Shown: positions 1-64,000 of the stretch, piece after piece
How positions within the stretch are numbered: position 1 is the stretch's first letter
How the letters are laid out: every line of letters begins with the position of its first letter
Source: an uncultured Anaeroplasmatales bacterium
GTDB lineage: Bacteria; Bacillota_I; Bacilli_A; Acholeplasmatales; JAEDCM01
Direction: 5' to 3'
NCBI GenBank assembly: GCA_964634685.1
Contig: CAZWLD010000009.1
Span: 292-64,291, forward strand
DNA length: 64,000 bases
Made by a program: the position numbers and the translations under genes
Notes under the pieces: generated by a model
Database searches by the model: none
Told to the model about the DNA's origin: nothing
What the model saw: only the letters and a program-made list of their open reading frames with translations

Positions 1-88
1 TTATGCAAAATATATGGATTTATAAAAATCTAATGACATATGCAAAATATTAATCTCTTTTTACTCTTTTTTATAAAAAAAGCCTTAC

Positions 89-457
89 TCACAAATTAAT
101 AAATGAGTGTGCGGCTTTGGTTTCATCAAACGAACTTCTAGTTGTAATAGCTATGTATGAATCAGTAGAATCATATATATACACTTTATAATCATGTACA
201 GAAGTTCCATTATTTCCAATAGACCCTTTATTTATACCCGATGTGTTTTTATACCAAATAGTACTAGAAAATGAAGATACATTTCTAGGAGCATTAACAA
301 AAGTATGTTTTCCAGATCCCCAACCAGTTGTTGGAAATGTATATGAAAAACTAATCATAGTATTGTTTACATTTGAATTTTCTGCAATAACATTCCGTGA
401 TTTAAAAAGAGTAAGACAAATAATCAAAATAAAACATAAGCAAGAAATTTTTTTCAT
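89..457 (-). CDS. Small secreted protein of unknown function
   Basis: 122-aa ORF. The N-terminus MKKISCLCFILIICLTLFKSRNVIAE looks like a Sec signal peptide. GAGGGG RBS lies about 6 nt upstream of the ATG. No domain recognised. Confidence 0.5.
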   Translation of the reverse strand: MKKISCLCFILIICLTLFKSRNVIAENSNVNNTMISFSYTFPTTGWGSGKHTFVNAPRNVSSFSSTIWYKNTSGINKGSIGNNGTSVHDYKVYIYDSTDSYIAITTRSSFDETKAAHSFINL

Positions 458-474
458 TATGACCCCTCATCTAT

Positions 475-503
475 ATTTTATCATATTTAAAGAATTAAGT
501 CAA
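475..503 (-). promoter_or_regulatory. Sigma-70-type promoter for ORF 89..457
   Basis: Minus strand reads TTGACT (498..503), a 17-nt spacer, then TAAAAT (475..480) with an extended TGn (TGATAAAAT). It sits just upstream of the GAGGGG RBS. Confidence 0.6.
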
Positions 504-789
504 CAAAAGCCCCAAAATAAGCATTTTTTTACGAATTTATTAGTGCTTTTTGTTTAATTAAGTCTATAAAAAAGCAATTATTCAATAAAATTTCTTTGCA
601 TAAAAATTATACAAAATAACCCCCAAATATGAACATTATTCGAAAAAAAACAAGGCAAATATAAAATAAGTTCTCGATATGATAACGTTATTATAAATTT
701 TTTTTGGTTTTTTCGTTTTAAAAAAATTAGTTTTGATTTATAATATAGATAAAGAAAAAACGATTCTAAAATTAATAAGGAGTATAAAA

Positions 790-2472
790 ATGATTAAATC
801 GAACACTTTAAAAGCATCTGAAATTGCAATTTTTGCTCTTGGTGGTTTAGGTGAGGTCGGAAAAAACACTTATGTTATCGAATACCAAAATCAAATTTTT
901 ATTATTGATGCTGGTATGCTTTTTCCTGATGAGCATTTGCTAGGAGTAGATTATGTTATTCCAGATTATCAATATCTAATTGACAATCAAGAAAAAATTG
1001 TTGGTCTTTTCATAACGCATGGTCATGAGGATCACATCGGGGGAATTCCTTTTCTTCTCAAAAAGGTGAAAATTCCAAAAATTTACGCAGCCGGCGTCAC
1101 TGTTGATCTAATTGAAAACAAGCTTCAGGAATATGATGGTCTAACCCCAACTATCGTCGAATACAAAAGCAACTATAGCTTCAAATTTAAAGGAGTTGAG
1201 GTAACGTTCATTAGAATGAACCATTCAATTCCCGACAGCTTTGCCATTGTTTTTAAAACATCCCTTGGCTATATTATTCATACAGGTGATTTTAAAATTG
1301 ATTTTACGCCAATTGGTCCCGCCGCTGAATATGAGAAGCTAGCTAAGCTTGGAAGCGAAGGTGTTTTATGTCTTCTTGCGGATAGTACCAATGCGATGCT
1401 TGATGGCTTTACAATTAGTGAATCGAAGGTTAGTTCTTCAATCAAGGAGGTTTTCAGCAAAATTGAAAATCGAATTTTAGTTGCAACCTTTGCCTCAAAT
1501 ATCTATCGAATCCAACAAATCGTCGAAGCATCTGTTGCGAATAATCGTAAAATTGCTGTCTTTGGTCGTTCAATGGATAAAGCCATTGAGCTAGGACAAC
1601 AAATCGGTTATATCAAAGCCCCAAAAGGAACATTTATTGATGCGCAGGCTATCAATAACTATCCCGCCAATCAAATAACCATTTTATGTACTGGTTCCCA
1701 GGGCGAGCCCCTAGCCGCTTTATCAAGAGTTGCTTTTGGAACGCATCGTCAAATCAAGCTTATCCCCGGCGATACGGTCATCTTCTCTTCTTCACCAATT
1801 CCTGGAAACTCCGGTGGCGTTAATAGAACCATTAATATGCTCTTCAAAAAGGGCGCAGATGTTATTATCAATAGTCCTTTAACCGATACCCATACTAGTG
1901 GTCATGGTGCAGCAATGGAGCTAAAGCTTCTTCAAAGTCTTGTTAAGCCAAAATATTTTATGCCAATTCATGGCGAACATCGAATGCTAAAAACGCATGC
2001 CGATTTAGCTGTATCCGTTGGCGTAAAAAGAGAGAATACCTTTGTTTTAGATAATGGTGATGTTTTAGTAATCGGTAAGGATAAAGCTCGCATTGCGGGA
2101 AAGGTTCAAGCTGGAGATGTCTATGTTGATGGTAGTGGCATCGGAGATATTGGAAATGTTGTCATCAAGGAACGCAAGCTTTTAAGTGATGATGGTTTAT
2201 TATCCTTAATAATTACAATCAATGCCAAAAAACTAGAATTAGCTATTCCGCCAACAATCGTTTCTCGTGGATTCATCTATATGAAATCAAACGAAGATTT
2301 CACAAATAATTTAATTAAGGCTAGCTCAAATCTAATCAATTCCGAATTAAAAAAGATGAAGGTATTAAATACTGTGTACTTAAAAAATCTCATTGCGGAG
2401 CTATTATCTAAATTAATATATAACTATACAGAAAGAAAGCCAATGATTATTCCAATCATTATGACAGTATAA
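790..2472 (+). CDS. rnj: Ribonuclease J (beta-CASP metallo-beta-lactamase RNase)
   Basis: HGHEDHIGG metal motif, GDFKID, and beta-CASP plus C-terminal domain layout. Start moved from track 733 to ATG 790 (MIKSNTLKASEIAIFALGGLGE), which has AAGGAG 8 nt upstream. Confidence 0.9.
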   Translation: MIKSNTLKASEIAIFALGGLGEVGKNTYVIEYQNQIFIIDAGMLFPDEHLLGVDYVIPDYQYLIDNQEKIVGLFITHGHEDHIGGIPFLLKKVKIPKIYAAGVTVDLIENKLQEYDGLTPTIVEYKSNYSFKFKGVEVTFIRMNHSIPDSFAIVFKTSLGYIIHTGDFKIDFTPIGPAAEYEKLAKLGSEGVLCLLADSTNAMLDGFTISESKVSSSIKEVFSKIENRILVATFASNIYRIQQIVEASVANNRKIAVFGRSMDKAIELGQQIGYIKAPKGTFIDAQAINNYPANQITILCTGSQGEPLAALSRVAFGTHRQIKLIPGDTVIFSSSPIPGNSGGVNRTINMLFKKGADVIINSPLTDTHTSGHGAAMELKLLQSLVKPKYFMPIHGEHRMLKTHADLAVSVGVKRENTFVLDNGDVLVIGKDKARIAGKVQAGDVYVDGSGIGDIGNVVIKERKLLSDDGLLSLIITINAKKLELAIPPTIVSRGFIYMKSNEDFTNNLIKASSNLINSELKKMKVLNTVYLKNLIAELLSKLIYNYTERKPMIIPIIMTV

Positions 2473-2477
2473 AAAAA

Positions 2478-2507
2478 GCGGATTTATTTATTTAATCCGC
2501 TTTTTTT
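2478..2507. terminator. Bidirectional Rho-independent terminator between convergent rnj and the TIR gene
   Basis: Stem GCGGATT (2478..2484) pairs with AATCCGC (2494..2500). It is flanked by an A7 run upstream and a T7 run downstream. Confidence 0.8.
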
Positions 2508-2532
2508 ATAGAGTAATATATTAAAATAAAGA

Positions 2533-4884
2533 TTAGTACTTATCATCATAAGGAGTATTCTCAACCCCTTCGTCTTGTAGCTTAGTTACCATACGGTCCA
2601 ATCTCGATTTCCACATTTTTTTAAACCATTTTTTCTTTCCGAATATTTTTACAATTGTTGGACTTATTGCATAATATAGCTTTATAAACATTCTTCCATG
2701 CCATGTCTTGTCCAATTTAAAATCGCGAAAACGCCTAAGTGTCCAAACCTCAGGGCAATCATAAGAGCCATAAACACAAGTTGCAATATAGCAACCTGCT
2801 TTCCTATCTGGTTGAGTAGCTTCATATGTTAAGCCATTATAATTATAAACAAATGGATTAACTTCATACTCAACACTACTAGTTGATATTTTATTAACAT
2901 ATGCCCAATCTTTAAATTGTTTTTGGATTTTGTCTCTTTCCCTTTTTTCGTATTCAGAAAATTCATAATAAAAATGTAGTAAAGTATAGGTAGAATCATT
3001 GATTTTATACAAAAGATCGTACCATAAAGTATATGTAAATTTCAAAGTTGAACGGCCAAGGCTAATATCAAGATGGTCATTGATGCAAATAATGTCCTTA
3101 GTATAAATTGTTCTAAAATTTAAACCTTCAATATCAAAAATCACTTTATCTTCATATAAGGTAATAACCGTCTTACGATTTAATATATACCCTCCTGAAA
3201 CAGTGATTTTAGTCAATTCTAAAAATGAAGATTCAGAAATATCATTTCTAGATAACTTAGCCCAGCTTTCTAAAAGAGGTATCGCTACTTTATATTCATT
3301 TTCGGTTACAATTTTTATCTGCATTTTAACCACATTGAAGACTTGTTCACTTATCTCAAAGATTTCCTTTTTGTTAGAAAGTGATTCACCATATAAATCA
3401 ACAAATTGAACTAGGTTTGAAGACATTTCGCAATAAGAAGTGAATTTCGATTCTTTTATATTATAAGCTTCAAATGACACTCGTTTAAAATAATCTCCAA
3501 CAAAATTAAATAAAATGATAGTGTTTTTTTCTAGTCTGTTACAAAATGCATCATATTGTTCTTTTATTGAATCATTTTTCTTTGACATTTCTCTAATAAT
3601 AGGTAATCCTAATTCAGTTACTGGATTTATTGCCTTTTTAACATCCGTTTCTGATAACCCGGCATCAGACAATTTATCAAATTGTAATCTAGACTCGATG
3701 GCATTAATAATGCAATCAGCGAATAGTTTTTGTTCATTTTCGGAGGTTACATTTCCACATATATCAAAGTGACTTCTTTGATAATCACTACTCATTATTA
3801 AAAATAGCCTTCCATAGAAATTGTTGGAATCCTCTTCAAGAATACCATCTCCAAACTTTTTTAAATTAGGGTGTTTTTCACCATAAATAACTATATTATG
3901 AGATTTTAAATACTCTAAACCTTTTTTTGTTAATGATGATATCTTATTAATAATTTGTGTTTCTTCTTCATTCTTTTTATTCTCATTAGGCTTTTTAATG
4001 ATTTTTTTAATTCCTCTTACAACATCATTAATAAACCCAATTTTGCTCATATCCTGTGCTTGTAAATGCGAGAATTCCTCTGGCAATTCGTATGCATCCA
4101 TATCCTTATAGCAAGGTATAAGCATCTTACTATGATCATTTTTCATCATCTTAAGGAATCGAGACCATTCATTTTTTACCCATACAGCATTAAAATATTC
4201 AGGCTTTGTTCCTATAGAAAGCATGACCTTAGCTGAATTTAGCGCTGCAAAAATAATTGGCTCATATGCACTCCCAAGTTTATCCTCAAGAGTAATAGCT
4301 GCATAAAAAACCTTAAATCCTTCATTTGTAAGATTATGGTAAATTTCATTTGCAATCACACTATCTTTTGTTCTATTTCCGCTTGAGTCAGTTTCCTTGT
4401 AACAAATAAATACATCATAAGGCTCTTCGTTTGCAGAAATTGCAAGAATTCCTTTCTGAATTTCATCAATTTGCATTGCTTCCTTTTCATAGATTGTACG
4501 TTGTACAACATCGGCATATTGAAGAGCCTTTTTGTAATAATCATCCGCAACAATTGATTCGTATGATGTTCTATGACATGTAGGTATTCTTTTGTATGTT
4601 TTTGGATCCTCTACATACTCAATTCCAAATTTACAAAGAATAACACCCCAATATGCTTCAGACTCTCTTTCATCGTTTTGTATTATTTTTTCATAAATAG
4701 CTTCTGCTTTGTCAAATTCATTTTTTTGACGTAGTAAATTAGCTCGATTAAAAAGCCCTTGAATATTTTCATCTGTAGTACTTGGTAATGTTTGTTGGGT
4801 ACCACAGTATTCACATTCAACAACCTTTTCTCCTTCTGAAACTGAAAGCTCACCGCCACACATTTTACATTTATAAATAGCCAT
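2533..4884 (-). CDS. Zinc-ribbon / TPR-like / TIR domain protein with Cys-motif C-terminal module (TIR-A)
   Basis: 783 aa. aa1-30 form a CxxC..CxxC ribbon (CKMCGG..CEYCGT). aa45-130 are helical and TPR-like (AYWGVILCKFGIEYVEDP..PTCHR). aa155-295 form a TIR fold (YDVFICYKETD ... AVWVKNEWSRFL; Glu239 codon at 4168..4170). The C-terminal 87 aa read GCYIATCVYGSYDCPEVWTLRRFRD... The start lies 15 nt after the upstream gene and has a GGAAGAGGG RBS. Confidence 0.75.
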   Translation of the reverse strand: MAIYKCKMCGGELSVSEGEKVVECEYCGTQQTLPSTTDENIQGLFNRANLLRQKNEFDKAEAIYEKIIQNDERESEAYWGVILCKFGIEYVEDPKTYKRIPTCHRTSYESIVADDYYKKALQYADVVQRTIYEKEAMQIDEIQKGILAISANEEPYDVFICYKETDSSGNRTKDSVIANEIYHNLTNEGFKVFYAAITLEDKLGSAYEPIIFAALNSAKVMLSIGTKPEYFNAVWVKNEWSRFLKMMKNDHSKMLIPCYKDMDAYELPEEFSHLQAQDMSKIGFINDVVRGIKKIIKKPNENKKNEEETQIINKISSLTKKGLEYLKSHNIVIYGEKHPNLKKFGDGILEEDSNNFYGRLFLIMSSDYQRSHFDICGNVTSENEQKLFADCIINAIESRLQFDKLSDAGLSETDVKKAINPVTELGLPIIREMSKKNDSIKEQYDAFCNRLEKNTIILFNFVGDYFKRVSFEAYNIKESKFTSYCEMSSNLVQFVDLYGESLSNKKEIFEISEQVFNVVKMQIKIVTENEYKVAIPLLESWAKLSRNDISESSFLELTKITVSGGYILNRKTVITLYEDKVIFDIEGLNFRTIYTKDIICINDHLDISLGRSTLKFTYTLWYDLLYKINDSTYTLLHFYYEFSEYEKRERDKIQKQFKDWAYVNKISTSSVEYEVNPFVYNYNGLTYEATQPDRKAGCYIATCVYGSYDCPEVWTLRRFRDFKLDKTWHGRMFIKLYYAISPTIVKIFGKKKWFKKMWKSRLDRMVTKLQDEGVENTPYDDKY

Positions 4885-4899
4885 ATTTTTCCCTCTTCC

Positions 4900-5742
4900 T
4901 TAATTAATTTTGTTATTTAAATACTTACTATATTTTTCTCGTAAGCTCCAATTTAATTTTTCTTTATATTTACTTTTAATCAATTTATATTTCATTCGAA
5001 TATCTTCTTGTGAAATAGGATTATCTTCACTACAATTAGGTGACAACACTACTTTTGGATCATTTTTTTCACAATCAATTGCTAAATCAATATAGCATTC
5101 ATCATCTAATAATTCTAATTGCTCCTGGCTCAAATTAGCTTTATCAATTTCTATAACTAATCGGCATTCATTTTCATAAGCCCATCCATATAGTTTTGCA
5201 TAATAATCAAGTTTCCCATTTTGTATATCAAAAGGGAAATCATTAATAGAAGCATTTTTTAATCCATATATGGATTTCTTTAGTATTAAATTCTTATTAT
5301 CATCACCAACATATATAACATCAATCATTTCAATTCGGAATTTTCCCTTAGGAATATTTAAAACAAAAGTATCATCGCGTGAAATATTAATTTCATTTGT
5401 TTTGGTAATCAAGTCTTTTATTATAGACTTAGTAAATGTAAGCATAAAGCCCTCTTCTGAAGGATCAGAATATAACATCCACATAGCGATATTTTCACTT
5501 TTTGAATAAGTAAAAGATTTAACAAATCGAATTTTACCATCATTACACAGATTATCACGATCAATTATATCGTTCCAACTAGTTCCTCTTGTTAATCTAA
5601 TACTCGATTTTTTAAGCGTTTCAACAATTGATTTTCTATCCCCATAAAATGAATACTGGTCGTGATCTATCCCTTTTTTCTTCAATTCATTATACAAATC
5701 ATCCTTCGACTTAATACCCTTAAAAAAATCTTCTCTTGGCAT
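4900..5742 (-). CDS. DUF2971-like protein
   Basis: 280 aa. The motifs NIAMWMLYS and YGWAYENECRLVI match my memory of the DUF2971 signature (MW..Y and E.E.R). The ORF is 12 nt downstream of the 4TM gene. Confidence 0.55.
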   Translation of the reverse strand: MPREDFFKGIKSKDDLYNELKKKGIDHDQYSFYGDRKSIVETLKKSSIRLTRGTSWNDIIDRDNLCNDGKIRFVKSFTYSKSENIAMWMLYSDPSEEGFMLTFTKSIIKDLITKTNEINISRDDTFVLNIPKGKFRIEMIDVIYVGDDNKNLILKKSIYGLKNASINDFPFDIQNGKLDYYAKLYGWAYENECRLVIEIDKANLSQEQLELLDDECYIDLAIDCEKNDPKVVLSPNCSEDNPISQEDIRMKYKLIKSKYKEKLNWSLREKYSKYLNNKIN

Positions 5743-5754
5743 ATACTATTACCT

Positions 5755-6474
5755 CTATTTTTGCTTAGAAGCTTTTGCTTTTTGGTTTCTTTCCTTCAAT
5801 AAAATTATTAACTCATCAATATCACTAAAAATTGAATCAATAATACCAGTTGATATATTTCTTTTTAGTAATTCACAATTTTTATAAATCTCTTCCTCTA
5901 TTTCTCCCAATGAATCATTTGATACCGGATCACTGTATTTTACTTCTTCAACTAGTAATCCTAGCTTTATACGAATAGATTCTTCTGTCACCTTATTTGC
6001 TAATGTTTCTAAATCAACTCTCAAATCCGAAATAAATTTGGTAGTATTTGGTAAAGAATTTTCAATTTTAATTATTTCCTGCTTGTAAGAATCCGTCATA
6101 ATCAAACCAATTGAAGTTAATCCAATCAAAATTGACTCAATGACAATAATAATCCAATAATCTACTAAAACAAAGGAATTAAGAGTAAATAGGGCAATGC
6201 AAAGAACCATTTGAATTAACATGTATAAATATCCTAATCGGATAATTGGCCAACCATATATTTTGCTTTTGTATGTGTTTGTCTCATTCAAACCATAATG
6301 TGCAATAAATGGTTGAGAAATGATACTCAACAAGCCACAAATCCAAAGAATCCAAAAGGAAGCCTCTGATTTATGAGCAAAAGGAATAGCAAGAGCTAAA
6401 ATATTATAAACAACTCCAATAATAATTACGATAGCAATATATTTCTTAAAATTTTTATTCATTTTCTTATCCAT
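5755..6474 (-). CDS. Four-TM membrane protein with cytoplasmic helical C-terminal domain
   Basis: 239 aa with four hydrophobic helices in aa12-130, followed by a charged helical tail (..IRIKLGLLVEEVKYSDPVSNDSLGEIEEEIYKN..). The start lies 3 nt after the SPFH gene stop; the alternative ATG at 6462 has a better RBS spacing. Confidence 0.6.
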   Translation of the reverse strand: MDKKMNKNFKKYIAIVIIIGVVYNILALAIPFAHKSEASFWILWICGLLSIISQPFIAHYGLNETNTYKSKIYGWPIIRLGYLYMLIQMVLCIALFTLNSFVLVDYWIIIVIESILIGLTSIGLIMTDSYKQEIIKIENSLPNTTKFISDLRVDLETLANKVTEESIRIKLGLLVEEVKYSDPVSNDSLGEIEEEIYKNCELLKRNISTGIIDSIFSDIDELIILLKERNQKAKASKQK

Positions 6475-6477
6475 CCT

Positions 6478-8208
6478 TTACTCAGGCTTCTTGGTACCAC
6501 AATTGGGGCAAAAATTTGTTAATATATTATTCTGTCCACAAGAGCAATTCCAACCTTTTGACTCTTCAGGCTTCTTTGAACCGCAATTTGGGCAAAAACG
6601 TGTCATTATGTTATTTTGCCCACAAGAGCAATTCCAACCTTTTGACTCTTCCGGTTTCTTCGAACCACAATTTGGACAAAAATTAGTCACTATGTTACTT
6701 TGACCACATTGGCAATTCCAGCCAAAAGAAGATGAGCCAATTTGCGATGCTGAATTAATAATAGGATTAATTGTATCTTTTGCCATTCCCATAACACTGC
6801 CAACAGCACCCATAGTAACACCTAACCCAACAACATCTCCAAGAATGCTAGAGGCAAAACCTGCAGCACCTCCTTGAGGCATATTCTCCATCGCAGAAAG
6901 TGATACTTGTCGTCTCGTTTCATCTTGATATGTATATCCCTTCATTTGCATTTCCTGGGCCTCTGCTTGTGCTTTTAATCGATAGGCTTCAGCCTTTGCT
7001 TGAGCAGCAATTATTTCCTCCTGAGCTCCTGTTTGTGCTTCAACTACTCTTCTTTGCTGCTCAGCCAAGGCTACATTTTTCTTTATTTGCTCATTACGAA
7101 CTAATAAATACTGTTCAGCATACTGTTCCTTCATTTTTCTAAAATTTGGATCATCATCTGGTGTAACAACATGTAAAATATAAAATTCTGGTATATGCAT
7201 ACCATAATCCTCAAGAGTTTTATTGATTTCTATCTTCATAGAATTAGACAATGTTTCTAAATGCTCATCTACTTCTAAAATATTGATACTATTTTCCTTA
7301 ATATGTTTAGCCAAAATGCTCTTTACTTTTGAAATAACTAAAGCCTTAAATTTGCCAGATACAACTTTGATATCATAAGGATTATTAATTATATCTGTAT
7401 TTCTCAATTCAGAAGTAGTTCCAACTAGCTTTAATAGTAGTTTTCGAGAATTTACTACCCTAATATTGAACTCTCCATAGGCACCAAGTTCAATAGATAA
7501 CCCTGATATTGGATCAAACATTCTAACTTTAGTATCTGTTCCCCATTTAATTCCCGTTTGAGTGACCATATTAATGAAGTAAACTTCTGAGTGAAATGCA
7601 ACTTCACTATCAAATGGCAATTTATATAAGTTTTGCAATAAAGGCAATTTTTCTGTTGCTAATGTATATCTTCCTGCCCCAAAACAATCAAGCGCTTGCC
7701 CATCACGGAAAAATATTGCTTCTTGGGATTCATGGACGATTAATTGAGAGCCAAGATTAAAATCTTCAATAGGATGCTTCCATACTAATACATTATTGGG
7801 TCCCTCATATTTTATAACGCTTGCAAATCCTTTTTCCTTTATAGATTCTCTTGCAATAACCTCTTGGACATCCAAATGCTCTTTACAGAGGGGACAAACA
7901 TAGCTCTTTGCAGATTTATCTACTTGTAGTTTACATGAACAAGAAGGACAATTTATGTATACATAGTTCATCCTACTTTCCGATGTAACAATTTTATTTT
8001 TACATACAGGGCAATTTGCAGAATCTCCTTTAGCTTGATCGTACATTACCGAATTACCACAATGTGGACAATCTTTTATTGCGAAGCGATCTTTCCTAAC
8101 ATCAATGACTTTTCCACATTTACATTCTAAATATTTATTTGAAAAAAAACCAATAGATGCCTCCTGATAAGATCCGCATTTAGGACATTCAATAATAAAT
8201 TTAGCCAT
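6478..8208 (-). CDS. SPFH/band-7 domain protein with three N-terminal and three C-terminal zinc ribbons (SPFH-A, YdjI/COG4260-like)
   Basis: 576 aa. There are three N-terminal CxxC..CxxC pairs (CPKCGS..CKCGK, CPHCGN..CPVCKN, CPSCSC..CPLCKE). The SPFH core spans about aa125-370 (7099..7836). An A/Q/E-rich coiled coil follows, then the Gly-rich hydrophobic segment GGAAGFASSILGDVVGLGVTMGAVGSVMGMA, then 3 x GWNCxCGQxNIxTxFCPNCGxKKPE. Confidence 0.75.
   Translation of the reverse strand: MAKFIIECPKCGSYQEASIGFFSNKYLECKCGKVIDVRKDRFAIKDCPHCGNSVMYDQAKGDSANCPVCKNKIVTSESRMNYVYINCPSCSCKLQVDKSAKSYVCPLCKEHLDVQEVIARESIKEKGFASVIKYEGPNNVLVWKHPIEDFNLGSQLIVHESQEAIFFRDGQALDCFGAGRYTLATEKLPLLQNLYKLPFDSEVAFHSEVYFINMVTQTGIKWGTDTKVRMFDPISGLSIELGAYGEFNIRVVNSRKLLLKLVGTTSELRNTDIINNPYDIKVVSGKFKALVISKVKSILAKHIKENSINILEVDEHLETLSNSMKIEINKTLEDYGMHIPEFYILHVVTPDDDPNFRKMKEQYAEQYLLVRNEQIKKNVALAEQQRRVVEAQTGAQEEIIAAQAKAEAYRLKAQAEAQEMQMKGYTYQDETRRQVSLSAMENMPQGGAAGFASSILGDVVGLGVTMGAVGSVMGMAKDTINPIINSASQIGSSSFGWNCQCGQSNIVTNFCPNCGSKKPEESKGWNCSCGQNNIMTRFCPNCGSKKPEESKGWNCSCGQNNILTNFCPNCGTKKPE
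6482..6723 (-). repeat. Three tandem 84-bp in-frame repeats encoding zinc fingers
   Basis: The units 6482..6565, 6566..6649 and 6650..6723 are nearly identical at DNA level. Each encodes GWNC(S/Q)CGQ(N/S)NI.T.FCPNCG(S/T)KKPE(ESK). Confidence 0.9.
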
Positions 8209-8282
8209 ATATGATACTTCCTTTCTTTATTAATAATTGCAGTATTTTACAAAATATAAGATAATATTATATAGTTTATTTC

Positions 8283-8309
8283 ATTATACCCCCCCCCGAC
8301 CTTTGTCAA
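8283..8309 (-). promoter_or_regulatory. Promoter of the SPFH-4TM-DUF2971-TIR operon with a homopolymeric G9 spacer
   Basis: Minus strand reads TTGACA (8304..8309) AAGGTC GGGGGGGGG TATAAT (8283..8288). Both hexamers are perfect consensus but the spacer is only 15 nt. The AGGAAG RBS and the ATG at 8208 lie about 70 nt downstream. Confidence 0.7.
8289..8297. repeat. C9/G9 homopolymeric tract
   Basis: Nine consecutive C on the plus strand, inside the promoter spacer. This is the longest G/C run I could find by eye in this AT-rich window; the others are 5 nt or shorter. Confidence 0.95.
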
Positions 8310-8454
8310 TATTTTTGGAAAATATTATCAAAAATTGTCATCTGCGCAAACATTGCAAACAAAAATCAAAAAAACAGGTTTTCTCTTTATGGCGCGAAAA
8401 TTACAAATCTAAACAACATATATTTTCAATCAAAAATCAATATTTTTTCTGTAT

Positions 8455-8485
8455 AAAAAAAATAGGCTTCACAAAATGTGAAGAC
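8455..8485 (-). terminator. Rho-independent terminator downstream of the ATPase gene
   Basis: Minus strand reads GTCTTCACA TTT TGTGAAGCC followed by TATTTTTTTT. The core stem is 7 bp. It separates ORF 8602..9612 from the downstream operon promoter. Confidence 0.65.
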
Positions 8486-8601
8486 TATTGTCTCAAAGAA
8501 AAATATCTTACTTATACTATTAGAATGTAATCATCATAAAATACTCTTTTTTCAAAAAAATTTATTCTTCTATTAATAGCTTTTGAAAGGCCACAAATTC
8601 T

Positions 8602-9612
8602 TTAAATCGAGGCAAAATAAAGGCTATTTTTCCCCGCATTTTTTATATTAATCAAACCTTGATTAAAAAGTCTTTTTTTATAAACCTGAAATTTTGAATT
8701 ATTCAATCCTGTCTCAATTAAAATATCTTTCACGTCAGCTGAATTAACCATCGCAAACATAATTTTTTGTTCAACGGATGATAATGATTCCCATATTTTT
8801 AAATAGACATTATTCTCTAAGGCTTGATCATAATCGCTTAGTATCTTTTTTGTCAATTTCTTTTCATTATTTTTAAATAAAATATTTCCAAGAAGTTGAT
8901 AGGCATAGGCATAGCCATTAGTGGCCTTGGCAAGGATTAAGGCATCTTTTTCAGAAATATTGAATATATCCTGATAGGATGAACATATCGATCTCATATT
9001 CAATGCCTCAAGCATTACTTTCTTTGTTCTCAATAAAAATGTTAATCCATTTGTATTTTCCAACTTAGAAATATTCTCATATAAGCCTGTCATAATAAAA
9101 AACACATCATATCCTTCACGTAAAAAGCTTTGAAATGAATAAACAAAGCTCTTAACAATATTGCTAGATGCAATGTCATCGACGGTGATTAAAACTCTCT
9201 TTTTCTTTTTTTTCAAATATTTGAACATTACATCCAAAAGACTATTAACGTTACTTAATGGATTATCACCACTTATTTTCAAAGATAATCCCGAAAAAGA
9301 AAAATTAAATTCTGCCTTCAGAAAAAGTTTTTTTAATCTTCCTTGATCATATATTTTCGCCGCAAGCTGTTCATGCATATCTGAAAAAGGATTTAAATCA
9401 ACAGTTATCCATTCTTCTTCATTAGAAATTTGTTTTTTTATTTTTGAAAGCATAACTGTTTTTCCAGTTTCACAAGGACCGATAATTGCTATTGCGCGTG
9501 CCTCAGGAATATCACTATTAAGTGTTGATATAATTTCGTCAAATTCGTTGCGTTCAATAAAAAGATGTGGTTCCTCACCAAAACCAATATTAAATGGATT
9601 TACCTTTGTCAT
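8602..9612 (-). CDS. AAA/P-loop ATPase (archaeal-ATPase/ORC-like) with probable C-terminal winged helix
   Basis: 336 aa. Walker A is GPCETGKT and the Walker B-like motif is VLITVDDI. The C-terminal part (SSVEQKIMFAMV..) looks wHTH-like. AAGGAG RBS lies 10 nt upstream. Confidence 0.55.
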   Translation of the reverse strand: MTKVNPFNIGFGEEPHLFIERNEFDEIISTLNSDIPEARAIAIIGPCETGKTVMLSKIKKQISNEEEWITVDLNPFSDMHEQLAAKIYDQGRLKKLFLKAEFNFSFSGLSLKISGDNPLSNVNSLLDVMFKYLKKKKKRVLITVDDIASSNIVKSFVYSFQSFLREGYDVFFIMTGLYENISKLENTNGLTFLLRTKKVMLEALNMRSICSSYQDIFNISEKDALILAKATNGYAYAYQLLGNILFKNNEKKLTKKILSDYDQALENNVYLKIWESLSSVEQKIMFAMVNSADVKDILIETGLNNSKFQVYKKRLFNQGLINIKNAGKNSLYFASI

Positions 9613-9745
9613 ATGAATTCAACTCCTTAAAATCTTACACTTTAATAGAACACACTTCCATTTGTTATTTCAATATTTTTTTGTTATGTGTTGTCATTTG
9701 TTGTTATTTGCGATTTCATTTGTTATTTAATAAAACATTACTTTT

Positions 9746-10849
9746 CTAATCGCAGTATATCGTTAAACCCTGATAAAATAATTGTTTATGAACATCTTTA
9801 GAAGAAACATCATACTTTACCTTTTCACCATCTGAATTTATATAGTACCATCCGGTTTTATTCTCAAACTCCAAAACAGGATTACAATTTCCATTTGCAG
9901 AAATCCCAAAAGGTTCAATTACTTTAATATTTTTAGGAATGATAAAAGTTTCTTCTTTATAAGCTACAGTCAAGGCACTATCCCCAATTATTTCTATTTC
10001 TTCTAAAATAACGGTATTTCGACATCCTGCAATTATCTTGTTAGTTTTTGTTTCTATGATGGCATTACAGTTTTCCCTTGAATCATAAACATCATTATCT
10101 TCATCCACCTGAATCTTTTCTAATGAGCCACATAAGTGAAATATACCAGCATCAATTTTTTTTACTGATTTAGGAATAAATATTTCAGTTAATGGCGTAC
10201 TGTCAAAGCAGCCATATCCAATAGATTCTAGATTATTAGAAAGCTTAACTGAAATTAAATTATAACACCGACCAAATGAGCCTTCGCCAAGAGATTTAAC
10301 ACTATCTGGTATTATTACATAATCTAATTTCGACCAGAAAAAAGCATAATCCTCAATTGTATGAACACTATTAGGTATATCAATTTCTGTTATTTCTGAT
10401 AAATAGAAAGCACCATATCCAATTATTTCAATATCATCAGGTATTATTGTCCCAACACATCCAGCAACCAAGGTATTAGTATCAGTTTCAACAATGGCAT
10501 TACAATTATTTCTTGAATCATATTTTTTATTATCCTTCGATACTTCCACTTTTCTTAGATTTTTATTTCTACCAAAAATACCACCATAAACACTTTCAAT
10601 ATTTTCTGAAATATAAATACTTTCCACTGTAGAAGAAATAGCATATTCGCCAATTGCCGTTACAGGCAAATCATTATACGTACTAGGAATAACTATTTTC
10701 TTTAGATTATTATCATTCAACCCAGTAAAAGTATAGCTTTCTCCATCTTCATTTAGTTCAAATTTATATTCAGCATATTCTTCCTTTTTACTACAAGAGG
10801 ATAACAATATCACAAAACAAAAAATAATAGCCACAAAAATTTTTTTCAT
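9746..10849 (-). CDS. BspA-type leucine-rich-repeat lipoprotein
   Basis: Signal peptide plus lipobox (ILLSSC). Repeated IP.SV..I...AF..C..L..I units are typical of BspA/LRR_5 repeats. It is a paralogue of the adjacent gene. Confidence 0.7.
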   Translation of the reverse strand: MKKIFVAIIFCFVILLSSCSKKEEYAEYKFELNEDGESYTFTGLNDNNLKKIVIPSTYNDLPVTAIGEYAISSTVESIYISENIESVYGGIFGRNKNLRKVEVSKDNKKYDSRNNCNAIVETDTNTLVAGCVGTIIPDDIEIIGYGAFYLSEITEIDIPNSVHTIEDYAFFWSKLDYVIIPDSVKSLGEGSFGRCYNLISVKLSNNLESIGYGCFDSTPLTEIFIPKSVKKIDAGIFHLCGSLEKIQVDEDNDVYDSRENCNAIIETKTNKIIAGCRNTVILEEIEIIGDSALTVAYKEETFIIPKNIKVIEPFGISANGNCNPVLEFENKTGWYYINSDGEKVKYDVSSKDVHKQLFYQGLTIYCD

Positions 10850-10915
10850 ACTTGCTCACTCCTATTTCTTTTAAAACATAAAAATTAAATTGCATTAAGA
10901 TTTCTTTCTTGTCAA

Positions 10916-12025
10916 TTAGTTTTCACAATATAGAGTAAAATCTTGGTGCCAAAAAGTCTTATATACTTCTTCTTCACTGACATCAAAATCCACCTTTTCA
11001 TTATTTGAATTAAAATAATACCAACCGATATTATTTTCGAATTTCACAACTGGATTAGCTGAACCACCACTTATAATGCCATATGGCTCAATTACTTTAA
11101 TATTGCTTGGAATAATAAAGGTTTCCGTGATTTGTGCGATAGAAAACGCATAGGTTCCAATAGTATCAATAAAATCAAAAATAATGCTATTGCGACATCC
11201 GGCAATGATCTTATTAGCTTTTGTTTCTATAATTGCATTACAATTATCCCGTGAATCATAAACCTCATTTTCTTCATCTACTTCAATTTTATTTAGCTTT
11301 GAACAAAAGCCAAAAGCGCCTCCACCTATCTTATTCACAGTCTTTGGAATATATATTTCCGATATAGCTGTGTCATAAAAACATTTTTCACCGATAGATT
11401 GAAGGTTGTTAGTAAGCTTAACCATAGTTAAATCACGACACTCCGCAAATGCTTTATTACCAATAGCTAAAACATTATCCGGAATAACTAAATAATCTAA
11501 ATTAGAATGATAAAAAGCATAATCTTCGATTGTATGAACGCTATTAGGAATATCTATTTCTGTTATGTTGATAAACTGAAAAGCACCTAATCCAATTTTT
11601 TCAATATCATTAGGGATTTTTGTTGTCTTACAGCCTGCAATCAAGGTATTAGTCTCGGTAAGAATAATAGCATTACAATCATCTCTTGAATCAAATTTAT
11701 TATTATCTTTAGCTACTTCAATTTTTTTTAAATCATCACACCCAGCAAAAATATTGCTTAAAAAAGTGTTAATATTATCAGAAATAAAGACGCTTTCTAC
11801 AGAATTATAGAAAAATGCATATTCACCGATTTTGGTAACTGGCTTATTTTTGTAAGTATTAGGAATAACTACATCATTAGTTACATTAGAATCAAAGCCT
11901 TCGAAGGAATAACTCATTCCGTCCTCATTTAGTTCAAATTTGAAACCAGGATATTCTTCCTTTTTACTACAAGCGGATAACATTATCATAAAGCATAAAA
12001 TACTAGCCAAAATAATTTTTTTCAT
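10916..12025 (-). CDS. BspA-type leucine-rich-repeat lipoprotein
   Basis: Signal peptide plus lipobox (IMLSAC) and the same repeat architecture as its neighbour. The start overlaps the permease stop (ATGA at 12022..12025). Confidence 0.7.
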   Translation of the reverse strand: MKKIILASILCFMIMLSACSKKEEYPGFKFELNEDGMSYSFEGFDSNVTNDVVIPNTYKNKPVTKIGEYAFFYNSVESVFISDNINTFLSNIFAGCDDLKKIEVAKDNNKFDSRDDCNAIILTETNTLIAGCKTTKIPNDIEKIGLGAFQFINITEIDIPNSVHTIEDYAFYHSNLDYLVIPDNVLAIGNKAFAECRDLTMVKLTNNLQSIGEKCFYDTAISEIYIPKTVNKIGGGAFGFCSKLNKIEVDEENEVYDSRDNCNAIIETKANKIIAGCRNSIIFDFIDTIGTYAFSIAQITETFIIPSNIKVIEPYGIISGGSANPVVKFENNIGWYYFNSNNEKVDFDVSEEEVYKTFWHQDFTLYCEN

Positions 12026-13185
12026 GCTTTCTCCCCTCTATTTCTTTTCAAAACATAAAAATTAATCAAGCCAATAACTGCCAAATATACAAGGAAAACT
12101 AAGATAATGATGATTGAATACTCAGATGTGCTTAGCTTCAATGACATTTGTTCCTCAACGAGGATATGTTTATTTAATAAATCAATCATCACGATTGATA
12201 AAATTGTTCCTAAAACAAAGGAAAAGAGATAAATATAGAGATTTTCTAGTTGAAATGTCCATTGACATTTTTTACTTGAATAGCCTAAAGACCTTAGCAT
12301 TTTAAAATACTTATATTGATCATTAAACTTAATCAAAATTGAATTAAAAAGATTAACTACACACAACAAAACAATCGCCAAAATAATAATAAAAATGATC
12401 GTATTCACAATTTCAAATTGAGCGATAATAAAATGGTTTTTTTGATATGATTCGTAGCTATTAACATGATTCTCTATGTTATGAGTATCAAAATATTCAA
12501 AATATGGCTCAAGCAACTCATATTTATTTAGATAAATATATGAAGTCATCGCATTAGATGAATCAATTCGGATAAACTCATTGTTTAAATCTTTGGAAAA
12601 AATTATGTATGAAGAATAATTACTATCTCCTAAAACAAAATTATTAAAACAATCATCTTTTACAATGCAAGCAATTTTACAATCAATAAAAGCATATTCA
12701 CTATCATCTAAGCTTAATCTTTTTCCTAGTAAATCCGTCATAGAGCATTCTTGAGTCACAGCCATTAGCTTAGCTAAACGATAATTTATAATTATTTCAT
12801 CCTTTTCTTTAGGTATTTCTCCATACATCAATCCTTCTTTTAAGCCTAAATATTCTGGTAACTTATTAAAATCATATATTAGCATCTTTGTACTTCTTGT
12901 GAAGCCTAAGTCCACATTATCTAAATAAAAGTGCTTTGAGTTATGATAATTAGAACTTCCATAACAAGTTATTAATTCAACATTTGAGGTTAATATTGGT
13001 ATTTCCTCGGTTGTTTTAGCCTTGATGTAATATTCACCTTGGTTAATACTTCCAATATCTTCATAGAGATTTTTATATCCTGTTTTAATAAAGAAAAAGG
13101 ATAAGGTCGCAAAAACAATAGCCAAAAAGATAAACATTATTTTAAAAGATCTTTTTTTATAACGGATAATATTCTTTAAAACCAT
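12022..13185 (-). CDS. ABC transporter permease, FtsX/MacB type
   Basis: 387 aa: one N-terminal TM helix, a large extracytoplasmic domain, then a C-terminal cluster of three TM helices. A TAATG overlap joins it to the upstream permease. Confidence 0.65.
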   Translation of the reverse strand: MVLKNIIRYKKRSFKIMFIFLAIVFATLSFFFIKTGYKNLYEDIGSINQGEYYIKAKTTEEIPILTSNVELITCYGSSNYHNSKHFYLDNVDLGFTRSTKMLIYDFNKLPEYLGLKEGLMYGEIPKEKDEIIINYRLAKLMAVTQECSMTDLLGKRLSLDDSEYAFIDCKIACIVKDDCFNNFVLGDSNYSSYIIFSKDLNNEFIRIDSSNAMTSYIYLNKYELLEPYFEYFDTHNIENHVNSYESYQKNHFIIAQFEIVNTIIFIIILAIVLLCVVNLFNSILIKFNDQYKYFKMLRSLGYSSKKCQWTFQLENLYIYLFSFVLGTILSIVMIDLLNKHILVEEQMSLKLSTSEYSIIIILVFLVYLAVIGLINFYVLKRNRGEKA

Positions 13186-14288
13186 TACTCATCACCTCTT
13201 AATTCTAAAACCAAATTCTTATGTGTTTTTTTCATAAGAGTATATAAAATCATCGCTAATAAAATCACAACAGTAATTAAGATAACCCACCAAAATGACA
13301 AATAAATCGGATCGATTTTGACTATTCTATTGAGTTTACTTCGAACCCATATATTTATAAGTAATGATATTAGATAGCCAATTATACTTGAAGAAATAAA
13401 TACAGCTGAGAATATCGCTATAAATAATTTTTTATCAATGCTTATTCCAAGGGAATGATTAATTAAATAAAATTTTTTGCGTTGTAAAAAATACAAATTA
13501 TTAAAATTAAACACACTAAAAGTCAAAAAGATTAAAAGAATGATTAAAACAGCCTTTAAGATTCGGTTAGCTAAAGATATGAAGAAAAAAATACCAAAAA
13601 TAACACCACCATCATCTGCAGCTAATTTTGAGGAAACATAAAAAGGAATTAAATCATCGCCTACATCAAACAAATCATAGCTTGAAGGTAAAATGAATTC
13701 AGTGTAATATTCATCTTTAGTATTCTCAAAACATTCATAAGGAACAACCACTGTACGTCCAATATCTTCTCGGAAAGTCCCCACCAAAGTTAGTTTATAA
13801 TCATTACCATATACAGATAGAATAATTTCTTCTCCTATAGAAAGACCATATTTATTCACCAGACCTTCCGTCATAAATATCGATTTTTCTTTGTCAAATC
13901 CTGAATACTTTTCTAATATATTTTTACTTGCTTTAAAGCCAAACGAGCTATAGCAATTATAATCAGTATATTCAAAATTAGAAAAACAAATAATAGTGTC
14001 TACATTTTTTCCATTAATTAAGATCGGATTATTTTCGATAATTATATCCACAATTAGCGGATATTTTGATGCAAGCTTGTCCACAAGCTTTTTATCAATA
14101 TTTTGGATTTGATATAGCATCGGGCTATTATATTTATCGATGTATTTATCGAAAATATGATAATAATTTTGAATAAAAGCGGAAATTGAAAAAATAAGGG
14201 CAAGGACAATTGATAAAGTAATAAACAATTTAATTAAGAAATACCTGCAAAGCTTAAATTCTTTAATTAATATTTTGAAGATAGTCAT
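13185..14288 (-). CDS. ABC transporter permease, FtsX/MacB type
   Basis: 367 aa with the same 1+3 TM topology. The start overlaps the ATPase gene by 26 nt. Confidence 0.65.
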   Translation of the reverse strand: MTIFKILIKEFKLCRYFLIKLFITLSIVLALIFSISAFIQNYYHIFDKYIDKYNSPMLYQIQNIDKKLVDKLASKYPLIVDIIIENNPILINGKNVDTIICFSNFEYTDYNCYSSFGFKASKNILEKYSGFDKEKSIFMTEGLVNKYGLSIGEEIILSVYGNDYKLTLVGTFREDIGRTVVVPYECFENTKDEYYTEFILPSSYDLFDVGDDLIPFYVSSKLAADDGGVIFGIFFFISLANRILKAVLIILLIFLTFSVFNFNNLYFLQRKKFYLINHSLGISIDKKLFIAIFSAVFISSSIIGYLISLLINIWVRSKLNRIVKIDPIYLSFWWVILITVVILLAMILYTLMKKTHKNLVLELRGDE

Positions 14289-14940
14289 TGATTATTTCTC
14301 CATCCGTTATTTCAATTACTCTATCCGCATATTTCAAATGCTCTTGATTATGAGTTACTAAAATAACACACTTTCCTTCATCCGCAAGCTTTCTTAATAG
14401 TTCCATTACAATTTCCCCGTTTTTCACATCTAAATTTCCACATGGCTCATCCGCAAATAAAATTGATGGATTGTTTACGATTGCCCTCGAAATCGCAACT
14501 CTTTGCGTTTCTCCACCCGAAAGAGTAGTAGCGATTTTATTTTGAAAATCTGTCATACCGACCTTCTCTAAAGCTTCATAAACGCGTTTTTTTACTTCTT
14601 CCTTCTTTAGCTTAGATAAAGCCAAGGGTAAAGCTACATTTTCATAAACGGTATATCTTGGCTCTAGGAAAAAGGATTGGAAAACAAACCCGATTTTTTG
14701 ATTCCTGATTTGATTTATTTCCTTTTCCTTCAAATCATTAATCAAAATACCATCAATATAGATTTCCCCACTTGTGGGAATATCTAAGGTCCCCATTAAA
14801 TTTAAAAGAGTTGTTTTTCCACTTCCTGAACGTCCAATAATAACATTTAAACCTTTTTCAAATTTAACATTAATGTCTTTTAAAACAACCCGTTCTTGAT
14901 ATTGCTTCGATACATTCTTAACCTCTATCATATTCATCAC
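14263..14940 (-). CDS. ABC transporter ATP-binding protein (MacB/LolD-like)
   Basis: Walker A GRSGSGKTT, Q-loop, signature LSGGETQR, Walker B ILFADEP and H-loop VTHN. Confidence 0.9.
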   Translation of the reverse strand: MMNMIEVKNVSKQYQERVVLKDINVKFEKGLNVIIGRSGSGKTTLLNLMGTLDIPTSGEIYIDGILINDLKEKEINQIRNQKIGFVFQSFFLEPRYTVYENVALPLALSKLKKEEVKKRVYEALEKVGMTDFQNKIATTLSGGETQRVAISRAIVNNPSILFADEPCGNLDVKNGEIVMELLRKLADEGKCVILVTHNQEHLKYADRVIEITDGEIINDYLQNIN

Positions 14941-15003
14941 TCCTTAAATGTCTGACTTTTTTTAATAGTGACAAAAGTATGAACTTTTGCCACTATATTT
15001 TAT

Positions 15004-16359
15004 TTAACAACTAGGCTTTGTAAAATTAAATCTAATACCTGTTCCTGTTGTATTTCTTTCAATCAAAATAGAATATTTCTCTCCCTTTATGACACTAAAC
15101 ACAAAGTTTTTCGAATTAATACCATTATATATTACATTCCCCTTAGAATCAACAATGGTAACATTAACTAGTGTATCAACTGATAAATTTATTATACCAT
15201 TAATATCAAAACGAGCCAAGTAATCAATATTATTGACATCTGACTTAAAATAAATATTTTGTCCATAGAACTCAATTAAATTAATTCCACCTTTAAATAT
15301 TTCAAATCGTTCTGTCCTACTAATCTCATTATCTAATAAAATATCATCGAAAGACTGTACAACGATATAATATTCTGAATTTTCCGATAAATTATATTCA
15401 TAATAAGATCGATTTCCAACTGTAAATTGATTCTTCAGTTCTATTAATTCTCCCTTATTTGTTATTTCAACAAAAGTATCTGCAGGTACAGAAATTGTAT
15501 ATGATCCATTACTATCAGATTTATATTTAAAACATTTGTATGTACTCATTTCCCTTTCAAAACTTACATTTCCAATAAATTGTTCTATATTGTCTGATTC
15601 TATTTTGTTTGAACAAAGTTCTGTAGATTCATTCCTTTTTAATCCAGGTACATACGTATAAACAATCCCATTTTCAAAGGTTTTGTCATAATACGCTATA
15701 TCACCGTATTTTTTTATAGTAACACTGCTAGGATCTACAAAATATCCTCTTACATCAGTTGAAACTTGAAAATACTTTACATTTTTTGAAAAAACATAAA
15801 AAGAACCATATAAAGGAACAGTAATATTATTATACGTTTTACTAGTACCATTTACTCGTTTACCTGTCACATCACACTTAATTTTTAAACTAAAGGCATT
15901 TCTATTATATTTAAATTTACCTGAAACTCCATCTAACTTAATTTCCATATCATATAGACTCACTGAATCGTAATCGACAACAATATTATCAATTGTTCCA
16001 CTGACAAATTCTGAATCAGAGAATTTTAATATTAAATTTTCATAAGATTCATTAAATACTATCTGTCCATTCAAAAAATCAAACAATCCAATTCCATCAA
16101 AAAATATAGTATTATTTGGATAAATACCAGTAATTGCAGACATTTCATCAACGTATCCTCCATACAATTTAGTAGGAAAACTACTAATATCCCTTTCTCT
16201 TCCATATACAGAAATTGAAGCACTAGGATCCACCTTTCTTCCGACAAAATCTGCAATTTTTTGTAATGGTTTTACTACTGATCCACAGCCGCAGCCAACT
16301 AATCCCATCATAAGTACTAGACTAACCATCAAAAGCACTTTTTTCAATTTTCTTTTCAT
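15004..16359 (-). CDS. Lipoprotein of unknown function (all-beta by composition)
   Basis: Start moved to ATG 16359 (MKRKLKKVLLMVSLVLMMGLVGCGC), which has GGAGGA 7 nt upstream and a lipobox LVGC. No domain recognised. Confidence 0.6.
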   Translation of the reverse strand: MKRKLKKVLLMVSLVLMMGLVGCGCGSVVKPLQKIADFVGRKVDPSASISVYGRERDISSFPTKLYGGYVDEMSAITGIYPNNTIFFDGIGLFDFLNGQIVFNESYENLILKFSDSEFVSGTIDNIVVDYDSVSLYDMEIKLDGVSGKFKYNRNAFSLKIKCDVTGKRVNGTSKTYNNITVPLYGSFYVFSKNVKYFQVSTDVRGYFVDPSSVTIKKYGDIAYYDKTFENGIVYTYVPGLKRNESTELCSNKIESDNIEQFIGNVSFEREMSTYKCFKYKSDSNGSYTISVPADTFVEITNKGELIELKNQFTVGNRSYYEYNLSENSEYYIVVQSFDDILLDNEISRTERFEIFKGGINLIEFYGQNIYFKSDVNNIDYLARFDINGIINLSVDTLVNVTIVDSKGNVIYNGINSKNFVFSVIKGEKYSILIERNTTGTGIRFNFTKPSC

Positions 16360-16440
16360 TTTTATCCTCCGTAATAAAATAAATTTTATCCATAATATTA
16401 AGAAATAAAATATCCAAAATACAGTCACATTATATTTACC

Positions 16441-17814
16441 CTATTTAATGTTTTTCAGTAACATTGAATATTTCTCTTCTTCAAAATCCTTAATTCGTTT
16501 CAATTCCACAAATTGAATATCATCATAATACTTTACTACCCTGTCAAAATCATCATCGCCTTCAAACCTTTTTCTTTTGTTTTGAAGAAAATCTAATAAG
16601 TAAATGTATAATGAATAATTATTTTTAATAATTAAGGATAACACAAGAGCTAATTCAAATAAATGTTTTTTTATTTTGCACATTTCATCGTCTATGCCAG
16701 AAACTGATCTAACAAGACATTCATGGCCACAAAATCTCCTTATCTTACATTTTAAACAAATTGGATTGCTAATAGCATTAGCAATTAACATTCTTCCTTT
16801 CACATAATCAATATTATCTATATCACCTAGACAAAGACTATCTTCGTATATTCCAGCACTACAACAATATACCTTTAAATCTGAGCTAAGTGCAAACTTA
16901 CCAATTCCAGCATCACATCTATGGTTAACTATACCATTTTCCAACACAAGTGAAATATATTTTCCAAATAAATCATCACCATTTAATATACACAATAATA
17001 ATCTAATTTTATTATTATAGATTTCTTGAATCAAAAAGTCTGTTAATCTTGTATATTGGTAATTAATAGATTCAAAGTCCAATTTATTATCCGATCTTAC
17101 AATTTTCATTGAAATTGTATTAAAATACTTACTCAAATACTTTACGGATTTTACTAAATCAATGTCCTTTCCATCAATTGTAAAGGCACAACCAACATAA
17201 TCTCTATTATCAATATTTTTGACATTATTAATGATGTACTTAAAGGTCGGTTTTCCATTTCTAAAAACTCTATTTTTATCGTGATTCCTTTTTAATCCAT
17301 CTATAGAAATCCCAAAAAGAATTCCATGATTTTGTAATACACTAGCTATTTCTTTATTCATTAGTGTCCCATTACATACAAACATAGGCAGAACTTCTTT
17401 TCTTATTTCATTTGATTTATTTCGACAATAATCAGAAACTCTTAGAATAGTTTTAAGCTCTAGTAAAGGTTCCCCGGAACCAGATAGATCAACTTGATAT
17501 TTCTTTGCATTTGGAAAATCGGAAACTATTTTATCAATAAACCTTATAATATCTTCGTATTTTACTGTCTTATTACTTTTATTCTTGTTAAAACAATATT
17601 TACAAGACAAATTACATTGCTCAGTAATATTTATTAAAATATTGATTGTACTATACGAATAAGATTCATTCATAATATCAAATGATATATCCTCATAAAA
17701 ATTACAATCAAAATTTGGTTTTTCATTATTATTAGAATAAAATAATCTACCATTTTCGGTATTTAAATAAATAAAAATACCCCCAAAATTGTACTTGTCA
17801 ATCAAAAAAATCAT
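16441..17814 (-). CDS. Radical SAM enzyme with SPASM-type C-terminal Cys cluster
   Basis: The CNLSCKYC motif (CxxxCxxC) sits at about aa69. The C-terminal Cys-rich region (HRCDAG..VYCCSAG..CLGD..CLKCKIRRFCGHEC) fits SPASM auxiliary-cluster spacing. The likely start is ATG 17814, with GGGAGA 8 nt upstream; the track start is GTG 17817. Confidence 0.75.
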   Translation of the reverse strand: MIFLIDKYNFGGIFIYLNTENGRLFYSNNNEKPNFDCNFYEDISFDIMNESYSYSTINILINITEQCNLSCKYCFNKNKSNKTVKYEDIIRFIDKIVSDFPNAKKYQVDLSGSGEPLLELKTILRVSDYCRNKSNEIRKEVLPMFVCNGTLMNKEIASVLQNHGILFGISIDGLKRNHDKNRVFRNGKPTFKYIINNVKNIDNRDYVGCAFTIDGKDIDLVKSVKYLSKYFNTISMKIVRSDNKLDFESINYQYTRLTDFLIQEIYNNKIRLLLCILNGDDLFGKYISLVLENGIVNHRCDAGIGKFALSSDLKVYCCSAGIYEDSLCLGDIDNIDYVKGRMLIANAISNPICLKCKIRRFCGHECLVRSVSGIDDEMCKIKKHLFELALVLSLIIKNNYSLYIYLLDFLQNKRKRFEGDDDFDRVVKYYDDIQFVELKRIKDFEEEKYSMLLKNIK

Positions 17815-17856
17815 CACCTTTTTCTCCCAATATCAAATAAACTCTTTTTTTTACAA

Positions 17857-17885
17857 ATTTTAACATAATTCAAATAGCAATTCAA
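17857..17885 (-). promoter_or_regulatory. Sigma-70-type promoter of the radical SAM / ABC / lipoprotein operon
   Basis: Minus strand reads TTGAAT (17880..17885), a 17-nt spacer, then TAAAAT (17857..17862) preceded by TGT (extended -10). Confidence 0.6.
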
Positions 17886-18046
17886 TTTGAAAACGGTATC
17901 ATTTTTAACTCGAAACTATTATGTATATCTAAAAAAAACACATTTTTAATCATAATAAATATAACAAAATTACCAATTCGCTAAGCAAAAAATAATATTA
18001 TCTATGATATATATAAATTTATTGCCTAAATGAGCTTTTTCCCATC

Positions 18047-18075
18047 GAAAAAAATAAAAAAAGGCTCAATGCCTT
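18047..18075 (-). terminator. Rho-independent terminator after the murI-like gene
   Basis: Minus strand reads AAGGC ATTGA GCCTT followed by TTTTTATTTTTTT. The stem is short (5 bp) but the U tract is long. Confidence 0.5.
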
Positions 18076-18131
18076 AATTTGTAATCGATATAATTATTTT
18101 TCATTCCTAAAATCCAAAAAAACACGATACC

Positions 18132-18680
18132 TCATATAATTTCATCCTGTGAAATAATTGGAAAGCTATATCTTTTCCTGAAAGCATCCTTCATAAATAT
18201 AAAATGCGTACACCCTAAAATCAAGCAATCAACATCTTTAATATCTAAAGAAAAAAAAGCATCCTCAATTCCTTTATTTTGCTCAATCGCAAGGATTAAA
18301 TCACCACCATAAAAGGTTTTAACCATTTTACCTTTAAGCATTTTTTGATAATACCCGCTCTCAATACATAATTTAGACGCAATAACACCAACTACAAAGT
18401 AAGCGGAAACGGCCTTAATAGTTGGTGTTATTATATCTAAAACTGGTTTATTAAATTGATCCTTTAAGGTTGATAAAGTATTACACGCAATAATAGTTTT
18501 CGAAAATCGATATCGATCCAATAAAAAATTAACGCGGGTTACTAATTCCTCTTTCGTTTTTTCACCATATGGAAAATAATCATTATCATAGATAAGCGCA
18601 AAGCTTTCATGCGGATATTTTTTCATCAAGCTAAATAAAATCATTAACCCACCTAATCCTGAATCAATCAAACCAATCAC
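18132..18680 (-). CDS. murI: Glutamate racemase-like protein, C-terminally short
   Basis: IGLIDSGLGGL N-terminus. Both catalytic Cys motifs are present (IIACNTLS and LILGCTHF). The protein is only 182 aa and ends at ..PIISQDEII, where canonical MurI continues for about 65-80 more aa. Confidence 0.65.
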   Translation of the reverse strand: MIGLIDSGLGGLMILFSLMKKYPHESFALIYDNDYFPYGEKTKEELVTRVNFLLDRYRFSKTIIACNTLSTLKDQFNKPVLDIITPTIKAVSAYFVVGVIASKLCIESGYYQKMLKGKMVKTFYGGDLILAIEQNKGIEDAFFSLDIKDVDCLILGCTHFIFMKDAFRKRYSFPIISQDEII

Positions 18681-18688
18681 ATAATCAC

Positions 18689-19558
18689 CTAATTTTCAAA
18701 AATAATTTCTTTATTGGTATTAATCGCCTCTCTAAAGGCAAAGAAAACGTCCTTTGTGACAATCGCATCCTCTAAAGCGTCATGCACCTGAACATAATCA
18801 TTGCCAAGATAAGCCTTATAAGCCTTAAATAAGCCTAAATCGCTTTTTAGATTATAGTAATTCTTTTGAACCTGTAAAATATTCACAAAATTACATTTAG
18901 CCTCAAGGCTAGGAACACCATTTAAATTATATGAATCCTTGAGCGATAATATATCATTTTTACCCCAAACAATAATAGTCGGATTATATTTATCAAGAAC
19001 ACCATTAAATTTATCATAAAAATTTTGATAGGAAAGTCCATTATTTAAATCATCATCGTCAATTTTTAAAAAGGTTTTTGTTCTTTTGGTTAATTTTTTA
19101 AATAATGTTGGCTTAATATAAAATGAATCCTGATGGAGATAATTACCATCCTTATCCGTAATTATATACCCAGCCTGAATAATCTCTGATTTAAAGCTTT
19201 TCGAAACATTCCAATCATGCATTGACATCTCTAAATCTAAAAACATTATATTTTCCATTCCATTGACTAAATCAACAATTCCAGAACGGATAATATCAAT
19301 ATCATAATATATTTCCTGCTTACGATATCTTTTACGGATTATTTTAATAAAATGCTTAACCTTATACATTCTTCTATGCTCAATAATTGCGGATTCATCA
19401 TAACATTCAAATTGAACAAAACGCCCTTTATGAAGATATTTTTTAAATTTCTTGATTAAATTATTTTGAAGATAAAAGAAATAGAGCTGCCCATTAATAA
19501 GCATCGAAAAATATCTATTATCTATATCTGCATCATGTATTACGCCCGTAATAACCAT
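18689..19558 (-). CDS. DEDDh 3'-5' exonuclease (KapD/ERI-1-like) with N-terminal extension
   Basis: Exo I motif MFLDLEMS and Exo III motif HDALEDA in the C-terminal 190 aa. Confidence 0.65.
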   Translation of the reverse strand: MVITGVIHDADIDNRYFSMLINGQLYFFYLQNNLIKKFKKYLHKGRFVQFECYDESAIIEHRRMYKVKHFIKIIRKRYRKQEIYYDIDIIRSGIVDLVNGMENIMFLDLEMSMHDWNVSKSFKSEIIQAGYIITDKDGNYLHQDSFYIKPTLFKKLTKRTKTFLKIDDDDLNNGLSYQNFYDKFNGVLDKYNPTIIVWGKNDILSLKDSYNLNGVPSLEAKCNFVNILQVQKNYYNLKSDLGLFKAYKAYLGNDYVQVHDALEDAIVTKDVFFAFREAINTNKEIIFEN

Positions 19559-19566
19559 ATTATCAC

Positions 19567-20826
19567 CTAATCTTCTAATAATATTTTCATGATTTCATCA
19601 TCCGTTTCCTTCATTCCTGAGGAACCAATTTGACTAACCGCATCGATCGTTTCATCGATTGTTTCACGGATTATTCCCTCTCCCTCGCTATAGGCTAAAT
19701 CATTCATTGCCAAATGATGAGACATCAATGCACTGCTTAACGCAACCGCAATCTTCGCTCCACAGGAAGCCTTGGCCCCATCACAAATAATGCCCGGAAC
19801 CGTCGCAAGATGATTACTAATCGTGTTTTTTATTTGTTCCTTCGTTCCCCCTGCTAGATAGGTAATTCCAGCTCCCGCACTACAGCAGGATGAAACAACA
19901 CCACAAAAAGCGGAAAGGGCACCAATCTTATATTTTTGCTTAACGGTCAAAAGATTTGCGAAAATCAAAGCCCGATAAACAAAATCAATCGGAATATTTT
20001 TTTCTTTTCCATAAACAATAATCGGAACCGATGTTGATAAGCCTTGATTTCCACTTCCAGAATTAATAACTACTGGCTTCACACACCCACACATACGTGC
20101 TTCCGAAGCACTTGCCGTATAAGCGATAATTTTTCCATCAAGGCTATTGTTATATTGTAAAATAGATGGGCCAATTTTAACACCATATTTTCCTTCCATT
20201 CCACAACAAGCAATATCATAATTATTCTTATACTGCACAGAAACTAAATCCCTTACATCATCTAAATTAACATTATTCGCAAAATCATAAATATTATCAA
20301 AGCTAAGCATTTCCTCATAATTAGTATCATCAACAATTTTCTCTTGATTTTCTTTATAATAAAGGACCTTATCATTTTTTGTAACTAATGTAACATTTAA
20401 ATGTGATTCCTTTATTTCGACGGAAGCATTGTCATTCTGACCCTTTAATTTAACTAAAATATGAAGCTTTTCATTACTGTGAGAATGAAAAACCGTAATC
20501 AAATTTTGTTCCATAAAGTTCTTCGCCTTAGCTTTAGCCTCACCCGATAATTCATTAATACAGCCAAAGCCCTTTTCATAATTACCGCCAAAAATTCCCA
20601 ACAAAACGGAAGCCTTAATACCATTAAATTCCTCCGAATTCGGAACATGAACGCACCTAACATTTTTGATAATATTACTGCTGCAGGTTAATTCCACAAA
20701 CACCGGCTCTTCACCTAAAACATAGCGAGCTAGACTCCCGGCGTACGCTACAGCTAAGGGCTCCGTACAGCCCATCGCGATTACCATTTCACTTTTTAAC
20801 AAATCAATATATGCTTTTTCTTCCAT
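19567..20826 (-). CDS. UPF0597 / L-cysteine desulfidase family protein (YhaM/CyuA-like)
   Basis: N-terminal ..MGCTEPLAVAYA motif, about 420 aa in length, and Cys/Gly-rich serine-dehydratase-alpha-like segments (SGSGNQG, CDGAKASCG). Confidence 0.7.
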   Translation of the reverse strand: MEEKAYIDLLKSEMVIAMGCTEPLAVAYAGSLARYVLGEEPVFVELTCSSNIIKNVRCVHVPNSEEFNGIKASVLLGIFGGNYEKGFGCINELSGEAKAKAKNFMEQNLITVFHSHSNEKLHILVKLKGQNDNASVEIKESHLNVTLVTKNDKVLYYKENQEKIVDDTNYEEMLSFDNIYDFANNVNLDDVRDLVSVQYKNNYDIACCGMEGKYGVKIGPSILQYNNSLDGKIIAYTASASEARMCGCVKPVVINSGSGNQGLSTSVPIIVYGKEKNIPIDFVYRALIFANLLTVKQKYKIGALSAFCGVVSSCCSAGAGITYLAGGTKEQIKNTISNHLATVPGIICDGAKASCGAKIAVALSSALMSHHLAMNDLAYSEGEGIIRETIDETIDAVSQIGSSGMKETDDEIMKILLED

Positions 20827-20880
20827 TTTAATACCCTCAATCTTTTTTTATTTTAACATAAATAAAAAAAAATAACTAGA

Positions 20881-20909
20881 TAAAGAAAAGAAAAAGGCCA
20901 ATCGGCCTT
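20881..20909 (-). terminator. Rho-independent terminator after the gerE-like gene
   Basis: Minus strand reads AAGGCC GATT GGCCTT followed by TTTCTTTTCTTT. The hairpin overlaps the stop codon. Confidence 0.6.
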
Positions 20910-21120
20910 ATAAATCTAGTTCATTTTGTTTTATTAATTCGATGATAGCTTGCGTTCTTCCCTTGACGTTCATCTTTTGAATTACATTGGAAATATGATT
21001 TCTTACTGTCTTTTCACTAATGCCAAGAGTCGATGCAATGTCCTGGGTGCTTTGATTTTGAATAAGTAATCGAAAAATCTGACGCTCTCTTTTAGTTAAG
21101 AAACTTTGTCTTTTCATCAT
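20908..21120 (-). CDS. gerE: Stand-alone LuxR/GerE-family HTH regulator
   Basis: 70 aa. LTKRERQIFRLLIQNQSTQDIASTLGISEKTVRNHISNVIQKMNVKGRTQAIIELI closely matches my memory of B. subtilis GerE (LTKREREVFELL..ISEKTVRNHISNAMQKLGVKGRSQAVVELL). Confidence 0.6.
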   Translation of the reverse strand: MMKRQSFLTKRERQIFRLLIQNQSTQDIASTLGISEKTVRNHISNVIQKMNVKGRTQAIIELIKQNELDL

Positions 21121-21174
21121 AAATCTAACTCCTATTACATTAATATATTATGCAATAGAAAACAAAGAGTGTAT

Positions 21175-22935
21175 TTATTTAAAAGAAGAAAGATGTTCCT
21201 TGATTTTATTCATTAATTCTTCGTTAATTCCAAGCTCCTTAAATTCCTCTTTAGTCCCATTTAAAATATTGTCAATTGAATTAAAATGCTTTAATATTTT
21301 CATCTTCCGAACCTCACCAATTCCTTCGATACCATCTAAAACCGACACCAGCATTCCTTTACTTCGGGCATCTCGATGGAAAGAAATCGCAAAGCGATGA
21401 ACCTCCTCCTGCATATTAAATAACAACCGATAGGCCAAGCTATGCTTATCAAGAGGATAAACCTCATCTTGGTAAATAATCGCATCAGTCTTATGATTGT
21501 TATCCTTTCTTAGTCCAATAACCGGAATCGATAAATTAAGGCCTTCTAATATTTCAAGGCAAGCATTGACCTGAATTGTACCACCATCCATAACAATTAA
21601 ATCTGGTCTTTCTAAATCATCCATTAGGACGCGAAAATATCTTCGGTAAACAATTTCCTTCATCGTCTCATAATCATTTGCGCCCTTAACTGTTTTAACC
21701 TTATATTTTCGATAATCCTTTTTCGATGGACGGCCCTTAACATAACAAACCATCGCTGAAACGGGATTCGTTCCATTAATATTCGAGTTATCAAAAATCT
21801 CGATTCGATCAACAGATTCAAGTCCTAACATCTCTTTAATTTGCTTTAAAGCCTCGAGCTTATTCTCCTCTTTATTTCGATAGAGCTCACGACATTTTAA
21901 TAAATCCATTTTGGCATTTTCAAAGGCTAAATCCACAAGCTTACTTTTATCGCCCTTTTGCGGAATAATAAAGCTACAATCAATAATTGATGATAATAAT
22001 GATACATCTAAATCCCTTGTCAATATTTCCTTAGGAACATAATTATTCTCATAATATTGAGCAATATAATTGATGACTGTTTCTAGATAATCAAAAACAT
22101 TATTGATGATCTCTGTTTTATGCGCAGTGATAGCCCCACCTCGCATAAAGAAAATATGAATGCAAATATCATTTTCATCACCATAAAAGCCAATGATATC
22201 CCGATCAACATAGTCCCCTAATTCAATCTTTTGTTTTTCGACAGTTTTTTTAATATGACTTATTAGATTTCGGCATTCCAAGGCCCTTTCAAACTCGAGA
22301 TTTTCGCTGTAGGAAGCCATTTTTTCAGTCAAGTCATTAACTGTTTTTTTTATATTTCCTCGCAAAAAGCTTGTAATATCATTAATATATTCCTCATAAC
22401 AGGCCTTTTCGATTTTATTGATACAAGGAGCCAAGCATTGCTTCATATGAAAATATAAGCATTCCTTTTTCGGAAGATTACTGCATTTTCTAAGAGGATA
22501 GATATTATTCAAAAGCCTGACCGTTTCTCTTGCACTAAAAACACTCGGATAAGGTCCGAATTTTTTCCCAAGCTTTTTTGATGCTTCCCTTGATACGATT
22601 AAGCGCGGATTGTCTTCATTTGTTAAAATAATATAAGGGTAGGTTTTATCATCTGTTAATTTGATATTATATTTCGGGTCATGTTCCTTGATTAAGTGAA
22701 GCTCTAAAATAAAAGCCTCGAGTTCACTTTTCGTAATAACATATTCAAAATCAACAATTTCACTGACTAAGAGCGTTGTTTTGGCGTTATGGCTTCCCGT
22801 AAAATAGCTTTTAACGCGATTTTTTAAATTTTTAGCTTTACCAACATAAATGATGATGCCATTTTTATCCTTCATCAAATAACATCCCGGATCAGTTGGT
22901 AAAAGAGCTAGCTTATCCTTTATCACAGGCTTCAC
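21175..22935 (-). CDS. uvrC: Excinuclease ABC subunit C
   Basis: GIY-YIG N-terminus (PGCYLMKDKNGIIIYVGKAKNLKNRVKSYF), UVR domain, RNase H-like domain and C-terminal HhH. The true start may be GTG 22926, which sits 8 nt after AGGAGG. Confidence 0.9.
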   Translation of the reverse strand: MKPVIKDKLALLPTDPGCYLMKDKNGIIIYVGKAKNLKNRVKSYFTGSHNAKTTLLVSEIVDFEYVITKSELEAFILELHLIKEHDPKYNIKLTDDKTYPYIILTNEDNPRLIVSREASKKLGKKFGPYPSVFSARETVRLLNNIYPLRKCSNLPKKECLYFHMKQCLAPCINKIEKACYEEYINDITSFLRGNIKKTVNDLTEKMASYSENLEFERALECRNLISHIKKTVEKQKIELGDYVDRDIIGFYGDENDICIHIFFMRGGAITAHKTEIINNVFDYLETVINYIAQYYENNYVPKEILTRDLDVSLLSSIIDCSFIIPQKGDKSKLVDLAFENAKMDLLKCRELYRNKEENKLEALKQIKEMLGLESVDRIEIFDNSNINGTNPVSAMVCYVKGRPSKKDYRKYKVKTVKGANDYETMKEIVYRRYFRVLMDDLERPDLIVMDGGTIQVNACLEILEGLNLSIPVIGLRKDNNHKTDAIIYQDEVYPLDKHSLAYRLLFNMQEEVHRFAISFHRDARSKGMLVSVLDGIEGIGEVRKMKILKHFNSIDNILNGTKEEFKELGINEELMNKIKEHLSSFK

Positions 22936-22947
22936 CTCCTAATTAAA

Positions 22948-22973
22948 ATGAGTAGAAAGGATCTTCTACTCAT
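22948..22973 (-). terminator. Perfect 10-bp hairpin spanning the rpoZ stop codon (possible partial terminator or processing site)
   Basis: Minus strand reads ATGAGTAGAA GATCCT TTCTACTCAT, then TTTAATT, then the uvrC RBS AGGAGG. The U tract is weak. Confidence 0.35.
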
Positions 22974-23190
22974 TTTTTTCGAATTCAATTTTTACCTTAT
23001 CATCTAAAATTTCTTCTAATGCTTGACCAACTGGTTTTTTGCATAAAACCTTTGTCGCAACATATCCTTTTTCTTCAATAATTTTGGCACGCTTTGCGGA
23101 AGCGTAAGCTAGCTTATACTTCGAATCGATTTTTTCTAATAAATCATCAATTGAAGGATAACGCATTCCATCATATTCCTTTTTCATCAT
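22966..23190 (-). CDS. rpoZ: DNA-directed RNA polymerase subunit omega
   Basis: 74 aa with the ..SKYKLAYASAKRAKII.. core. It lies in the conserved gmk-rpoZ position and overlaps gmk by 4 nt. Confidence 0.8.
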   Translation of the reverse strand: MMKKEYDGMRYPSIDDLLEKIDSKYKLAYASAKRAKIIEEKGYVATKVLCKKPVGQALEEILDDKVKIEFEKNE

Positions 23191-23810
23191 TTATCTCCTT
23201 CCAATAATTGTTTATATTTATAAATTGAACGTTCTGTTTTCGCATGCTCAGCTCGAATAATCGCCATTATTCGGTCGGCAGCATTATCAACATCATCATT
23301 TACGACGATATAATCATATTTATGGGCAAGCTGAAATTCACGATTAGCCTTCGCCATTCGTTCTTGGATAACCTCTTCCGGCTCTGTACCTCTCCTACGT
23401 AAACGATCATATAAGGCTTGCTTTCCCGGTGGTACGATAAAAATAGATACGGCATCCTTGACCTTACTTAAAACCTGAAGGGCACCATTAACCTCAATTT
23501 CTAAGACAACCTCTTTGCCCATTTCAATTTGCTCTTCAACCTTATCCTTCGGTGTTCCGTAGTAATTTCCGACAAACTCTGCCCATTCAAGAAATTGATT
23601 ATTATCGATTCGCTTTTGAAATTCCTCACGGGATACAAAATAATAATCGACACCATCAACCTCACCTTGACGCGGCTTTCTAGTCGTCATTGATATTGAA
23701 TAAACGAGACGATGTCCTCGTTTTTCAAAAAGCGCTTTTCGTACTGTACCCTTACCTACTCCTGAAGGTCCAGAGATAACTATTAACATTCCTTTATCAT
23801 TTAGCTTCAT
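23187..23810 (-). CDS. gmk: Guanylate kinase
   Basis: P-loop GPSGVGKGT, the TTR.PR.GE..G.DY.F motif, and 207 aa in length. Confidence 0.9.
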   Translation of the reverse strand: MKLNDKGMLIVISGPSGVGKGTVRKALFEKRGHRLVYSISMTTRKPRQGEVDGVDYYFVSREEFQKRIDNNQFLEWAEFVGNYYGTPKDKVEEQIEMGKEVVLEIEVNGALQVLSKVKDAVSIFIVPPGKQALYDRLRRRGTEPEEVIQERMAKANREFQLAHKYDYIVVNDDVDNAADRIMAIIRAEHAKTERSIYKYKQLLEGDK

Positions 23811-23878
23811 AAAAAAATGCCCTCACTTTTATATCATATATATAATAATATCACTTTTCAAATAAAAAAGTAAGGGGG

Positions 23879-23907
23879 TTTTTTAAGAATTTTTCTTATG
23901 ATATAAT
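23879..23907 (+). promoter_or_regulatory. Extended -10 promoter for rqcH
   Basis: TGATATAAT (TGn + TATAAT at 23902..23907). The -35 element is weak (TTTTTA, 23879..23884). The AAGGAAG RBS follows. Confidence 0.4.
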
Positions 23908-23931
23908 AATAGATAATAAGGAAGTGGTTAC

Positions 23932-25548
23932 ATGCCTTTCGATGGTATTTTTTTAAGTAAAATTGTCAATGATTTATCAATTCTAAAAACTGGAAAAATC
24001 AATAAAATTAACCAAATATCGGAATATGAAATCCATTTGTCAATAAGGGCCAATTATCAAAATCATTGCCTATTAATATCCTTACATCCAGAATATTCAC
24101 GTGTTCACTTAACGAAAAATGAATACGATTTTCCTAAAACGCCAACCGGCTTTACAATGTTTCTAAGAAAGCACATTGAAGGATCAATTATTTTAGATAT
24201 TACGCAAGAAAAACATGACCGAGTCATAACCTTTGATCTCCTAGGAACTAATGAAATTGGTGATAAAACTCACAAAAGAATGATTGTGGAAATTATGGGA
24301 AGGGTATCTAACCTAATAATCACTGAGGATAATAAAATATTAGAGAGCCTTAAGCATTTAAATCCCTTTGATGGTAATTATCGAACGATTATCCCAGGGG
24401 CTATCTATACATACCCTCTTCAAACGAAAAAGGCCTATTATGAATATACCAAGGATGAGATCAAAAAAATCATTGAGGAAAAATCATATTTTAAAAATAT
24501 TTCTGGTATCTCCAAACAATTCAGCTATTATTTAGAAAACATTTCGACAATAGATGAATTCTATGAGGCTCTTCATTCCTATCATCCTACCCTTATTATT
24601 GGCAAAAAATGTGATTTCTATTTCTTAGATTTACAATATCAGGAAGGAGAAAGAAAGCATTACGATTCTTTATCCTTGATGCTTGATGATTTTTATTATG
24701 AAAAGGACCGCAAAACCCGAATCAAGGAAAAATCAAATGATTTAGAAACAATGATTCACCGCCAAATTGACAAAAATAAAGCTAAGCTTGAGAAGCTTTA
24801 CCTTGACTTAGATAATGCCAAGCAAAGTGAACAATATAAAATTAAAGGCGAGCTTTTAATGGCCAACCTCTATAATCTCCAAAAAGGAACGAAGGCCATC
24901 GTTTTAAACTATTACACCAATGAAATGGAGGAAATTCCTTTAGATCCTCTTCTTTCACCCTTAGAAAATGCCAATCGCTATTATAATAAATATCAAAAGG
25001 CTCGAAAATCATTAACGCATATCAATGAACAAATTGATATCACTAATGAGGAAATAAACTATTTTTCTCTCTTAGAAACGCAAATTCAAACCGCCAATTT
25101 AGCCGATTGCCTTGAAATTAAAGCCGAGCTAGAGGATTACGGCTATCTCAAAAAAACCAAGCAGATGAAAAAAACCAAGGTTCCATTATTTGACACCTAT
25201 AAATTGCCAACCTCAACAATCTATGTCGGCAAAAATAATGTTCAAAATGCCTATTTAACCCACAAATTTGCCTCGGGAAATGATTTATGGTTTCATGTCA
25301 AGGATGCCCCGGGAAGCCATGTCATTCTCCAAGGAGAAATAACCGAGGAGGCAATCAGGTTAGCTGCCAATCTCGCTGCCTATCATTCAAAGCTTCAATT
25401 ATCAAGCAGTGTAGCGGTTGATTATACAAGCATCAAATACATAAAAAAAATACCAGGGCGACACAATTGCTTTGTAACCTACACAAACCAACATACCATC
25501 TACATTGACCCTGATATCGAAATTATTAAGCAATATAAAAAGAAATGA
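23932..25548 (+). CDS. rqcH: Ribosome quality control protein RqcH (NFACT family, FbpA-like)
   Basis: NFACT-N N-terminus (MPFDGIFL..), a long coiled-coil middle, and the NFACT-R/DUF814 motif DLWFHVKDAPGSHVIL. Confidence 0.8.
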   Translation: MPFDGIFLSKIVNDLSILKTGKINKINQISEYEIHLSIRANYQNHCLLISLHPEYSRVHLTKNEYDFPKTPTGFTMFLRKHIEGSIILDITQEKHDRVITFDLLGTNEIGDKTHKRMIVEIMGRVSNLIITEDNKILESLKHLNPFDGNYRTIIPGAIYTYPLQTKKAYYEYTKDEIKKIIEEKSYFKNISGISKQFSYYLENISTIDEFYEALHSYHPTLIIGKKCDFYFLDLQYQEGERKHYDSLSLMLDDFYYEKDRKTRIKEKSNDLETMIHRQIDKNKAKLEKLYLDLDNAKQSEQYKIKGELLMANLYNLQKGTKAIVLNYYTNEMEEIPLDPLLSPLENANRYYNKYQKARKSLTHINEQIDITNEEINYFSLLETQIQTANLADCLEIKAELEDYGYLKKTKQMKKTKVPLFDTYKLPTSTIYVGKNNVQNAYLTHKFASGNDLWFHVKDAPGSHVILQGEITEEAIRLAANLAAYHSKLQLSSSVAVDYTSIKYIKKIPGRHNCFVTYTNQHTIYIDPDIEIIKQYKKK

Positions 25549-25570
25549 GGGAATTCAGGAAGTAAAAAAA

Positions 25571-25897
25571 TTACTTCCTGAATTTTTTTATTTCGAAATA
25601 GGTTTTAGAAAAAATATCTAAGTAATCGTTGATTGGGTCAGGCTCATTGAGGCTTAGATTTTCCTCGGCTTGAAAAGAAGCCTTATAAAGCTTTACAGCC
25701 CCTAAATTCATCGATATACCCTTCAAGCTATGAATCATCCTTTGCGCTTCCTTGGTTTTCCCCTTTTTTACCCTTTTTGTCAAAGCCTTCTCATAGTTTT
25801 TGTATTCCGAAATAAATTTTTTTTGTAAATCTTTAAAGATATGCCAATATCCCCCTACGTATTCCATTGCAATTTCAAAATCAAAATAATTATCCAT
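25571..25897 (-). CDS. Stand-alone Hpt (histidine phosphotransfer) domain protein
   Basis: The HSLKGISMNLGA motif carries the phospho-accepting His. Start moved to ATG 25897 (MDNYFDFEI), which has AAGGGTG upstream. Confidence 0.55.
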   Translation of the reverse strand: MDNYFDFEIAMEYVGGYWHIFKDLQKKFISEYKNYEKALTKRVKKGKTKEAQRMIHSLKGISMNLGAVKLYKASFQAEENLSLNEPDPINDYLDIFSKTYFEIKKFRK

Positions 25898-25937
25898 CAA
25901 AAAATCACACCCTTTATATATAAAATACAACGCCAAG

Positions 25938-25969
25938 CAAAAAAAAGCAATATATAAATATGATTGCTT
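25938..25969 (-). terminator. Rho-independent terminator downstream of sdaA
   Basis: Minus strand reads AAGCAAT CATATTTATAT ATTGCTT followed by TTTTTTGC. Confidence 0.55.
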
Positions 25970-26101
25970 TCTTTTTATACTTATTAATTATATTGTCAAA
26001 AATTAGCATATTTTTCCATCTACGATAACAAAAAATATTGTTTTGAAAGCGTTTTTAACAGTTTTTTTATAATATATCCGTAAACTGTAAACGTTTCCTT
26101 T

Positions 26102-27289
26102 TTAACAGTGGTATTTTTTTGCCAATCCACCCTCGCTTGTTTCGCGATAGTTCTTGTTCAAATCCTTACCCGTTTCCTTCATTGTTTCAACCACAACATC
26201 GAAGGAAACCTTTTGCGTTTCAGCTAAATTCTTCGCTAGCTTTGCCGAATGAATGGCACGCATACTAGCAATAGCATTTCTTTCAATACAAGGGATTTGG
26301 ACATAGCCATCAACCGGATCGCAGGTAAGACCTAATTGGTGCTCCATGGCAATTTCAGCCGCATGCTCAATCTGTTCAACTGAAAAATCCATAACCTCAC
26401 CAATCATCGCCGCTGCCATCGAGGTTGCACTTCCAACCTCCGCCTGACACCCACACTCAGCGCCGCTAATAGATGCATTTTGTTTAATAATATTTCCAAT
26501 CACGGAAGCACAAGCCAAGCCATCAATTAGCTTTTCCTTTTGATAGCCTTTATCAAGCAAATATTTTAAACACGCCGGAACAATTCCACTCGCTCCACAG
26601 GTTGGCGCGGTCACAATCACACCACCACTAGCATTTTCTTCACTAACGGCATAGGCATAAGCCGACACTAGCATCTCAGGATCATGCGAATCGAATAAGG
26701 TTTTAGCTTTTCTTTTAACCATTAATTTTCCTGGGAGAGTACCATCCTTATTTAAGCCTCGGTCAATCGAATCAAGCATAACTTGATAGACCTCTTCTAA
26801 ATATTCTTTAGCTTTGGGTTCATTATGATAAACATATTCTGATAAACGTAAATCATTCTCTAAACAAAATTCCTTAACTTCCTTAAAATTTTTCTCATGA
26901 TAAACATCATCATTTTCCTTTAATTCATCACCCTTGATTTGGATAGTACCACCACCAACACTGTAAATAGTCGTTGTATTAATTAAGGTATCGTCTATAT
27001 AGCCCTTAAAATCCATCATATTAGGATGATATTCCGGTACGGTATCATAATCAAAAATAACCTTGATATTTTTCCCTAAAAAGGTATCATAGATTATCTT
27101 ATCCGTTAAATGTCCTCTTCCAGTTAAGGCTAACGAGCCATAAAGAATGACCTCATAGCGGGTACAATTTGGAAATTTTTCAAGGTAATACACGGCCGCT
27201 CTTTTCGGCCCCATCGTATGAGAGCTCGAAGGGCCATTGCCAATTTTATATAATTCCTTAAGCGATTGCATATCATTCACCACCATCAT
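26102..27289 (-). CDS. sdaA: L-serine ammonia-lyase (iron-sulfur dependent, single chain)
   Basis: YKIGNGPSSSHTMGP N-terminus, with TAPTCGASGIVPA and GAECGCQAEVG cluster motifs. Confidence 0.8.
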   Translation of the reverse strand: MMVVNDMQSLKELYKIGNGPSSSHTMGPKRAAVYYLEKFPNCTRYEVILYGSLALTGRGHLTDKIIYDTFLGKNIKVIFDYDTVPEYHPNMMDFKGYIDDTLINTTTIYSVGGGTIQIKGDELKENDDVYHEKNFKEVKEFCLENDLRLSEYVYHNEPKAKEYLEEVYQVMLDSIDRGLNKDGTLPGKLMVKRKAKTLFDSHDPEMLVSAYAYAVSEENASGGVIVTAPTCGASGIVPACLKYLLDKGYQKEKLIDGLACASVIGNIIKQNASISGAECGCQAEVGSATSMAAAMIGEVMDFSVEQIEHAAEIAMEHQLGLTCDPVDGYVQIPCIERNAIASMRAIHSAKLAKNLAETQKVSFDVVVETMKETGKDLNKNYRETSEGGLAKKYHC

Positions 27290-27348
27290 ATATTATAAGA
27301 AAAAAGTGATTATTTTACAATCACTTAATGATTCTTTTACAATCACTT

Positions 27349-28158
27349 TTAATTAATTTTCACACTACCAAAGCCACTTGTTTTGATGACATCCTGATCG
27401 ACCTTACTAATTTCAATTTTTCCGGATAAATTGGAAACATCAACGCGTTTTGAATAAATCTCCTTAATCTTAACCGAACCACTAACTGTTTCAATCGCTA
27501 ACTTATTCGCATCAATCGTATCAATATTCATTTTCCCATTAACAGCCTTAATTTTACAATCAAGAGTTCGCAATCGTTCAAATTTCAATTCACCATTAAC
27601 CGTTTTATAGGAAAACAAATCACAGTCAAAGCTTTCAAAATAAAGATTCGTATTAACATCATCAATTTTAACCTTCATTTGCTTTAATGAATCGGGAAGA
27701 AAAATTTTGAAATCTCCTCTCCGCTTATCGCGAAAAGCGAATGTTAGCTTTTTTTTGTTTTTTATTGAAAGCTTATTGTCAAGAAATTGCACATCAAAAT
27801 ATTCATCATTATCAGGGCTTGCAATAACGACAAGCTTCGGCGAATTATGATATTTGATTTCGACAAAGCCATTAATTAATCCTAAATCGATATCATAGGG
27901 CTTTTCAACCTCATAGATATATTTGGTTAGCTTTGAATAATCGACATCATCATAATCCTTTCGAAATTCGCGGGCTATCGATTTTGGTGTTCCAATTTTT
28001 CTTACAATATCATTAAATTCAATACCAGCATCTAAGCCAATATCAATCGTTTTTTCATAATCCTCAATAATGCTTTCGGCCTTTTCCTTAGAAATGCCAG
28101 CTTTCTCTAGTTCAAGTCTTAATTCATCAATAAATTCTTTTTTCATTATTTCCATCAC
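27349..28158 (-). CDS. DUF1700-like N-terminal / DUF4097-like beta-repeat protein
   Basis: N-terminal FIDELRLELEKAGISKEKAESIIEDYEK.. helix bundle. C-terminal repeated V.G...I beta strands (VNGKMNIDTI, VSGSVKIKEI, LSGKIEISKV). Confidence 0.5.
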   Translation of the reverse strand: MMEIMKKEFIDELRLELEKAGISKEKAESIIEDYEKTIDIGLDAGIEFNDIVRKIGTPKSIAREFRKDYDDVDYSKLTKYIYEVEKPYDIDLGLINGFVEIKYHNSPKLVVIASPDNDEYFDVQFLDNKLSIKNKKKLTFAFRDKRRGDFKIFLPDSLKQMKVKIDDVNTNLYFESFDCDLFSYKTVNGELKFERLRTLDCKIKAVNGKMNIDTIDANKLAIETVSGSVKIKEIYSKRVDVSNLSGKIEISKVDQDVIKTSGFGSVKIN

Positions 28159-28213
28159 CTTTACAAGGAAATTTTACCATAATAAAAAATCTAAGTTGTG
28201 AAAAAATAATGGA

Positions 28214-30748
28214 TTATTTGAAGAAATATTGTAAATATAATTCCTCATATTTATGATAAAGCTTTTGAAGCTCTTGATATTTCTTCCATTTTATAGCCTC
28301 ATCATATAAGATCTTGATCTCAAAATTAAGATTTATTATCTGACATTCTAATTGAAACAATTCTAAAAATCTTTTTTTATACAATTCATTATCGGTAAAT
28401 AGATAAGGAAGAAGATGAATCTCATAGATAAAATAATCTTGATTTTCCTTAGCTATTTTTTTGATATTTGTCTTTTTTAATGATTGCTTAAGCTCATTTA
28501 GGATTTTTTTATCCTTGCATCCATATTTGATGATTGGAAAATTTAATTTAAGACCTATAAGCTCAAGCCTATCAAAAGAAGGCTTCTTATTTTCAATCAC
28601 AACCTCGCACTTAGGAAAGATGTCATATTGATTTTGCTTACGATAATTAAAGCCCTTTAAATAATTACCACTAAAGCTAATATTGCCTCTTTTATCCTCA
28701 ATTATTACCTCTTCCTTTATTTCATAATCCATTCTATCAAGCATTCGGTAAAATTCATCCATTTCCTCTTTAGAATGACTAGACTTAGTATAATAATTTT
28801 TCTTAAATAAAAGTCGCTTTAAATCATTATTAATATCGTAATTAAAGGATTTAGGCAATGAATTCAGCTTTAGGATAGCCTCATCAAACAAGAATCGTTC
28901 CTCAAGCTCTAAGATTTCTTCATAATAATCATCAAAATCATCCGCAATTTGCGAAATCATCTCGATAGCCATATCATCATCTAAAGAAAAATAATCAAGA
29001 TTAAAAAGCTTCAAAAAATCAAATTTATCCTCATAAATAATTACATTTTCACTAGCCCTTGAGGCCGCAACATATAAAACATTAAAATAATAGCGATAAA
29101 GTGAATTCTTTTTGGTTTTGGCCTTTTTTTCAAAAATGTACTGCCATTCCTTCTTTTTACTCGAGGCTATATTATATAAAAATACATATTTAAATTCTAA
29201 ACCCTTTGCCTCATTAATGGTATAAAGATCGTGTGAAATAAAGGATAATTCTTCTTTATCTTTTTCAAGTCCTACAATCACTGCCGTATTAGGCTTATTA
29301 ATAAAGGCTTCTAATACCCTTTCTACATTCTTACCATCAAAGGATAAAATAGCATTTTTATTCGTTTCCTTCAAATTAATATCGATATAATTTTCATCAA
29401 TAGCCTTTTGCGTATTGATATATTCCTTTCTGATATCCGTAAGCCTAAGGAGAAATTGATTAATCTCTGATGATGAACGATAATTTTTCGAAAAAGGCTC
29501 AGGTACGACCAATTGCGAATCAAGCTTTTTAATTCTTGATGGTCTAAAAAGCGATGCATTAATTATTTGATTACCATCACCAATCAAGAAAATATTGTGA
29601 TTAGACATTTCAAAAAGCCTAAATATTTGAAGCTCGGTAAAATCCTGAGCCTCATCCAAAATAATCTTGTCGAAGGATTTATTCATCAAACGGAAAATAT
29701 CATTTTCATCCAATAAATTATTTCGTTCTAAATAATCTTGATAGGATGTACAAACATCATACAAATATTCTAATAGAAGGACATCAAAATCCTCAAAGTC
29801 ATTTTGCATTTCCAAAATAAAATCATTAAGGCTAAGTAAAGGTACATTCCAATCTCGATCCCAATTCGCTTTCATTCTTCCCTTGATGTCTCTTCGAATT
29901 ATTTGATAAGCTCTTAGGGAATCATAACCAAAATATTTTTGATATTTACGCATATAGGCAGTATAGCTTTCATTAGAATCCTTCCGATGCTCATTCAAAT
30001 AATCTTGATAAAATTTTAAAAAATCCTGATATGTCGCCATATTATAATCCTTAGTCAAATCATTTAAGGATTTGAAGGCACTTCTTTTAGGCTCACGATT
30101 CAATTCCATTTCAAATTCATGAAGAACCATATTTTTTAAATGATCGGTCAAGGTAATGTAAGTAATTAGGCTATCACCATTTAATTCATTGTCAAGCATT
30201 AGACGCATACTAATCAAGGTTTTTCCGGTTCCCGCATTCCCCGTAATACAGCATGGGGCCGTTAAACGTAAGCATTTTTCCTGTTTACCATCTAAAATGG
30301 CAATACATCCCCGATAGTCATATTCCTTAAAAATCTTTGTTGGATTTAAAGGCATTAAATATGAAACCTCTTTATTATAATCAAGCATATCAAGCTTGAT
30401 TTTCTTCTTGGCGGTTTGGCCTTGTTTCTTATGCTCAACCTCAATATTTAATAAACATAATAAATAATTATCATTTACATCAGAGCCATAGGAATAAATA
30501 ACTCGCGCTCCATTTGAGGCATAAAATTTATATATTTTATATTCGCGATAACAGCCTTCCATGAGCTTTGACCTTTTATCCTTAACCAAATAGGATAAAA
30601 GGCTATCATAACCTAAAGATGCTCTATCATAAAGCTCCGAAACGGTCTCATTTATTTCTTTATTTAGATTATTGTTAAGCTTCCTAAGCTTTTTTAAAAA
30701 CAATTTTGTAAATCCAATATTCTTTATGATAGTCACCTCCTTTTTCAA
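28214..30748 (-). CDS. SF1 (UvrD/Rep-like) helicase with N-terminal RelE/ParE-like domain and long C-terminal extension
   Basis: Walker A TGNAGTGKT, motif II ILDEAQDF, NYRSS, TINEAKGLEFKYVFL and LYVAASRASENVIIY. The N-terminal 105 aa (..FLKKLRKLNNNLNKEI..YKIYKFYASNGARVIYSY..LLCLLNIEVEHKKQ) follow the RelE/ParE pattern. Confidence 0.7.
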   Translation of the reverse strand: MKKEVTIIKNIGFTKLFLKKLRKLNNNLNKEINETVSELYDRASLGYDSLLSYLVKDKRSKLMEGCYREYKIYKFYASNGARVIYSYGSDVNDNYLLCLLNIEVEHKKQGQTAKKKIKLDMLDYNKEVSYLMPLNPTKIFKEYDYRGCIAILDGKQEKCLRLTAPCCITGNAGTGKTLISMRLMLDNELNGDSLITYITLTDHLKNMVLHEFEMELNREPKRSAFKSLNDLTKDYNMATYQDFLKFYQDYLNEHRKDSNESYTAYMRKYQKYFGYDSLRAYQIIRRDIKGRMKANWDRDWNVPLLSLNDFILEMQNDFEDFDVLLLEYLYDVCTSYQDYLERNNLLDENDIFRLMNKSFDKIILDEAQDFTELQIFRLFEMSNHNIFLIGDGNQIINASLFRPSRIKKLDSQLVVPEPFSKNYRSSSEINQFLLRLTDIRKEYINTQKAIDENYIDINLKETNKNAILSFDGKNVERVLEAFINKPNTAVIVGLEKDKEELSFISHDLYTINEAKGLEFKYVFLYNIASSKKKEWQYIFEKKAKTKKNSLYRYYFNVLYVAASRASENVIIYEDKFDFLKLFNLDYFSLDDDMAIEMISQIADDFDDYYEEILELEERFLFDEAILKLNSLPKSFNYDINNDLKRLLFKKNYYTKSSHSKEEMDEFYRMLDRMDYEIKEEVIIEDKRGNISFSGNYLKGFNYRKQNQYDIFPKCEVVIENKKPSFDRLELIGLKLNFPIIKYGCKDKKILNELKQSLKKTNIKKIAKENQDYFIYEIHLLPYLFTDNELYKKRFLELFQLECQIINLNFEIKILYDEAIKWKKYQELQKLYHKYEELYLQYFFK

Positions 30749-30764
30749 AAAAGACTATCCAAAA

Positions 30765-32594
30765 TTATCCCCAAACGCGATTATCCCGAAACCATTCTGA
30801 ATCCTTTAATAAAATATTATTATTACTACAATTAACAACCACATTGCCATCCTTCGTTGTAATAACAATGCTTCCGTTCATTGATTTAAAGCTTGTCCCA
30901 TCAACCAAAGAGGTCACATAAACCTTATCAGTCCATTTAGATATTCTCGTAATAAAGGCTTGCGAAGGAAAAGTATTATCATTGACACTCGTGTACTCGG
31001 TTGACCCAGCCACGCAGCAAACCGCACAAATTTTCGGCTTGATGACCTCAAGCAAAAAGCTATTAGTTGATGTTGGTGAGCCGTGATGCCCTGCCTTAAA
31101 GAAATCAACCTCTGGCAATTCATTCGAAGAAATTAACGATTCCTCGCCCTTTTCCTCTAAATCCCCCGTAAATAAATAATGGTTTTTTTCATTTTGAGTA
31201 AACAATGTACAAACAGAATAATTATTTTCATCACTTGATGATTCCTCATAAAATTTTTGATATAAAAATTCCATAATTATTCCTTCAGAAACCTCGTATT
31301 TTTTCTTGGCCCCATTTAATTCCTTAACACATTCTAAGGCCGTATAATGAGTGGTGCCCATTGTCACTAATTCCGAAACTCGAGCTTGATAATTTTGATA
31401 TATTTGTGTCGTCTTATTGGTTTTTGGAAAATCAATAATCATATCAACCTGATAGGTGTATAATAAGCCCGTTCTAGTATCACCATCTTTATTTCCATAA
31501 AAGGCCGCGATATGATCCTGATCGGCATGCGTCGCAATCACATATTCAAGCTTATTGTCCGTACAATAGTTATCAATATATTCTTTAATGATCGTTGCGG
31601 AGCCTTGACGCGAGCCAGCATCAATCAAAATATCCGTTTCTCCAGCTTTTATATAAATGGAATCTCCAGCATATTTATTTCCTAATTCCATTATGTGAAT
31701 GGATAAATCATCATTTACGGATTGTAATTCCTTAACACTGACATATCGATACAAATTAATTTCTTCATTTTCTAAATACTTGAGAGTGTATTTAATCACA
31801 TATTCGCCAATAACATTTGTATTGATATTTTCAACCTCGGAACCATTTTTATAGACTTTCCTTGTAACATAATCATTGATAATAGTTCCATTACAAACAG
31901 CCGTATAGCCGTCTTCAATATATTCAGAAAACAAATAGACATCACGATACAAAAAGCCCTTTAAAGAGAAAACGATATTGTCAGGAACATATGGCTTTTC
32001 AAGGCTAGAATTAATAACCTCAATTTCTCTTGTTAAAACATAAGATTCTTCACCATCAATAGCTAAATACTTAATATAATAAATGCCTTCCTTATCATAG
32101 GTTATTTCATCAAGAGGACGCATATATTCATCATAATAATAGGTATCAATATCTAAATCGAGGGTTGTCTCAAAACCTTCATCAATATAATCTTCATTAG
32201 GATATAAATAAACCTTGTCTCTACCCTTCAAAAAAAAGTCATGAACAAAGCCAGATGGATCTACACCCTCTCCAACCATTACCAAGCGCGTCAACGTTTG
32301 ATTAATTGGTTTATGATTCAAGGTATACGTAATTGTATAATTACCCTCCACATGACAATTGACTTCACCAGTTATTTTGACCTCATCACTGTAATCAACG
32401 CCATAGATATTGGCAAGTACGCCCTCCTCAATATATTCTTCTCCATTTTCTAAATTGACCACAGCTTCTCCCTTTAAAGAAAAGCTTACTTCCTTCGCAA
32501 AATAAACAAAGCCACCGTAAAAGCCAAAAGCAATGCCAATTAACAAAGCAATCAAAGTAAATAACAAAATCCAAAAAGCGCGACCTTTAGCCAT
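30765..32594 (-). CDS. Membrane-anchored protein with Ig-like (DUF5011-type) repeats and a ComEC-type metallo-beta-lactamase domain
   Basis: One N-terminal TM helix, G.Y.I.Y.L Ig-like repeats, and an MBL motif YVIATHADQDHI plus a late HHGS. Confidence 0.65.
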   Translation of the reverse strand: MAKGRAFWILLFTLIALLIGIAFGFYGGFVYFAKEVSFSLKGEAVVNLENGEEYIEEGVLANIYGVDYSDEVKITGEVNCHVEGNYTITYTLNHKPINQTLTRLVMVGEGVDPSGFVHDFFLKGRDKVYLYPNEDYIDEGFETTLDLDIDTYYYDEYMRPLDEITYDKEGIYYIKYLAIDGEESYVLTREIEVINSSLEKPYVPDNIVFSLKGFLYRDVYLFSEYIEDGYTAVCNGTIINDYVTRKVYKNGSEVENINTNVIGEYVIKYTLKYLENEEINLYRYVSVKELQSVNDDLSIHIMELGNKYAGDSIYIKAGETDILIDAGSRQGSATIIKEYIDNYCTDNKLEYVIATHADQDHIAAFYGNKDGDTRTGLLYTYQVDMIIDFPKTNKTTQIYQNYQARVSELVTMGTTHYTALECVKELNGAKKKYEVSEGIIMEFLYQKFYEESSSDENNYSVCTLFTQNEKNHYLFTGDLEEKGEESLISSNELPEVDFFKAGHHGSPTSTNSFLLEVIKPKICAVCCVAGSTEYTSVNDNTFPSQAFITRISKWTDKVYVTSLVDGTSFKSMNGSIVITTKDGNVVVNCSNNNILLKDSEWFRDNRVWG

Positions 32595-32596
32595 AA

Positions 32597-32950
32597 TTAC
32601 TCACCTCCGACAACGATAATGCGCCTAAGCTCAATATCATATCCGTTTTTCTTTAATACGCTCATATTCGTTGCTCGATAGGTGATGACATAGCTTCCTG
32701 TAGTATTCGTATCAACCTCGCCGGTTATGATAACCTCAATATCATCATTAAGATAATAGCCGGGGTCGGTAAAGCTACTACCCTTCTCTAAATAAATAAT
32801 ACTATCTCCCTCTAAATAAAAAATCGGATCCTTATCATCACTTGCAAAATAATAAATGCCAAAGCCAATTCCTAATCCAAGAAATAAGCCAAAAATAAAA
32901 CCTAAAACAGCTTTTCCCTTAAAATGCTTTTTGATTACTTCTTTCCCCAA
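32597..32950 (-). CDS. Small membrane-anchored Ig-like (DUF5011-type) protein
   Basis: 117 aa: a TM helix followed by one TGEVDTNTTGSYVITY-type Ig-like unit, similar to the N-terminus of the downstream gene. Confidence 0.5.
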   Translation of the reverse strand: MGKEVIKKHFKGKAVLGFIFGLFLGLGIGFGIYYFASDDKDPIFYLEGDSIIYLEKGSSFTDPGYYLNDDIEVIITGEVDTNTTGSYVITYRATNMSVLKKNGYDIELRRIIVVGGE

Positions 32951-34903
32951 TTATCTCACTCCTTTGCTTGTTTTTAACTCGATGATGATATCACGAAGCT
33001 CAGCCGCTCTTTCAAAATCTAAACGCTTAGCCGCTTCTCGCATTTCATGCTCTAAATCATCAATTGACCGTTTGAGCTCCTCCTTTGAAACCTTTTGTCC
33101 CTCCATGATTTTTTGAGAAATCTTTATTGAATCTCTAATTTCCTTAACGATTGTATGAGGAACAATACCATGAGCTTTATTATAGGCCTCTTGAATTTCT
33201 CGTCGTCGATTCGTTTCTTTAATCGCCACATCCATTGATTCACTAACACTATCGGCATACATAATAACTAAACCATTTTGATTTCGAGCCGCTCGACCGA
33301 TCGTTTGAATCAATGATCTTTCACTTCGAAGGAAGCCTTGCTTATCGGCATCAAGAATACAAACTAAGCTTACCTCAGGCAAATCTAATCCCTCTCTTAA
33401 AAGATTAATTCCCACCAAGCAATCATATTTACCCAAACGTAAATCACGCAAAATCTCAATTCGTTCTAGGGCTTTGATTTCCGAATGTAAATAGGCAACC
33501 TTAATACCTAATCCTCGAAGATAAGTTGTTAAATCCTCACTCATACGAATGGTAAGGGTTGTGATTAACACGCGCTCATTTAATGGAATTCTTTTTTGAA
33601 TTTCCGCTAAAACATCATCAATTGATCCATAGGAAGGTCTGACCTCAATTAAAGGATCTAAAAGACCAGTTGGACGAATAATTTGTTCAATGATTGGTAG
33701 ATTTTTACTTCTTTCATAATCTCCTGGGGTCGCACTACAATAAATCGCTTGATTGATTTTTTGATAGAATTCCTCAAATCGCAAAGGACGATTATCTAAG
33801 GCACTTGGAAGCCTAAAGCCATAATTAACTAAGGATTCCTTACGAGCACGGTCACCATTGTACATTCCTCGGACCTGAGGCAAGGTGACATGCGATTCAT
33901 CGACAATCAATAAAAAATCATCAGGGAAGAAATCAATCAAGGTAGCTGGTGTTTCTCCTTCTCCTCTTAAGGCAAGATGACGGGAATAATTTTCAATTCC
34001 ACTGCAGGTGCCCATTTCTTTAATCATTTCTAAATCATAATTGGTTCGCTGCTTGATGCGTTCAGCCTCAAGGAGCTTGCCCTCAGATTGAAATTTTTCA
34101 ATTTGGGAAGCTAATTCCTCCTCGATTCTTCTAATCGTTTCGTTAAGCTTATCCTTATTCGTCATAAAGTGGGTTGCTGGATAAATGGTCGCAAATTCCG
34201 TTTCCTCTAAAGCTTTTCCGGTTACACAATCAAAGATAACAATGCGGTCAATTTCATCACCAAAAAATTCAACGCGGTAGCCCTTCGCATGCTCACCCGA
34301 GGGAATGATATCCACAACATCGCCCCTAACCCTGAAGGTTCCTCTTTGAAAATCAATATCATTGCGTTCATAAACTAATTCCACAAGCTTATTAAGCAAA
34401 TTATCCCTTCCAAATTCATCGCCAACCCGTAAAAAGATAACGGAATTTTTATAATCATCAGGATCACCAATACCATAAATACAGCTAACCGAGGCAATAA
34501 CAATAACATCACGATTTGATAACAAGGAGGCTGTTGCACGATGACGCATCTCATCAATTTCATCATTAATTTGGGCATCCTTCTCAATATAGGTATCACT
34601 CGAAACAACATAAGCCTCCGGCTGATAATAATCATAATAGGAAATAAAATATTCAACACGATTCTCTGGAAAAAATTCCTTGAACTCGGAATAAAGCTGT
34701 CCCGCTAGAGTTTTATTATGGGCTAGAATCAAGGTTGGCTTTCCAACCTCCTTGATTACATTCGACATTGTGAAGGTTTTTCCGGTTCCGGTTGCGCCTA
34801 ATAAAACCTGTTCCTTGACACCTTTATTAATATTATCAACTAATTGTTTAATTGCCTCAGGTTGATCTCCTTGGGGAACAAAACTCGATTTTAGTTTAAA
34901 CAT
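32951..34903 (-). CDS. uvrB: Excinuclease ABC subunit B
   Basis: GATGTGKT Walker A, DESH box, helicase motifs and a C-terminal UVR domain (..[11 protein letters not shown]..). Confidence 0.95.
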
Positions 34904-35571
34904 GATAAAGCTCCTTTCTTAAGAGGAATGATTTTTTTGGGCTTGATAAAATAAGCCGCTCCTCCTTTGATTCCCAAAGACACATAGGAATCATCTTCAA
35001 TATATAAAGCAGAATTATTTTCTAAAGCAATTCCCCCATATTCGTTAAAGCTTTCCTTTCCATTTTCATCATAATGAGGGCAACAATTAAAATGAAAAAA
35101 GCCTAAGCCTTTAATCATTTTAAAATTATAATACTTAAAATTATCCATATAAGCATCACTATCCGTGTAACAGCCATCAAAAAAACAAATAGCCCCGGCA
35201 CTAATTCCTGAAATAAAAATATTTTTTTCCATTGCTTTAGCTAAGATTTTATCAACCCCAAAGCGATAAAAATATTCAAGCATTATTTTCGTATTTCCTC
35301 CCCCAATATAAATCAAATCGGAGGATAAAATAATCGATTCTAAATCATCATAGCTTTCCTTTGTCAAGGTAATGACTTTAACAACAGCATTATATTCAGT
35401 TTCATAAATTTTTACAAAGCCATTAATATTACTTTCTTTATCTAAGGAAGCACAAGGAATATAACAAACAGCTGGATTTTTTTTATTAACCTTACTAAAA
35501 ATAAAATCATCAAATGGCTTAATGGTGCGATTTACAAAATCTCCACCGCCAATTAACATCATTCTTGACAT
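34891..35571 (-). CDS. Peptidase S51 (dipeptidase E-like) family protein
   Basis: IGGGNT and the nucleophile motif GISAGA. The protein is 226 aa and the gene overlaps uvrB by 13 nt. Confidence 0.6.
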
Positions 35572-35647
35572 AGTATCACCACTCTTATTATATCATTTTT
35601 TCTTTTGATTTTATTATTTTTTATTATATAATAATAGTGGTGATATT

Positions 35648-36307
35648 ATGATTATTATTCAATTAATTTTTCGAGGCCTTTTATTAATAGGATATACAGT
35701 ATTAGCCTTTATATATAAAGGTAAGGTTTTATCTCTTCCCTACATTTACTACCTACCTTTATTTTTATATTTTTTAGCCATTGCCTTAAAGAATTTTCTT
35801 CCAACAAAAAGAATTATTCCTTCTCATCGTTACTATAAAAGTCACTATAAAAAGAAAAGCTATGACATTAATAACGTAACTGCTTTAAATAAAAAAAGAA
35901 ATAATGGCGCCATCATCATTTTATCAATTTGGTTATTTTGCTTATCAATCTTAGGTGTTCTCCATATATTCGGATACATCAAAGCCTATCAAGTTGTTTG
36001 GTTTGTCTTTTTATTCCATTTTCTTGATTTGATTTGCCTAAACTATTGGTGTCCATTTAGAATAATTTTAAAAAACAAATGCTGTATGGATTGCCGGATT
36101 TCTAATTGGGACAATTTTTTCCGCTTCTCACCATTATTATTTATTGGTGGCTTCTTCACGACTCCCCTTGCTATTTTAGGTGTGATTTCTCTTCTTCAAT
36201 GGGAATATATGTATATGAAGCATCGCGAGCGCTTTTATCTAACGAGCAACGCCTTTAATAATTGTGCGAATTGTCGTAATGAGCATTGCAAAATGCATAA
36301 AAATTAA
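35648..36307 (+). CDS. Polytopic membrane protein with Cys clusters, unknown function
   Basis: About 5 hydrophobic helices. Cys clusters are CPFRIILKNKCCMDCRISNW and a C-terminal CANCRNEHC. No family recognised. Confidence 0.4.
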   Translation: MIIIQLIFRGLLLIGYTVLAFIYKGKVLSLPYIYYLPLFLYFLAIALKNFLPTKRIIPSHRYYKSHYKKKSYDINNVTALNKKRNNGAIIILSIWLFCLSILGVLHIFGYIKAYQVVWFVFLFHFLDLICLNYWCPFRIILKNKCCMDCRISNWDNFFRFSPLLFIGGFFTTPLAILGVISLLQWEYMYMKHRERFYLTSNAFNNCANCRNEHCKMHKN

Positions 36308-36343
36308 TTCTTGGTAAAAAATACCTATGAGAGGTGTTTTTAA

Positions 36344-37741
36344 TTGAATATTCAAGAATTATATCCTACTTCCTATTCCTTTGACATCAAAGGAATCAAT
36401 ATCGACTCAAAAATCAAAGGGCAGGAATGCCTTTTTATTTGCATTAAAGGGGAAAATTATGATGGCCATAATTATGTCAATGAAGCCATCGAAAATGGTG
36501 CGATTTGCATCATCACAGAAAAGGATTTAGATATATCCATCCCCTATATCAAGGTTTCTGATACTAAGGATGAGCTTGCCCGCATAGCCTCAATTTTCTA
36601 TCAAAATCCAAGCTCAAAAATGAATTTAATCGGGGTAACAGGAACGGATGGAAAAACAACAGTCGCAACAATCATCAAGCAGGTCGTTTTTGATACTGGC
36701 TATATTGGCACCAATGGTATTGATTATTTATGTAATCATTACTATATCAAAAACACAACACCAAATCCGATTATCATCAATTCATTTTTAAATGATATGT
36801 TCAATTCTGGCATTAAAAACTGTGCTATGGAGGTCTCTAGTCAAGCTATTTTAGGAAAAAGAATCAATTATCTTCCCTTTCAAATAGCTATTTTCACTAA
36901 TCTAACTCACGAGCATTTAGACAGCCACCATACAATGGAGGAATATTTTCAAACCAAAGCCCAGCTCTTCTCTTCTTTGGATAAGGATAGCTTAGCTATC
37001 ATCAATATTGATTCACCTTACGGCAAGAGATTAACAAAAATGACAAAAGCCAAGGTCATAACCTATAGCACACAAGAAAAAGCCACCCTAAGAGCTTTAA
37101 ATATCCGTTTTGATAGTAAAGGCTCAGTCTTTGATTTAGAATACAAATATCGAATTTACAAAAGGATTGAAACCAATTTGATTGGCAAATATAATGTTTC
37201 GAATATTTTGGCTTGTATCGGCGTTTTTTTTGATTTAGGTATTCCCTTTAAAGAAATCAGAGAAAAGCTTTCAAACCTAAAGCCAATCGAAGGACGAATG
37301 CATATGATTGAAAATGGCAAATTTTTAACCATCGTTGATTTTGCCCATACGCCCAATGCCTTATATAATCTATTAGAGACTAGTCGCAAATTCACCAAAA
37401 ATAATTTAATTATTTTATTGGGCGCCACCGGAAAAAGGGATGCCTCAAAACGATCATTAATGGGACAAATTGCGACGGAAATGGCTGATTTTGTGATTTT
37501 CACGGAGGAGGATAGCTATGATGAAGCCTTAGAAAAAATTATTGCGGATTTAACAGCCGATGTCAAAAGAGATAACTATATCATCATCCCCTCAAGAAAA
37601 GAGGCCATTAGGCACCTTAGTAAAATCGCATCCTATAATGATACGATATTAATAACTGGTAAGGGCAATGAAAAAACGATGTCCACGAGGAACACCGTTA
37701 TTGAATACAATGATATTGAGGAAATATCAAAATATCTTTAA
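36344..37741 (+). CDS. murE: UDP-N-acetylmuramoyl-L-alanyl-D-glutamate ligase (lysine- or DAP-adding)
   Basis: Mur ligase P-loop GVTGTDGKTT, DFAHTP and a C-terminal GKG motif. TTG start has GAGAGGTG upstream. Confidence 0.85.
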   Translation: MNIQELYPTSYSFDIKGINIDSKIKGQECLFICIKGENYDGHNYVNEAIENGAICIITEKDLDISIPYIKVSDTKDELARIASIFYQNPSSKMNLIGVTGTDGKTTVATIIKQVVFDTGYIGTNGIDYLCNHYYIKNTTPNPIIINSFLNDMFNSGIKNCAMEVSSQAILGKRINYLPFQIAIFTNLTHEHLDSHHTMEEYFQTKAQLFSSLDKDSLAIINIDSPYGKRLTKMTKAKVITYSTQEKATLRALNIRFDSKGSVFDLEYKYRIYKRIETNLIGKYNVSNILACIGVFFDLGIPFKEIREKLSNLKPIEGRMHMIENGKFLTIVDFAHTPNALYNLLETSRKFTKNNLIILLGATGKRDASKRSLMGQIATEMADFVIFTEEDSYDEALEKIIADLTADVKRDNYIIIPSRKEAIRHLSKIASYNDTILITGKGNEKTMSTRNTVIEYNDIEEISKYL

Positions 37742-38328
37742 TTTTTCGAGAAAATATATTTAGCAGCCTCAACTACGCCAAGCTTTGACCAACCGCTTCC
37801 ATCATAAAATTCACAAACCACGTCACCATTAGGGGCCGTTTCGATGCGAGCACAGGACGTAAACTTGATGGTTTTTCCATTAATTAATAAAAGCTGCGGA
37901 GTGGTTTCTCGATCAATTCCGTAATTTGCGGCAAAGGTTTTACCATCATCACTTCCCGCATCAATTAAATATATTTTTTTAATTCCGGCTTTTTTGGCAT
38001 ATTTATTAATAGGAGTTATACTTTCTTGACAGCTTTTGCATGTTGGCTTGCTGAAGAAAACATAAAAATCCTCAGAGGAAGCCGCAAGCTTTTTGATATC
38101 ACTATAGGTCGCTTCCTCATAAACATTACCGATAGGTAAAAATGATGATGAATATTTTCTTGAAACACTATCACCCCAGAAATAGAGAGCAAAGGTTCCA
38201 ACAGCTAGTAAGCCCACTAAAATTAAACTAATATTCACAATTGTTCTTCTCTTAAGAAAAATTCTTGGAGAAGATTTTTTTCCTGAAGAATTTTCTTTAT
38301 TTTCCACGATAATCCTCCCTTGAAACAT
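37738..38328 (-). CDS. Membrane-anchored thioredoxin-like protein
   Basis: One TM helix (aa31-52) and the CxxC motif FFSKPTCKSCQE in a thioredoxin-sized domain. Its stop codon overlaps the convergent murE stop. Confidence 0.5.
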   Translation of the reverse strand: MFQGRIIVENKENSSGKKSSPRIFLKRRTIVNISLILVGLLAVGTFALYFWGDSVSRKYSSSFLPIGNVYEEATYSDIKKLAASSEDFYVFFSKPTCKSCQESITPINKYAKKAGIKKIYLIDAGSDDGKTFAANYGIDRETTPQLLLINGKTIKFTSCARIETAPNGDVVCEFYDGSGWSKLGVVEAAKYIFSKN

Positions 38329-39730
38329 TATAAACTATACTACACTTATATCCTAAGCCATCCTCACGATTAAAGGCTTCATCAAAGCTTGATGCCTCAA
38401 AATAAAGGGTAGTCTTTGATTGATTGGTTGAACAGCCATAGAAGGCTTTTTCACCAATTGTTGTGACAGTACTAGGAATATAGGCTTTTTCCAATAAAAT
38501 ACATAGCATAAAGGCCCCATTACCAATTTCTTCAACCGATGCTAAATCTACTTCCGTCAAAGAAGTCGTTAAAAAAGCTTTTTCTCCGATTTTTTTAACG
38601 GAATCAGGTATTTCAACCCGACTAAGTGAACGAGCCGCAAAGAAAGCATAATCGCTTATTTCAGTAATTCCCTCAGGAATTACATATTGATGTCCACTAC
38701 CAACATATTTTAACAAGGTATTATCTTTAATAATCACATCATCCTTGACATCTGATTTCTTAAATAGATAGCTTGTATATTTAGAAAACAAACTGTTTGT
38801 GGAATAATTATCATAATAATCATCCCCAACTAAAATCGCACCACACGAAAAGCCAGATAATTTTCCTTTCATTTTCGGCACATCGCCCAAAAACTCAACC
38901 CATTGAAGGAATGACATTGTTAAGCTGTATTGGCCAATTGTAGTAACAGACGCAGGAATCGTTAGATTCGATAAATTGGTATTATAAGCAAAATAGTCTC
39001 CGATTTCCTCTAAAGAATTAGATAATTGTAAATTCGTTAAATAAACACAATCCTTAAAGGCTGAATCGCCAATTGTAATAACGGAATTAGGTAAAACTAC
39101 ACTATAAACCTTTGAGCCGGCAAAAGCATAGGGTTCAATATTTAATAAAGTATTAGGAAGGCCAAATTCACCATCATATGAAGAAGGATATTGATAAAGA
39201 ACGGTTTGATTCTTATTATACAATAGGCCATCCATTTCTGAATAGTATTTGTTGTTTTTGTCAACAACAAAGGCTTTATTGAAGGTTAGATTTCTAAAGG
39301 CATCAGTACCAATACTTTCAACATTTTTTCCAATAATGACCTTTTCTAAAAGACTACATCCATAGAAGGCACGATCGCCAATTGTGACTACTCCACTATT
39401 TTTTACATAGGAAACCTCACGTAAAGCTCTTGATTCTTCAAAGGCTGATTCACCAATCGTCTTCACAGAGTCAGGAATAATAACCTTAACTAATTTGGAG
39501 TTTTGAAAGGCACTAGCGCCAATTTCTTCAACATAGTATCCATCAAGCTTTTCGGGAATACGAATATCATTAATATTTGTGTCCTTTAATCCTGTAACAA
39601 TGGCCACACCGTTTTTAATTGAATAATTAAAATATTCCTTGCTTGTTTCGGCCATTAGCTTTTCGCCACAAGCACATAAGGTAAGCGAAAAGAACAAAAG
39701 AAATAATAATATTTTTTTCAAATAAAACAC
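38297..39730 (-). CDS. BspA-type leucine-rich-repeat lipoprotein
   Basis: Signal peptide with a Cys lipobox (SLTLCAC), followed by many IP.SV..IG..AF repeats. Confidence 0.7.
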   Translation of the reverse strand: MFYLKKILLFLLFFSLTLCACGEKLMAETSKEYFNYSIKNGVAIVTGLKDTNINDIRIPEKLDGYYVEEIGASAFQNSKLVKVIIPDSVKTIGESAFEESRALREVSYVKNSGVVTIGDRAFYGCSLLEKVIIGKNVESIGTDAFRNLTFNKAFVVDKNNKYYSEMDGLLYNKNQTVLYQYPSSYDGEFGLPNTLLNIEPYAFAGSKVYSVVLPNSVITIGDSAFKDCVYLTNLQLSNSLEEIGDYFAYNTNLSNLTIPASVTTIGQYSLTMSFLQWVEFLGDVPKMKGKLSGFSCGAILVGDDYYDNYSTNSLFSKYTSYLFKKSDVKDDVIIKDNTLLKYVGSGHQYVIPEGITEISDYAFFAARSLSRVEIPDSVKKIGEKAFLTTSLTEVDLASVEEIGNGAFMLCILLEKAYIPSTVTTIGEKAFYGCSTNQSKTTLYFEASSFDEAFNREDGLGYKCSIVYNVSREDYRGK

Positions 39731-39754
39731 CTCTTATTCTATTTTACCATAACT

Positions 39755-39784
39755 AAAAAAAAATACCTAGAAAAAATCTAGGTA
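39755..39784 (-). terminator. Rho-independent terminator (duplicate copy of the pyk terminator)
   Basis: Minus strand reads TACCTAGA TTTTT TCTAGGTA followed by T9. It is identical to the hairpin at 50587..50607. Confidence 0.8.
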
Positions 39785-39829
39785 TTGATTGGAAATATTA
39801 AAGAGTAACGACTTTCATTTCGTTTTCAG
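39756..39829. repeat. 74-bp perfect direct repeat, left copy (pyk 3' end fragment plus terminator)
   Basis: Identical base for base to 50579..50652. It contains the last 10 codons plus the stop of pyk (39798..39829), detached from any pyk body. Confidence 0.95.
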
Positions 39830-39852
39830 GATATAACAAATTTGTTTAACCC

Positions 39853-42800
39853 TTATTCAGACTTATTTTTATCATCTTTAAAAAATGCTTGGATCAATCC
39901 AATTATCATAATTACTACTGACAACGGTATGAACCAAATAATTGCAATTTTTTCTTCTATACCATCGACAACTTTATCAAAAATTTTATACTCTATATAC
40001 GCAAAAACAGGAGATAATAATAATAAAAGTACGTATATCCATTCTGCTAATTCACCATCTATATTACTATTTTGAACGAAAATTAATGCTCCTATTAAGA
40101 AAATTAAACTGTATAAATATAATATTGACCTAAGAAAAGCCGAGATTTTTACAAAGATTTCCATATAATCGTGATCATAATGCCCGTCTTTGATAAAAAC
40201 CACTATGTTCATCAAAACAATCAAAAGATAACTTGAAGCTAGAATAATTATGTCAGGTATACTAAATGATAAAACAAAGGAATCTGATGGTTTCCATGCT
40301 AAACATGTTTTAAAACATAAGTGTAATAATCCAGCTATTGGGAAAAATGAAAAAACAAACAATAATATGAAGAGAATTGAAGAAAAAATAGTTTTAATAA
40401 AATTCGAAATTGCATCATTTCTTTTTTCAACCCTAATTTTATTTTGAGTAATAATTTTTTCAGAATCAATCTCTACTCTAATCTTTTCCATTGATAGTAA
40501 ATAAGAGTTTTTATTCTTACCGCCATATATTTCAATTCTCTTTTTTAAACTCTCATATAATAAATTTAATTTGTTGATACCTTCTACATCATATGGTTTA
40601 TATCTGTAGCATTTTAAATCATATTCAAGACAATGAAACTTTTTATTACACTCTTTACAAAAGTTATCCCAAATCGCTTCATCGTCATTTTCTTTAAATA
40701 TTGAAAATAAAGAATTGGCTCTTTTCAATGATTGTAAACAATCATATTCTTCATCAATTTTTTTCTTATACCTATTATTCAATTCCTCTTTTATCTCCAC
40801 ATATGTTGAGGAAGCAATAATCTTTTCACATTCTTCAATTATGGTTTCGATTTCATCAATATTATCAACATTTCTTTCCGGTAATGACGCCAATAATTTT
40901 TGTACCTCAAAAATAGATGAAGTGTATTTCTTTTGAAAATCAACAATCTCGATTAAATCATCTATTAAGCCGCCTGCGAGGGTATTTCCTTGTCTTTGAA
41001 GTTTAACCAAACCACTCTTTATTGAGGAAATATTCATTGCCTTATCAGCTACTTTTACTTCATCCTTTGTTAAACATCTATTATCTGCTAATTCAATATA
41101 GTATTTTGCACAAATACAATCAAATGAATTTTCATTAGATTGCTGAACTATATATTGACTATACATTTTCTTAGCTGCCGAAAAGGCCTTAAACTTATGA
41201 AGATTGACCGCAAAGGTTGCTAATAAAGAATCAATTGTTGTTGGTGAATCCTTATACATATAAAAATCACTACAAGGATCTAGGCTAACAGTTTTTGGTG
41301 AATTAACCTTTAATGGCGTTTCATCTAATGAATAAACTATATATTTATTGAATAAATCAAATCCATTTAATTGTTCATCCTTATCGCCCTTTGAAGGCAC
41401 TAATAAGCCGTCTTCAGTTTTTTGATAAGCATCTTCATCTGTGATTATCGAAATTAAGAAGGTTTCAAGATACTTAGGTTTCGTAGCGGGTGGTGCATAT
41501 CTAAATAGATTAGTAAATTTTTCAATAATCTCCTTGTTATGAACAATATGAAGGTTTTCCTTATTTGAAACATCCTTTTTATCACTTAATGTATTTCCCA
41601 ACAAATTCTTCCGCAAAGCGATATACTCGTTTGGAGTATATATATTCTTTGTAACGTTAATGGAAATATAATACCATAAGGCTTCATAATCACCCTTATT
41701 TACATCGATTATTTCCTTAAGCTTTGCTTGAACAAATTCCCTTGATTTTGGCCTTAAATCTGCATTTAAAAACAAATCAAGAGCCTTTTTACGAGATTCA
41801 ATATATTTGTTAGGATCATTATTAGTAACATATTGTTTGATTAATAAATAATCACTAATTATGTCAATTATTGAATCCTTTTTTTCAACATTTTTAACTG
41901 TTTGATAGATATTAGATGCAATCTTATTAAGAATCCCTTTATCTATATATTCTATATAGGGAATAATACATATTTTCAAGACAGGCTTTTGAACTAAATG
42001 ATTATAATTGTCATTTGCCAATAGTTGAGCGATTTTTGTAATAACCTTTTTTGAATCCTCCTCAGTCGCTACTTTAAAGAATTCTTCCGCTACTTTTGGT
42101 TCTTTCGATATATTTTCTAAATTATTAAAATACGCATCAATTCCTAAAAATTCTGTATCTTTCAATAACAAATATTTTTTAGCTAAATAAGCATCCTGAT
42201 GCTCAGAAACGATTCTTTCAAGCTCAACAAAGGCATTTTTTCGATTTCTTTTGATTAATTCAAGATTATTTTCGCTTCCTTTAGGACTTCTTTCAATATC
42301 GTAAATCAAGTTATCAATCTCATCCTGAAGAGTTGAATCTGTTTTTTGATAGGTTGTAAATTTTCTGGTTGATTGAACCATACTTGTTATCTTTACATCA
42401 CTTATCTCAGCAACTTCGCTTTTGAATTCCTTTGATGTAATCTTCTTAATAGAATTATCAAAAACGTTATCCTTAATGAATTCTAGTAAATTAGTTTCAG
42501 CTCCCGGTTTTCCTAAATAGATATGTTGTAGATTTTTAAATTCGTATGGGACATCATTAGGATTCATAGTCTTTGTAACAAATACAAATGATCTCTTTTG
42601 ATTTTTATTACGATTTTGAATCTCAGGATCCATTAAATATAGATAACGCATCCATTCATTTCTTACCCACTGCCATTGAATGTTAGTCTCATTTTCGCCA
42701 ACTAAGATAAATACCTTAGCGGATTGTAATGCCGAAAAGATGATATGTTCATATTTCTTTCCCGTGAATAATCCCTGACAACGCTCAGATAAAAACACCT

Positions 42801-43428
42801 TTACTCCGGGAATTTGATCTTTAATAAAATCATACAATCCAGATGCCAACTCATAATCTTGTGTCCTAACAATTGAGCCATCTTCATTTTTGATTGGCTC
42901 GTTTGTCCTTGGGTCGATTTTAGAGACCTTTGTGGAGATAAAAATATCAAATTTATACTCACCATTCTTATAAACTTCTTCGATTTCTTTTCGAACCTTT
43001 TCAATATATTCAAATGTCTCTAAAAAGGATTCTTTTTGATAAGGCTTTGATAACTCCAAACTTTTTTTAACAAATTCACTTTCCAAAATGTTTTCAAAAT
43101 TAATATTATTTAAAGTGGGAATATTGTCATATTTCCAATTCAATTTATTATCATTTGGAGTATAACAAATACAGTTTCTTGCCAAAGCACTTAAAAACCA
43201 TACTTCTGCATCCTTCGGATTTGATTCCCTTAATTCACGTAAGTCTGATTCTGCTTCCTTGAAGCGCAAATCTTTAAGATAACGATAAATCTTTTTATAT
43301 TCATCCATCTTTTCAGCATCCATATTATGAACACCACCACAAGCCGGGCACTTATATAATTCATCAATTTTTTTCCATGTTGATGCATCAAATTCCCTCC
43401 AGCAACGTGGGCATTTTTTCTCTCCCAT
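39853..43428 (-). CDS. Zinc-ribbon / TPR-like / TIR domain protein with long helical region and C-terminal polytopic membrane domain (TIR-B)
   Basis: 1191 aa. aa5-32 form a ribbon (CPRCW..CPACGG). A TPR-like segment follows. The TIR fold spans aa157-320 (42469..42960; YKFDIFISTK ... QWQWVRNEWMRYL; Glu258 codon at 42655..42657). The last about 200 aa (39874..40476) contain about six hydrophobic helices. Confidence 0.75.
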   Translation of the reverse strand: MGEKKCPRCWREFDASTWKKIDELYKCPACGGVHNMDAEKMDEYKKIYRYLKDLRFKEAESDLRELRESNPKDAEVWFLSALARNCICYTPNDNKLNWKYDNIPTLNNINFENILESEFVKKSLELSKPYQKESFLETFEYIEKVRKEIEEVYKNGEYKFDIFISTKVSKIDPRTNEPIKNEDGSIVRTQDYELASGLYDFIKDQIPGVKVFLSERCQGLFTGKKYEHIIFSALQSAKVFILVGENETNIQWQWVRNEWMRYLYLMDPEIQNRNKNQKRSFVFVTKTMNPNDVPYEFKNLQHIYLGKPGAETNLLEFIKDNVFDNSIKKITSKEFKSEVAEISDVKITSMVQSTRKFTTYQKTDSTLQDEIDNLIYDIERSPKGSENNLELIKRNRKNAFVELERIVSEHQDAYLAKKYLLLKDTEFLGIDAYFNNLENISKEPKVAEEFFKVATEEDSKKVITKIAQLLANDNYNHLVQKPVLKICIIPYIEYIDKGILNKIASNIYQTVKNVEKKDSIIDIISDYLLIKQYVTNNDPNKYIESRKKALDLFLNADLRPKSREFVQAKLKEIIDVNKGDYEALWYYISINVTKNIYTPNEYIALRKNLLGNTLSDKKDVSNKENLHIVHNKEIIEKFTNLFRYAPPATKPKYLETFLISIITDEDAYQKTEDGLLVPSKGDKDEQLNGFDLFNKYIVYSLDETPLKVNSPKTVSLDPCSDFYMYKDSPTTIDSLLATFAVNLHKFKAFSAAKKMYSQYIVQQSNENSFDCICAKYYIELADNRCLTKDEVKVADKAMNISSIKSGLVKLQRQGNTLAGGLIDDLIEIVDFQKKYTSSIFEVQKLLASLPERNVDNIDEIETIIEECEKIIASSTYVEIKEELNNRYKKKIDEEYDCLQSLKRANSLFSIFKENDDEAIWDNFCKECNKKFHCLEYDLKCYRYKPYDVEGINKLNLLYESLKKRIEIYGGKNKNSYLLSMEKIRVEIDSEKIITQNKIRVEKRNDAISNFIKTIFSSILFILLFVFSFFPIAGLLHLCFKTCLAWKPSDSFVLSFSIPDIIILASSYLLIVLMNIVVFIKDGHYDHDYMEIFVKISAFLRSILYLYSLIFLIGALIFVQNSNIDGELAEWIYVLLLLLSPVFAYIEYKIFDKVVDGIEEKIAIIWFIPLSVVIMIIGLIQAFFKDDKNKSE

Positions 43429-43523
43429 ACCTTACAACTCCTTGCAAATAAAATGATTTAGAATTTTATTCATTAGATTCTAATTTCAATATCATTATTT
43501 TAATTAACATACAATATGAATAA

Positions 43524-45719
43524 CTAAAACATTATTTCTTCTCCTGTATTTGTAATATACCCCTTTAACTGTCCATTGGTATACAAAACAACTTCCTTTA
43601 CATTTGTATAATATCCAACTATTTCATCGTAGTTATACAAACCTCCATACCAATATGATCCTAACGATATTTTACCCATATCAAATGATTGAAATAAAAC
43701 TATTGCTTTTCCATCATCTTCAAATGCTTCCTTTCCAATTTTAGTCAAAGTTGCTGGAAGATGAACATATTTTAATGATGTATCAAGTGCAAATGCAAAG
43801 TCTCCAACTATTTCTACCTTTGATGACTCGTTATAGTCAACATATTTTAACTTCTCGCATTTGTAAAATGCATAATCACCAATATATCTTAATTGTTTTC
43901 CTAAAGTGACATCAGTTATTTCAGCAAAAGCAAATGCTTGATTACATACATACATAATATCTCTTCCATCAACTTCACTTAATTCAATACTCAATAAAGA
44001 AGATCCATTCATATACTTCATAATACCAACATAATCATCATCAGTAATAAAATATCTATAATTGCCATTTTCCTTTACTTCCTTTACATTTGTATAATAT
44101 CCAACTATTTCATCGTAGTTATACAAACCTCCATACCAATATGATCCTAAAGATATTTTACTTGTATCATATGATTGAAATAAAACTATTGCTTTTCCAT
44201 CATCTTCAAATGCTTCCTCTCCAATTTTAGTCAATGTTGCTGGTAAATGCACATATTTTAATGATGTATCACGTGCAAAGGCAAAGTCTCCAACTATTTC
44301 TACCTTTGATGACTCGCTATAGTCAACATAATTTAAATTCTTACATGAATAAAATGCATAATCACCTATATACATTAGTTCTTTACCTAAAATAACATCT
44401 GTTATATTTGAATTTTTGAATGCTTGACTACATACATACCTTACTTCTATTCCTTCAACAGTATTTAAATCAATACTCAATAATGAAGATTCATTCATAT
44501 ACTTCATAATACCAACATAATTGTCATTAGTAATAAAATATCTATAATTGTCATTTTCCTTTACTTCCTTTACATTTGTATAATATCCAACTATTTCATC
44601 GTAGTTATACAAACCTCCATACCAATATGATCCTAATGATATTTTATATGTATCATATGATTGAAATAAAACTATTGCCTTTCCATCATCTTCAAATGCT
44701 TCCTCTCCAATTTTAGTCAATGTTTCTGGAAAATGAACATATTCTAATGATGTATCAAGTGCAAATGCATAATCTCCAACAGTTTCTAGACAAGTATTTC
44801 CTAAATCCAAAGAGGTTAAGGATGATTTATAAAATGCATATGAACCAATACTAGATAAAACAGTATATCTATCTAACACCAATTTATTTATTTTTGAACC
44901 ATAAAATGCTCTTTTGCCAATCGATCTTATTGTTGCAGGTAATTTAACACTAGTGATTGCTCGGGATTCAAAAGCTTGATTTGCTATCTCATCTACCATT
45001 TTATCATTATGATATGTTGGAATAACAATGTCCGGATAAAAGCCTTCATATCCAACTACTTTATAAGTATTTGTATCTTCTTTAAATTCATATATTATTC
45101 CTTCTGTTCCTTCATCTATATAGGAGAATATTGCAGTAAAATTAGTATCTTTTTTACATAGAACATCAGTTGTGTAAATCTCACCATAGTCATCTGCCCA
45201 TCCAACAAGTATATAACCACTTTCATCATTAACTATTGGGAAATCTATTACTTGTCCATAATCATAATAATTTGTAGTAATTAGCGTCCCATCATAGTTA
45301 TAAAAATTAATTGGTATGTCCACTGGTGGAGCAAAATTAAAAGTTAGGGGACCTGTAGATCCAACTTCTTCTTTACCTAAAACTTCATTGAAGTTTTTAT
45401 ATGATATATCTACAACAAATTTGCCCGGATTAGGAGAAGATATACCAATTTCATACTCTCTATCTGATACTTTAACCCACTCTATTTTTGCGCCACAATT
45501 ATTTTCAATAATGTCAAAAGAAAAATCTTTAGTATTTGTAGTAGTATGATTTTCTTTTCCATTTATTAATAACTTAGTATATAAAAAATACACCTCATCT
45601 ATTTCGTATGAATCTTGCAAATTAGTAATACATAATTCATAATCATTTCCAAAAAGAAATCCGCATGATGCTAAAGTCAACATAGTAAAAACACAAAGCA
45701 AAAAAAATATTTTTTTCAT
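43524..45719 (-). CDS. BspA-type LRR lipoprotein with 162-aa tandem repeats
   Basis: Start moved to ATG 45719 (MKKIFFLLCVFTMLTLASC, lipobox LASC). There are LRR units and 2.5 near-identical 162-aa repeats (..DTSLKYVHLPATLTKIGEEAFEDDGKAIVLFQSYDT..YYTNVKEV..). Confidence 0.7.
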   Translation of the reverse strand: MKKIFFLLCVFTMLTLASCGFLFGNDYELCITNLQDSYEIDEVYFLYTKLLINGKENHTTTNTKDFSFDIIENNCGAKIEWVKVSDREYEIGISSPNPGKFVVDISYKNFNEVLGKEEVGSTGPLTFNFAPPVDIPINFYNYDGTLITTNYYDYGQVIDFPIVNDESGYILVGWADDYGEIYTTDVLCKKDTNFTAIFSYIDEGTEGIIYEFKEDTNTYKVVGYEGFYPDIVIPTYHNDKMVDEIANQAFESRAITSVKLPATIRSIGKRAFYGSKINKLVLDRYTVLSSIGSYAFYKSSLTSLDLGNTCLETVGDYAFALDTSLEYVHFPETLTKIGEEAFEDDGKAIVLFQSYDTYKISLGSYWYGGLYNYDEIVGYYTNVKEVKENDNYRYFITNDNYVGIMKYMNESSLLSIDLNTVEGIEVRYVCSQAFKNSNITDVILGKELMYIGDYAFYSCKNLNYVDYSESSKVEIVGDFAFARDTSLKYVHLPATLTKIGEEAFEDDGKAIVLFQSYDTSKISLGSYWYGGLYNYDEIVGYYTNVKEVKENGNYRYFITDDDYVGIMKYMNGSSLLSIELSEVDGRDIMYVCNQAFAFAEITDVTLGKQLRYIGDYAFYKCEKLKYVDYNESSKVEIVGDFAFALDTSLKYVHLPATLTKIGKEAFEDDGKAIVLFQSFDMGKISLGSYWYGGLYNYDEIVGYYTNVKEVVLYTNGQLKGYITNTGEEIMF
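43575..44800 (-). repeat. Tandem 486-bp in-frame repeats (about 2.5 copies)
   Basis: The marker string CCTTTACATTTGTATAATATCCAAC recurs at 43595, 44081 and 44567, a period of exactly 486 bp. The flanking sequence is nearly identical between copies. Confidence 0.9.
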
Positions 45720-45723
45720 AATC

Positions 45724-46315
45724 TTACAACTCCTCATTTTTCTTTTTTCTTTGAAAAAATGACTTAATGTCTTTAATTTCTAAATCTATTTTTCCATCAT
45801 CTTTTTTTATTCTTTGAACGATTAAAAATACTGTGGCAGAAATCACCAATATAGTTGAAATAACCTGAGAGGGTGATAAAAACGGCAATATTTTTCCACG
45901 ATTATCACCTCGCATAAGCTCAGCAAAGCAGCGATAAATGCCATAAACATAACTATAGACAATCCATCTTCTCTCCTTGATAAACAAAACTAATATCCAA
46001 AAAAAGATGAACATAATCCAGCCTCAATTAATTGAGACGGAATAAGCTTTGTTCAAAATCCATAAGTCATTGTTGAAATTGATTCTTCTGGATAAACCAA
46101 ACCAAAAACGGAATTGATTGGTTTTCCAAAACAACAACCCTCATAAAAACAACCAAAGCGGCCAAAGGACTAACCAATAACAAATAAAGGGATATTATTA
46201 TTTGATGTTTTTTCATAAAGCAATAAAAATATATTATACCAACAGTTATTCCTAATATGATTGTTAAGGGATATATAGCAATTTCAATATTTCCAATATT
46301 ATATTTTGGATACAT
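45724..46315 (-). pseudogene. lgt: Disrupted prolipoprotein diacylglyceryl transferase gene
   Basis: The N-terminal fragment (46067..46315) ends at a TGA. The motif IPSQLIEAGL (the Lgt HPSQLYE region) lies in a second frame at about 46015..46045. The C-terminal fragment (45724..46014, ..VYGIYRCFAELMRGDN..LSPSQVIS..) lies in a third frame. The total span of about 197 codons compares with about 270 aa for intact Lgt. Confidence 0.6.
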
Positions 46316-46362
46316 AACAAATCCATCCTTTAATAATAAATATGCATAAATAAAATCAACTA

Positions 46363-48462
46363 CTAATTTTGATAAAACCTTTTTGCATTTACTAATAATT
46401 CATTACCGCTATCAATTCTCATATTATTCCATTGTTCAGCGCTTCCTAGATAATATATTTTATTAAGATTATTACACTCAGTAAATGCTTTTTCTTCTAT
46501 TTCAATAATATTAGATGACATCGTAACAGTAGATAACTTGTCACAATTATAAAATGCATATTTTCCTATAGATGATACTTTAGAGGGAATAGTTATACTA
46601 TCCAATTGACTACAATTACAAAATGCATAATCTCCAATGCGAGCTAAATTATTTGATAGTATAACCTTTCTTAATTTGTCACAATCCTTAAATGCATCTG
46701 TATTTAACTCTTTAGCATCAGCAGGAATAATTATTGATTCAATGCCATGATACGTTGTGCTCCAAGCACCATTTTCATCAATTTCTCCGATTCCTATCGC
46801 GGTTTCCCTAATATGATAAGAGGCAAATCTATCTTCCCAATTCGCTTCGGCATATTTGCCATTAATCAAAGAATTTACCCTTGGAAATAAAGTTCGATAA
46901 AATGATCCATCAGAATAATATGCACTATAATACAACTGAAAATCACAATTAAAATTCATTAAATAATTTAATTTTATACCAGCAGAATTGACTACATAAT
47001 ATCCTAAAAATTCGGTATCATTCGATAATTTAATATCTTTAACCATTTTATTTTCTTCTTCAGAATTATCACTTTTTGTTTTTTCAAAATATATACTTGA
47101 TACTGTATATTCCTCATCATCTTTAGCAAATGTTATTTCAATATAGCTATACGATACTTTTGCCAATTCTTCCATAAGTTTCTCTTCTTCACCTGCTAGT
47201 TTAAGATAAGCATCATCATTTCCATTAACTAAAGCCTTTTCTTGATCTAAATTATTCTTCTTAATCTTTTTCAAGATTGATGAATACGAATTGCTATAAT
47301 ATTTCCACACTGTTTCTGAAGAAAAATCCTCATATGGTGATCCTAATATTTTCTTTACTTCAGAAGATGTATATCCAGGCTCAATTTTTTCCACAACGGA
47401 AATCTTAAATTTATTATTAAAATAAGAAATGGCAAAGCATCCAGCTGTTATAATAAAGATAGCTAAAATCGTAATCAACATACAAAAAGTTTTATGTAAA
47501 GCTATCCAAATCACAAAAGAAGGAGTCTTTTTTTCTGTAGCCTTATCATACTGACGTTTTTCATATTTATATATTATGAGCTGCTTTTTATTATCTTTTT
47601 CACTTTTTACACTTGTAGGCATAATTGGTTCTTGATGTGTTTCATAAAATTTATCTCTTCGGGCTTTCTCATTTTCTCTATATAGAATAATTTTATTAGC
47701 CTCATTTTTAACTAATTCCGGATATTTTTTCGCTAAGAAATGTCTAACAATGAAACTTGAAATTGATAATAAAGCAAACAATAAAGAGAAGACTATCAAT
47801 AAAATCGGACAACTACCTGCTTTAAATATGCCCATTCCTTCATCTATAGATGATATTTCACAAATAATTATTATTCCAAAAGCTAAGAAAATGGCATAAA
47901 AAATAAATGACATATATTCTAGAAAAATAAATATAGGCTGAACATTTTTACCAAATCTTATTTCTTTATTTCTAATCTTAGTGGAAAACACCGTTATACT
48001 AGAAATCAGAGCGAAAATAATTGTTACAATTGCTACTATAACTAGTGTTATCATAGCCCATTCAATTTCAGGAATTTCGCTTAACAACCCTGAATACATT
48101 TGATAGACATTACCAAGACTAATATTAGGCAAACCTTCACCCATTATTACCTCTGCTACAGGGGCTGCATAAAATGCAAATATTAATAAGCTAAAAATGC
48201 CAGATAAAATAACAGGTACATATCGTAAAATTGAATATATTAATCCAATATTAAGATTTGATGTTTTATTCTCAAGATTATTTTTACTTTTCTGTGGCTT
48301 AACCTGATTATCACCTAAAAAACAACCACATTCATTACAATACTTAACCAAATCATTTAACTTTGTTCCACAATTAGGACATATTTTTTCTTCCCATTTA
48401 GTTCCGCATTCAGGGCAAAATTTTCCTTCAAACTCTTTACCACAATTAAAACATTTTTTCAT
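46363..48462 (-). CDS. Double-zinc-ribbon / polytopic membrane / LRR protein
   Basis: The likely start is ATG 48462 (MKKCFNCGKEFEGKFCPECG..CPNCG..CNECG) after GGGAGAG. It has about 7 TM helices, an extracytoplasmic region with an SmpA/OmlA-like GYTSSEVKKILGSPYED motif, and C-terminal BspA-type LRRs. Confidence 0.65.
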   Translation of the reverse strand: MKKCFNCGKEFEGKFCPECGTKWEEKICPNCGTKLNDLVKYCNECGCFLGDNQVKPQKSKNNLENKTSNLNIGLIYSILRYVPVILSGIFSLLIFAFYAAPVAEVIMGEGLPNISLGNVYQMYSGLLSEIPEIEWAMITLVIVAIVTIIFALISSITVFSTKIRNKEIRFGKNVQPIFIFLEYMSFIFYAIFLAFGIIIICEISSIDEGMGIFKAGSCPILLIVFSLLFALLSISSFIVRHFLAKKYPELVKNEANKIILYRENEKARRDKFYETHQEPIMPTSVKSEKDNKKQLIIYKYEKRQYDKATEKKTPSFVIWIALHKTFCMLITILAIFIITAGCFAISYFNNKFKISVVEKIEPGYTSSEVKKILGSPYEDFSSETVWKYYSNSYSSILKKIKKNNLDQEKALVNGNDDAYLKLAGEEEKLMEELAKVSYSYIEITFAKDDEEYTVSSIYFEKTKSDNSEEENKMVKDIKLSNDTEFLGYYVVNSAGIKLNYLMNFNCDFQLYYSAYYSDGSFYRTLFPRVNSLINGKYAEANWEDRFASYHIRETAIGIGEIDENGAWSTTYHGIESIIIPADAKELNTDAFKDCDKLRKVILSNNLARIGDYAFCNCSQLDSITIPSKVSSIGKYAFYNCDKLSTVTMSSNIIEIEEKAFTECNNLNKIYYLGSAEQWNNMRIDSGNELLVNAKRFYQN

Positions 48463-48568
48463 ACTATCTCTCCCAATATTCAACAAAATAATTCATATAA
48501 AAACAGCACATCTTTAAAGTACTATTCTAAAATTATGCAAAATCAAAAACAATATTTATTTTCTTTGA

Positions 48569-48970
48569 TTAACCAACATATTCCGTTTTACGGTGAGCAT
48601 ATAAAACTTCAATATCCTTGATTTTACCCAAAATAATCTCAACAGTTGTCTTTTCTTGTTTGGATAATAGCATTTTTAATTCGGCTATTGCCCCCGCTAT
48701 CTTTTGATCTACCTTCAAAACACCACTTTTTGGCGATACACTTACAAAATCTGCGGTATGCTTCAATTGCTTTAATTTTTCCTTAATTGCTTCGTCCGAC
48801 TCTTCAGCTAAAGCAATTAACATACCAATTTCATTAGCATTCTTTTTAATTACATCATCGTCATCATTATTTATTTCTACTGTTGTTTTGTCATCCTTAA
48901 AATTTTTAGAGATAATAATCAAAACCACTACTAAAACAATAACAACGGGAATTAACCAATAATACCACAT
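48569..48970 (-). CDS. Single-pass membrane protein with helical cytoplasmic domain
   Basis: 133 aa: an N-terminal TM helix (WYYWLIPVVIVLVVVLIII), then a charged helical tail resembling the tail of ORF 5755..6474. It lies 12 nt downstream of the SPFH gene. Confidence 0.55.
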   Translation of the reverse strand: MWYYWLIPVVIVLVVVLIIISKNFKDDKTTVEINNDDDDVIKKNANEIGMLIALAEESDEAIKEKLKQLKHTADFVSVSPKSGVLKVDQKIAGAIAELKMLLSKQEKTTVEIILGKIKDIEVLYAHRKTEYVG

Positions 48971-48982
48971 ATAATCAACCTC

Positions 48983-50086
48983 CTAGAGCTTCTTGCCACA
49001 TTCAGGACAGAATTTAGCATCAAATTCTAATTCCTTTCCACATGAACAACGAATTTTATTACCAGGTAATCTTTCCCCACAGCCTACGCAAAATTTTGAA
49101 CCAATTTCGTATGATCTTCCGCAATGAGGACAAAATCTTCCTTCTTTAGCCGGCACAGTATTTTGATTTTTTTCAGAAATAATCTTTAATACTTCATAAT
49201 ATTTCTCTTTATCAGCTAATTCTAATTGCTTTAATAAAAGCTCTCTTTGCCATTTTCTCTCATCCTCATCTTGTTCACGAGCATAGGCCTTATCTGATAA
49301 TCTTTCAAGCTCATTCGCAATTTCTTGGGCTTCCTTTTTTTCCTTGATTTCAATTCGTCTTCTAAATAACTCATCCTCAATCGCTTCAGCTTCATCCTCT
49401 TGAATTCCTAAGCGTTCAACTGTAAATGAACATAATTTTAGACCAACATCATTAATCATTAGCTCATTCAAATACGGAAGAATACTATCGCCAATTGGTT
49501 TCATATACATTTGGATATCCAAATATGAATAAACCTTTTCACGAATTACTCTTTGTAATGCATCCGCAAAATAAGACATCAACCTTACGTCGATTCTTTC
49601 CTTCAATGAATCAATAGAATAGATTTTATCTGAACCAATGATTTCAAGATAAAACTGCTTTGGATTATCAACCTTGACCTCAAACTCTCCTCCGCCTCGA
49701 ACATGAACAACATTTTCTGTTAAAGGATCACGATAAATAACAGGGTTTTTTGTGCCCCATTCAACTTTGAATTTGACGGTCTTATTAACAAAAATTATGT
49801 CAACGTCAACTGCATCAAGCTTTGGTCTACGGAATAATCCTCCTTTTTCAACAGTCTCGAAAATTCTATATCTTCCACCATCAAGGATATCCTGCAATTT
49901 ACCATCCTTGATATATATACAAGAATGAGTTGGTGGAACAACAATCGTACATTCAGGATTTAAAATATTTCCTGAAGTCCTCCAAAAAAAGAGATCATTA
50001 TCTCCTTCAAAATGAATAATTGAAGTATTTTCATCTAAAACTGATGCATCTCCTATATCCATATTAGTTACTATTTTCTTTGCCAT
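48983..50086 (-). CDS. SPFH/band-7 domain protein with C-terminal zinc ribbons (SPFH-B, YdjI/COG4260-like)
   Basis: 367 aa: SPFH core, coiled coil, and C-terminal CPHCG..CVGCG and CSCG..CPECG ribbons. AGGAGG RBS lies 7 nt upstream. Confidence 0.75.
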   Translation of the reverse strand: MAKKIVTNMDIGDASVLDENTSIIHFEGDNDLFFWRTSGNILNPECTIVVPPTHSCIYIKDGKLQDILDGGRYRIFETVEKGGLFRRPKLDAVDVDIIFVNKTVKFKVEWGTKNPVIYRDPLTENVVHVRGGGEFEVKVDNPKQFYLEIIGSDKIYSIDSLKERIDVRLMSYFADALQRVIREKVYSYLDIQMYMKPIGDSILPYLNELMINDVGLKLCSFTVERLGIQEDEAEAIEDELFRRRIEIKEKKEAQEIANELERLSDKAYAREQDEDERKWQRELLLKQLELADKEKYYEVLKIISEKNQNTVPAKEGRFCPHCGRSYEIGSKFCVGCGERLPGNKIRCSCGKELEFDAKFCPECGKKL

Positions 50087-50110
50087 AATATTCCTCCTCT
50101 TTCCAACTTT

Positions 50111-50139
50111 AGTATACTTCTTTTGTCATTTTTTGTCAA
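50111..50139 (-). promoter_or_regulatory. Near-consensus promoter of the SPFH-B gene
   Basis: Minus strand reads TTGACA (50134..50139), a 17-nt spacer, then TATACT (50111..50116), followed by the AGGAGG RBS. Confidence 0.65.
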
Positions 50140-50207
50140 TTATTACTTATCATTGCTGATAATTATAATTCTTCATTAATATAGTAAAATAACAATAGGT
50201 GAAAAAT

Positions 50208-50504
50208 ATGGTTATTGAAATTAGTGAAAGAATAAAGGAATTAAGAGAAGCGAAAAGCATGTCTCAAACAGCATTAGCTAAGGAATTGAATATATCTCGA
50301 ACTGCAGTTAATGCCTGGGAAATGGGAATTTCACTGCCATCAATGGAAAAATTAATTGAATTATCGAAAATATTTAATGTGAGTGCTGATTATTTATTAG
50401 GCATTGAAAATAAAGTTACAATAAAGCTAGATAGCCTTTCAGATGAACAAATAAATGTTATATTAGATTTAGTAAACATATTATCAAAATCAAATAATCA
50501 ATAA
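50208..50504 (+). CDS. XRE-family HTH transcriptional regulator
   Basis: The typical Cro/C1 HTH is SQTALAKELNISRTAVNAWEMG. ATG 50208 is preferred over track GTG 50199 because AGGTGA lies 6 nt upstream. The gene is divergent from SPFH-B. Confidence 0.8.
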   Translation: MVIEISERIKELREAKSMSQTALAKELNISRTAVNAWEMGISLPSMEKLIELSKIFNVSADYLLGIENKVTIKLDSLSDEQINVILDLVNILSKSNNQ

Positions 50505-50531
50505 AATTATCTATTATATTTCCTAAAAAAA

Positions 50532-50558
50532 AGAAACACTCGAAATGTTTCTTTTTTT
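50532..50558 (+). terminator. Rho-independent terminator after the XRE gene
   Basis: AGAAACA CTCGAAA TGTTTCT followed by T7. Confidence 0.7.
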
Positions 50559-50578
50559 CTTTAATAATATTTATTAAT

Positions 50579-50607
50579 AAAAAAAATACCTAGAAAAAAT
50601 CTAGGTA
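50579..50607 (-). terminator. Rho-independent terminator of pyk
   Basis: Minus strand reads TACCTAGA TTTTT TCTAGGTA followed by T8, starting 13 nt after the pyk stop. Confidence 0.85.
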
Positions 50608-50652
50608 TTGATTGGAAATATTAAAGAGTAACGACTTTCATTTCGTTTTCAG
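50579..50652. repeat. 74-bp perfect direct repeat, right copy (authentic pyk 3' end plus terminator)
   Basis: Identical to 39756..39829. Sequences immediately outside both copies are unrelated. Confidence 0.95.
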
Positions 50653-52003
50653 TAACAACTAAAACGAAATCTCCTTCAGATACTTCAATATTTGCTTTTA
50701 CATAATCGATTGCAGCATTTAAATCAAAATCAAATGCATATACACCGAAGTTTAATGCAAGTCCACGAGCCTCACGACGGTTAGGAACGCAAGCTACGAT
50801 TGGGCAGCAAGGACGGAATCTTGAACATGCAGATGCTAATTTAGCTTCACCAACAGTGATGATAGCAGATGCTCCAAATTCTAATGCTGATTTAGCAGCA
50901 CTCATACCTAACATAGTAGGGAAATCTAATTCATAAACACCATCTAAAGCACGATCGAACATTAAATCAAAATCAATTTCATCGCCCATACGGTCATCAA
51001 TCTTAGCCATATAGCGAACTGATTGAATTGGATAATCTCCACCAGCAGATTCTCCTGATAACATTGTTGAATCAGCTCCATCTAATACAGCATTAGCAAC
51101 GTCGTTAACCTCGGCACGAGTAGGACGTGGATTTGATTGCATAGATTCAAGCATTTGTGTTGCAACAACAACGATCTTTCCTTGAGATTGACATTTAGAA
51201 ACTAATTCCTTTTGAACAACTGGTACTTCCCAAGCAGGAATTTCAACACCCATATCTCCACGAGCAACCATAATACCATCAGCGATTTCAATGATTTCAT
51301 CAAGATTATCAACACCCTCTTGGTTTTCGATTTTAGCGATAATCTTAATATGATCATTTCCTTTAGCAGCTAAGATATCACGAATCTCTTGAACATCGCT
51401 AGCACGACGAACAAATGAAGCACTGATGAAATCTAAGTCTTGATCACAAGCAAATTCCATATCAGCCTTATCCTTAGCTGAAATAAATGGCATATTTAAT
51501 TTAACGTTTGGAACATTGATTCCACGTTTATCTTTAATTTTATGAGTATTTTCAGCAACACAAACTAATTCACGATTAGCTTCATCCTTTTCAACGATAG
51601 TTAATTCAAGATATCCATCATCTACTAAGATTGTTCCGCCTACTTCAACATCATCATATAATCCTGGGTATGTTACAGAGAATTTTTCTGCAGTTCCTAA
51701 AACTTCCTTCATTGCAATACGAACAGTTGAACCCTTCTCGACAGTAACCTTCTTTTCTCCCTCTTTGTATTGGAATAAATGAGTACGAATTTCAGGTCCC
51801 TTAGTGTCTAAGCATAATGCTACGTTAGTTCCTAATTCTTCATTTAATTCACGGCAGTTTTTGATACGGAATCCGTGTTCCTCATAATCTCCATGAGAGA
51901 AGTTCATACGTACAACGTTCATACCAGTTTTGATAAGCTCACGCATAACGTCTTTTTGTTCAGATGCTGGTCCGATTGTACAAATCATCTTTGTCTTTTT
52001 CAT
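50621..52003 (-). CDS. pyk: Pyruvate kinase
   Basis: MKKTKMICTIGPASE N-terminus and the motifs NFSHG, MVARGDMGVEIP and TQMLESM. At 460 aa it has no PEP-utiliser extension. Confidence 0.95.
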   Translation of the reverse strand: MKKTKMICTIGPASEQKDVMRELIKTGMNVVRMNFSHGDYEEHGFRIKNCRELNEELGTNVALCLDTKGPEIRTHLFQYKEGEKKVTVEKGSTVRIAMKEVLGTAEKFSVTYPGLYDDVEVGGTILVDDGYLELTIVEKDEANRELVCVAENTHKIKDKRGINVPNVKLNMPFISAKDKADMEFACDQDLDFISASFVRRASDVQEIRDILAAKGNDHIKIIAKIENQEGVDNLDEIIEIADGIMVARGDMGVEIPAWEVPVVQKELVSKCQSQGKIVVVATQMLESMQSNPRPTRAEVNDVANAVLDGADSTMLSGESAGGDYPIQSVRYMAKIDDRMGDEIDFDLMFDRALDGVYELDFPTMLGMSAAKSALEFGASAIITVGEAKLASACSRFRPCCPIVACVPNRREARGLALNFGVYAFDFDLNAAIDYVKANIEVSEGDFVLVVTENEMKVVTL

Positions 52004-52023
52004 TACATTTTTCTCCTTGTATA

Positions 52024-52974
52024 TTATTTAGATATTTTTGCAAACACATCGAATAATTCACTCTTTGGACGCTTCATTTCTAAAGCTTCATTGATATCGA
52101 TGTGATTTGCCTTGTTATTTTTAAGGCCAACGCATTGACCTTTATAACCTTCAACTAAGCATGTGACCGCATAGCTTCCTAATAAGCTTGCAAGAACACG
52201 GTCCTTTGCCGATGGACTGCCTCCTCTTTGCACATGTCCTAAGATTGTCGCACGAGAATTATATCCAGTATTAGCTTCAATTGTGCGGGCTAATTCATGA
52301 ACATCTGTTATTTTCTCCGTTACTAAAACAATGGCATGACGCTTACCACGGTTATAGCATTCACGAAGATCACTGATAAGCTCTTCTTCATTATACTCCT
52401 CGGGACTTGTAATAACAATCTCGGCACCGCCACAAATTCCGGCAAATATAGCTAAATCACCACAATGACGTCCCATAACCTCAAGGATACTACAGCGGCG
52501 ATGAGAGCCAGCGGTATCTCTTAATTTATCAACGGCATCATTGATGGTATTTAAAGCGGTATCGAAACCGATTGTATATTCGGTTGACGCAATATCATTG
52601 TCGATTGTTCCCGGTAAACAAATGACATTGTATCCCATATTCCATAAATCACGAGCTCCACGATAGGAACCATCACCACCAATAACCACTAAAGCATCAA
52701 TTCCTCTTTTGCGTAGATTATCGATAGCCTTTTGGCGAACACTTTCCTCTTTAAATTCCGGAAGACGAGCCGTACCTAAAAGGGTACCTCCACGATTGAT
52801 GGTATCACTAAAGCGATCTAGTCGTTCCATTCGGTCCTCAACTAATCCTTTATAACCATCATAAATTCCATACGTTTCAATTCCATAATACAACGCTGTA
52901 CGAACAACTGCTCGAATACAGGCGTTCATTCCTGGGGCGTCGCCACCAGAAGTCAAAATACCAATTCTTTTCAT
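52024..52974 (-). CDS. pfkA: ATP-dependent 6-phosphofructokinase
   Basis: [30 protein letters not shown] and LGHVQRGG. Confidence 0.95.
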
Positions 52975-55973
52975 TAGTTACACTCCTTTTGCTCGAGCCT
53001 GAGCAATTCTAATTGAATTATATTATTACGTAATACAACCTTAGTATTCATAATATAGACTTGGTTTAATTTAATTTCACGCATTTTTGCATAATTGCTC
53101 GGGAAGATAAAACCCTCTATATCTATTATACCATTACTTGCCAAGAAAAAAGCCATCTTTTCATTATTTTTTGTTTTAATTTCCTTTATTTTCGATATAA
53201 AACCGATAACATTTTTTGTTGTCCCAACCATATCCTCATTTATTTCGGATATTTGGGTTAATTTTTGTTCTCTTATAATTTTATTATAAGGCATAAGCGG
53301 ACTCATTGTCAAATTAAAACCTAAAGCTTCCCTTTCCATTTTAATCAATTCATCAAGTGAATATTCACTGTTTATATCCTTCATTTCGTCTAAAATAAAG
53401 GTGTTAAAGGATGAATTTTCACTCATTTGCTCAAGCAATGCCTTTTTCGTTATATGGAAGCTATCAAAGGCACCCGCTTTAATCAAGGCCTCTAAGGATC
53501 GTAAAGGGATTTTATTCTTAATCTCTTTATAGCTTAAATAATGCTCGCGCCTTGCCTCAATAATTGCTTTACAAACCTCAGTTCCAACATTTTTGATACC
53601 TAACAAAGCATATCTAATACTATTATCCTCAATTTGAAAGGTCATATTACTTTTATTAATATCAGGTCCTAGTACTTTTATTCCAAAGCCCCTAGCCTCA
53701 TTGAGATACTGTCTTGTCTTCTTTTCATCACCGATGATGCTGTTTAATAATTCAGTTAGAAAAAACAATGGATAATTGGCCTTTAAATAAGCCGTTTGAT
53801 ATGCTACTATTCCGTAGGCAACACTATGACTCTTATTAAATCCATAATTTGCAAACTTGACAATAATATCATAAATCATATTACTTTCCTCTTTAGTATG
53901 CCCCATCATAACTGATTTTTCCACAAAGCGCTTGCGTTCACTTTCTAAAACATCAAGCTTCTTTTTACTTACAGCTCGTCTTAAAATATCCGCCTCACCC
54001 AAAGAATAGCCCGCAAAAACATTGGCGATTTTCATTATTTGTTCTTGATAGACAATAATACCATAGGTATCCTTAAGGATAGGCTCTAAGGATTCATGAT
54101 AATATTGAAATTTTTTCCCATTCTTTCTTTCAATATATTCATCTATATTTTCCATTGGTCCGGGACGATACAAAGCCAAAACGTCGACAATATCGTTGAT
54201 ATTACTTGGCTTTAGCTTGCGTAAAACATTACGCATTCCTTCGGATTCTAATTGGAATAAGCCAGTTGTTTGGCCCTTTTCAAGATATTGATATGTTTTC
54301 TTATCATCTAATGGTATTTTCCTAATATCAAGGCAGGTATTTAAATGCTTTTTGATATTTAAAACAACATCATCAATCATAGTCAGATTTTTCAAGCCTA
54401 AAAAATCGATTTTTAAAAGACCGAGCTTTTCTAAATCACTTGCCTCATACTGCGATTGAATACCACCCTCACCATCCTTTAAAACGGGGATAATATCCGT
54501 TAAGGGAAGGCTACTCAAAATAATACCAGCCGCATGAGTTCCGGTGTGACGCGGTAATCCTGATAAAGCATTAGCAATTGTGATAAGCTCATCGACCTCC
54601 GGGTTTTGCGTCATTTTCAAAAGGTCATCATTATAATCATCTAAATCCTCACGATACCCGACATATTTTAAAACATTTTCAAGGCGATTATTATCCATTC
54701 CCATCGCCTTCGCAACATCACGAATCGCTCCTCTCGCCCGGTAACAATCAAAGGTTACGATATGAGAAACATGGTCACTTCCATACTTGTTAATGACATA
54801 ATCAATAACCTCCTTTCGGCGGTTATTCGGAAAATCCATATCGATATCGGGCATACTGATGCGCTCAGGATTCAAGAAACGCTCAAACAATAAATCATAT
54901 TCTAAAGGATCAATGTCCGTTATGCCTAAAGAATAGGCCACAAGCGAGGAGGCAGCACTACCTCTTCCCGGTCCAACATAGATTTGATTTTTTTTCGCAT
55001 ATTTAACAAAATCCCAAACGATTAAAAAATAATCGTCATATCCCATTTTGCCAATTATATTTAATTCATATTCGATACGATCCAAATAAGGTTTTTTAGA
55101 TTTTGAATAATTCTTCAACCTTTTTCCTAATCCCATCATACACAATTCATGAAGATATTCATGACTAGATAAATCGCAATTTGAAGGAAAAACCGGCAAG
55201 GTCACTTGCGCCTTTTCAATTGTCACATCAATATTTGCGATTAGATTTTCTAAATTGATAAAAGCTAGGCCATAATTAGAAAATTCAATCATCAATTCCT
55301 CTTGATTTTTAAAGTGATAGGTTCCAGATAAAGTAGGAACATCCTTGACTAATATTCCTGATTCGACAGCTCGTAAATAATAATAGTAAATCGAATCCGT
55401 TTCATCTAAATATAAGGTTTGCGATAGAGGCAAATCGAAAATTGAAGCCTTATTGGCCAATTCAATTAATTCACTACCTATTTCATCAAAATTGATAATT
55501 TGGGGCTCAAGTCCAACATAAAAATCTTCAAACAATTCTTTATACAAAAGTATTTGATTATAGGCATCAATACGATTGCCTCTTTGAATGAGCATATTAA
55601 TATCATTAAAGCTTCCGGACACGGCAAATATTCCTTCACGGTATTTTTTTAAATCATCTAAGCTTATTGATTCATTAAGCTCAATAATCGAACTAATTTT
55701 TAAAAGATTACGATATCCAATGTTATTTTTACAATATAATAGAATCTTTGTCACAACCGAAAATTTTGATTCAATTACGGCCTCAAGGCCAATAATCGGT
55801 TTAATATTATTTTCCTTGCAAAGCTCATAAAATTTATAAACTCCATGCATATTAGGATCGGTTATACTCAAAGCTTGATAGCCATATTCCTTGGCCTTTT
55901 TAATTAAATCTGGAAGCTTAATGGTGTTATTAAGCATCGAATATTCAGTTTTTGTATATAATGCTTGAATCAT
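52974..55973 (-). CDS. dnaE: DNA polymerase III alpha subunit
   Basis: 999 aa with an N-terminal PHP domain, the PDIDMDF catalytic motif, fingers/HhH regions and a C-terminal OB fold. The dnaE-pfkA-pyk order is seen in many Bacillota. Confidence 0.9.
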
Positions 55974-56020
55974 CTAATCAGCCTCCAAATCTATTATACT
56001 ATATTAGCATTTAATTGACG

Positions 56021-56059
56021 CAAAAAAATGAAAAACTGCCGGCAATTTATACCAGCAGT
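56021..56059 (-). terminator. Rho-independent terminator after the fused ABC gene
   Basis: Minus strand reads ACTGCTGG TATAAATTG CCGGCAGT (one G-U pair) followed by TTTTTCATTTTTTT. Confidence 0.65.
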
Positions 56060-56069
56060 GTACTTATAA

Positions 56070-58184
56070 TCAATCTCTATCATATAGAATATCCATTGGC
56101 TTTTTGGTTAGTAATCGTCTTATTGGTAAAAATAAGCTTATTATTAACACTAATAACACACAAGTAAAAAGCAATCCAAATAAAAGAAAATTTGCTTGAA
56201 GGAAACCGTAACTAATTGACCAACTATCCTTTAGCATCGAATTAAGTGTCAAAATCATCGGAAGATATATTATCATTGATATGATAATTGCAAGTAAGCA
56301 AATAAAAACATTTTCAAACAAATATATTTTAACAAATGATTTTTGTTTCATTTTAAAGCTTATGAATACACCAATCATCTTTTTGTTTTGATTGATACTT
56401 GAAGTAGTACTATTAAAAATAGTAAAAATGGCAATAATAATAAAAACCAATGCTAGTCCCCACAAAAATGGTGTTAGCTGCACTAGGTTATAATAAATAT
56501 CATACACTAAGCTACCTTCTTCATCAACAGGTAATAAGTGTAAATCAATGCATTTTCTTAACACTGTTTTATTATAATCAAAATAACCAATACTAGCTAA
56601 GGATGATGTAATTTTTGAAGTTCCAAATTTTGTGATAAAATTATCAAAATCATTTTGATAAATGGAAATCATATTTCGGCTAATCCCAACAACCTCATAT
56701 TCAATAGATTCATAATTTTTTAATTTATCGTGTGAACCAGTCGTAAAAAAATTCAATGAAATATTTTTTCCAATTATTTCAGATTCATTATAATTTAATA
56801 AAGAAACTAGCTCCCTTGAAATAACAATTTCTCTACTATTAGTTGGAACATCACCCGACAATAATTCTAATTCATTATCTAAATAAGGGTTAAACAAACG
56901 TATTTTTTTATCATTTTGATCTAATAATAGTGAAACATAGTTATTGTTGTGGACATTTCCATTGAAAACCTTAAAAGTATTTTCATTTATAATCAGGGTT
57001 CTTTCATATTTATTAGTGTCAATAACATCAATAATTATGTATTCCTCATTATTATATTTTAGATAAGTATTAATCACTTCTTCCTTTGTTTTCCCAAAGA
57101 AATCCAAAAAGTTACTACTTATAATTACTTGATTATCACCCAAGTTATATTGTAAAGACTTACCTTCATTAACCACCCAAATATAGTTAAAATAGCAGTT
57201 ATCATCATCGTATTTGGCAACAAAATTAGCATATTCATAAATTACAACATCACAACAAGTCTCATCAATTAATTTATCAGATACACTATAATTTGAGGGA
57301 TATTGTTCTTCTTCATCTACTTCTCGATAAACTATTAATTCAGCATTTTTATTGTTATAAGCAGTATATAATACCGAAGAAAGATCAGTCCATAAAATTG
57401 AAAAGATAATACTCAAAATTGATAATGATAAAAACAAGAAAACAAAGGTCATCAAGGCTTTGAATTTATTTCGCTTGATATTATTTAGTGCTATGGATAA
57501 GGAATACTTCGATGAGAGCTTATTAGGCTCTAATTTTTTATAATCTGATTTCAAATCTGTGTTTTCCATATTTGAATTGGATTTTATTTGTCCATTTTCT
57601 ATTTCAATTAATTGTGAAGAATACTTGTTCAATAATTGAACATTATGGGAAACAATTACTATTAATTTATCCGAACTTAATTCCTTTAATAATTCGAGAA
57701 TAATTGTCCCTGTTTCATCATCAACATTAGCGATTGGCTCATCACATAAAATGATTGATGAGTTTTGGATAATTGCTCGAACAATCTCTACTCGTTGTCT
57801 TTGCCCTCCACTTATAGAATTTACCTTATTATCCTTCAAATCATAAATAGCAAATCTTTTAAGATATTCGTTGATTTTCTCAATATCAAAATTTTGATTT
57901 GAAAGCAGTAAATTATCCATAACCGATAAATCTTCAATTAATTTATATTCTTGAAATATATATGAAGAATATTCAAATAAGCTCTTAACTAAAACATTAT
58001 CTAAATATATTTCTCCACTTGTAAATTCATCTAATCCCCCTAAACAATTTATCAATGTTGATTTTCCAGAACCACTCTTGCCATAGATACCAACTAATCC
58101 TTTTGATGGTAAAGATAAATTTATTTTTTCTAATCCAACATTACCATTTTTATATATCTTTTGACAATCCTTAATGACCACCAT
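56070..58184 (-). CDS. MacB-like ABC transporter, fused ATPase and FtsX-type permease
   Basis: N-terminal Walker A GKSGSGKST, signature ISGGQRQR and Walker B ILCDEP. A TM helix, large extracytoplasmic domain and C-terminal three-TM cluster follow. Confidence 0.8.
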   Translation of the reverse strand: MVVIKDCQKIYKNGNVGLEKINLSLPSKGLVGIYGKSGSGKSTLINCLGGLDEFTSGEIYLDNVLVKSLFEYSSYIFQEYKLIEDLSVMDNLLLSNQNFDIEKINEYLKRFAIYDLKDNKVNSISGGQRQRVEIVRAIIQNSSIILCDEPIANVDDETGTIILELLKELSSDKLIVIVSHNVQLLNKYSSQLIEIENGQIKSNSNMENTDLKSDYKKLEPNKLSSKYSLSIALNNIKRNKFKALMTFVFLFLSLSILSIIFSILWTDLSSVLYTAYNNKNAELIVYREVDEEEQYPSNYSVSDKLIDETCCDVVIYEYANFVAKYDDDNCYFNYIWVVNEGKSLQYNLGDNQVIISSNFLDFFGKTKEEVINTYLKYNNEEYIIIDVIDTNKYERTLIINENTFKVFNGNVHNNNYVSLLLDQNDKKIRLFNPYLDNELELLSGDVPTNSREIVISRELVSLLNYNESEIIGKNISLNFFTTGSHDKLKNYESIEYEVVGISRNMISIYQNDFDNFITKFGTSKITSSLASIGYFDYNKTVLRKCIDLHLLPVDEEGSLVYDIYYNLVQLTPFLWGLALVFIIIAIFTIFNSTTSSINQNKKMIGVFISFKMKQKSFVKIYLFENVFICLLAIIISMIIYLPMILTLNSMLKDSWSISYGFLQANFLLFGLLFTCVLLVLIISLFLPIRRLLTKKPMDILYDRD

Positions 58185-58228
58185 ATATACACCTCACCCT
58201 TAAAATAATTTTTCAACTAACAAAAATA

Positions 58229-58257
58229 ATTATATTTGATGTATCTAATAATGTCAA
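58229..58257 (-). promoter_or_regulatory. Consensus promoter of the fused ABC gene
   Basis: Minus strand reads TTGACA (58252..58257), a 17-nt spacer, then TATAAT (58229..58234). Confidence 0.7.
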
Positions 58258-58360
58258 GAATACTATTTATGACCAGTAATGAATCATATAGAATTATTTA
58301 TTATTATATTCGTAAGAAATAGTAGATGAGGAGTCTACAGTATGCCTTAAAAATGAAATA

Positions 58361-58421
58361 AAAATCAAAAACCTGTTAACAAATGAACCAAAGGTCTTCT
58401 TTCATTCGTTAACGGTTTTTT
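58361..58421 (-). terminator. Long-stem Rho-independent terminator (usable in both directions)
   Basis: The arms 58372..58387 and 58401..58415 pair over 14 bp with one bulge and one mismatch. They are flanked by A-rich sequence on the left and T6 on the right. Confidence 0.7.
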
Positions 58422-58435
58422 AATCATATATAGTC

Positions 58436-59275
58436 TTACTTAAATCTTTTAATCATTTGCTTTATTTTTTTGGGATTATCGATTAAGCTAACTCCCACAT
58501 AGGACCCCTCCATCCCGATATCCTCACCAAAATAAACCTTGATATTTTTATTTTCCATCACAAAGCGATTAATGTTCATAACCAAAAAGGAAGCCTTGGA
58601 ATTCTTCATATAAATAAGATGATTCTTCTCACAAAAATCAGCCAACAGACAATAATTAATATTCTTGATCTCTTCGCGTTTTTTTAATAACCTCTTCGAT
58701 TGATAAAAGCGAATAAGGCTTTTGGTCGCAGTAAAATGATTTTTCTTATAAACGCCCTTTGGACAATAAACCATCGCTAAATCGTTATTTTTATAAGAAA
58801 GACGATTAAAAATAATTAAGCGATTATATAACAAATCCTTATAGAAGGTAAAGCTAATGAATTTCTTATAAAATATACTTTCCGTTTCATCGACAATTAA
58901 ATAAAGATTGTTTTTCTTAACAATTTCCATTAAGCTAATCATTGCCACATCCTTATAAACTCGTCCGGTCAAAGGATTAGGATTAGCTAAAAAAATAGCC
59001 TTTGTTTTGGTACTTGGGGCAATCTCACTAATATCTGTCACACAAGAAATCGAACAAATGGATTTTAATTCCTGATAAACAGAAGGAAGATATGGTGTCA
59101 GCATAATAACCTCATCGGTCTTTTTTAAAATGCTTTTTAAAAGGGAAAAGGGATTATTGGCATAGCCAGTTATTTCCTTGTATTTTTTAAAAGGCCGAAT
59201 TTTACAAATGTTTCCTGGTAATAGAAAATGCTTTTTCATTTCAACATGAAATCTTAAATCTAATTGTTTGTCCAA
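58436..59275 (-). CDS. Class I/II aminotransferase-like protein, short and possibly degenerate
   Basis: FLANPNPLTGRVY and IVDETESIFY resemble the NPNNPTG and DEAY motifs of HisC/CobD-type enzymes. The protein is only 279 aa and the SxSK Lys region reads RLSYKNN. Confidence 0.4.
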   Translation of the reverse strand: MDKQLDLRFHVEMKKHFLLPGNICKIRPFKKYKEITGYANNPFSLLKSILKKTDEVIMLTPYLPSVYQELKSICSISCVTDISEIAPSTKTKAIFLANPNPLTGRVYKDVAMISLMEIVKKNNLYLIVDETESIFYKKFISFTFYKDLLYNRLIIFNRLSYKNNDLAMVYCPKGVYKKNHFTATKSLIRFYQSKRLLKKREEIKNINYCLLADFCEKNHLIYMKNSKASFLVMNINRFVMENKNIKVYFGEDIGMEGSYVGVSLIDNPKKIKQMIKRFK

Positions 59276-59297
59276 ATTTTATTCACCCATTAATAAT

Positions 59298-60755
59298 CTA
59301 TGTTCTTTTTCTTCCTTTTATGAATAAAAAAAGAAAGATACCAATTAATATTATGCCCCCACCAACATAATACCATACTTGATTCATCGAATTATGATGT
59401 TCTACCTCAGGGATTTTTTCCTCTTCGTAAGGAATATCCATCATTGTTGTTTGGTTTTCTGTTGTTGTATTATGATATTCATGCTTGGTTGTCACATTAA
59501 AATACAAATCCTTTGTCGCATAATTTCCACCTTGATCATATACAGAGTAGGTCACCTTATACAAACCCTCTTTATGAACATCAACATTGTTAAATTCAAT
59601 AATGATTCGATTAGTAATATCTCCATCAATATCATCTCGAGCTTTGACATAGGTCAACGGGTCAAAGCTTTCCCCTAGCATAATATTGCGGCTTACCCCT
59701 TCGATGGTAGGCGGATTCAAATCACTAACCTTTATTTTCAGTATCGCCTCTCCATAATTCCAAGATGAATCATAAACATAATAAATTATCTCATAATTTC
59801 CAATCTCCTTCTTGAAATTAGATATATATTTAACATCACTTTCATCTAAATTATCAATGTCATCAAAAACATCCAAAATATTATTAAAAATATAGACATC
59901 AGATAAAGAAAAGGAAATATCGACTGTTCGCTCATATTCCTTAAGAGATATCGTTGGACAAACCATATCTAAAATATGGATTTCTCGGTAGAAAATGGCT
60001 TCATTTCCACTTTTATCAATAGCTGTATACTTTACCATATAAACTCCACACGAATCAAAATCAACACCTGAATTATCCACCACAACAATAGGTTTTTCAT
60101 CATAATTATCGTATATAGAAACACCATCAAAATAATCAACATTGTAGCTTCCTACCCTTGAAATTAAATTGGAGGAAAATTCAATTTTTGGCAATTGATC
60201 ATCATAGATAACGACATTCCGATAAAACCTTGATTGATTTCCACACGGATCAACCAAGGTATAGCTAATTTGATAGGTTCCGATATGCAATAGATCAACA
60301 TTAGAATCATCAATTGTAACAGTTAGCTCATAATCAAAATAATAATTGTCCCGATATAAAAACCCAACATTGTAATCCGGCTTAGCCGAATAAACTGGCA
60401 AGACGATATCCTCTAAAGGAAAAATCAAAGAAGGGGCAATATCATCATAAACAAAAAAATTAACCTTCTTTTTGGAAATAATCCCTTGATAATTAGCTTG
60501 ATAAACAACCTGATAATGACCAATACATTCGGTATTGACAATCGATTTGCTAGTTCCATCGACGCCAATTGTATAGCTAACACTAATTCCTTTATAGGTT
60601 ACCGTGGGCAAATAAAAATAATCCTCAGCCGAAGAAAAAACGGGAATTTGAATATCACAATTACTCCAAACAAAATCATCCGCTGCTTTAGAATCATAAA
60701 CAAAAAAGCTAAAAAATAAAGCCAACAAAAAAAGAAATCTTTTCAAATACATCAC
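59298..60755 (-). CDS. Surface protein with repeated Ig-like (DUF5011-type) domains and a C-terminal TM anchor
   Basis: Signal peptide, five G.Y.V.Y...D..GN repeats, and a C-terminal hydrophobic helix followed by KGRKRT. Confidence 0.6.
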   Translation of the reverse strand: MMYLKRFLFLLALFFSFFVYDSKAADDFVWSNCDIQIPVFSSAEDYFYLPTVTYKGISVSYTIGVDGTSKSIVNTECIGHYQVVYQANYQGIISKKKVNFFVYDDIAPSLIFPLEDIVLPVYSAKPDYNVGFLYRDNYYFDYELTVTIDDSNVDLLHIGTYQISYTLVDPCGNQSRFYRNVVIYDDQLPKIEFSSNLISRVGSYNVDYFDGVSIYDNYDEKPIVVVDNSGVDFDSCGVYMVKYTAIDKSGNEAIFYREIHILDMVCPTISLKEYERTVDISFSLSDVYIFNNILDVFDDIDNLDESDVKYISNFKKEIGNYEIIYYVYDSSWNYGEAILKIKVSDLNPPTIEGVSRNIMLGESFDPLTYVKARDDIDGDITNRIIIEFNNVDVHKEGLYKVTYSVYDQGGNYATKDLYFNVTTKHEYHNTTTENQTTMMDIPYEEEKIPEVEHHNSMNQVWYYVGGGIILIGIFLFLFIKGRKRT

Positions 60756-60787
60756 CTCAATGATATATTAGAAAGATTTCTTCAAAA

Positions 60788-61981
60788 TTACTTAATATTT
60801 CCTAAACGAATGGTATCGCGGGCAATCATTACCTCTTCATTAGTAGGAACAATCCATACCGCAATCTTTGAATCAAGAGTGCTAATTCTTCTTTCATCAG
60901 AGAAGGTATCATTTAATTGTTCGTCTAATTTAACACCAAGGCAAGCTAAACGATCAATAATATTCTTTCTTAGATGAGCGACATTTTCACCAACACCAGC
61001 GGTAAAGGCTATCGCATCACATCCACCCATATACACATAGTAAGAAGCAATAAAGTCAACAATTCTCTTGGCTTGAACATCAAAAGCATCCTTGCATCTT
61101 TCGTTTCCTTCGCGCATACCCTTAGTTAAGTCGCGGGCATCACTTCCAACACCACTCATTCCAAGATATCCAGATTTCTTATTTAGCATTTGAATTTCTT
61201 CGGTAATTGATAAGCCTTCCTTTTTATACATGAATTCCAAAACAGCTGGGTCTAAATCACCAGAACGAGTTCCCATTGGAATTCCTCCAAGTGGGGTTAA
61301 TCCCATTGATGTATCAACACATTTTCCATTTTTGACAGCGGAAATTGAAGCTCCATTTCCAATATGTAAAACAATGATTTTTGAATTATTATAATCTAAT
61401 CCACATAGATTTGCGATTCTTTCTGAAACATAACGATGGCTTGTGCCGTGAGCTCCATATTTACGAACACCATATTTTTCATACCATTCATATGGAGTTG
61501 CATATAAATAAGCTTCCTTTGCCATTGTTTGATGGAAGGTTGTATCAAAAACGGCAACCGCTGGAACATCAGGTAAGGCTTTTTGGAAAGCTCTAATTCC
61601 TACAACATGTGCCGGATTATGTAGAGGCGCTAAATCGGCTAATTCCGCAATCTTTTGAATTTCCTTTTCTCCTAATAATGCTGAATCTTTGAAGTATTCG
61701 CCACCTTGGACAACACGATGACCAACGCCCTTGATTTCATCTAATGAATTTAAAATTTTCAATTCAATTAAATCATGTAATAAAATATCTACTGCTTCGG
61801 CATGATCCTTTACAACCGGATTAGTTTCCCTTTTGGTACCGTTGTATTTGATTGTGTAAATTGATTCCTTTTGTCCAATTTTTTCAATTACTCCGCTTGT
61901 AATTACATTTTCTTCAGGCATCTCTAATAATTGGAATTTTAAAGATGAGCTACCTGCATTTACTGCCATAATCTTAATCAT
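60788..61981 (-). CDS. ackA: Acetate kinase
   Basis: AVNAGSSSLKF, GHRVVQGG and the IPTNEE C-terminus. Start moved to ATG 61981 (MIKIMAVNAG), with GAGGAG 9 nt upstream. Confidence 0.9.
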   Translation of the reverse strand: MIKIMAVNAGSSSLKFQLLEMPEENVITSGVIEKIGQKESIYTIKYNGTKRETNPVVKDHAEAVDILLHDLIELKILNSLDEIKGVGHRVVQGGEYFKDSALLGEKEIQKIAELADLAPLHNPAHVVGIRAFQKALPDVPAVAVFDTTFHQTMAKEAYLYATPYEWYEKYGVRKYGAHGTSHRYVSERIANLCGLDYNNSKIIVLHIGNGASISAVKNGKCVDTSMGLTPLGGIPMGTRSGDLDPAVLEFMYKKEGLSITEEIQMLNKKSGYLGMSGVGSDARDLTKGMREGNERCKDAFDVQAKRIVDFIASYYVYMGGCDAIAFTAGVGENVAHLRKNIIDRLACLGVKLDEQLNDTFSDERRISTLDSKIAVWIVPTNEEVMIARDTIRLGNIK

Positions 61982-62900
61982 AATAATTTTCTCCTCTAAA
62001 CCATTCTTCAATTTTTCTTATTGTATTATTCATCAACTCTTGATTATTAAAATCAGGAATTTTGACCATTAAAACATTCTTCTTTTTTACCTTCGATTTT
62101 TGAATCAGGATAATACATTTTTTTTCTTCCTTAAAAATATTATCAGGTAATTCAAGAAGACCAAACATTTGCATATCAGCGTCAAAGGCTTTTTTAAAAA
62201 AGCCAGTGTCATGACTGAAAAAATCATTCGGAACAATTAAAAACATATAGCCATCATCCTTTAGGGAATCCTTGTGATAAAGGATAGCCTCATAAGGAAA
62301 ATACATTGTTTTCTCCTTGTCAATGAAATAGCCAGGGATATCGCCAACAATTAAATCCATATTCCTTAGATGTGACTCTAAGGTATCTCCTAAAAAGATA
62401 TTCATATCATAATCCTGCATCGAAGCATTCATCCGCGCGATATCGGCCATCTTCGGATCAATTTCTAATCCATACAAAATCGGATCATTCATTTGATTGG
62501 CAATGGTTGTGATTAAATTACCAGTTCCTAAACACATATCCATAATTGCGATTTTTTGATCCTTAAAAATCTTATTGGCCAAATAAGCTAATAAAAAGCC
62601 TAGGGTATCCGGGGTTACTTGATTAATCATTCTAATTTCCTTGAAAGCTCGAACAAGCAAATACTGCATAGCCTTCCTAACCTCTTCTTGATTAAAGGAA
62701 ACATCCTCAAGCTTATCATAGATTTCCTGAAGCGGTTTAATATCCTCTTCCTTAAGCTCGGTTTTAATTTCAGCCTCTAAAATATTTCTTGTGTTTTCTA
62801 AAAGACCTGTCAAATAATCCATTTTATATTTATCAAACAAAAAACAACAAGCTTCATTGATAATATCAAAAAGCTTTTCGACATTTTCTTGATTAACCAT
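61974..62900 (-). CDS. Class I SAM-dependent methyltransferase (YtxK-like, N6-adenine MTase fold)
   Basis: Motif I is DMCLGTGNL and the motif IV-like sequence is VGDIPGYF. Its position immediately upstream of ackA matches ytxK in B. subtilis (from memory). Start moved to ATG 62900 after GGTGG. Confidence 0.6.
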   Translation of the reverse strand: MVNQENVEKLFDIINEACCFLFDKYKMDYLTGLLENTRNILEAEIKTELKEEDIKPLQEIYDKLEDVSFNQEEVRKAMQYLLVRAFKEIRMINQVTPDTLGFLLAYLANKIFKDQKIAIMDMCLGTGNLITTIANQMNDPILYGLEIDPKMADIARMNASMQDYDMNIFLGDTLESHLRNMDLIVGDIPGYFIDKEKTMYFPYEAILYHKDSLKDDGYMFLIVPNDFFSHDTGFFKKAFDADMQMFGLLELPDNIFKEEKKCIILIQKSKVKKKNVLMVKIPDFNNQELMNNTIRKIEEWFRGENYYD

Positions 62901-62993
62901 TAATACCACCAACTATTATTTTATAATAAAATCCAAATAAAGTAAAGGCAATAAGTTAGAAAAAGCCCGTTGGCAAAACCAACAGGCTTAAAA

Positions 62994-64000
62994 CTAATTT
63001 TGAATTTCTTTGATTTTTTCTTCATTATAATAGAAATATAAAATTTCTTTATTTAAGGTAATTCCCTCTTCATTTGTTTCTTGCCAATACTCAAAAACTA
63101 TTTTGAATAGACAAGTACTACAAGATAATGTCTTTACACTATGACCTTTTTCATCAGTTGTATTTGTTTCGTTAAAATCACAACTACAATAATCTAATAC
63201 ATAGCGCAAGCTATTACAAACAACACATTTATCCACAAGAATAGAACCACCACAGCAGCCATCATAGGCATATAAATCGATATCATCTACTCTAGTATAG
63301 TCATGACCAATCTCATCATAGGAACACGTATCACCACAGACACTACATACTCCGATAGCAGTATAGCCGTCATCACAGGTTTCACCATGCATTTCATAAG
63401 AATAAACGTAAGAATGATTATCTAAATTCCATTCTAGATAATTAGAATAGATAACCTTGCCTCCAACAGTATAGCTTTGTTCACGATGACACAATAATAA
63501 ACAATCCTTAATTTTTACTTCATATTCATCAGACGCAAAAATTAATCCGCAGTTTTGACATGTATATGACTCTACAGAATGAGTATTACCATCATCATCT
63601 AAATAATCATCAGCTGCTTTATCCATCACGCAAGAGAAATCATGAGATATAGTATCTATTTTCTCACAAACATCACATTTCCAGCCATAAATAGATCCTT
63701 CGCAACAGCCATATTCAGCTAAAGAAATCGCAAACTGTTCATTTCGATGACCATAATCCTCCCAAGAATTTGCATAATCACATTTTGTACAGGTTTGATA
63801 AATTGTATATCCATCATCACAGGTTTCACCATGTTTTTCATATGAATATACATAGTCATGATTTGATTCAGCATATTCTCTTACATAGGATATAATGACT
63901 TGTTCTCCCTTCGTATAGCTAATTGTTTCTTTAAGCGTAGTTATACATCCATCAACAGAACCAACATATGAGTCCTCGATTATCTTTAATTCACAGGTTT
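62994..64000 (-). CDS. Cys-rich modular protein, 5'-truncated by the window edge
   Basis: My hand translation shows the frame stays open from 63629 to 64000, with no in-frame stop or start codon. The track ORF start (GTG 63629) is therefore an artefact. A module of about 148 aa (..YVYSYE(K/M)HGETCDDGYT..C..C..GCC(E/G)GS..C.VC..) occurs at least twice. Confidence 0.6.
   Translation of the reverse strand, partial: TCELKIIEDSYVGSVDGCITTLKETISYTKGEQVIISYVREYAESNHDYVYSYEKHGETCDDGYTIYQTCTKCDYANSWEDYGHRNEQFAISLAEYGCCEGSIYGWKCDVCEKIDTISHDFSCVMDKAADDYLDDDGNTHSVESYTCQNCGLIFASDEYEVKIKDCLLLCHREQSYTVGGKVIYSNYLEWNLDNHSYVYSYEMHGETCDDGYTAIGVCSVCGDTCSYDEIGHDYTRVDDIDLYAYDGCCGGSILVDKCVVCNSLRYVLDYCSCDFNETNTTDEKGHSVKTLSCSTCLFKIVFEYWQETNEEGITLNKEILYFYYNEEKIKEIQN

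Follow-up and report, generated by a model that had tools for sequence, protein, structure and literature searches.

What does a TIR domain do in a bacterial protein that ends in an integral membrane domain and shares a repeat-bounded segment with an SPFH gene? TIR domains are central to the immunity of animals, plants and bacteria, and those described in bacteria act, to our knowledge, as sensors or effectors in the cytoplasm. The protein in question, TIR-B, is encoded in the 64-kb window (the whole stretch of 64,000 nucleotides that was analysed) by an open reading frame of 1191 codons at 39853..43428 on the minus strand, which also holds for all its parts given below. The frame yields 1191 aa from an ATG start to a TAA stop, with a Shine-Dalgarno sequence, GGAG, 10 nt 5' of the ATG (43438-43441 region). 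Judged from its sequence, TIR-B belongs, as a divergent member, to a very large and uncharacterised family of ZnR-TPR-TIR membrane proteins from gut Firmicutes, defined here by a Cx2C...Cx2C zinc ribbon (ZnR), a single TPR and a TIR domain that carries W-V-[KR]-N-E-W, all within the first ~330 residues.

The first 335 residues of TIR-B are one compact module of zinc ribbon, one TPR, linker and TIR domain. The four-Cys ribbon (aa5-34, 43327..43416) has C6, C9, C27 and C30 in the arrangement Cx2C-x17-Cx2C, i.e., CxxC pairs at aa6-9 and aa27-30, and the profile of the TIR-B subfamily matched GATA-type zinc fingers among PDB sequences (E=2e-4). It is followed by a single TPR helix pair with a capping helix (aa40-84, 43177..43311; helices 41-52, 56-69 and 74-84 in the model); the family profile matched consensus TPR proteins across positions 44-81, and TIR-B alone gave weak Pfam matches to TPR_16/TPR_14. 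A conserved beta-hairpin and a long helix (aa85-155, 42964..43176), with Y89, P104 and T105 conserved, link the TPR to the TIR domain. The original prediction had named the CxxC ribbons, FDIFIS, WVRNE and the Glu258 codon, all of which are exact in the ORF translation, and had proposed that TIR-B and its paralogue TIR-A (2533..4884, minus strand) have a common N-terminal grammar, which is borne out by homology at 26% identity (E=5e-24) restricted to aa1-363. The four Cys of the ribbon, D161, F163, W254, N257, E258 and R261 are invariant in 63 family sequences, and thus the motif pattern is not a matter of chance.

The TIR domain (aa156-322, 42463..42963) includes betaA, FDIFIS at 160-165, a subfamily-specific beta-hairpin insert at 166-189 and the C-helix with W254-V-R-N-E258; in the TIR-B subfamily, the BB-loop region does not follow the consensus of the family. 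Full-length TIR-B had no TIR match in Pfam at E<=0.01, and its N-terminal part alone reached TIR_2 (PF13676) at E=0.026, scoring 15.4 bits where the cutoff is 28. TIR_2 was found in 67/70 homologous N-terminal modules (Pfam, E<=1e-3) and in TIR-A at 2.7e-10. A Pfam match to TmcA_N (E=5e-4, below cutoff, aa270-377), which overlaps the TIR domain's C-terminal half and the linker, was rejected as spurious. The N-terminal structure model (pLDDT 93.1, pTM 0.88) has strands 162-165, 211-213, 239-243, 280-285 and 301-304 separated by helices, a flavodoxin-like parallel sheet of TIR topology, and its top Foldseek matches in the PDB were TIR-1/SARM1, L7, MyD88 (TM 0.73), TRAM, SPARTA TIR-APAZ, ThsB and TcpB, at TM values of no more than 0.74 normalised to the target and with weak E-values, the best being 7e-3. 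This search required a separate N-terminal model; with the full-length model, TPR/solenoid matches swamped the list, which was uninformative for TIR. Detection of TIR among PDB sequences needed profiles of the wider family, one of which matched exclusively TIR proteins; with the profile of the TIR-B subfamily (A1), the matches were to GATA fingers and designed coiled coils and none was to a TIR protein. Established indirectly, from homology with TIR-A, TIR_2 in its relatives and the model, the region is a divergent TIR domain, predicted to be of the NAD-cleaving type. Model, Foldseek and profile all led to the TIR fold when a different flavodoxin-like fold was considered in its place.

Glu258 (codon 42655..42657) lies at the catalytic-Glu position of WxxxE, a motif whose role in TIR catalysis has been described (PMC10641520), and is invariant in alignments of 12, 70 and 63 sequences, so that the claim of a putative catalytic Glu kept in the paralogues proved sound. 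W254 and E258 sit within helix 253-265 of the model, and in the profile alignment WVRNE of TIR-B aligns with WCLMEL of L6/L7 and WPAREL of TcpB. We infer that TIR-B may cleave NAD+ on a membrane trigger, be toxic and act in phage defence.

Beyond the module, TIR-B continues into a helical region of ~670 aa (aa~335-1005), in keeping with the very long region of 650 aa proposed originally. Its middle part, a conserved TPR-like alpha-solenoid (aa~365-812, 40993..42336), is modelled at pLDDT 80-93 and was matched by Foldseek to the TPR superhelices Ctr9, Ski3 and IFT-A; its conservation is limited to the TIR-B subfamily of ~20 cluster representatives. A stalk of long, coiled-coil-like helices (aa~816-1005, 40414..40983; model helices 816-847, 877-913, 948-969 and 973-1043), poorly conserved in sequence, passes directly into the first of the membrane helices. 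The C-terminal integral membrane domain (aa~1006-1185, 39874..40413) is seen in both hydropathy and the AlphaFold model, and the expected block of hydrophobic helices is thus present; in place of about six helices at 39874..40476, both give five (973-1043, 1057-1081, 1086-1120, 1125-1152 and 1162-1182), or possibly six if the first, with its 35+ residues, is a hairpin. The membrane helices are modelled at low confidence (pLDDT <55) and no other part is as poorly conserved within the subfamily, the homologues having from 2 to >6 helices.

The profile of the ZnR-TPR-TIR module collected no fewer than 1659 cluster representatives (E<=1e-30), with family sequence identity of only 20-30%, and the family numbers thousands of proteins in gut Firmicutes; aa1-335, used as a single sequence in a word-indexed search, retrieved one protein only. 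TIR-B fits this family by its N-terminal module, the hydrophobic helices after the TIR domain and a co-oriented Band_7_1 SPFH gene nearby. By hydropathy only, ~70/94 family ORFs have at least one hydrophobic helix. The outer domains are variable, LRR_5 being present in 16/89 relatives, and many family genes are paralogues in tandem whose outer domains vary rapidly. PADLOC, NCBIfam and PHROGs lack the family, and none of them recognises TIR-B. Phage, plasmid and viral collections have next to no members: the phage and plasmid collections searched returned zero matches and IMG/VR three loci only.

TIR-B lies in a discrete inserted segment of 10.75 kb (39830..50578), of which it is the last gene, between exact 74-nt direct repeats that have sharp boundaries and duplicate the 3' end of pyk. 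The left copy (50579..50652) is the true 3' end of the pyruvate kinase gene (50621..52003) with its terminator, and the right copy (39756..39829), made of 32 nt of pyk 3' coding sequence and the terminator hairpin, starts 23 nt past the TIR-B stop and doubles as the TIR-B terminator. The first gene of the segment encodes an XRE regulator (50199..50504, plus strand). SPFH-B (48983..50086, minus strand), a Band_7_1 protein with a C-terminal double zinc ribbon, is followed by a 133-aa membrane-anchored protein (48569..48970), a double zinc ribbon/multi-TM/LRR_5 protein (46363..48486), two membrane proteins of 82 aa and 96 aa, the second of them an Lgt remnant, and an LRR_5 lipoprotein (43524..45737) before TIR-B; the LRR_5 proteins of the island are thus separate genes next to TIR-B. 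A promoter-like site at 50139..50111 precedes SPFH-B as a consensus match only, in a scan that overall did no better than shuffles (86 sites found, 86.9 expected), and the segment has no convincing internal terminators. The original prediction asserted a mobile island without evidence; the repeats found in the follow-up bear out the island. No ORF of 39830..50578 has a recombinase or integrase domain, and mobility is therefore either past or dependent on functions in trans. A resolvase occurs near the homologous cassette in loci L001-L003. The window contains no tRNA, and insertion of the island was thus not targeted to one. As for an empty site, the repeat core had zero exact matches in the metagenome collection, in which the closest pyk relatives (<=58% identical over the full length, <=65% over parts) are too distant for such a comparison.

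SPFH-B lies 5.5 kb upstream of TIR-B, on the same strand and in the same repeat-bounded segment, and belongs to a partner family conserved beside ZnR-TPR-TIR genes. In 39/75 family loci, but in 0/80 control loci (p=5e-16), a co-oriented Band_7_1 SPFH gene was found no more than 7 kb away, and of 91 immediate same-strand neighbours, 15 are Band_7_1. The gene order is shared with the closest homologous locus: SPFH (63% identity), a small membrane protein (42%), TIR (40%) and LRR_5. The link to the neighbouring SPFH cassette is therefore statistically strong family-wide. In 5/8 of the TIR-B-type contexts examined, the gene has no SPFH close by and is on its own among housekeeping genes. These five contexts are not in defence islands, and the neighbours in several contexts are lgt, PRPP synthase, Fe-ADH and peptidase M32. 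No ThsA-like receptor or effector was seen near TIR-B, and PADLOC gave no hits in the island.

We hypothesize, with about an even chance of being right, that TIR-B is a cytoplasm-facing, membrane-anchored TIR enzyme whose SPFH-linked clustering leads to Glu258-dependent NAD+ cleavage. The ~450-residue alpha-solenoid and the coiled-coil stalk would join the module to the 5-6 TM helices, and thus the TIR domain would be kept on the membrane's inner face. A change in the envelope, such as membrane damage, phage attack or a ligand at LRR_5 surface proteins, could be reported by the SPFH protein and the membrane or outer parts, upon which stalk and solenoid would cluster TIR-B molecules within the plane of the membrane. 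Such clusters could form a composite TIR active site in which Glu258 would catalyse NAD+ cleavage, and the outcome would be either NAD+ depletion with cell arrest or an ADP-ribose-derived signal. More tentatively, the Band_7_1 SPFH proteins with their zinc ribbon and the ZnR-TPR-TIR proteins might together make up a widespread, undescribed envelope-surveillance system of gut Firmicutes, in which variable outer or membrane domains would sense what happens at the cell surface and turn on the catalytic TIR domain at the inner face.

The same enzyme could serve as a signal generator rather than a depleting effector, making a ThsB-like ADP-ribose-derived messenger for a separate receptor, elsewhere or among the island proteins. 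The TIR_2 family includes ThsB-type enzymes, one family member gave weak matches to ThsB and Aga_TIR and TIR-A a weak match to ThcB4, and many new Thoeris types couple TIR with membrane effectors (preprint 10.64898/2025.12.03.692087). We nevertheless regard this role as unlikely, given that genes for known nucleotide-sensing domains do not recur beside the family: SLOG, Macro, SIR2, SLATT and caspase-type partners are found neither in the island nor among the recurrent family neighbours. The only broadly conserved partner is SPFH, the next recurrent one being a Vps4-like AAA ATPase in 9 loci, and most TIR-B-type genes stand alone.

The solitary genes among housekeeping neighbours would suit a TIR domain that is a non-catalytic assembly or adaptor domain, with TIR-B as part of an SPFH-organised microdomain for envelope homeostasis, lipoprotein handling or surface-protein display and no part in immunity. 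The Lgt remnant in the island, the LRR_5 surface lipoproteins that flank TIR-B and the rarity of the family on viral and plasmid DNA point the same way, as does the Band_7_1 protein YdjI of B. subtilis, which acts in membrane-stress repair through recruitment of PspA according to work cited in a passage of PMC10936438. On this account, however, it is hard to explain why the Trp of WxxxE and the catalytic Glu are invariant despite hundreds of millions of years of divergence, and the tandem paralogues with their fast-varying outer domains look more like conflict or receptor genes than housekeeping genes; we thus find an adaptor role improbable. Least of all do we expect a non-NAD+ substrate, as for a nucleotide or nucleic-acid N-glycosidase like DNPH1 and the deoxyribosyltransferases related to the TIR fold: Foldseek did list DNPH1 structures (ranks 8, 11 and 19), and the subfamily has a hairpin insert after betaA and an atypical BB loop, yet TIR domains rank above DNPH1 and dominate the list, the PDB sequence matches of the profile are to TIR proteins only, and nearly all members match TIR_2.

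The preferred reading, a membrane-anchored TIR enzyme clustered with the aid of SPFH proteins, would have consequences beyond this locus. The ZnR-TPR-TIR family is in no current defence catalogue. If the SPFH link is functional, it offers a route to how bacteria couple envelope events to NAD+ chemistry and to the role of Band_7_1-type SPFH proteins, and the TIR-B island is a defined, clonable and testable unit of 10.75 kb. The envelope-surveillance system, if true, would be a bacterial and enzyme-active counterpart of transmembrane TIR receptors.

Among known systems, the bacterial TIR NADases AbTir, TcpB/BtpA and TirS and the Thoeris protein ThsB have the same TIR fold, Box-1-like betaA and WxxxE Glu on the C-helix (PMC10641520), but they are soluble, small or have an N-terminal coiled coil, whereas TIR-B has an N-terminal ZnR and TPR, ~670 helical residues and a membrane domain. 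Unlike Thoeris, TIR-B has no ThsA-type partner, and it falls under the Pfam and PADLOC thresholds. In E. coli, TIR proteins with TM or TPR parts provide phage defence that depends on TIR active-site residues (PMC11350192, Nat Commun 2024). These one- or two-gene systems resemble TIR-B in joining TIR and transmembrane/TPR parts in one protein; compared by description, they differ in coming from Proteobacteria and in lacking both the SPFH link and the ZnR-TPR-TIR module. SARM1/TIR-1, of which C. elegans TIR-1 is the top Foldseek match, is a membrane-associated TIR NADase with an alpha-solenoid, in which oligomerisation switches on NAD+ cleavage. Its domain order is reversed, and in place of TM helices SARM1 has ARM and SAM domains along with a sequence for mitochondrial targeting; its likeness to TIR-B is therefore an analogy, with homology limited to TIR.

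The island can also be compared with pspA-ydjGHI of B. subtilis, where Band_7_1 YdjI, zinc-ribbon YdjG and membrane YdjH resemble SPFH-B and the small membrane-anchored protein, which presumably form a membrane-scaffold module. The island lacks PspA and its linked component is a TIR protein, and SPFH-B and YdjI are compared by description. Toll-like receptors consist of an LRR ectodomain, a TM helix plus a TIR domain in the cytoplasm, and the 16/89 family relatives with LRR_5 are ZnR-TPR-TIR proteins with one TM helix and C-terminal LRR_5. Their topology is inverted, with TIR at the N-terminus, their LRRs are of the BspA type and the catalytic Glu is kept. In the envelope-surveillance reading, the BspA-type LRR outer domains give an inverted Toll-like-receptor layout, and TIR-B itself, which has no ectodomain, would be a variant whose long solenoid stalk carries a multi-helix membrane sensor. 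According to a recent survey, the TLR-like combination of a transmembrane segment and LRRs seems absent from bacterial TIR systems (PMC11350192); the ZnR-TPR-TIR family, with a catalytic-type TIR inside, TM helices and outer domains that vary and in some members are LRRs, contradicts this remark.

The TIR-B gene (39853..43428, minus strand, 1191 open codons) starts at an ATG with GGAG 10 nt upstream and ends with TAA. Its translation contains the cysteine pairs CPRC (aa 6-9) and CPAC (aa 27-30), FDIFIS at aa 160 and WVRNE at aa 254-258, with the Glu258 codon at 42655..42657, each located where the original prediction had placed it. The N-terminal layout proposed to be common to TIR-B and its paralogue TIR-A, a 783-aa ORF at 2533..4884 on the minus strand, was borne out by BLASTP, which aligned TIR-A aa 1-328 with TIR-B aa 1-363 (26% identity, E=5e-24) and nothing outside aa 1-363 of TIR-B. 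TIR-A ends in a CFI_box_CTERM domain (NF041770, 1.8e-20) and belongs to a cassette at 2533-9612 that also encodes a DUF2971 protein, a four-helix membrane protein, the SPFH protein SPFH-A and a KAP-type P-loop NTPase with a weak PADLOC mad8 match.

Whole TIR-B gave no TIR match in Pfam at E<=0.01, its N-terminal 336 residues matched TIR_2 at E=0.026, short of the Pfam cutoff, and searches of PADLOC, PHROGs and NCBIfam returned zero matches. Despite the Pfam miss, four independent lines establish the region as a TIR domain. The homologous TIR-A matches TIR_2 at 2.7e-10, and 67 of 70 N-terminal modules, taken from relatives at 75 genome loci, match it at E<=1e-3. An AlphaFold model of aa 1-335, built from a 63-sequence alignment (mean pLDDT 93.1, pTM 0.88), has the TIR-like beta-alpha pattern, and its best Foldseek matches in the PDB are almost all TIR domains, i.e., C. 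elegans TIR-1, flax L7, MyD88 (TM 0.73-0.74 per target length), TRAM, SPARTA TIR-APAZ, EcThsB, TcpB and TIRAP, with weak E-values (best 7e-3) and probabilities of 0.95-1.0. DNPH1, which has a related fold, was placed below them, favoring a TIR domain over another flavodoxin-like fold. Finally, TIR proteins are the sole matches of the family TIR-part profile among PDB sequences, and its W-V-K-N-E-W aligns on WCQYEL of a TLR TIR domain, WCLMEL of L6/L7 and WPAREL of Brucella TcpB. In TIR NAD+ hydrolases, the Glu of this C-helix WxxxE motif is catalytic (PMC10641520). In the model, W254-E258 start helix 253-265 right after strand C. Three alignments, with 12, 70 and 63 sequences of only 20-55% identity to TIR-B, show no variation at Trp254, Asn257, Glu258 and Arg261 or at the strand A residues D161 and F163, which upholds Glu258 as the putative catalytic residue.

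The four ribbon cysteines are likewise invariant in the 63-sequence alignment. Their spacing is Cx2C-x17-Cx2C in the full-length relatives (the TIR-B subfamily), with a shorter x14 spacer in the wider family, and the subfamily profile matches the GATA-type fingers of GATA-1/GATA-3 (E~2e-4). The TIR-B ribbon itself (43339-43416, aa 5-30) has GATA-finger spacing, W-K/R-K/R and Y-x-C-x-x-C-G. Consensus TPR proteins are matched by positions 44-81 of the family profile, and by this resemblance the helix pair after the ribbon is a genuine single TPR; between it and the TIR domain, aa 85-155 fold into a conserved beta-hairpin plus a long helix. Judging from the high pTM, all four elements (ribbon, TPR, linker and TIR) pack into one compact module (ZnR-TPR-TIR), which is predicted to be cytoplasmic.

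The long helical region expected after the TIR domain was resolved by a full-length model (12-sequence input, mean pLDDT 71) into a confident alpha-solenoid at aa ~365-812 (pLDDT 80-93), followed by very long helices at 816-1005. No family profile covers this middle region, and Foldseek matched the full-length model to TPR/solenoid proteins, e.g., Ctr9, Ski3 and IFT-A. Of the about six membrane helices claimed originally, the hydrophobic block was recovered, as hydropathy of the whole protein gave a single block at aa ~1006 to 1185 and no hydrophobic helix outside it; the model shows five helices of low confidence, the first of which extends the stalk helix (973-1043) and could, by its length, be a hairpin. 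TIR-B is thus predicted to be tethered to its membrane domain through the solenoid and stalk. No part varies more within the subfamily than the membrane block, in which the helix count ranges from two to more than six and some members add an extracellular beta-rich domain. In one protein, P0036 (1009 aa), the distal half of the middle region of TIR-B and a duplicated multi-helix membrane domain follow an acidic/proline-rich linker and an N-terminal region that is unrelated; stalk and membrane domain thus occur with no TIR attached, and this architecture shows the TIR-B parts to be modular.

A word-indexed search found only 11 further full-length relatives, with 27-40% identity. When a profile of the full-length relatives was run with HMMER exhaustively against 1.84 billion cluster representatives, the matching proteins numbered 5630 at E<=1e-3, 4447 at <=1e-10 and 1659 at <=1e-30; among the matches listed, about 20 span the whole profile, and nearly all others cover positions ~1-335 only. 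TIR-B thus represents a small subfamily, marked by the solenoid middle, inside a very large family marked by the ZnR-TPR-TIR module. The wider family was sampled as 94 ORFs from 75 loci of Lachnospiraceae, Christensenellaceae, Oscillospiraceae, Erysipelotrichaceae, Anaeroplasmataceae and uncultured Bacilli. The ribbon lies at aa ~6/24 and WxxNEW at aa ~235, about 70 of the 94 ORFs have at least one hydrophobic helix C-terminal to the module, and tandem paralogues in arrays of two to three are frequent. The domains after the TIR (n=89) include BspA-type LRR_5 (16), TPR by several models (up to 13), DUF6273 (8), RCC1 repeats, SH3_3 and ankyrin (4-5 each) and Flg_new (3).

Among immediate same-strand neighbors of family genes, Band_7_1 (15/91) and double zinc ribbons (9/91) are the most frequent families. 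By iterative search, a same-strand SPFH gene lies within 7 kb in 39 of the 75 family loci and in none of 80 pyruvate kinase loci taken as controls, which together cover a similar length (Fisher p=5e-16), a strong family-wide link between SPFH and TIR genes. The SPFH partners often carry C-terminal zinc ribbons; a Vps4-like AAA ATPase (AAA, AAA_lid_3, Vps4_C) is the second most recurrent partner (9 loci), and no recurrent nucleotide-sensing effector was found beside the family genes of the 75 loci. In the window, TIR-A is two genes away from SPFH-A (6478-8208), whose 3' end has three 84-nt tandem repeats (6482-6733) coding zinc-ribbon units. SPFH-B (48983..50086, minus strand; Band_7_1 plus a double zinc ribbon) is followed on the same strand by genes for a 133-aa N-terminally anchored protein, a double-zinc-ribbon/multi-TM/LRR_5 protein, two small membrane proteins and an LRR_5 lipoprotein, and then by TIR-B. 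The locus of P0003, the closest homologue (40% identity), matches this order with SPFH (63.5% identical to SPFH-B), the small anchored protein (42%), intervening genes including an AAA ATPase, TIR and an LRR_5 protein; a resolvase lies nearby. In an Anaeroplasmataceae member the SPFH gene is 4 nt 3' of the TIR gene, and five other subfamily members are solitary among housekeeping genes.

An exact 74-nt direct repeat (39756-39829 and 50579-50652) bounds a 10.75-kb segment with a divergent XRE regulator and the SPFH-B-to-TIR-B gene string; the window has no other long exact repeat between genes. The upstream copy comprises the last 32 nt of the pyruvate kinase gene pyk (50621..52003) and its terminator, the downstream copy begins 23 nt past the TIR-B stop, and identity stops abruptly at both sides; the 25-nt hairpin core has a chance expectation of 0. 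A promoter-like site precedes SPFH-B, the repeat hairpin is the terminator, and an LRR_5 lipoprotein gene downstream (38297..39730) is outside the segment. To judge by these boundaries, the segment bears the signature of integration into the pyk 3' end. Of the proposed mobile island, the repeat-bounded insert therefore stands, and no recombinase was found inside the segment. An empty site was not found in the JGI metagenome collection, where the best pyruvate kinase relatives are only 58% identical over the full protein length and partial matches reach 65%, which points to a sparsely sampled, Bacilli-like gut bacterium of low GC (~31%) as the source. Directly upstream of TIR-B, the LRR_5 lipoprotein gene (43524..45737) holds three tandem 486-nt units (43447-44862; 76-93% identity) that form its LRR_5 repeats; the window codes seven BspA-type LRR_5 proteins. 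A 96-aa ORF (45724-46014), accompanied by an 82-aa ORF (46067-46315), corresponds to the C-terminal part of prolipoprotein diacylglyceryl transferase (Lgt), of which it is a remnant; it is 46% identical to the intact Lgt at L009:5389-6192, whose gene precedes that of the TIR-B homologue P0010 by 13 nt (L009/L010). The remnant shows decay within the island and may reflect an old lgt-TIR linkage.

TIR enzymes need self-association for activity, and SPFH proteins form large oligomeric scaffolds on the membrane. From these properties and the catalytic WxxxE Glu, we hypothesize that an envelope event alters the state of the SPFH protein and the membrane domain, upon which TIR-B would cluster and cleave NAD+ in a Glu258-dependent manner, and the outcome could be NAD+ depletion or a signal. 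TIR-B could instead have a signal-only role, act on a substrate other than NAD+, or serve as a non-catalytic scaffold in envelope biology; its catalytic motif is intact. Clustering followed by NAD+ cleavage is the reading that we propose for this member of a large membrane-TIR family linked to an SPFH scaffold gene.

Fusions of TIR to membrane helices have precedents: E. coli TIR proteins with TM or TPR parts are known, whose phage defence needs the TIR active-site residues (PMC11350192). TIR-B is covered by none of PADLOC v2, NCBIfam, PHROGs and the recent expansion of Thoeris to types V-XI, and the family hardly occurs in collections of phage, plasmid and viral sequences. The literature searched holds no description of the ZnR-TPR-TIR module or the solenoid stalk and, most notably, none of the family-wide SPFH linkage or the Toll-like-receptor-like relatives. 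These relatives (~1500 aa) run from ZnR-TPR-TIR through a single transmembrane helix at aa ~410-450 to a long LRR_5 region at the C-terminus, the three components of a Toll-like receptor arranged the other way round; examples from gut Clostridia and Christensenellaceae are L080:9866-14608, L074:494-5095 and L083:9941-14908. With its effector partner absent, TIR-B is not a member of Thoeris; in its working it would most resemble the bacterial WxxxE TIR NADases and ThsB.

Follow-up and report, generated by a model that had tools for sequence, protein, structure and literature searches.

Two diverged copies of an SPFH, tail-domain and TIR gene trio, a candidate defence module in Bacillota

Two loci with SPFH, tail-domain and zinc-ribbon genes

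The window, a stretch of 64,000 nucleotides of low-GC Bacillota DNA, carries two loci at which an SPFH gene is followed directly by a gene for a tail-domain protein and, on the same strand, by a gene for a large protein with an N-terminal zinc ribbon. The first-pass annotation had described the second SPFH gene and its neighbours at 46363–50086, and we recovered the coordinates and gene features of that interval as given there.

Module copy A, positions 2533–8208
SPFH-A: 6478–8208, minus strand; 576 aa; zinc-ribbon array, Band_7_1, Gly/Ala-rich segment, three tandem zinc ribbons
4TM-A: 5755–6474, minus strand; 239 aa; four TM helices, then tail domain; partner of A-type SPFH genes
DUF2971 protein: 4900–5742, minus strand; PF11185, E 9e-8; variable accessory gene of module A
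TIR-A: 2533–4884, minus strand; 783 aa; zinc ribbon, TPR, TIR_2, middle region, CFI-box C-terminal domain
Module copy B, positions 39853–50086
SPFH-B: 48983–50086, minus strand; 367 aa; Band_7_1, then long helices, then C-terminal double zinc ribbon
small-B: 48569–48970, minus strand; 133 aa; one N-terminal TM helix, then ~90-aa helical tail domain
TIR-B: 39853–43428, minus strand; 1191 aa; zinc ribbon, TPR-like, TIR, long middle region, ~5 C-terminal TM helices

The intergenic gaps of locus A measure 3, 12 and 15 nt, and small-B starts 12 nt after SPFH-B. Pfam searches detected Band_7_1 in SPFH-B (E 2.7e-18, 66.8 bits) and in SPFH-A (E 5e-37, 128 bits), both against a cut-off of 24 bits, and in a B. 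subtilis-type YdjI (146.9 bits). The C-terminus of SPFH-B matched DZR (E 2.5e-8), with the DZR, Zn_Ribbon_1 and Zn_ribbon_3 matches all falling within residues 316–367; in SPFH-A, the zinc-ribbon array is N-terminal and the three tandem zinc ribbons, encoded by three 84-nt tandem repeats (6482–6733), are C-terminal. BLASTP related the two proteins to each other (E 9e-22, 21% identity) and to YdjI (SPFH-B E 2e-12, SPFH-A E 9e-17); with Band_7_1 and a C-terminal zinc ribbon in each, both are, judged from their sequences, YdjI homologues. No TM helix was found in the hydropathy profile of SPFH-B. An AF2 model of this protein (pLDDT 79) has long helices after the SPFH fold, the arrangement of cage-forming members, and its top Foldseek matches were HflK/C (3.5e-9), the prohibitin PHB (8.9e-8), stomatin (3.7e-7) and flotillin (4.9e-6), with erlin also among them, so that the predicted fold best matches ring- or cage-forming SPFH proteins. 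Two further features lie upstream of SPFH-B:

Promoter-like site TTGACA-17-TATACT: 50111–50139, minus strand; 25 nt upstream of SPFH-B, by consensus scan only
HTH_3 (Xre-type) regulator: 50199–50504, plus strand; Pfam HTH_3, E 8.7e-18; divergent from SPFH-B

The promoter-like site agrees with the consensus at 11 of 12 positions and was the best in the region in that scan. In one relative (P0027), an SPFH-B homologue carries HTH_3 as an N-terminal fusion.

Tail-domain partners of the SPFH proteins

Homologues of small-B, 108–134 aa long, directly follow every SPFH-B relative; small-B is an obligate partner directly downstream of B-type SPFH genes. The type-A partner, whose tail domain has invariant YSDPVS...EIE...ERN in an alignment of homologues, belongs to a family of 3,763 clusters at 50% identity, and a 4TM-A-type gene adjoins a Band_7_1 gene in L003, L006, L017, L020 and L022. 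Its AF2 model (pLDDT 82) consists of the four TM helices and four further helices, for which a Foldseek search of the PDB found no fold match. The number of TM helices differs between partners, with four in type A, one in small-B and zero in most type-B relatives, so that a role as 'membrane anchor' is not general. Earlier described as a small membrane protein, small-B does possess one N-terminal TM helix, but its relatives of 108–134 aa lack it.

Pairwise BLASTP between small-B and 4TM-A returned nothing (E 39), and the hhalign probability for their tail profiles climbed from 26% to 48% and finally to 89% (E 2.3e-6, 87 columns) as sequences were added. The negative BLASTP and the low first value, together with the common occurrence of TIR genes in variable regions, would suit a reading in which SPFH–TIR proximity is coincidental clustering in such regions and the tail similarity a compositional artefact of helical, charged sequence. 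Against this, the tail score of 43.9 compares with 12.2±2.3 in 200 column shuffles (maximum 20.7) and 16.4 for a reversed alignment, and the L018 and L019 partners, which were outside the training set, match both family HMMs at E 1e-6 to 3e-7. The similarity that had first been aligned by eye is thus real, the profile alignment falling in the identical register, and the partners of the two cassettes prove to be related.

The TIR proteins

The N-termini of TIR-A and TIR-B are homologous (BLASTP E 5e-24). In TIR-A, Pfam detected TIR_2 (E 2.7e-10) and CFI_box_CTERM (E 1.8e-20); no direct TIR match was found for TIR-B in Pfam, and this protein is homologous to TIR-A across the whole N-terminus, keeping the CxxC..CxxC motifs, FDIFIS and WVRNEW in the A7 alignment. 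A profile of the family matched the TLR TIR domain of PDB 7ylf (E 3e-5) and the bacterial TIR 4lzp (E 0.004). Within the family, D157, F159 and K163 do not vary, nor does WVxNEW, which contains E239; this Glu (in WVKNEW) is kept in 10/10 sequences and aligns with the Glu of 'WCQYE' (WCxYE) in 7ylf, a position that we take to be that of the catalytic Glu in the literature on SARM1, plant and ThsB TIR domains. The TIR proteins therefore appear to carry an invariant Glu at the catalytic position, and NADase competence is predicted; TIR domains can act as scaffolds instead of NADases.

L006 and L020 each have a TIR-A homologue next to the SPFH/4TM pair, and L003 has two; the DUF2971 gene is present in L006 and absent from L003 and L020. 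In L017 and on plasmid pNP21, the N-terminal zinc ribbon is kept (in pNP21 the TPR as well) and the TIR domain is absent, which suggests effector swapping. TIR-A and TIR-B would be the effectors of module copies A and B, respectively.

Gene neighbourhoods in relatives

In 15 non-redundant loci with enough flanking sequence, a sample skewed to gut and rumen Bacillota MAGs, the SPFH gene was directly followed by a tail-domain gene in every case, with a zinc-ribbon protein encoded nearby in 15/15 and bearing a TIR domain in 13/15. Sampling ran in both directions, with searches seeded by the 4TM protein and by SPFH each recovering the other partner. In type A (window, L003, L006, L017, L020, L022), the order SPFH, 4TM protein, zinc-ribbon protein was seen in 6/6 loci, with TIR in 4/6; in type B (window, L007, L009, L011, L013, L015, L016, L018, L019), all nine loci have SPFH followed by a small tail protein, and a ZnR-TPR-TIR gene lies no more than ~5 kb away on that strand. 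The closest long-contig relative, L007, reads SPFH, small protein, trypsin and then a close TIR-B homologue (E 8e-150), and in extended type-B operons there are also genes for a classic AAA ATPase and for two helical proteins of ~195 aa. The TIR proteins of the 13 loci form one subfamily, encoded always on the same strand as SPFH, and the pairing recurs in relatives at only 22–65% SPFH identity, which supports a functional link between SPFH and TIR. Recurrent synteny, the tail-profile controls and the held-out matches together contradict coincidence or artefact, a reading that we find scarcely credible.

In L018 the module has an integrase as its neighbour, in L011 a resolvase, and in L022 it is carried on a plasmid; neighbouring genes include SIR2/AbiH-like, GmrSD_N, AAA_15, AbiEii, BrxL-like and toxin-antitoxin genes. 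The module travels on islands and plasmids.

From predicted domain content, its core consists of a soluble SPFH protein of the YdjI type that ends in zinc ribbons, a partner with a ~90-aa helical tail domain whose gene lies directly 3' of the SPFH gene, and a large protein with zinc ribbon, TPR and usually TIR at the N-terminus and a usually membrane-anchored C-terminus. This SPFH, tail-domain and ZnR-TPR-effector module is distinct and conserved. The first-pass annotation had noticed SPFH with zinc ribbons followed by a tail-bearing protein twice in 64 kb, and the recurrence goes further, since the SPFH proteins, the tails and the TIR-protein N-termini are all homologous. Homology between loci A and B extends to all three pairs, the gene neighbourhood is strictly conserved and the location is in mobile DNA. 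In our reading, the window holds two paralogous, diverged copies of one conserved three-part module.

Locus B lies on an island with lineage-specific cargo

Perfect 74-nt direct repeats bracket the HTH regulator, SPFH-B, small-B and TIR-B, together with further genes:

Left 74-nt direct repeat: 39756–39829; just downstream of TIR-B
BspA-type LRR lipoprotein: 43524–45737, minus strand; 737 aa; LRR_5, E 4e-57; island cargo
Two small membrane ORFs: 45724–46315, minus strand; 45724–46014 is a C-terminal lgt remnant
707-aa protein: 46363–48486, minus strand; N-terminal DZR (E 5e-7), 5–6 TM helices, C-terminal BspA-type LRR
Right 74-nt direct repeat: 50579–50652; last 32 nt of pyk and the pyk terminator hairpin

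The two repeat copies are identical, with zero such matches expected in shuffles, and they delimit a 10.7-kb island containing locus B, including TIR-B. The link between SPFH-B and TIR-B had been described as one of 3 kb within a common island; the island is borne out by the repeats, but the distance needs correcting, since the start of TIR-B lies 2.9 kb past the interval 46363–50086 and 5.1 kb downstream of small-B.

The 707-aa protein ends in an LRR_5-type domain (E 1.5e-28), which went unmentioned in the earlier description and matches other LRR genes of the window and genome. No homologue of its gene was found in any related locus, and the protein is lineage-specific island cargo outside the conserved module. 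The ORF at 45724–46014 matches positions 171–239 of 240 of PF01790 (LGT, E 1.7e-5), this lgt remnant indicating a degenerate stretch, and the LRR lipoprotein gene contains 486-nt internal repeats (repeat families D1 and D2). Locus B may descend from an ancestral SPFH–small–(trypsin)–TIR operon into which the lipoprotein gene, the lgt remnant and the 707-aa DZR/LRR gene were inserted later. Because 5 kb of unrelated genes and the lgt remnant separate small-B from TIR-B, co-regulation of locus B is uncertain and this copy may be decaying.

Comparison of locus B with the ydjG-ydjH-ydjI genes

The gene order at 46363–50086, with SPFH, a small membrane protein and a zinc-ribbon membrane protein, had been likened to the B. 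subtilis pspA-ydjG-ydjH-ydjI operon (Scholz et al. 2021, PMC8581546; Ravi et al. 2024, PMC11237479). Taken literally, SPFH-B would be YdjI, small-B YdjH and the 707-aa protein YdjG, with TIR-B loosely associated. However, YdjH is a TPM-domain protein (TPM_phosphatase, PF04536, E 3e-23), and for small-B and 4TM-A we found neither a Pfam TPM match nor BLASTP similarity to YdjH; the 707-aa protein, which carries a BspA-type LRR at its C-terminus, has nothing but CxxC motifs in common with YdjG. SPFH-B relatives, moreover, have no 707-like neighbour and all have a TIR-B/TIR-A homologue, as in the gene order of L007. These observations contradict a Ydj three-gene cassette at locus B, which we judge very improbable. 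The resemblance stands for the SPFH protein, a YdjI homologue by BLASTP, and for one zinc ribbon of the TIR proteins, whose N-terminal ribbon aligned with the first of YdjG (hhalign 92%, E 7e-7, over 41 Cys-dominated columns); the gene-for-gene mapping fails.

The reported absence of pspA was confirmed, as phmmer with PspA against 130 window ORFs (>=50 aa) gave no match at E<=10; no YdjH homologue was found among the same ORFs, and no PspA was seen in related loci. A rewiring from a Ydj module, as first proposed, would be an evolutionary scenario.

Discussion

We regard the SPFH/partner/TIR trio as most likely a TIR immune module associated with the membrane, and not as a rewired B. subtilis pspA-ydjGHI. 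As a candidate new TIR defence module it is apparently undescribed so far: our literature search found no paper placing an SPFH or tail-domain protein in any TIR system, and in a PADLOC-DB v2.0.0 scan of ten proteins, including the cassette proteins of both loci, no component fitted any system model. Only marginal matches were returned, between the SPFH-A zinc-ribbon array and the HEC-08 zinc-finger region (E 1e-3) and between small-B and ZorB (E 2e-3). Close relatives of the module were not found among IMG/VR viral contigs.

We consider it slightly better than an even bet that the module is an SPFH-controlled client system, of the kind of HflK/C–FtsH and YdjI–PspA, with a TIR immune effector as client. 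An SPFH oligomer, tethered to the membrane by the TM region of the TIR protein, by the tail-domain partner or by both, would scaffold or sequester the TIR protein; a trigger, which could be phage-induced disturbance of the membrane or a phage protein recognised by the TPR region, would release or cluster the TIR domains, and these, once active, would consume NAD+ or make a nucleotide signal, arresting the infected cell. A broader proposal, possible rather than probable, is a widespread Bacillota immune family in which an SPFH cage and a dedicated tail-domain adaptor survey the integrity of the membrane and gate a membrane-anchored TIR NADase, with extended versions that also include a trypsin-like protease, an AAA unfoldase resembling p97 and perhaps ESCRT-III-like proteins. 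If true, ancient SPFH/PspA membrane-damage machinery would be tied directly to TIR immunity.

The less probable but serious alternative is a PspA-YdjGHI-type housekeeping system for envelope stress or membrane repair, in which SPFH senses damage and the TIR protein serves in signalling or as a scaffold and not as a suicide effector. It would account for two SPFH proteins that are YdjI homologues of identical architecture, for the YdjG-like zinc ribbon of the TIR proteins, for the AAA ATPase of the extended type-B operons and for sub-threshold, near full-length Snf7 matches in one of the two ~195-aa helical paralogue families (3/5 members, E 0.04–0.6), and it has a precedent in YdjI, which brings PspA to the membrane by way of membrane partners (Scholz et al. 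2021, PMC8581546). The window nevertheless lacks PspA and any TPM/YdjH homologue, its partners are unrelated to YdjH, and the module, patchy in distribution, duplicated and carried by islands or plasmids, has swappable effectors, a combination typical of conflict systems rather than core stress responses. An ESCRT-III identity of the ~195-aa helical proteins found no support from hhalign, which failed against PspA and against a yeast Snf7 sequence.

Like pspA-ydjGHI, the putative immune module has as its SPFH protein a YdjI homologue that possesses Band_7_1 and a C-terminal zinc ribbon but lacks a TM helix, and the SPFH gene adjoins those for a sometimes membrane-anchored partner and a protein starting with a YdjG-like zinc ribbon; the two likely have a common logic, in which a soluble SPFH protein ties a client to the membrane. 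They differ in that the module has no PspA, its partner is an unrelated helical tail-domain protein instead of the TPM-domain YdjH, and of YdjG, which combines two TFIIB-like zinc ribbons with a YpeB/NTF2-like domain and a TM helix at the C-terminus, the body (NTF2-like domain and TM helix) is absent. Its client would be the TPR-TIR protein, whereas that of the B. subtilis operon is PspA, and it is island- or plasmid-borne and duplicated, whereas pspA-ydjGHI is a sigma-W stress operon.

With TIR anti-phage systems (Thoeris ThsB/ThsA, TIR-STING, TIR-NLR), the module shares TIR_2 with a conserved Glu at the catalytic position, a defence-island or mobile-element context and modular effector exchange. 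Unlike in Thoeris, a ThsA-type partner (SIR2/SLOG or Macro) is absent from the window; the PADLOC Thoeris models matched none of the ten proteins, and the only NCBIfam Thoeris match was to type III ThcB4, at 20 bits against a cut-off of 220.

As in HflK/C–FtsH, QmcA–YbbJ/SPFH–NfeD and flotillin–YuaF, the SPFH gene is followed directly 3' by a small partner gene, and the predicted fold of SPFH-B resembles the HflK/C, prohibitin, erlin, stomatin, flotillin and QmcA cages, although the SPFH protein of the module lacks their TM anchor. Compared with SPFH–NfeD, the partner is predicted to be all-helical, with no NfeD OB-fold, no NfeD Pfam match and no PDB fold match; compared with HflK/C–FtsH, the putative client is a TIR protein instead of a protease.

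Two diverged SPFH-TIR loci

The genes of locus A (2533-8208) lie 3, 12 and 15 nt apart in a compact operon and encode an SPFH protein (SPFH-A), a membrane protein with a helical tail domain (4TM-A) and a TIR protein (TIR-A). The counterparts in locus B (39853-50086) are SPFH-B, small-B and TIR-B.

Genes of locus A and locus B (window positions)
6478-8208, minus strand: SPFH-A; Band_7_1 (E 5e-37), with additional zinc ribbons at the N-terminus and a tandem of three at the C-terminus
5755-6474, minus strand: 4TM-A, directly after SPFH-A
4900-5742, minus strand: DUF2971 protein, after 4TM-A
2533-4884, minus strand: TIR-A, last in the operon; zinc ribbon, TPR, TIR_2 (E 2.7e-10) and a CFI-box C-terminal domain
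50199-50504, divergent from SPFH-B: HTH_3 regulator gene, inside the island
48983-50086, minus strand: SPFH-B, 367 aa; Pfam Band_7_1 (E 2.7e-18) and a C-terminal double zinc ribbon (DZR, E 2.5e-8)
48569-48970, minus strand: small-B, 133 aa, 12 nt downstream of SPFH-B; one N-terminal transmembrane (TM) helix
46363-48486, minus strand: 707-aa protein, 82 nt after small-B; a double zinc ribbon at the N-terminus, and 5-6 TM helices
45724-46014 and 46067-46315, minus strand: two small membrane ORFs between two LRR genes, inside the island
43524-45737, minus strand: LRR lipoprotein, 737 aa, downstream of the small membrane ORFs and upstream of TIR-B
39853-43428, minus strand: TIR-B, 1191 aa

Three tandem 84-nt repeats (6482-6733; 71-87% identical to the first copy) encode the three C-terminal zinc ribbons of SPFH-A, which indicates that tandem duplication has triplicated a domain within the protein. 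Immediately upstream of locus A lies the gene of a KAP/ATPase_2-like P-loop protein (8602-9612; weak PADLOC mad8 match, E 4e-5), which is not kept beside other type-A modules, and an 844-aa UvrD-like helicase (28214-30748) gives GajB-like PADLOC matches (E 1e-9); either may be an additional defence gene.

The first-pass annotation had proposed that the SPFH-B cassette mirrors that of SPFH-A. The SPFH proteins align by BLASTP (E 9e-22, 21% identity) and are homologous but old paralogues, while TIR-A and TIR-B have their first ~330 residues in common (E 5e-24, 26% identity). Homology of the partner tails is the critical claim, because the tails had been aligned by eye. Pairwise BLASTP of small-B against 4TM-A returned nothing (E 39), and the relationship is visible by family profiles only. 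Since a word-indexed search with small-B recovered a single near-identical (99%) cluster, effectively itself, its family was taken from the genes directly after SPFH-B homologues. The 4TM-A family alignment, in which YSDPVS...EIE...ERN is invariant, matched small-B alone in hhalign with a probability of 26% (P 7e-4); with four small-B-family members this rose to 48%, and with eight small-B-family against 14 4TM-family sequences to 89% (E 2.3e-6). The alignment spans 87 columns (4TM-A residues 148-234, small-B residues 41-132), in exactly the register drawn by eye, and scores 43.9, compared with 16.4 for a reversed alignment and 12.2±2.3 (maximum 20.7) for 200 column shuffles. In addition, the partners from two loci outside both profiles (L018 and L019) match both family HMMs, with E 1e-6 and 3e-7 for the 4TM HMM among 1,132 ORFs. 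The excess over controls and these held-out matches show that the tails are homologous, and the mirror thus holds for three protein families.

The description of small-B as a small membrane protein applies to the window itself: small-B carries one TM helix, but its relatives, of 108-134 aa, are soluble, so the helix was acquired locally. Profile scans of small-B gave no Pfam, NCBIfam or convincing PADLOC match. The next gene had been described correctly as a polytopic membrane protein with a double zinc ribbon; its C-terminus is a BspA-type LRR domain (E 1.5e-28), a feature that the first-pass annotation did not mention.

The module recurs in related loci

We sampled neighbourhoods from both sides, through 4TM-A homologues and through SPFH-B homologues (29-65% identity), with a scan of genome contigs contributing 5 loci. 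The organism is a Bacillota of ~31% GC, and the closest loci come from 'uncultured Bacilli' MAGs.

Related loci and the position of their TIR genes
L006 (NCBI GCA_045598145.1), found via a 4TM-A homologue: order Band_7_1, 4TM, DUF2971, TPR-TIR
L003, found via a 4TM-A homologue: order TPR-TIR-WD40, SIR2_2, zinc ribbon-Band_7_1, 4TM, TPR-TIR
L007, found via an SPFH-B homologue, like the loci of the next two rows: SPFH, small protein and trypsin, followed by two ORFs (E 8e-150 and 4.5e-55) that are the parts of a TIR-B homologue
L009 and L019: TIR gene directly upstream
L011, L013, L015, L016 and L018: TIR a few genes downstream
L020, a 22%-identical relative: compact type-A order SPFH, 4TM, TPR-TIR, adjoined by GmrSD_N and AAA_15 genes

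A tail-domain gene directly follows SPFH in 15 of 15 non-redundant loci with enough flank; a zinc-ribbon protein lies nearby in all 15, and carries TIR in 13. The SPFH-TIR linkage noted in the window therefore extends beyond it: despite a small sample skewed to gut and rumen Bacillota, the same-strand recurrence of one TIR subfamily across such divergence is incompatible with chance. The two exceptions are both type A. One (L017, 4711-9193) has a downstream zinc-ribbon protein of 669 aa without TIR, and the other, on the Butyrivibrio fibrisolvens plasmid pNP21 (L022, 6658-10053), a 464-aa zinc-ribbon/TPR/coiled-coil protein, likewise without TIR. Both keep the same kind of zinc ribbon, which points to an adaptor, the zinc-ribbon(-TPR) N-terminus, that stays constant while the effector domain is exchanged.

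Two local irregularities were also seen. The 4TM gene of pNP21 is frameshifted into two ORFs (7883-8212 and 8212-8649), only the second of which is annotated in RefSeq. In L003 the adaptor domain occurs a second time in truncated form: just downstream of the second TIR gene, the 4TM-family HMM (E 2e-11) finds the C-terminal half of the tail domain in a stand-alone 56-aa ORF (9204-9377).

Locus B occupies an island at the 3' end of pyk

Perfect 74-nt direct repeats at 39756-39829 and 50579-50652, 10,823 nt apart, enclose both the SPFH-B cassette and TIR-B, which had indeed been assigned to the same island. Each repeat consists of the last 32 nt of pyk and the pyk terminator hairpin, and the pair marks the limits of an island inserted at the 3' end of this gene, whose 10.7 kb hold the HTH_3 regulator, SPFH-B, small-B, the 707-aa gene, an lgt remnant, the LRR lipoprotein and TIR-B. 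No integrase gene was found inside the island. Related modules lie on or near mobile DNA, with a tyrosine integrase adjoining L018, a resolvase adjoining L011, and L022 being a plasmid. Together, these loci show a conserved, mobile module of three protein families.

Among the long contigs, L007 carries the nearest homologue of SPFH-B, and comparison with it implies that the ancestral operon consisted of SPFH, the small protein, (trypsin) and TIR. In the window, trypsin is missing from that position, where LRR genes stand instead. We found no counterpart of the 707-aa gene in any related locus; in its LRR domain it is similar to other LRR genes of the same genome. At least five BspA-type LRR_5 proteins are encoded in the 64 kb (for example at 9746-12025, 38297-39730, 43524-45737 and 46363-48486); several are lipoproteins and one has 486-nt internal repeats. 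This family of surface proteins has expanded locally and has spread into island B as well. The ORF at 45724-46014 corresponds to positions 171-239 of 240 of LGT (prolipoprotein diacylglyceryl transferase), with the N-terminal part missing, and is a pseudogene fragment within the island. Finally, in a 438-aa SPFH-B homologue (P0027) an Xre-type HTH_3 domain is fused to the SPFH N-terminus; together with the separate, divergent HTH_3 gene of the window, this suggests a role for the HTH in the module, as functional partner or as regulator.

Extended type-B operons

Most type-B relatives carry extra genes between the tail protein and TIR, namely two ~195-aa helical paralogues and a classic AAA ATPase (PF00004, E 6e-39), often with a trypsin-like protease and a BrxL-like ATPase. 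The closest PDB relative of the AAA ATPase is p97/Cdc48, not Vps4 specifically.

Tandem ~195-aa all-helical paralogues followed by an AAA ATPase
L009, 11420-12606
L011, 12209-13373
L013, 11467-12619
L015, 11509-12667
L018, 2793-3955
L019, 9257-10475

In one family of the helical paralogues, 3 of 5 members have matches to Pfam Snf7 that are near full-length but sub-threshold (E 0.04-0.6), and the C-terminus of this family resembles the C-terminal 'DDELAALKAKM' motif of PspA. Comparison of the helical proteins by hhalign was negative against PspA and against yeast Snf7 (the latter with a query sequence not taken from a record), as was a PDB profile search. A possible ESCRT-III-like identity is thus unproven; if true, it would be remarkable given the YdjI-PspA precedent.

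Protein models and a possible mechanism

Innate immunity in bacteria, plants and animals has the TIR domain in common, and the central question is how this domain is kept off and switched on; SPFH proteins serve universally as membrane scaffolds, with largely obscure functions in bacteria. The SPFH-B model (pLDDT 79) has structural matches over ~270 columns to cage-forming SPFH proteins (HflK/C, 3.5e-9; prohibitin, erlin, stomatin, flotillin and QmcA), showing a predicted fold of the cage-forming kind. In the 4TM-A model (pLDDT 82), four TM helices are combined with four cytoplasmic helices, for which a PDB fold search gave no match (best E 0.58). The 4TM-A family comprises 3,763 clusters at 50% identity (E<=1e-3), 797 of them at E<=1e-30, and the members scanned had no Pfam, NCBIfam or PADLOC match.

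Across the TIR protein N-termini, CxxC..CxxC, (Y/F)D(V/I)F and WVxNEW are invariant. The family profile matches the TLR TIR domain of 7ylf (E 3e-5), with E239 aligned to the Glu of 'WCQYE', which is the catalytic position in TIR enzymes; by this alignment, the TIR domain has its catalytic Glu intact. The TIR proteins are mostly predicted to be membrane-anchored, by ~5-10 C-terminal TM segments in type B and one in several of type A, with TIR-A as an exception in which the CFI-box domain takes the place of the TM anchor.

The module frequently neighbours defence genes (SIR2/AbiH-like, GmrSD_N, AAA_15, AbiEii, BrxL-like and toxin-antitoxin). We give a defence reading a probability of about 0.55. 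An SPFH oligomer would act together with the tail-domain partner, membrane-anchored in type A and in small-B, and the two may either sequester the membrane-anchored TIR protein or serve as its scaffold. On a phage-linked trigger, the TIR domains would then be released or clustered, and their activity could lead to NAD+ depletion or nucleotide signalling. Two scans of viral contigs found no relatives of SPFH-B (with its family alignment) or SPFH-A, a further viral-contig scan used the B. subtilis ydjI primer sequence only, and a search of phage GenBank entries gave one weak match.

No model of PADLOC v2 (PADLOC-DB dated 2023) matches any module component, and NCBIfam returned for the TIR domain only a Thoeris-III match, far sub-threshold. 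A full-text literature search for SPFH/Band-7 with TIR or anti-phage found nothing relevant in the library searched; 'Tir' in PSP papers is the unrelated CesT/Tir chaperone. A conserved operon coupling SPFH and TIR would offer tractable genetics for asking whether membrane perturbation can trigger immunity in bacteria, and the tail-domain HMM, the zinc-ribbon-TPR N-terminus and Band_7_1 provide three markers for further loci.

Comparison with the pspA-ydjG-ydjH-ydjI system

The SPFH-B cassette had also been likened to B. subtilis ydjG-ydjH-ydjI. A B. subtilis-type locus, retrieved from a metagenome contig via the ydjI primer printed in PMC8581546, encodes PspA, YdjG, YdjH and YdjI and has no TIR. 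The likeness stands for the SPFH protein: YdjI (Band_7_1, E 8e-43, with a C-terminal zinc ribbon) is homologous to both SPFH-A (E 9e-17) and SPFH-B (E 2e-12). It does not extend to the other two genes. YdjH carries a TPM domain (E 3e-23) and is related to neither small-B nor 4TM-A, which were rejected as its equivalents, and the 707-aa protein was rejected as YdjG, in which TFIIB-type zinc ribbons precede a body and a TM helix, as the two share CxxC motifs only. The window contains no PspA homologue, as first reported.

These comparisons bear on a rival reading in which the module is an envelope-stress system and TIR its signalling component. The YdjI homology sits beside the missing PspA and YdjH equivalents, and we consider this reading less likely than the defence reading; the rest of the probability falls to other functions and rejected rivals.

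A further tie may involve the TIR protein itself. The first zinc ribbon of YdjG aligns to the extreme N-terminus of the zinc-ribbon-TPR-TIR family (hhalign 92%, E 7e-7, 41 columns; phmmer E 2.4e-4), a match treated as a lead because it is short and Cys-dominated. In a distant outgroup from an environmental metagenome (L021, 8001-10386), the gene after Band_7_1 encodes a 412-aa protein bearing two YdjG-like zinc ribbons, with neither tail protein nor TIR beside it, suggesting that the pairing of a Band_7_1 SPFH with an N-terminal zinc-ribbon partner is general, beyond Ydj and TIR contexts. The module would offer a route to what YdjI-type SPFH proteins do. It is a YdjI-family SPFH in a different operon, not a Ydj cassette, and is best described as a TIR-effector conflict system with a new SPFH-based partner module.
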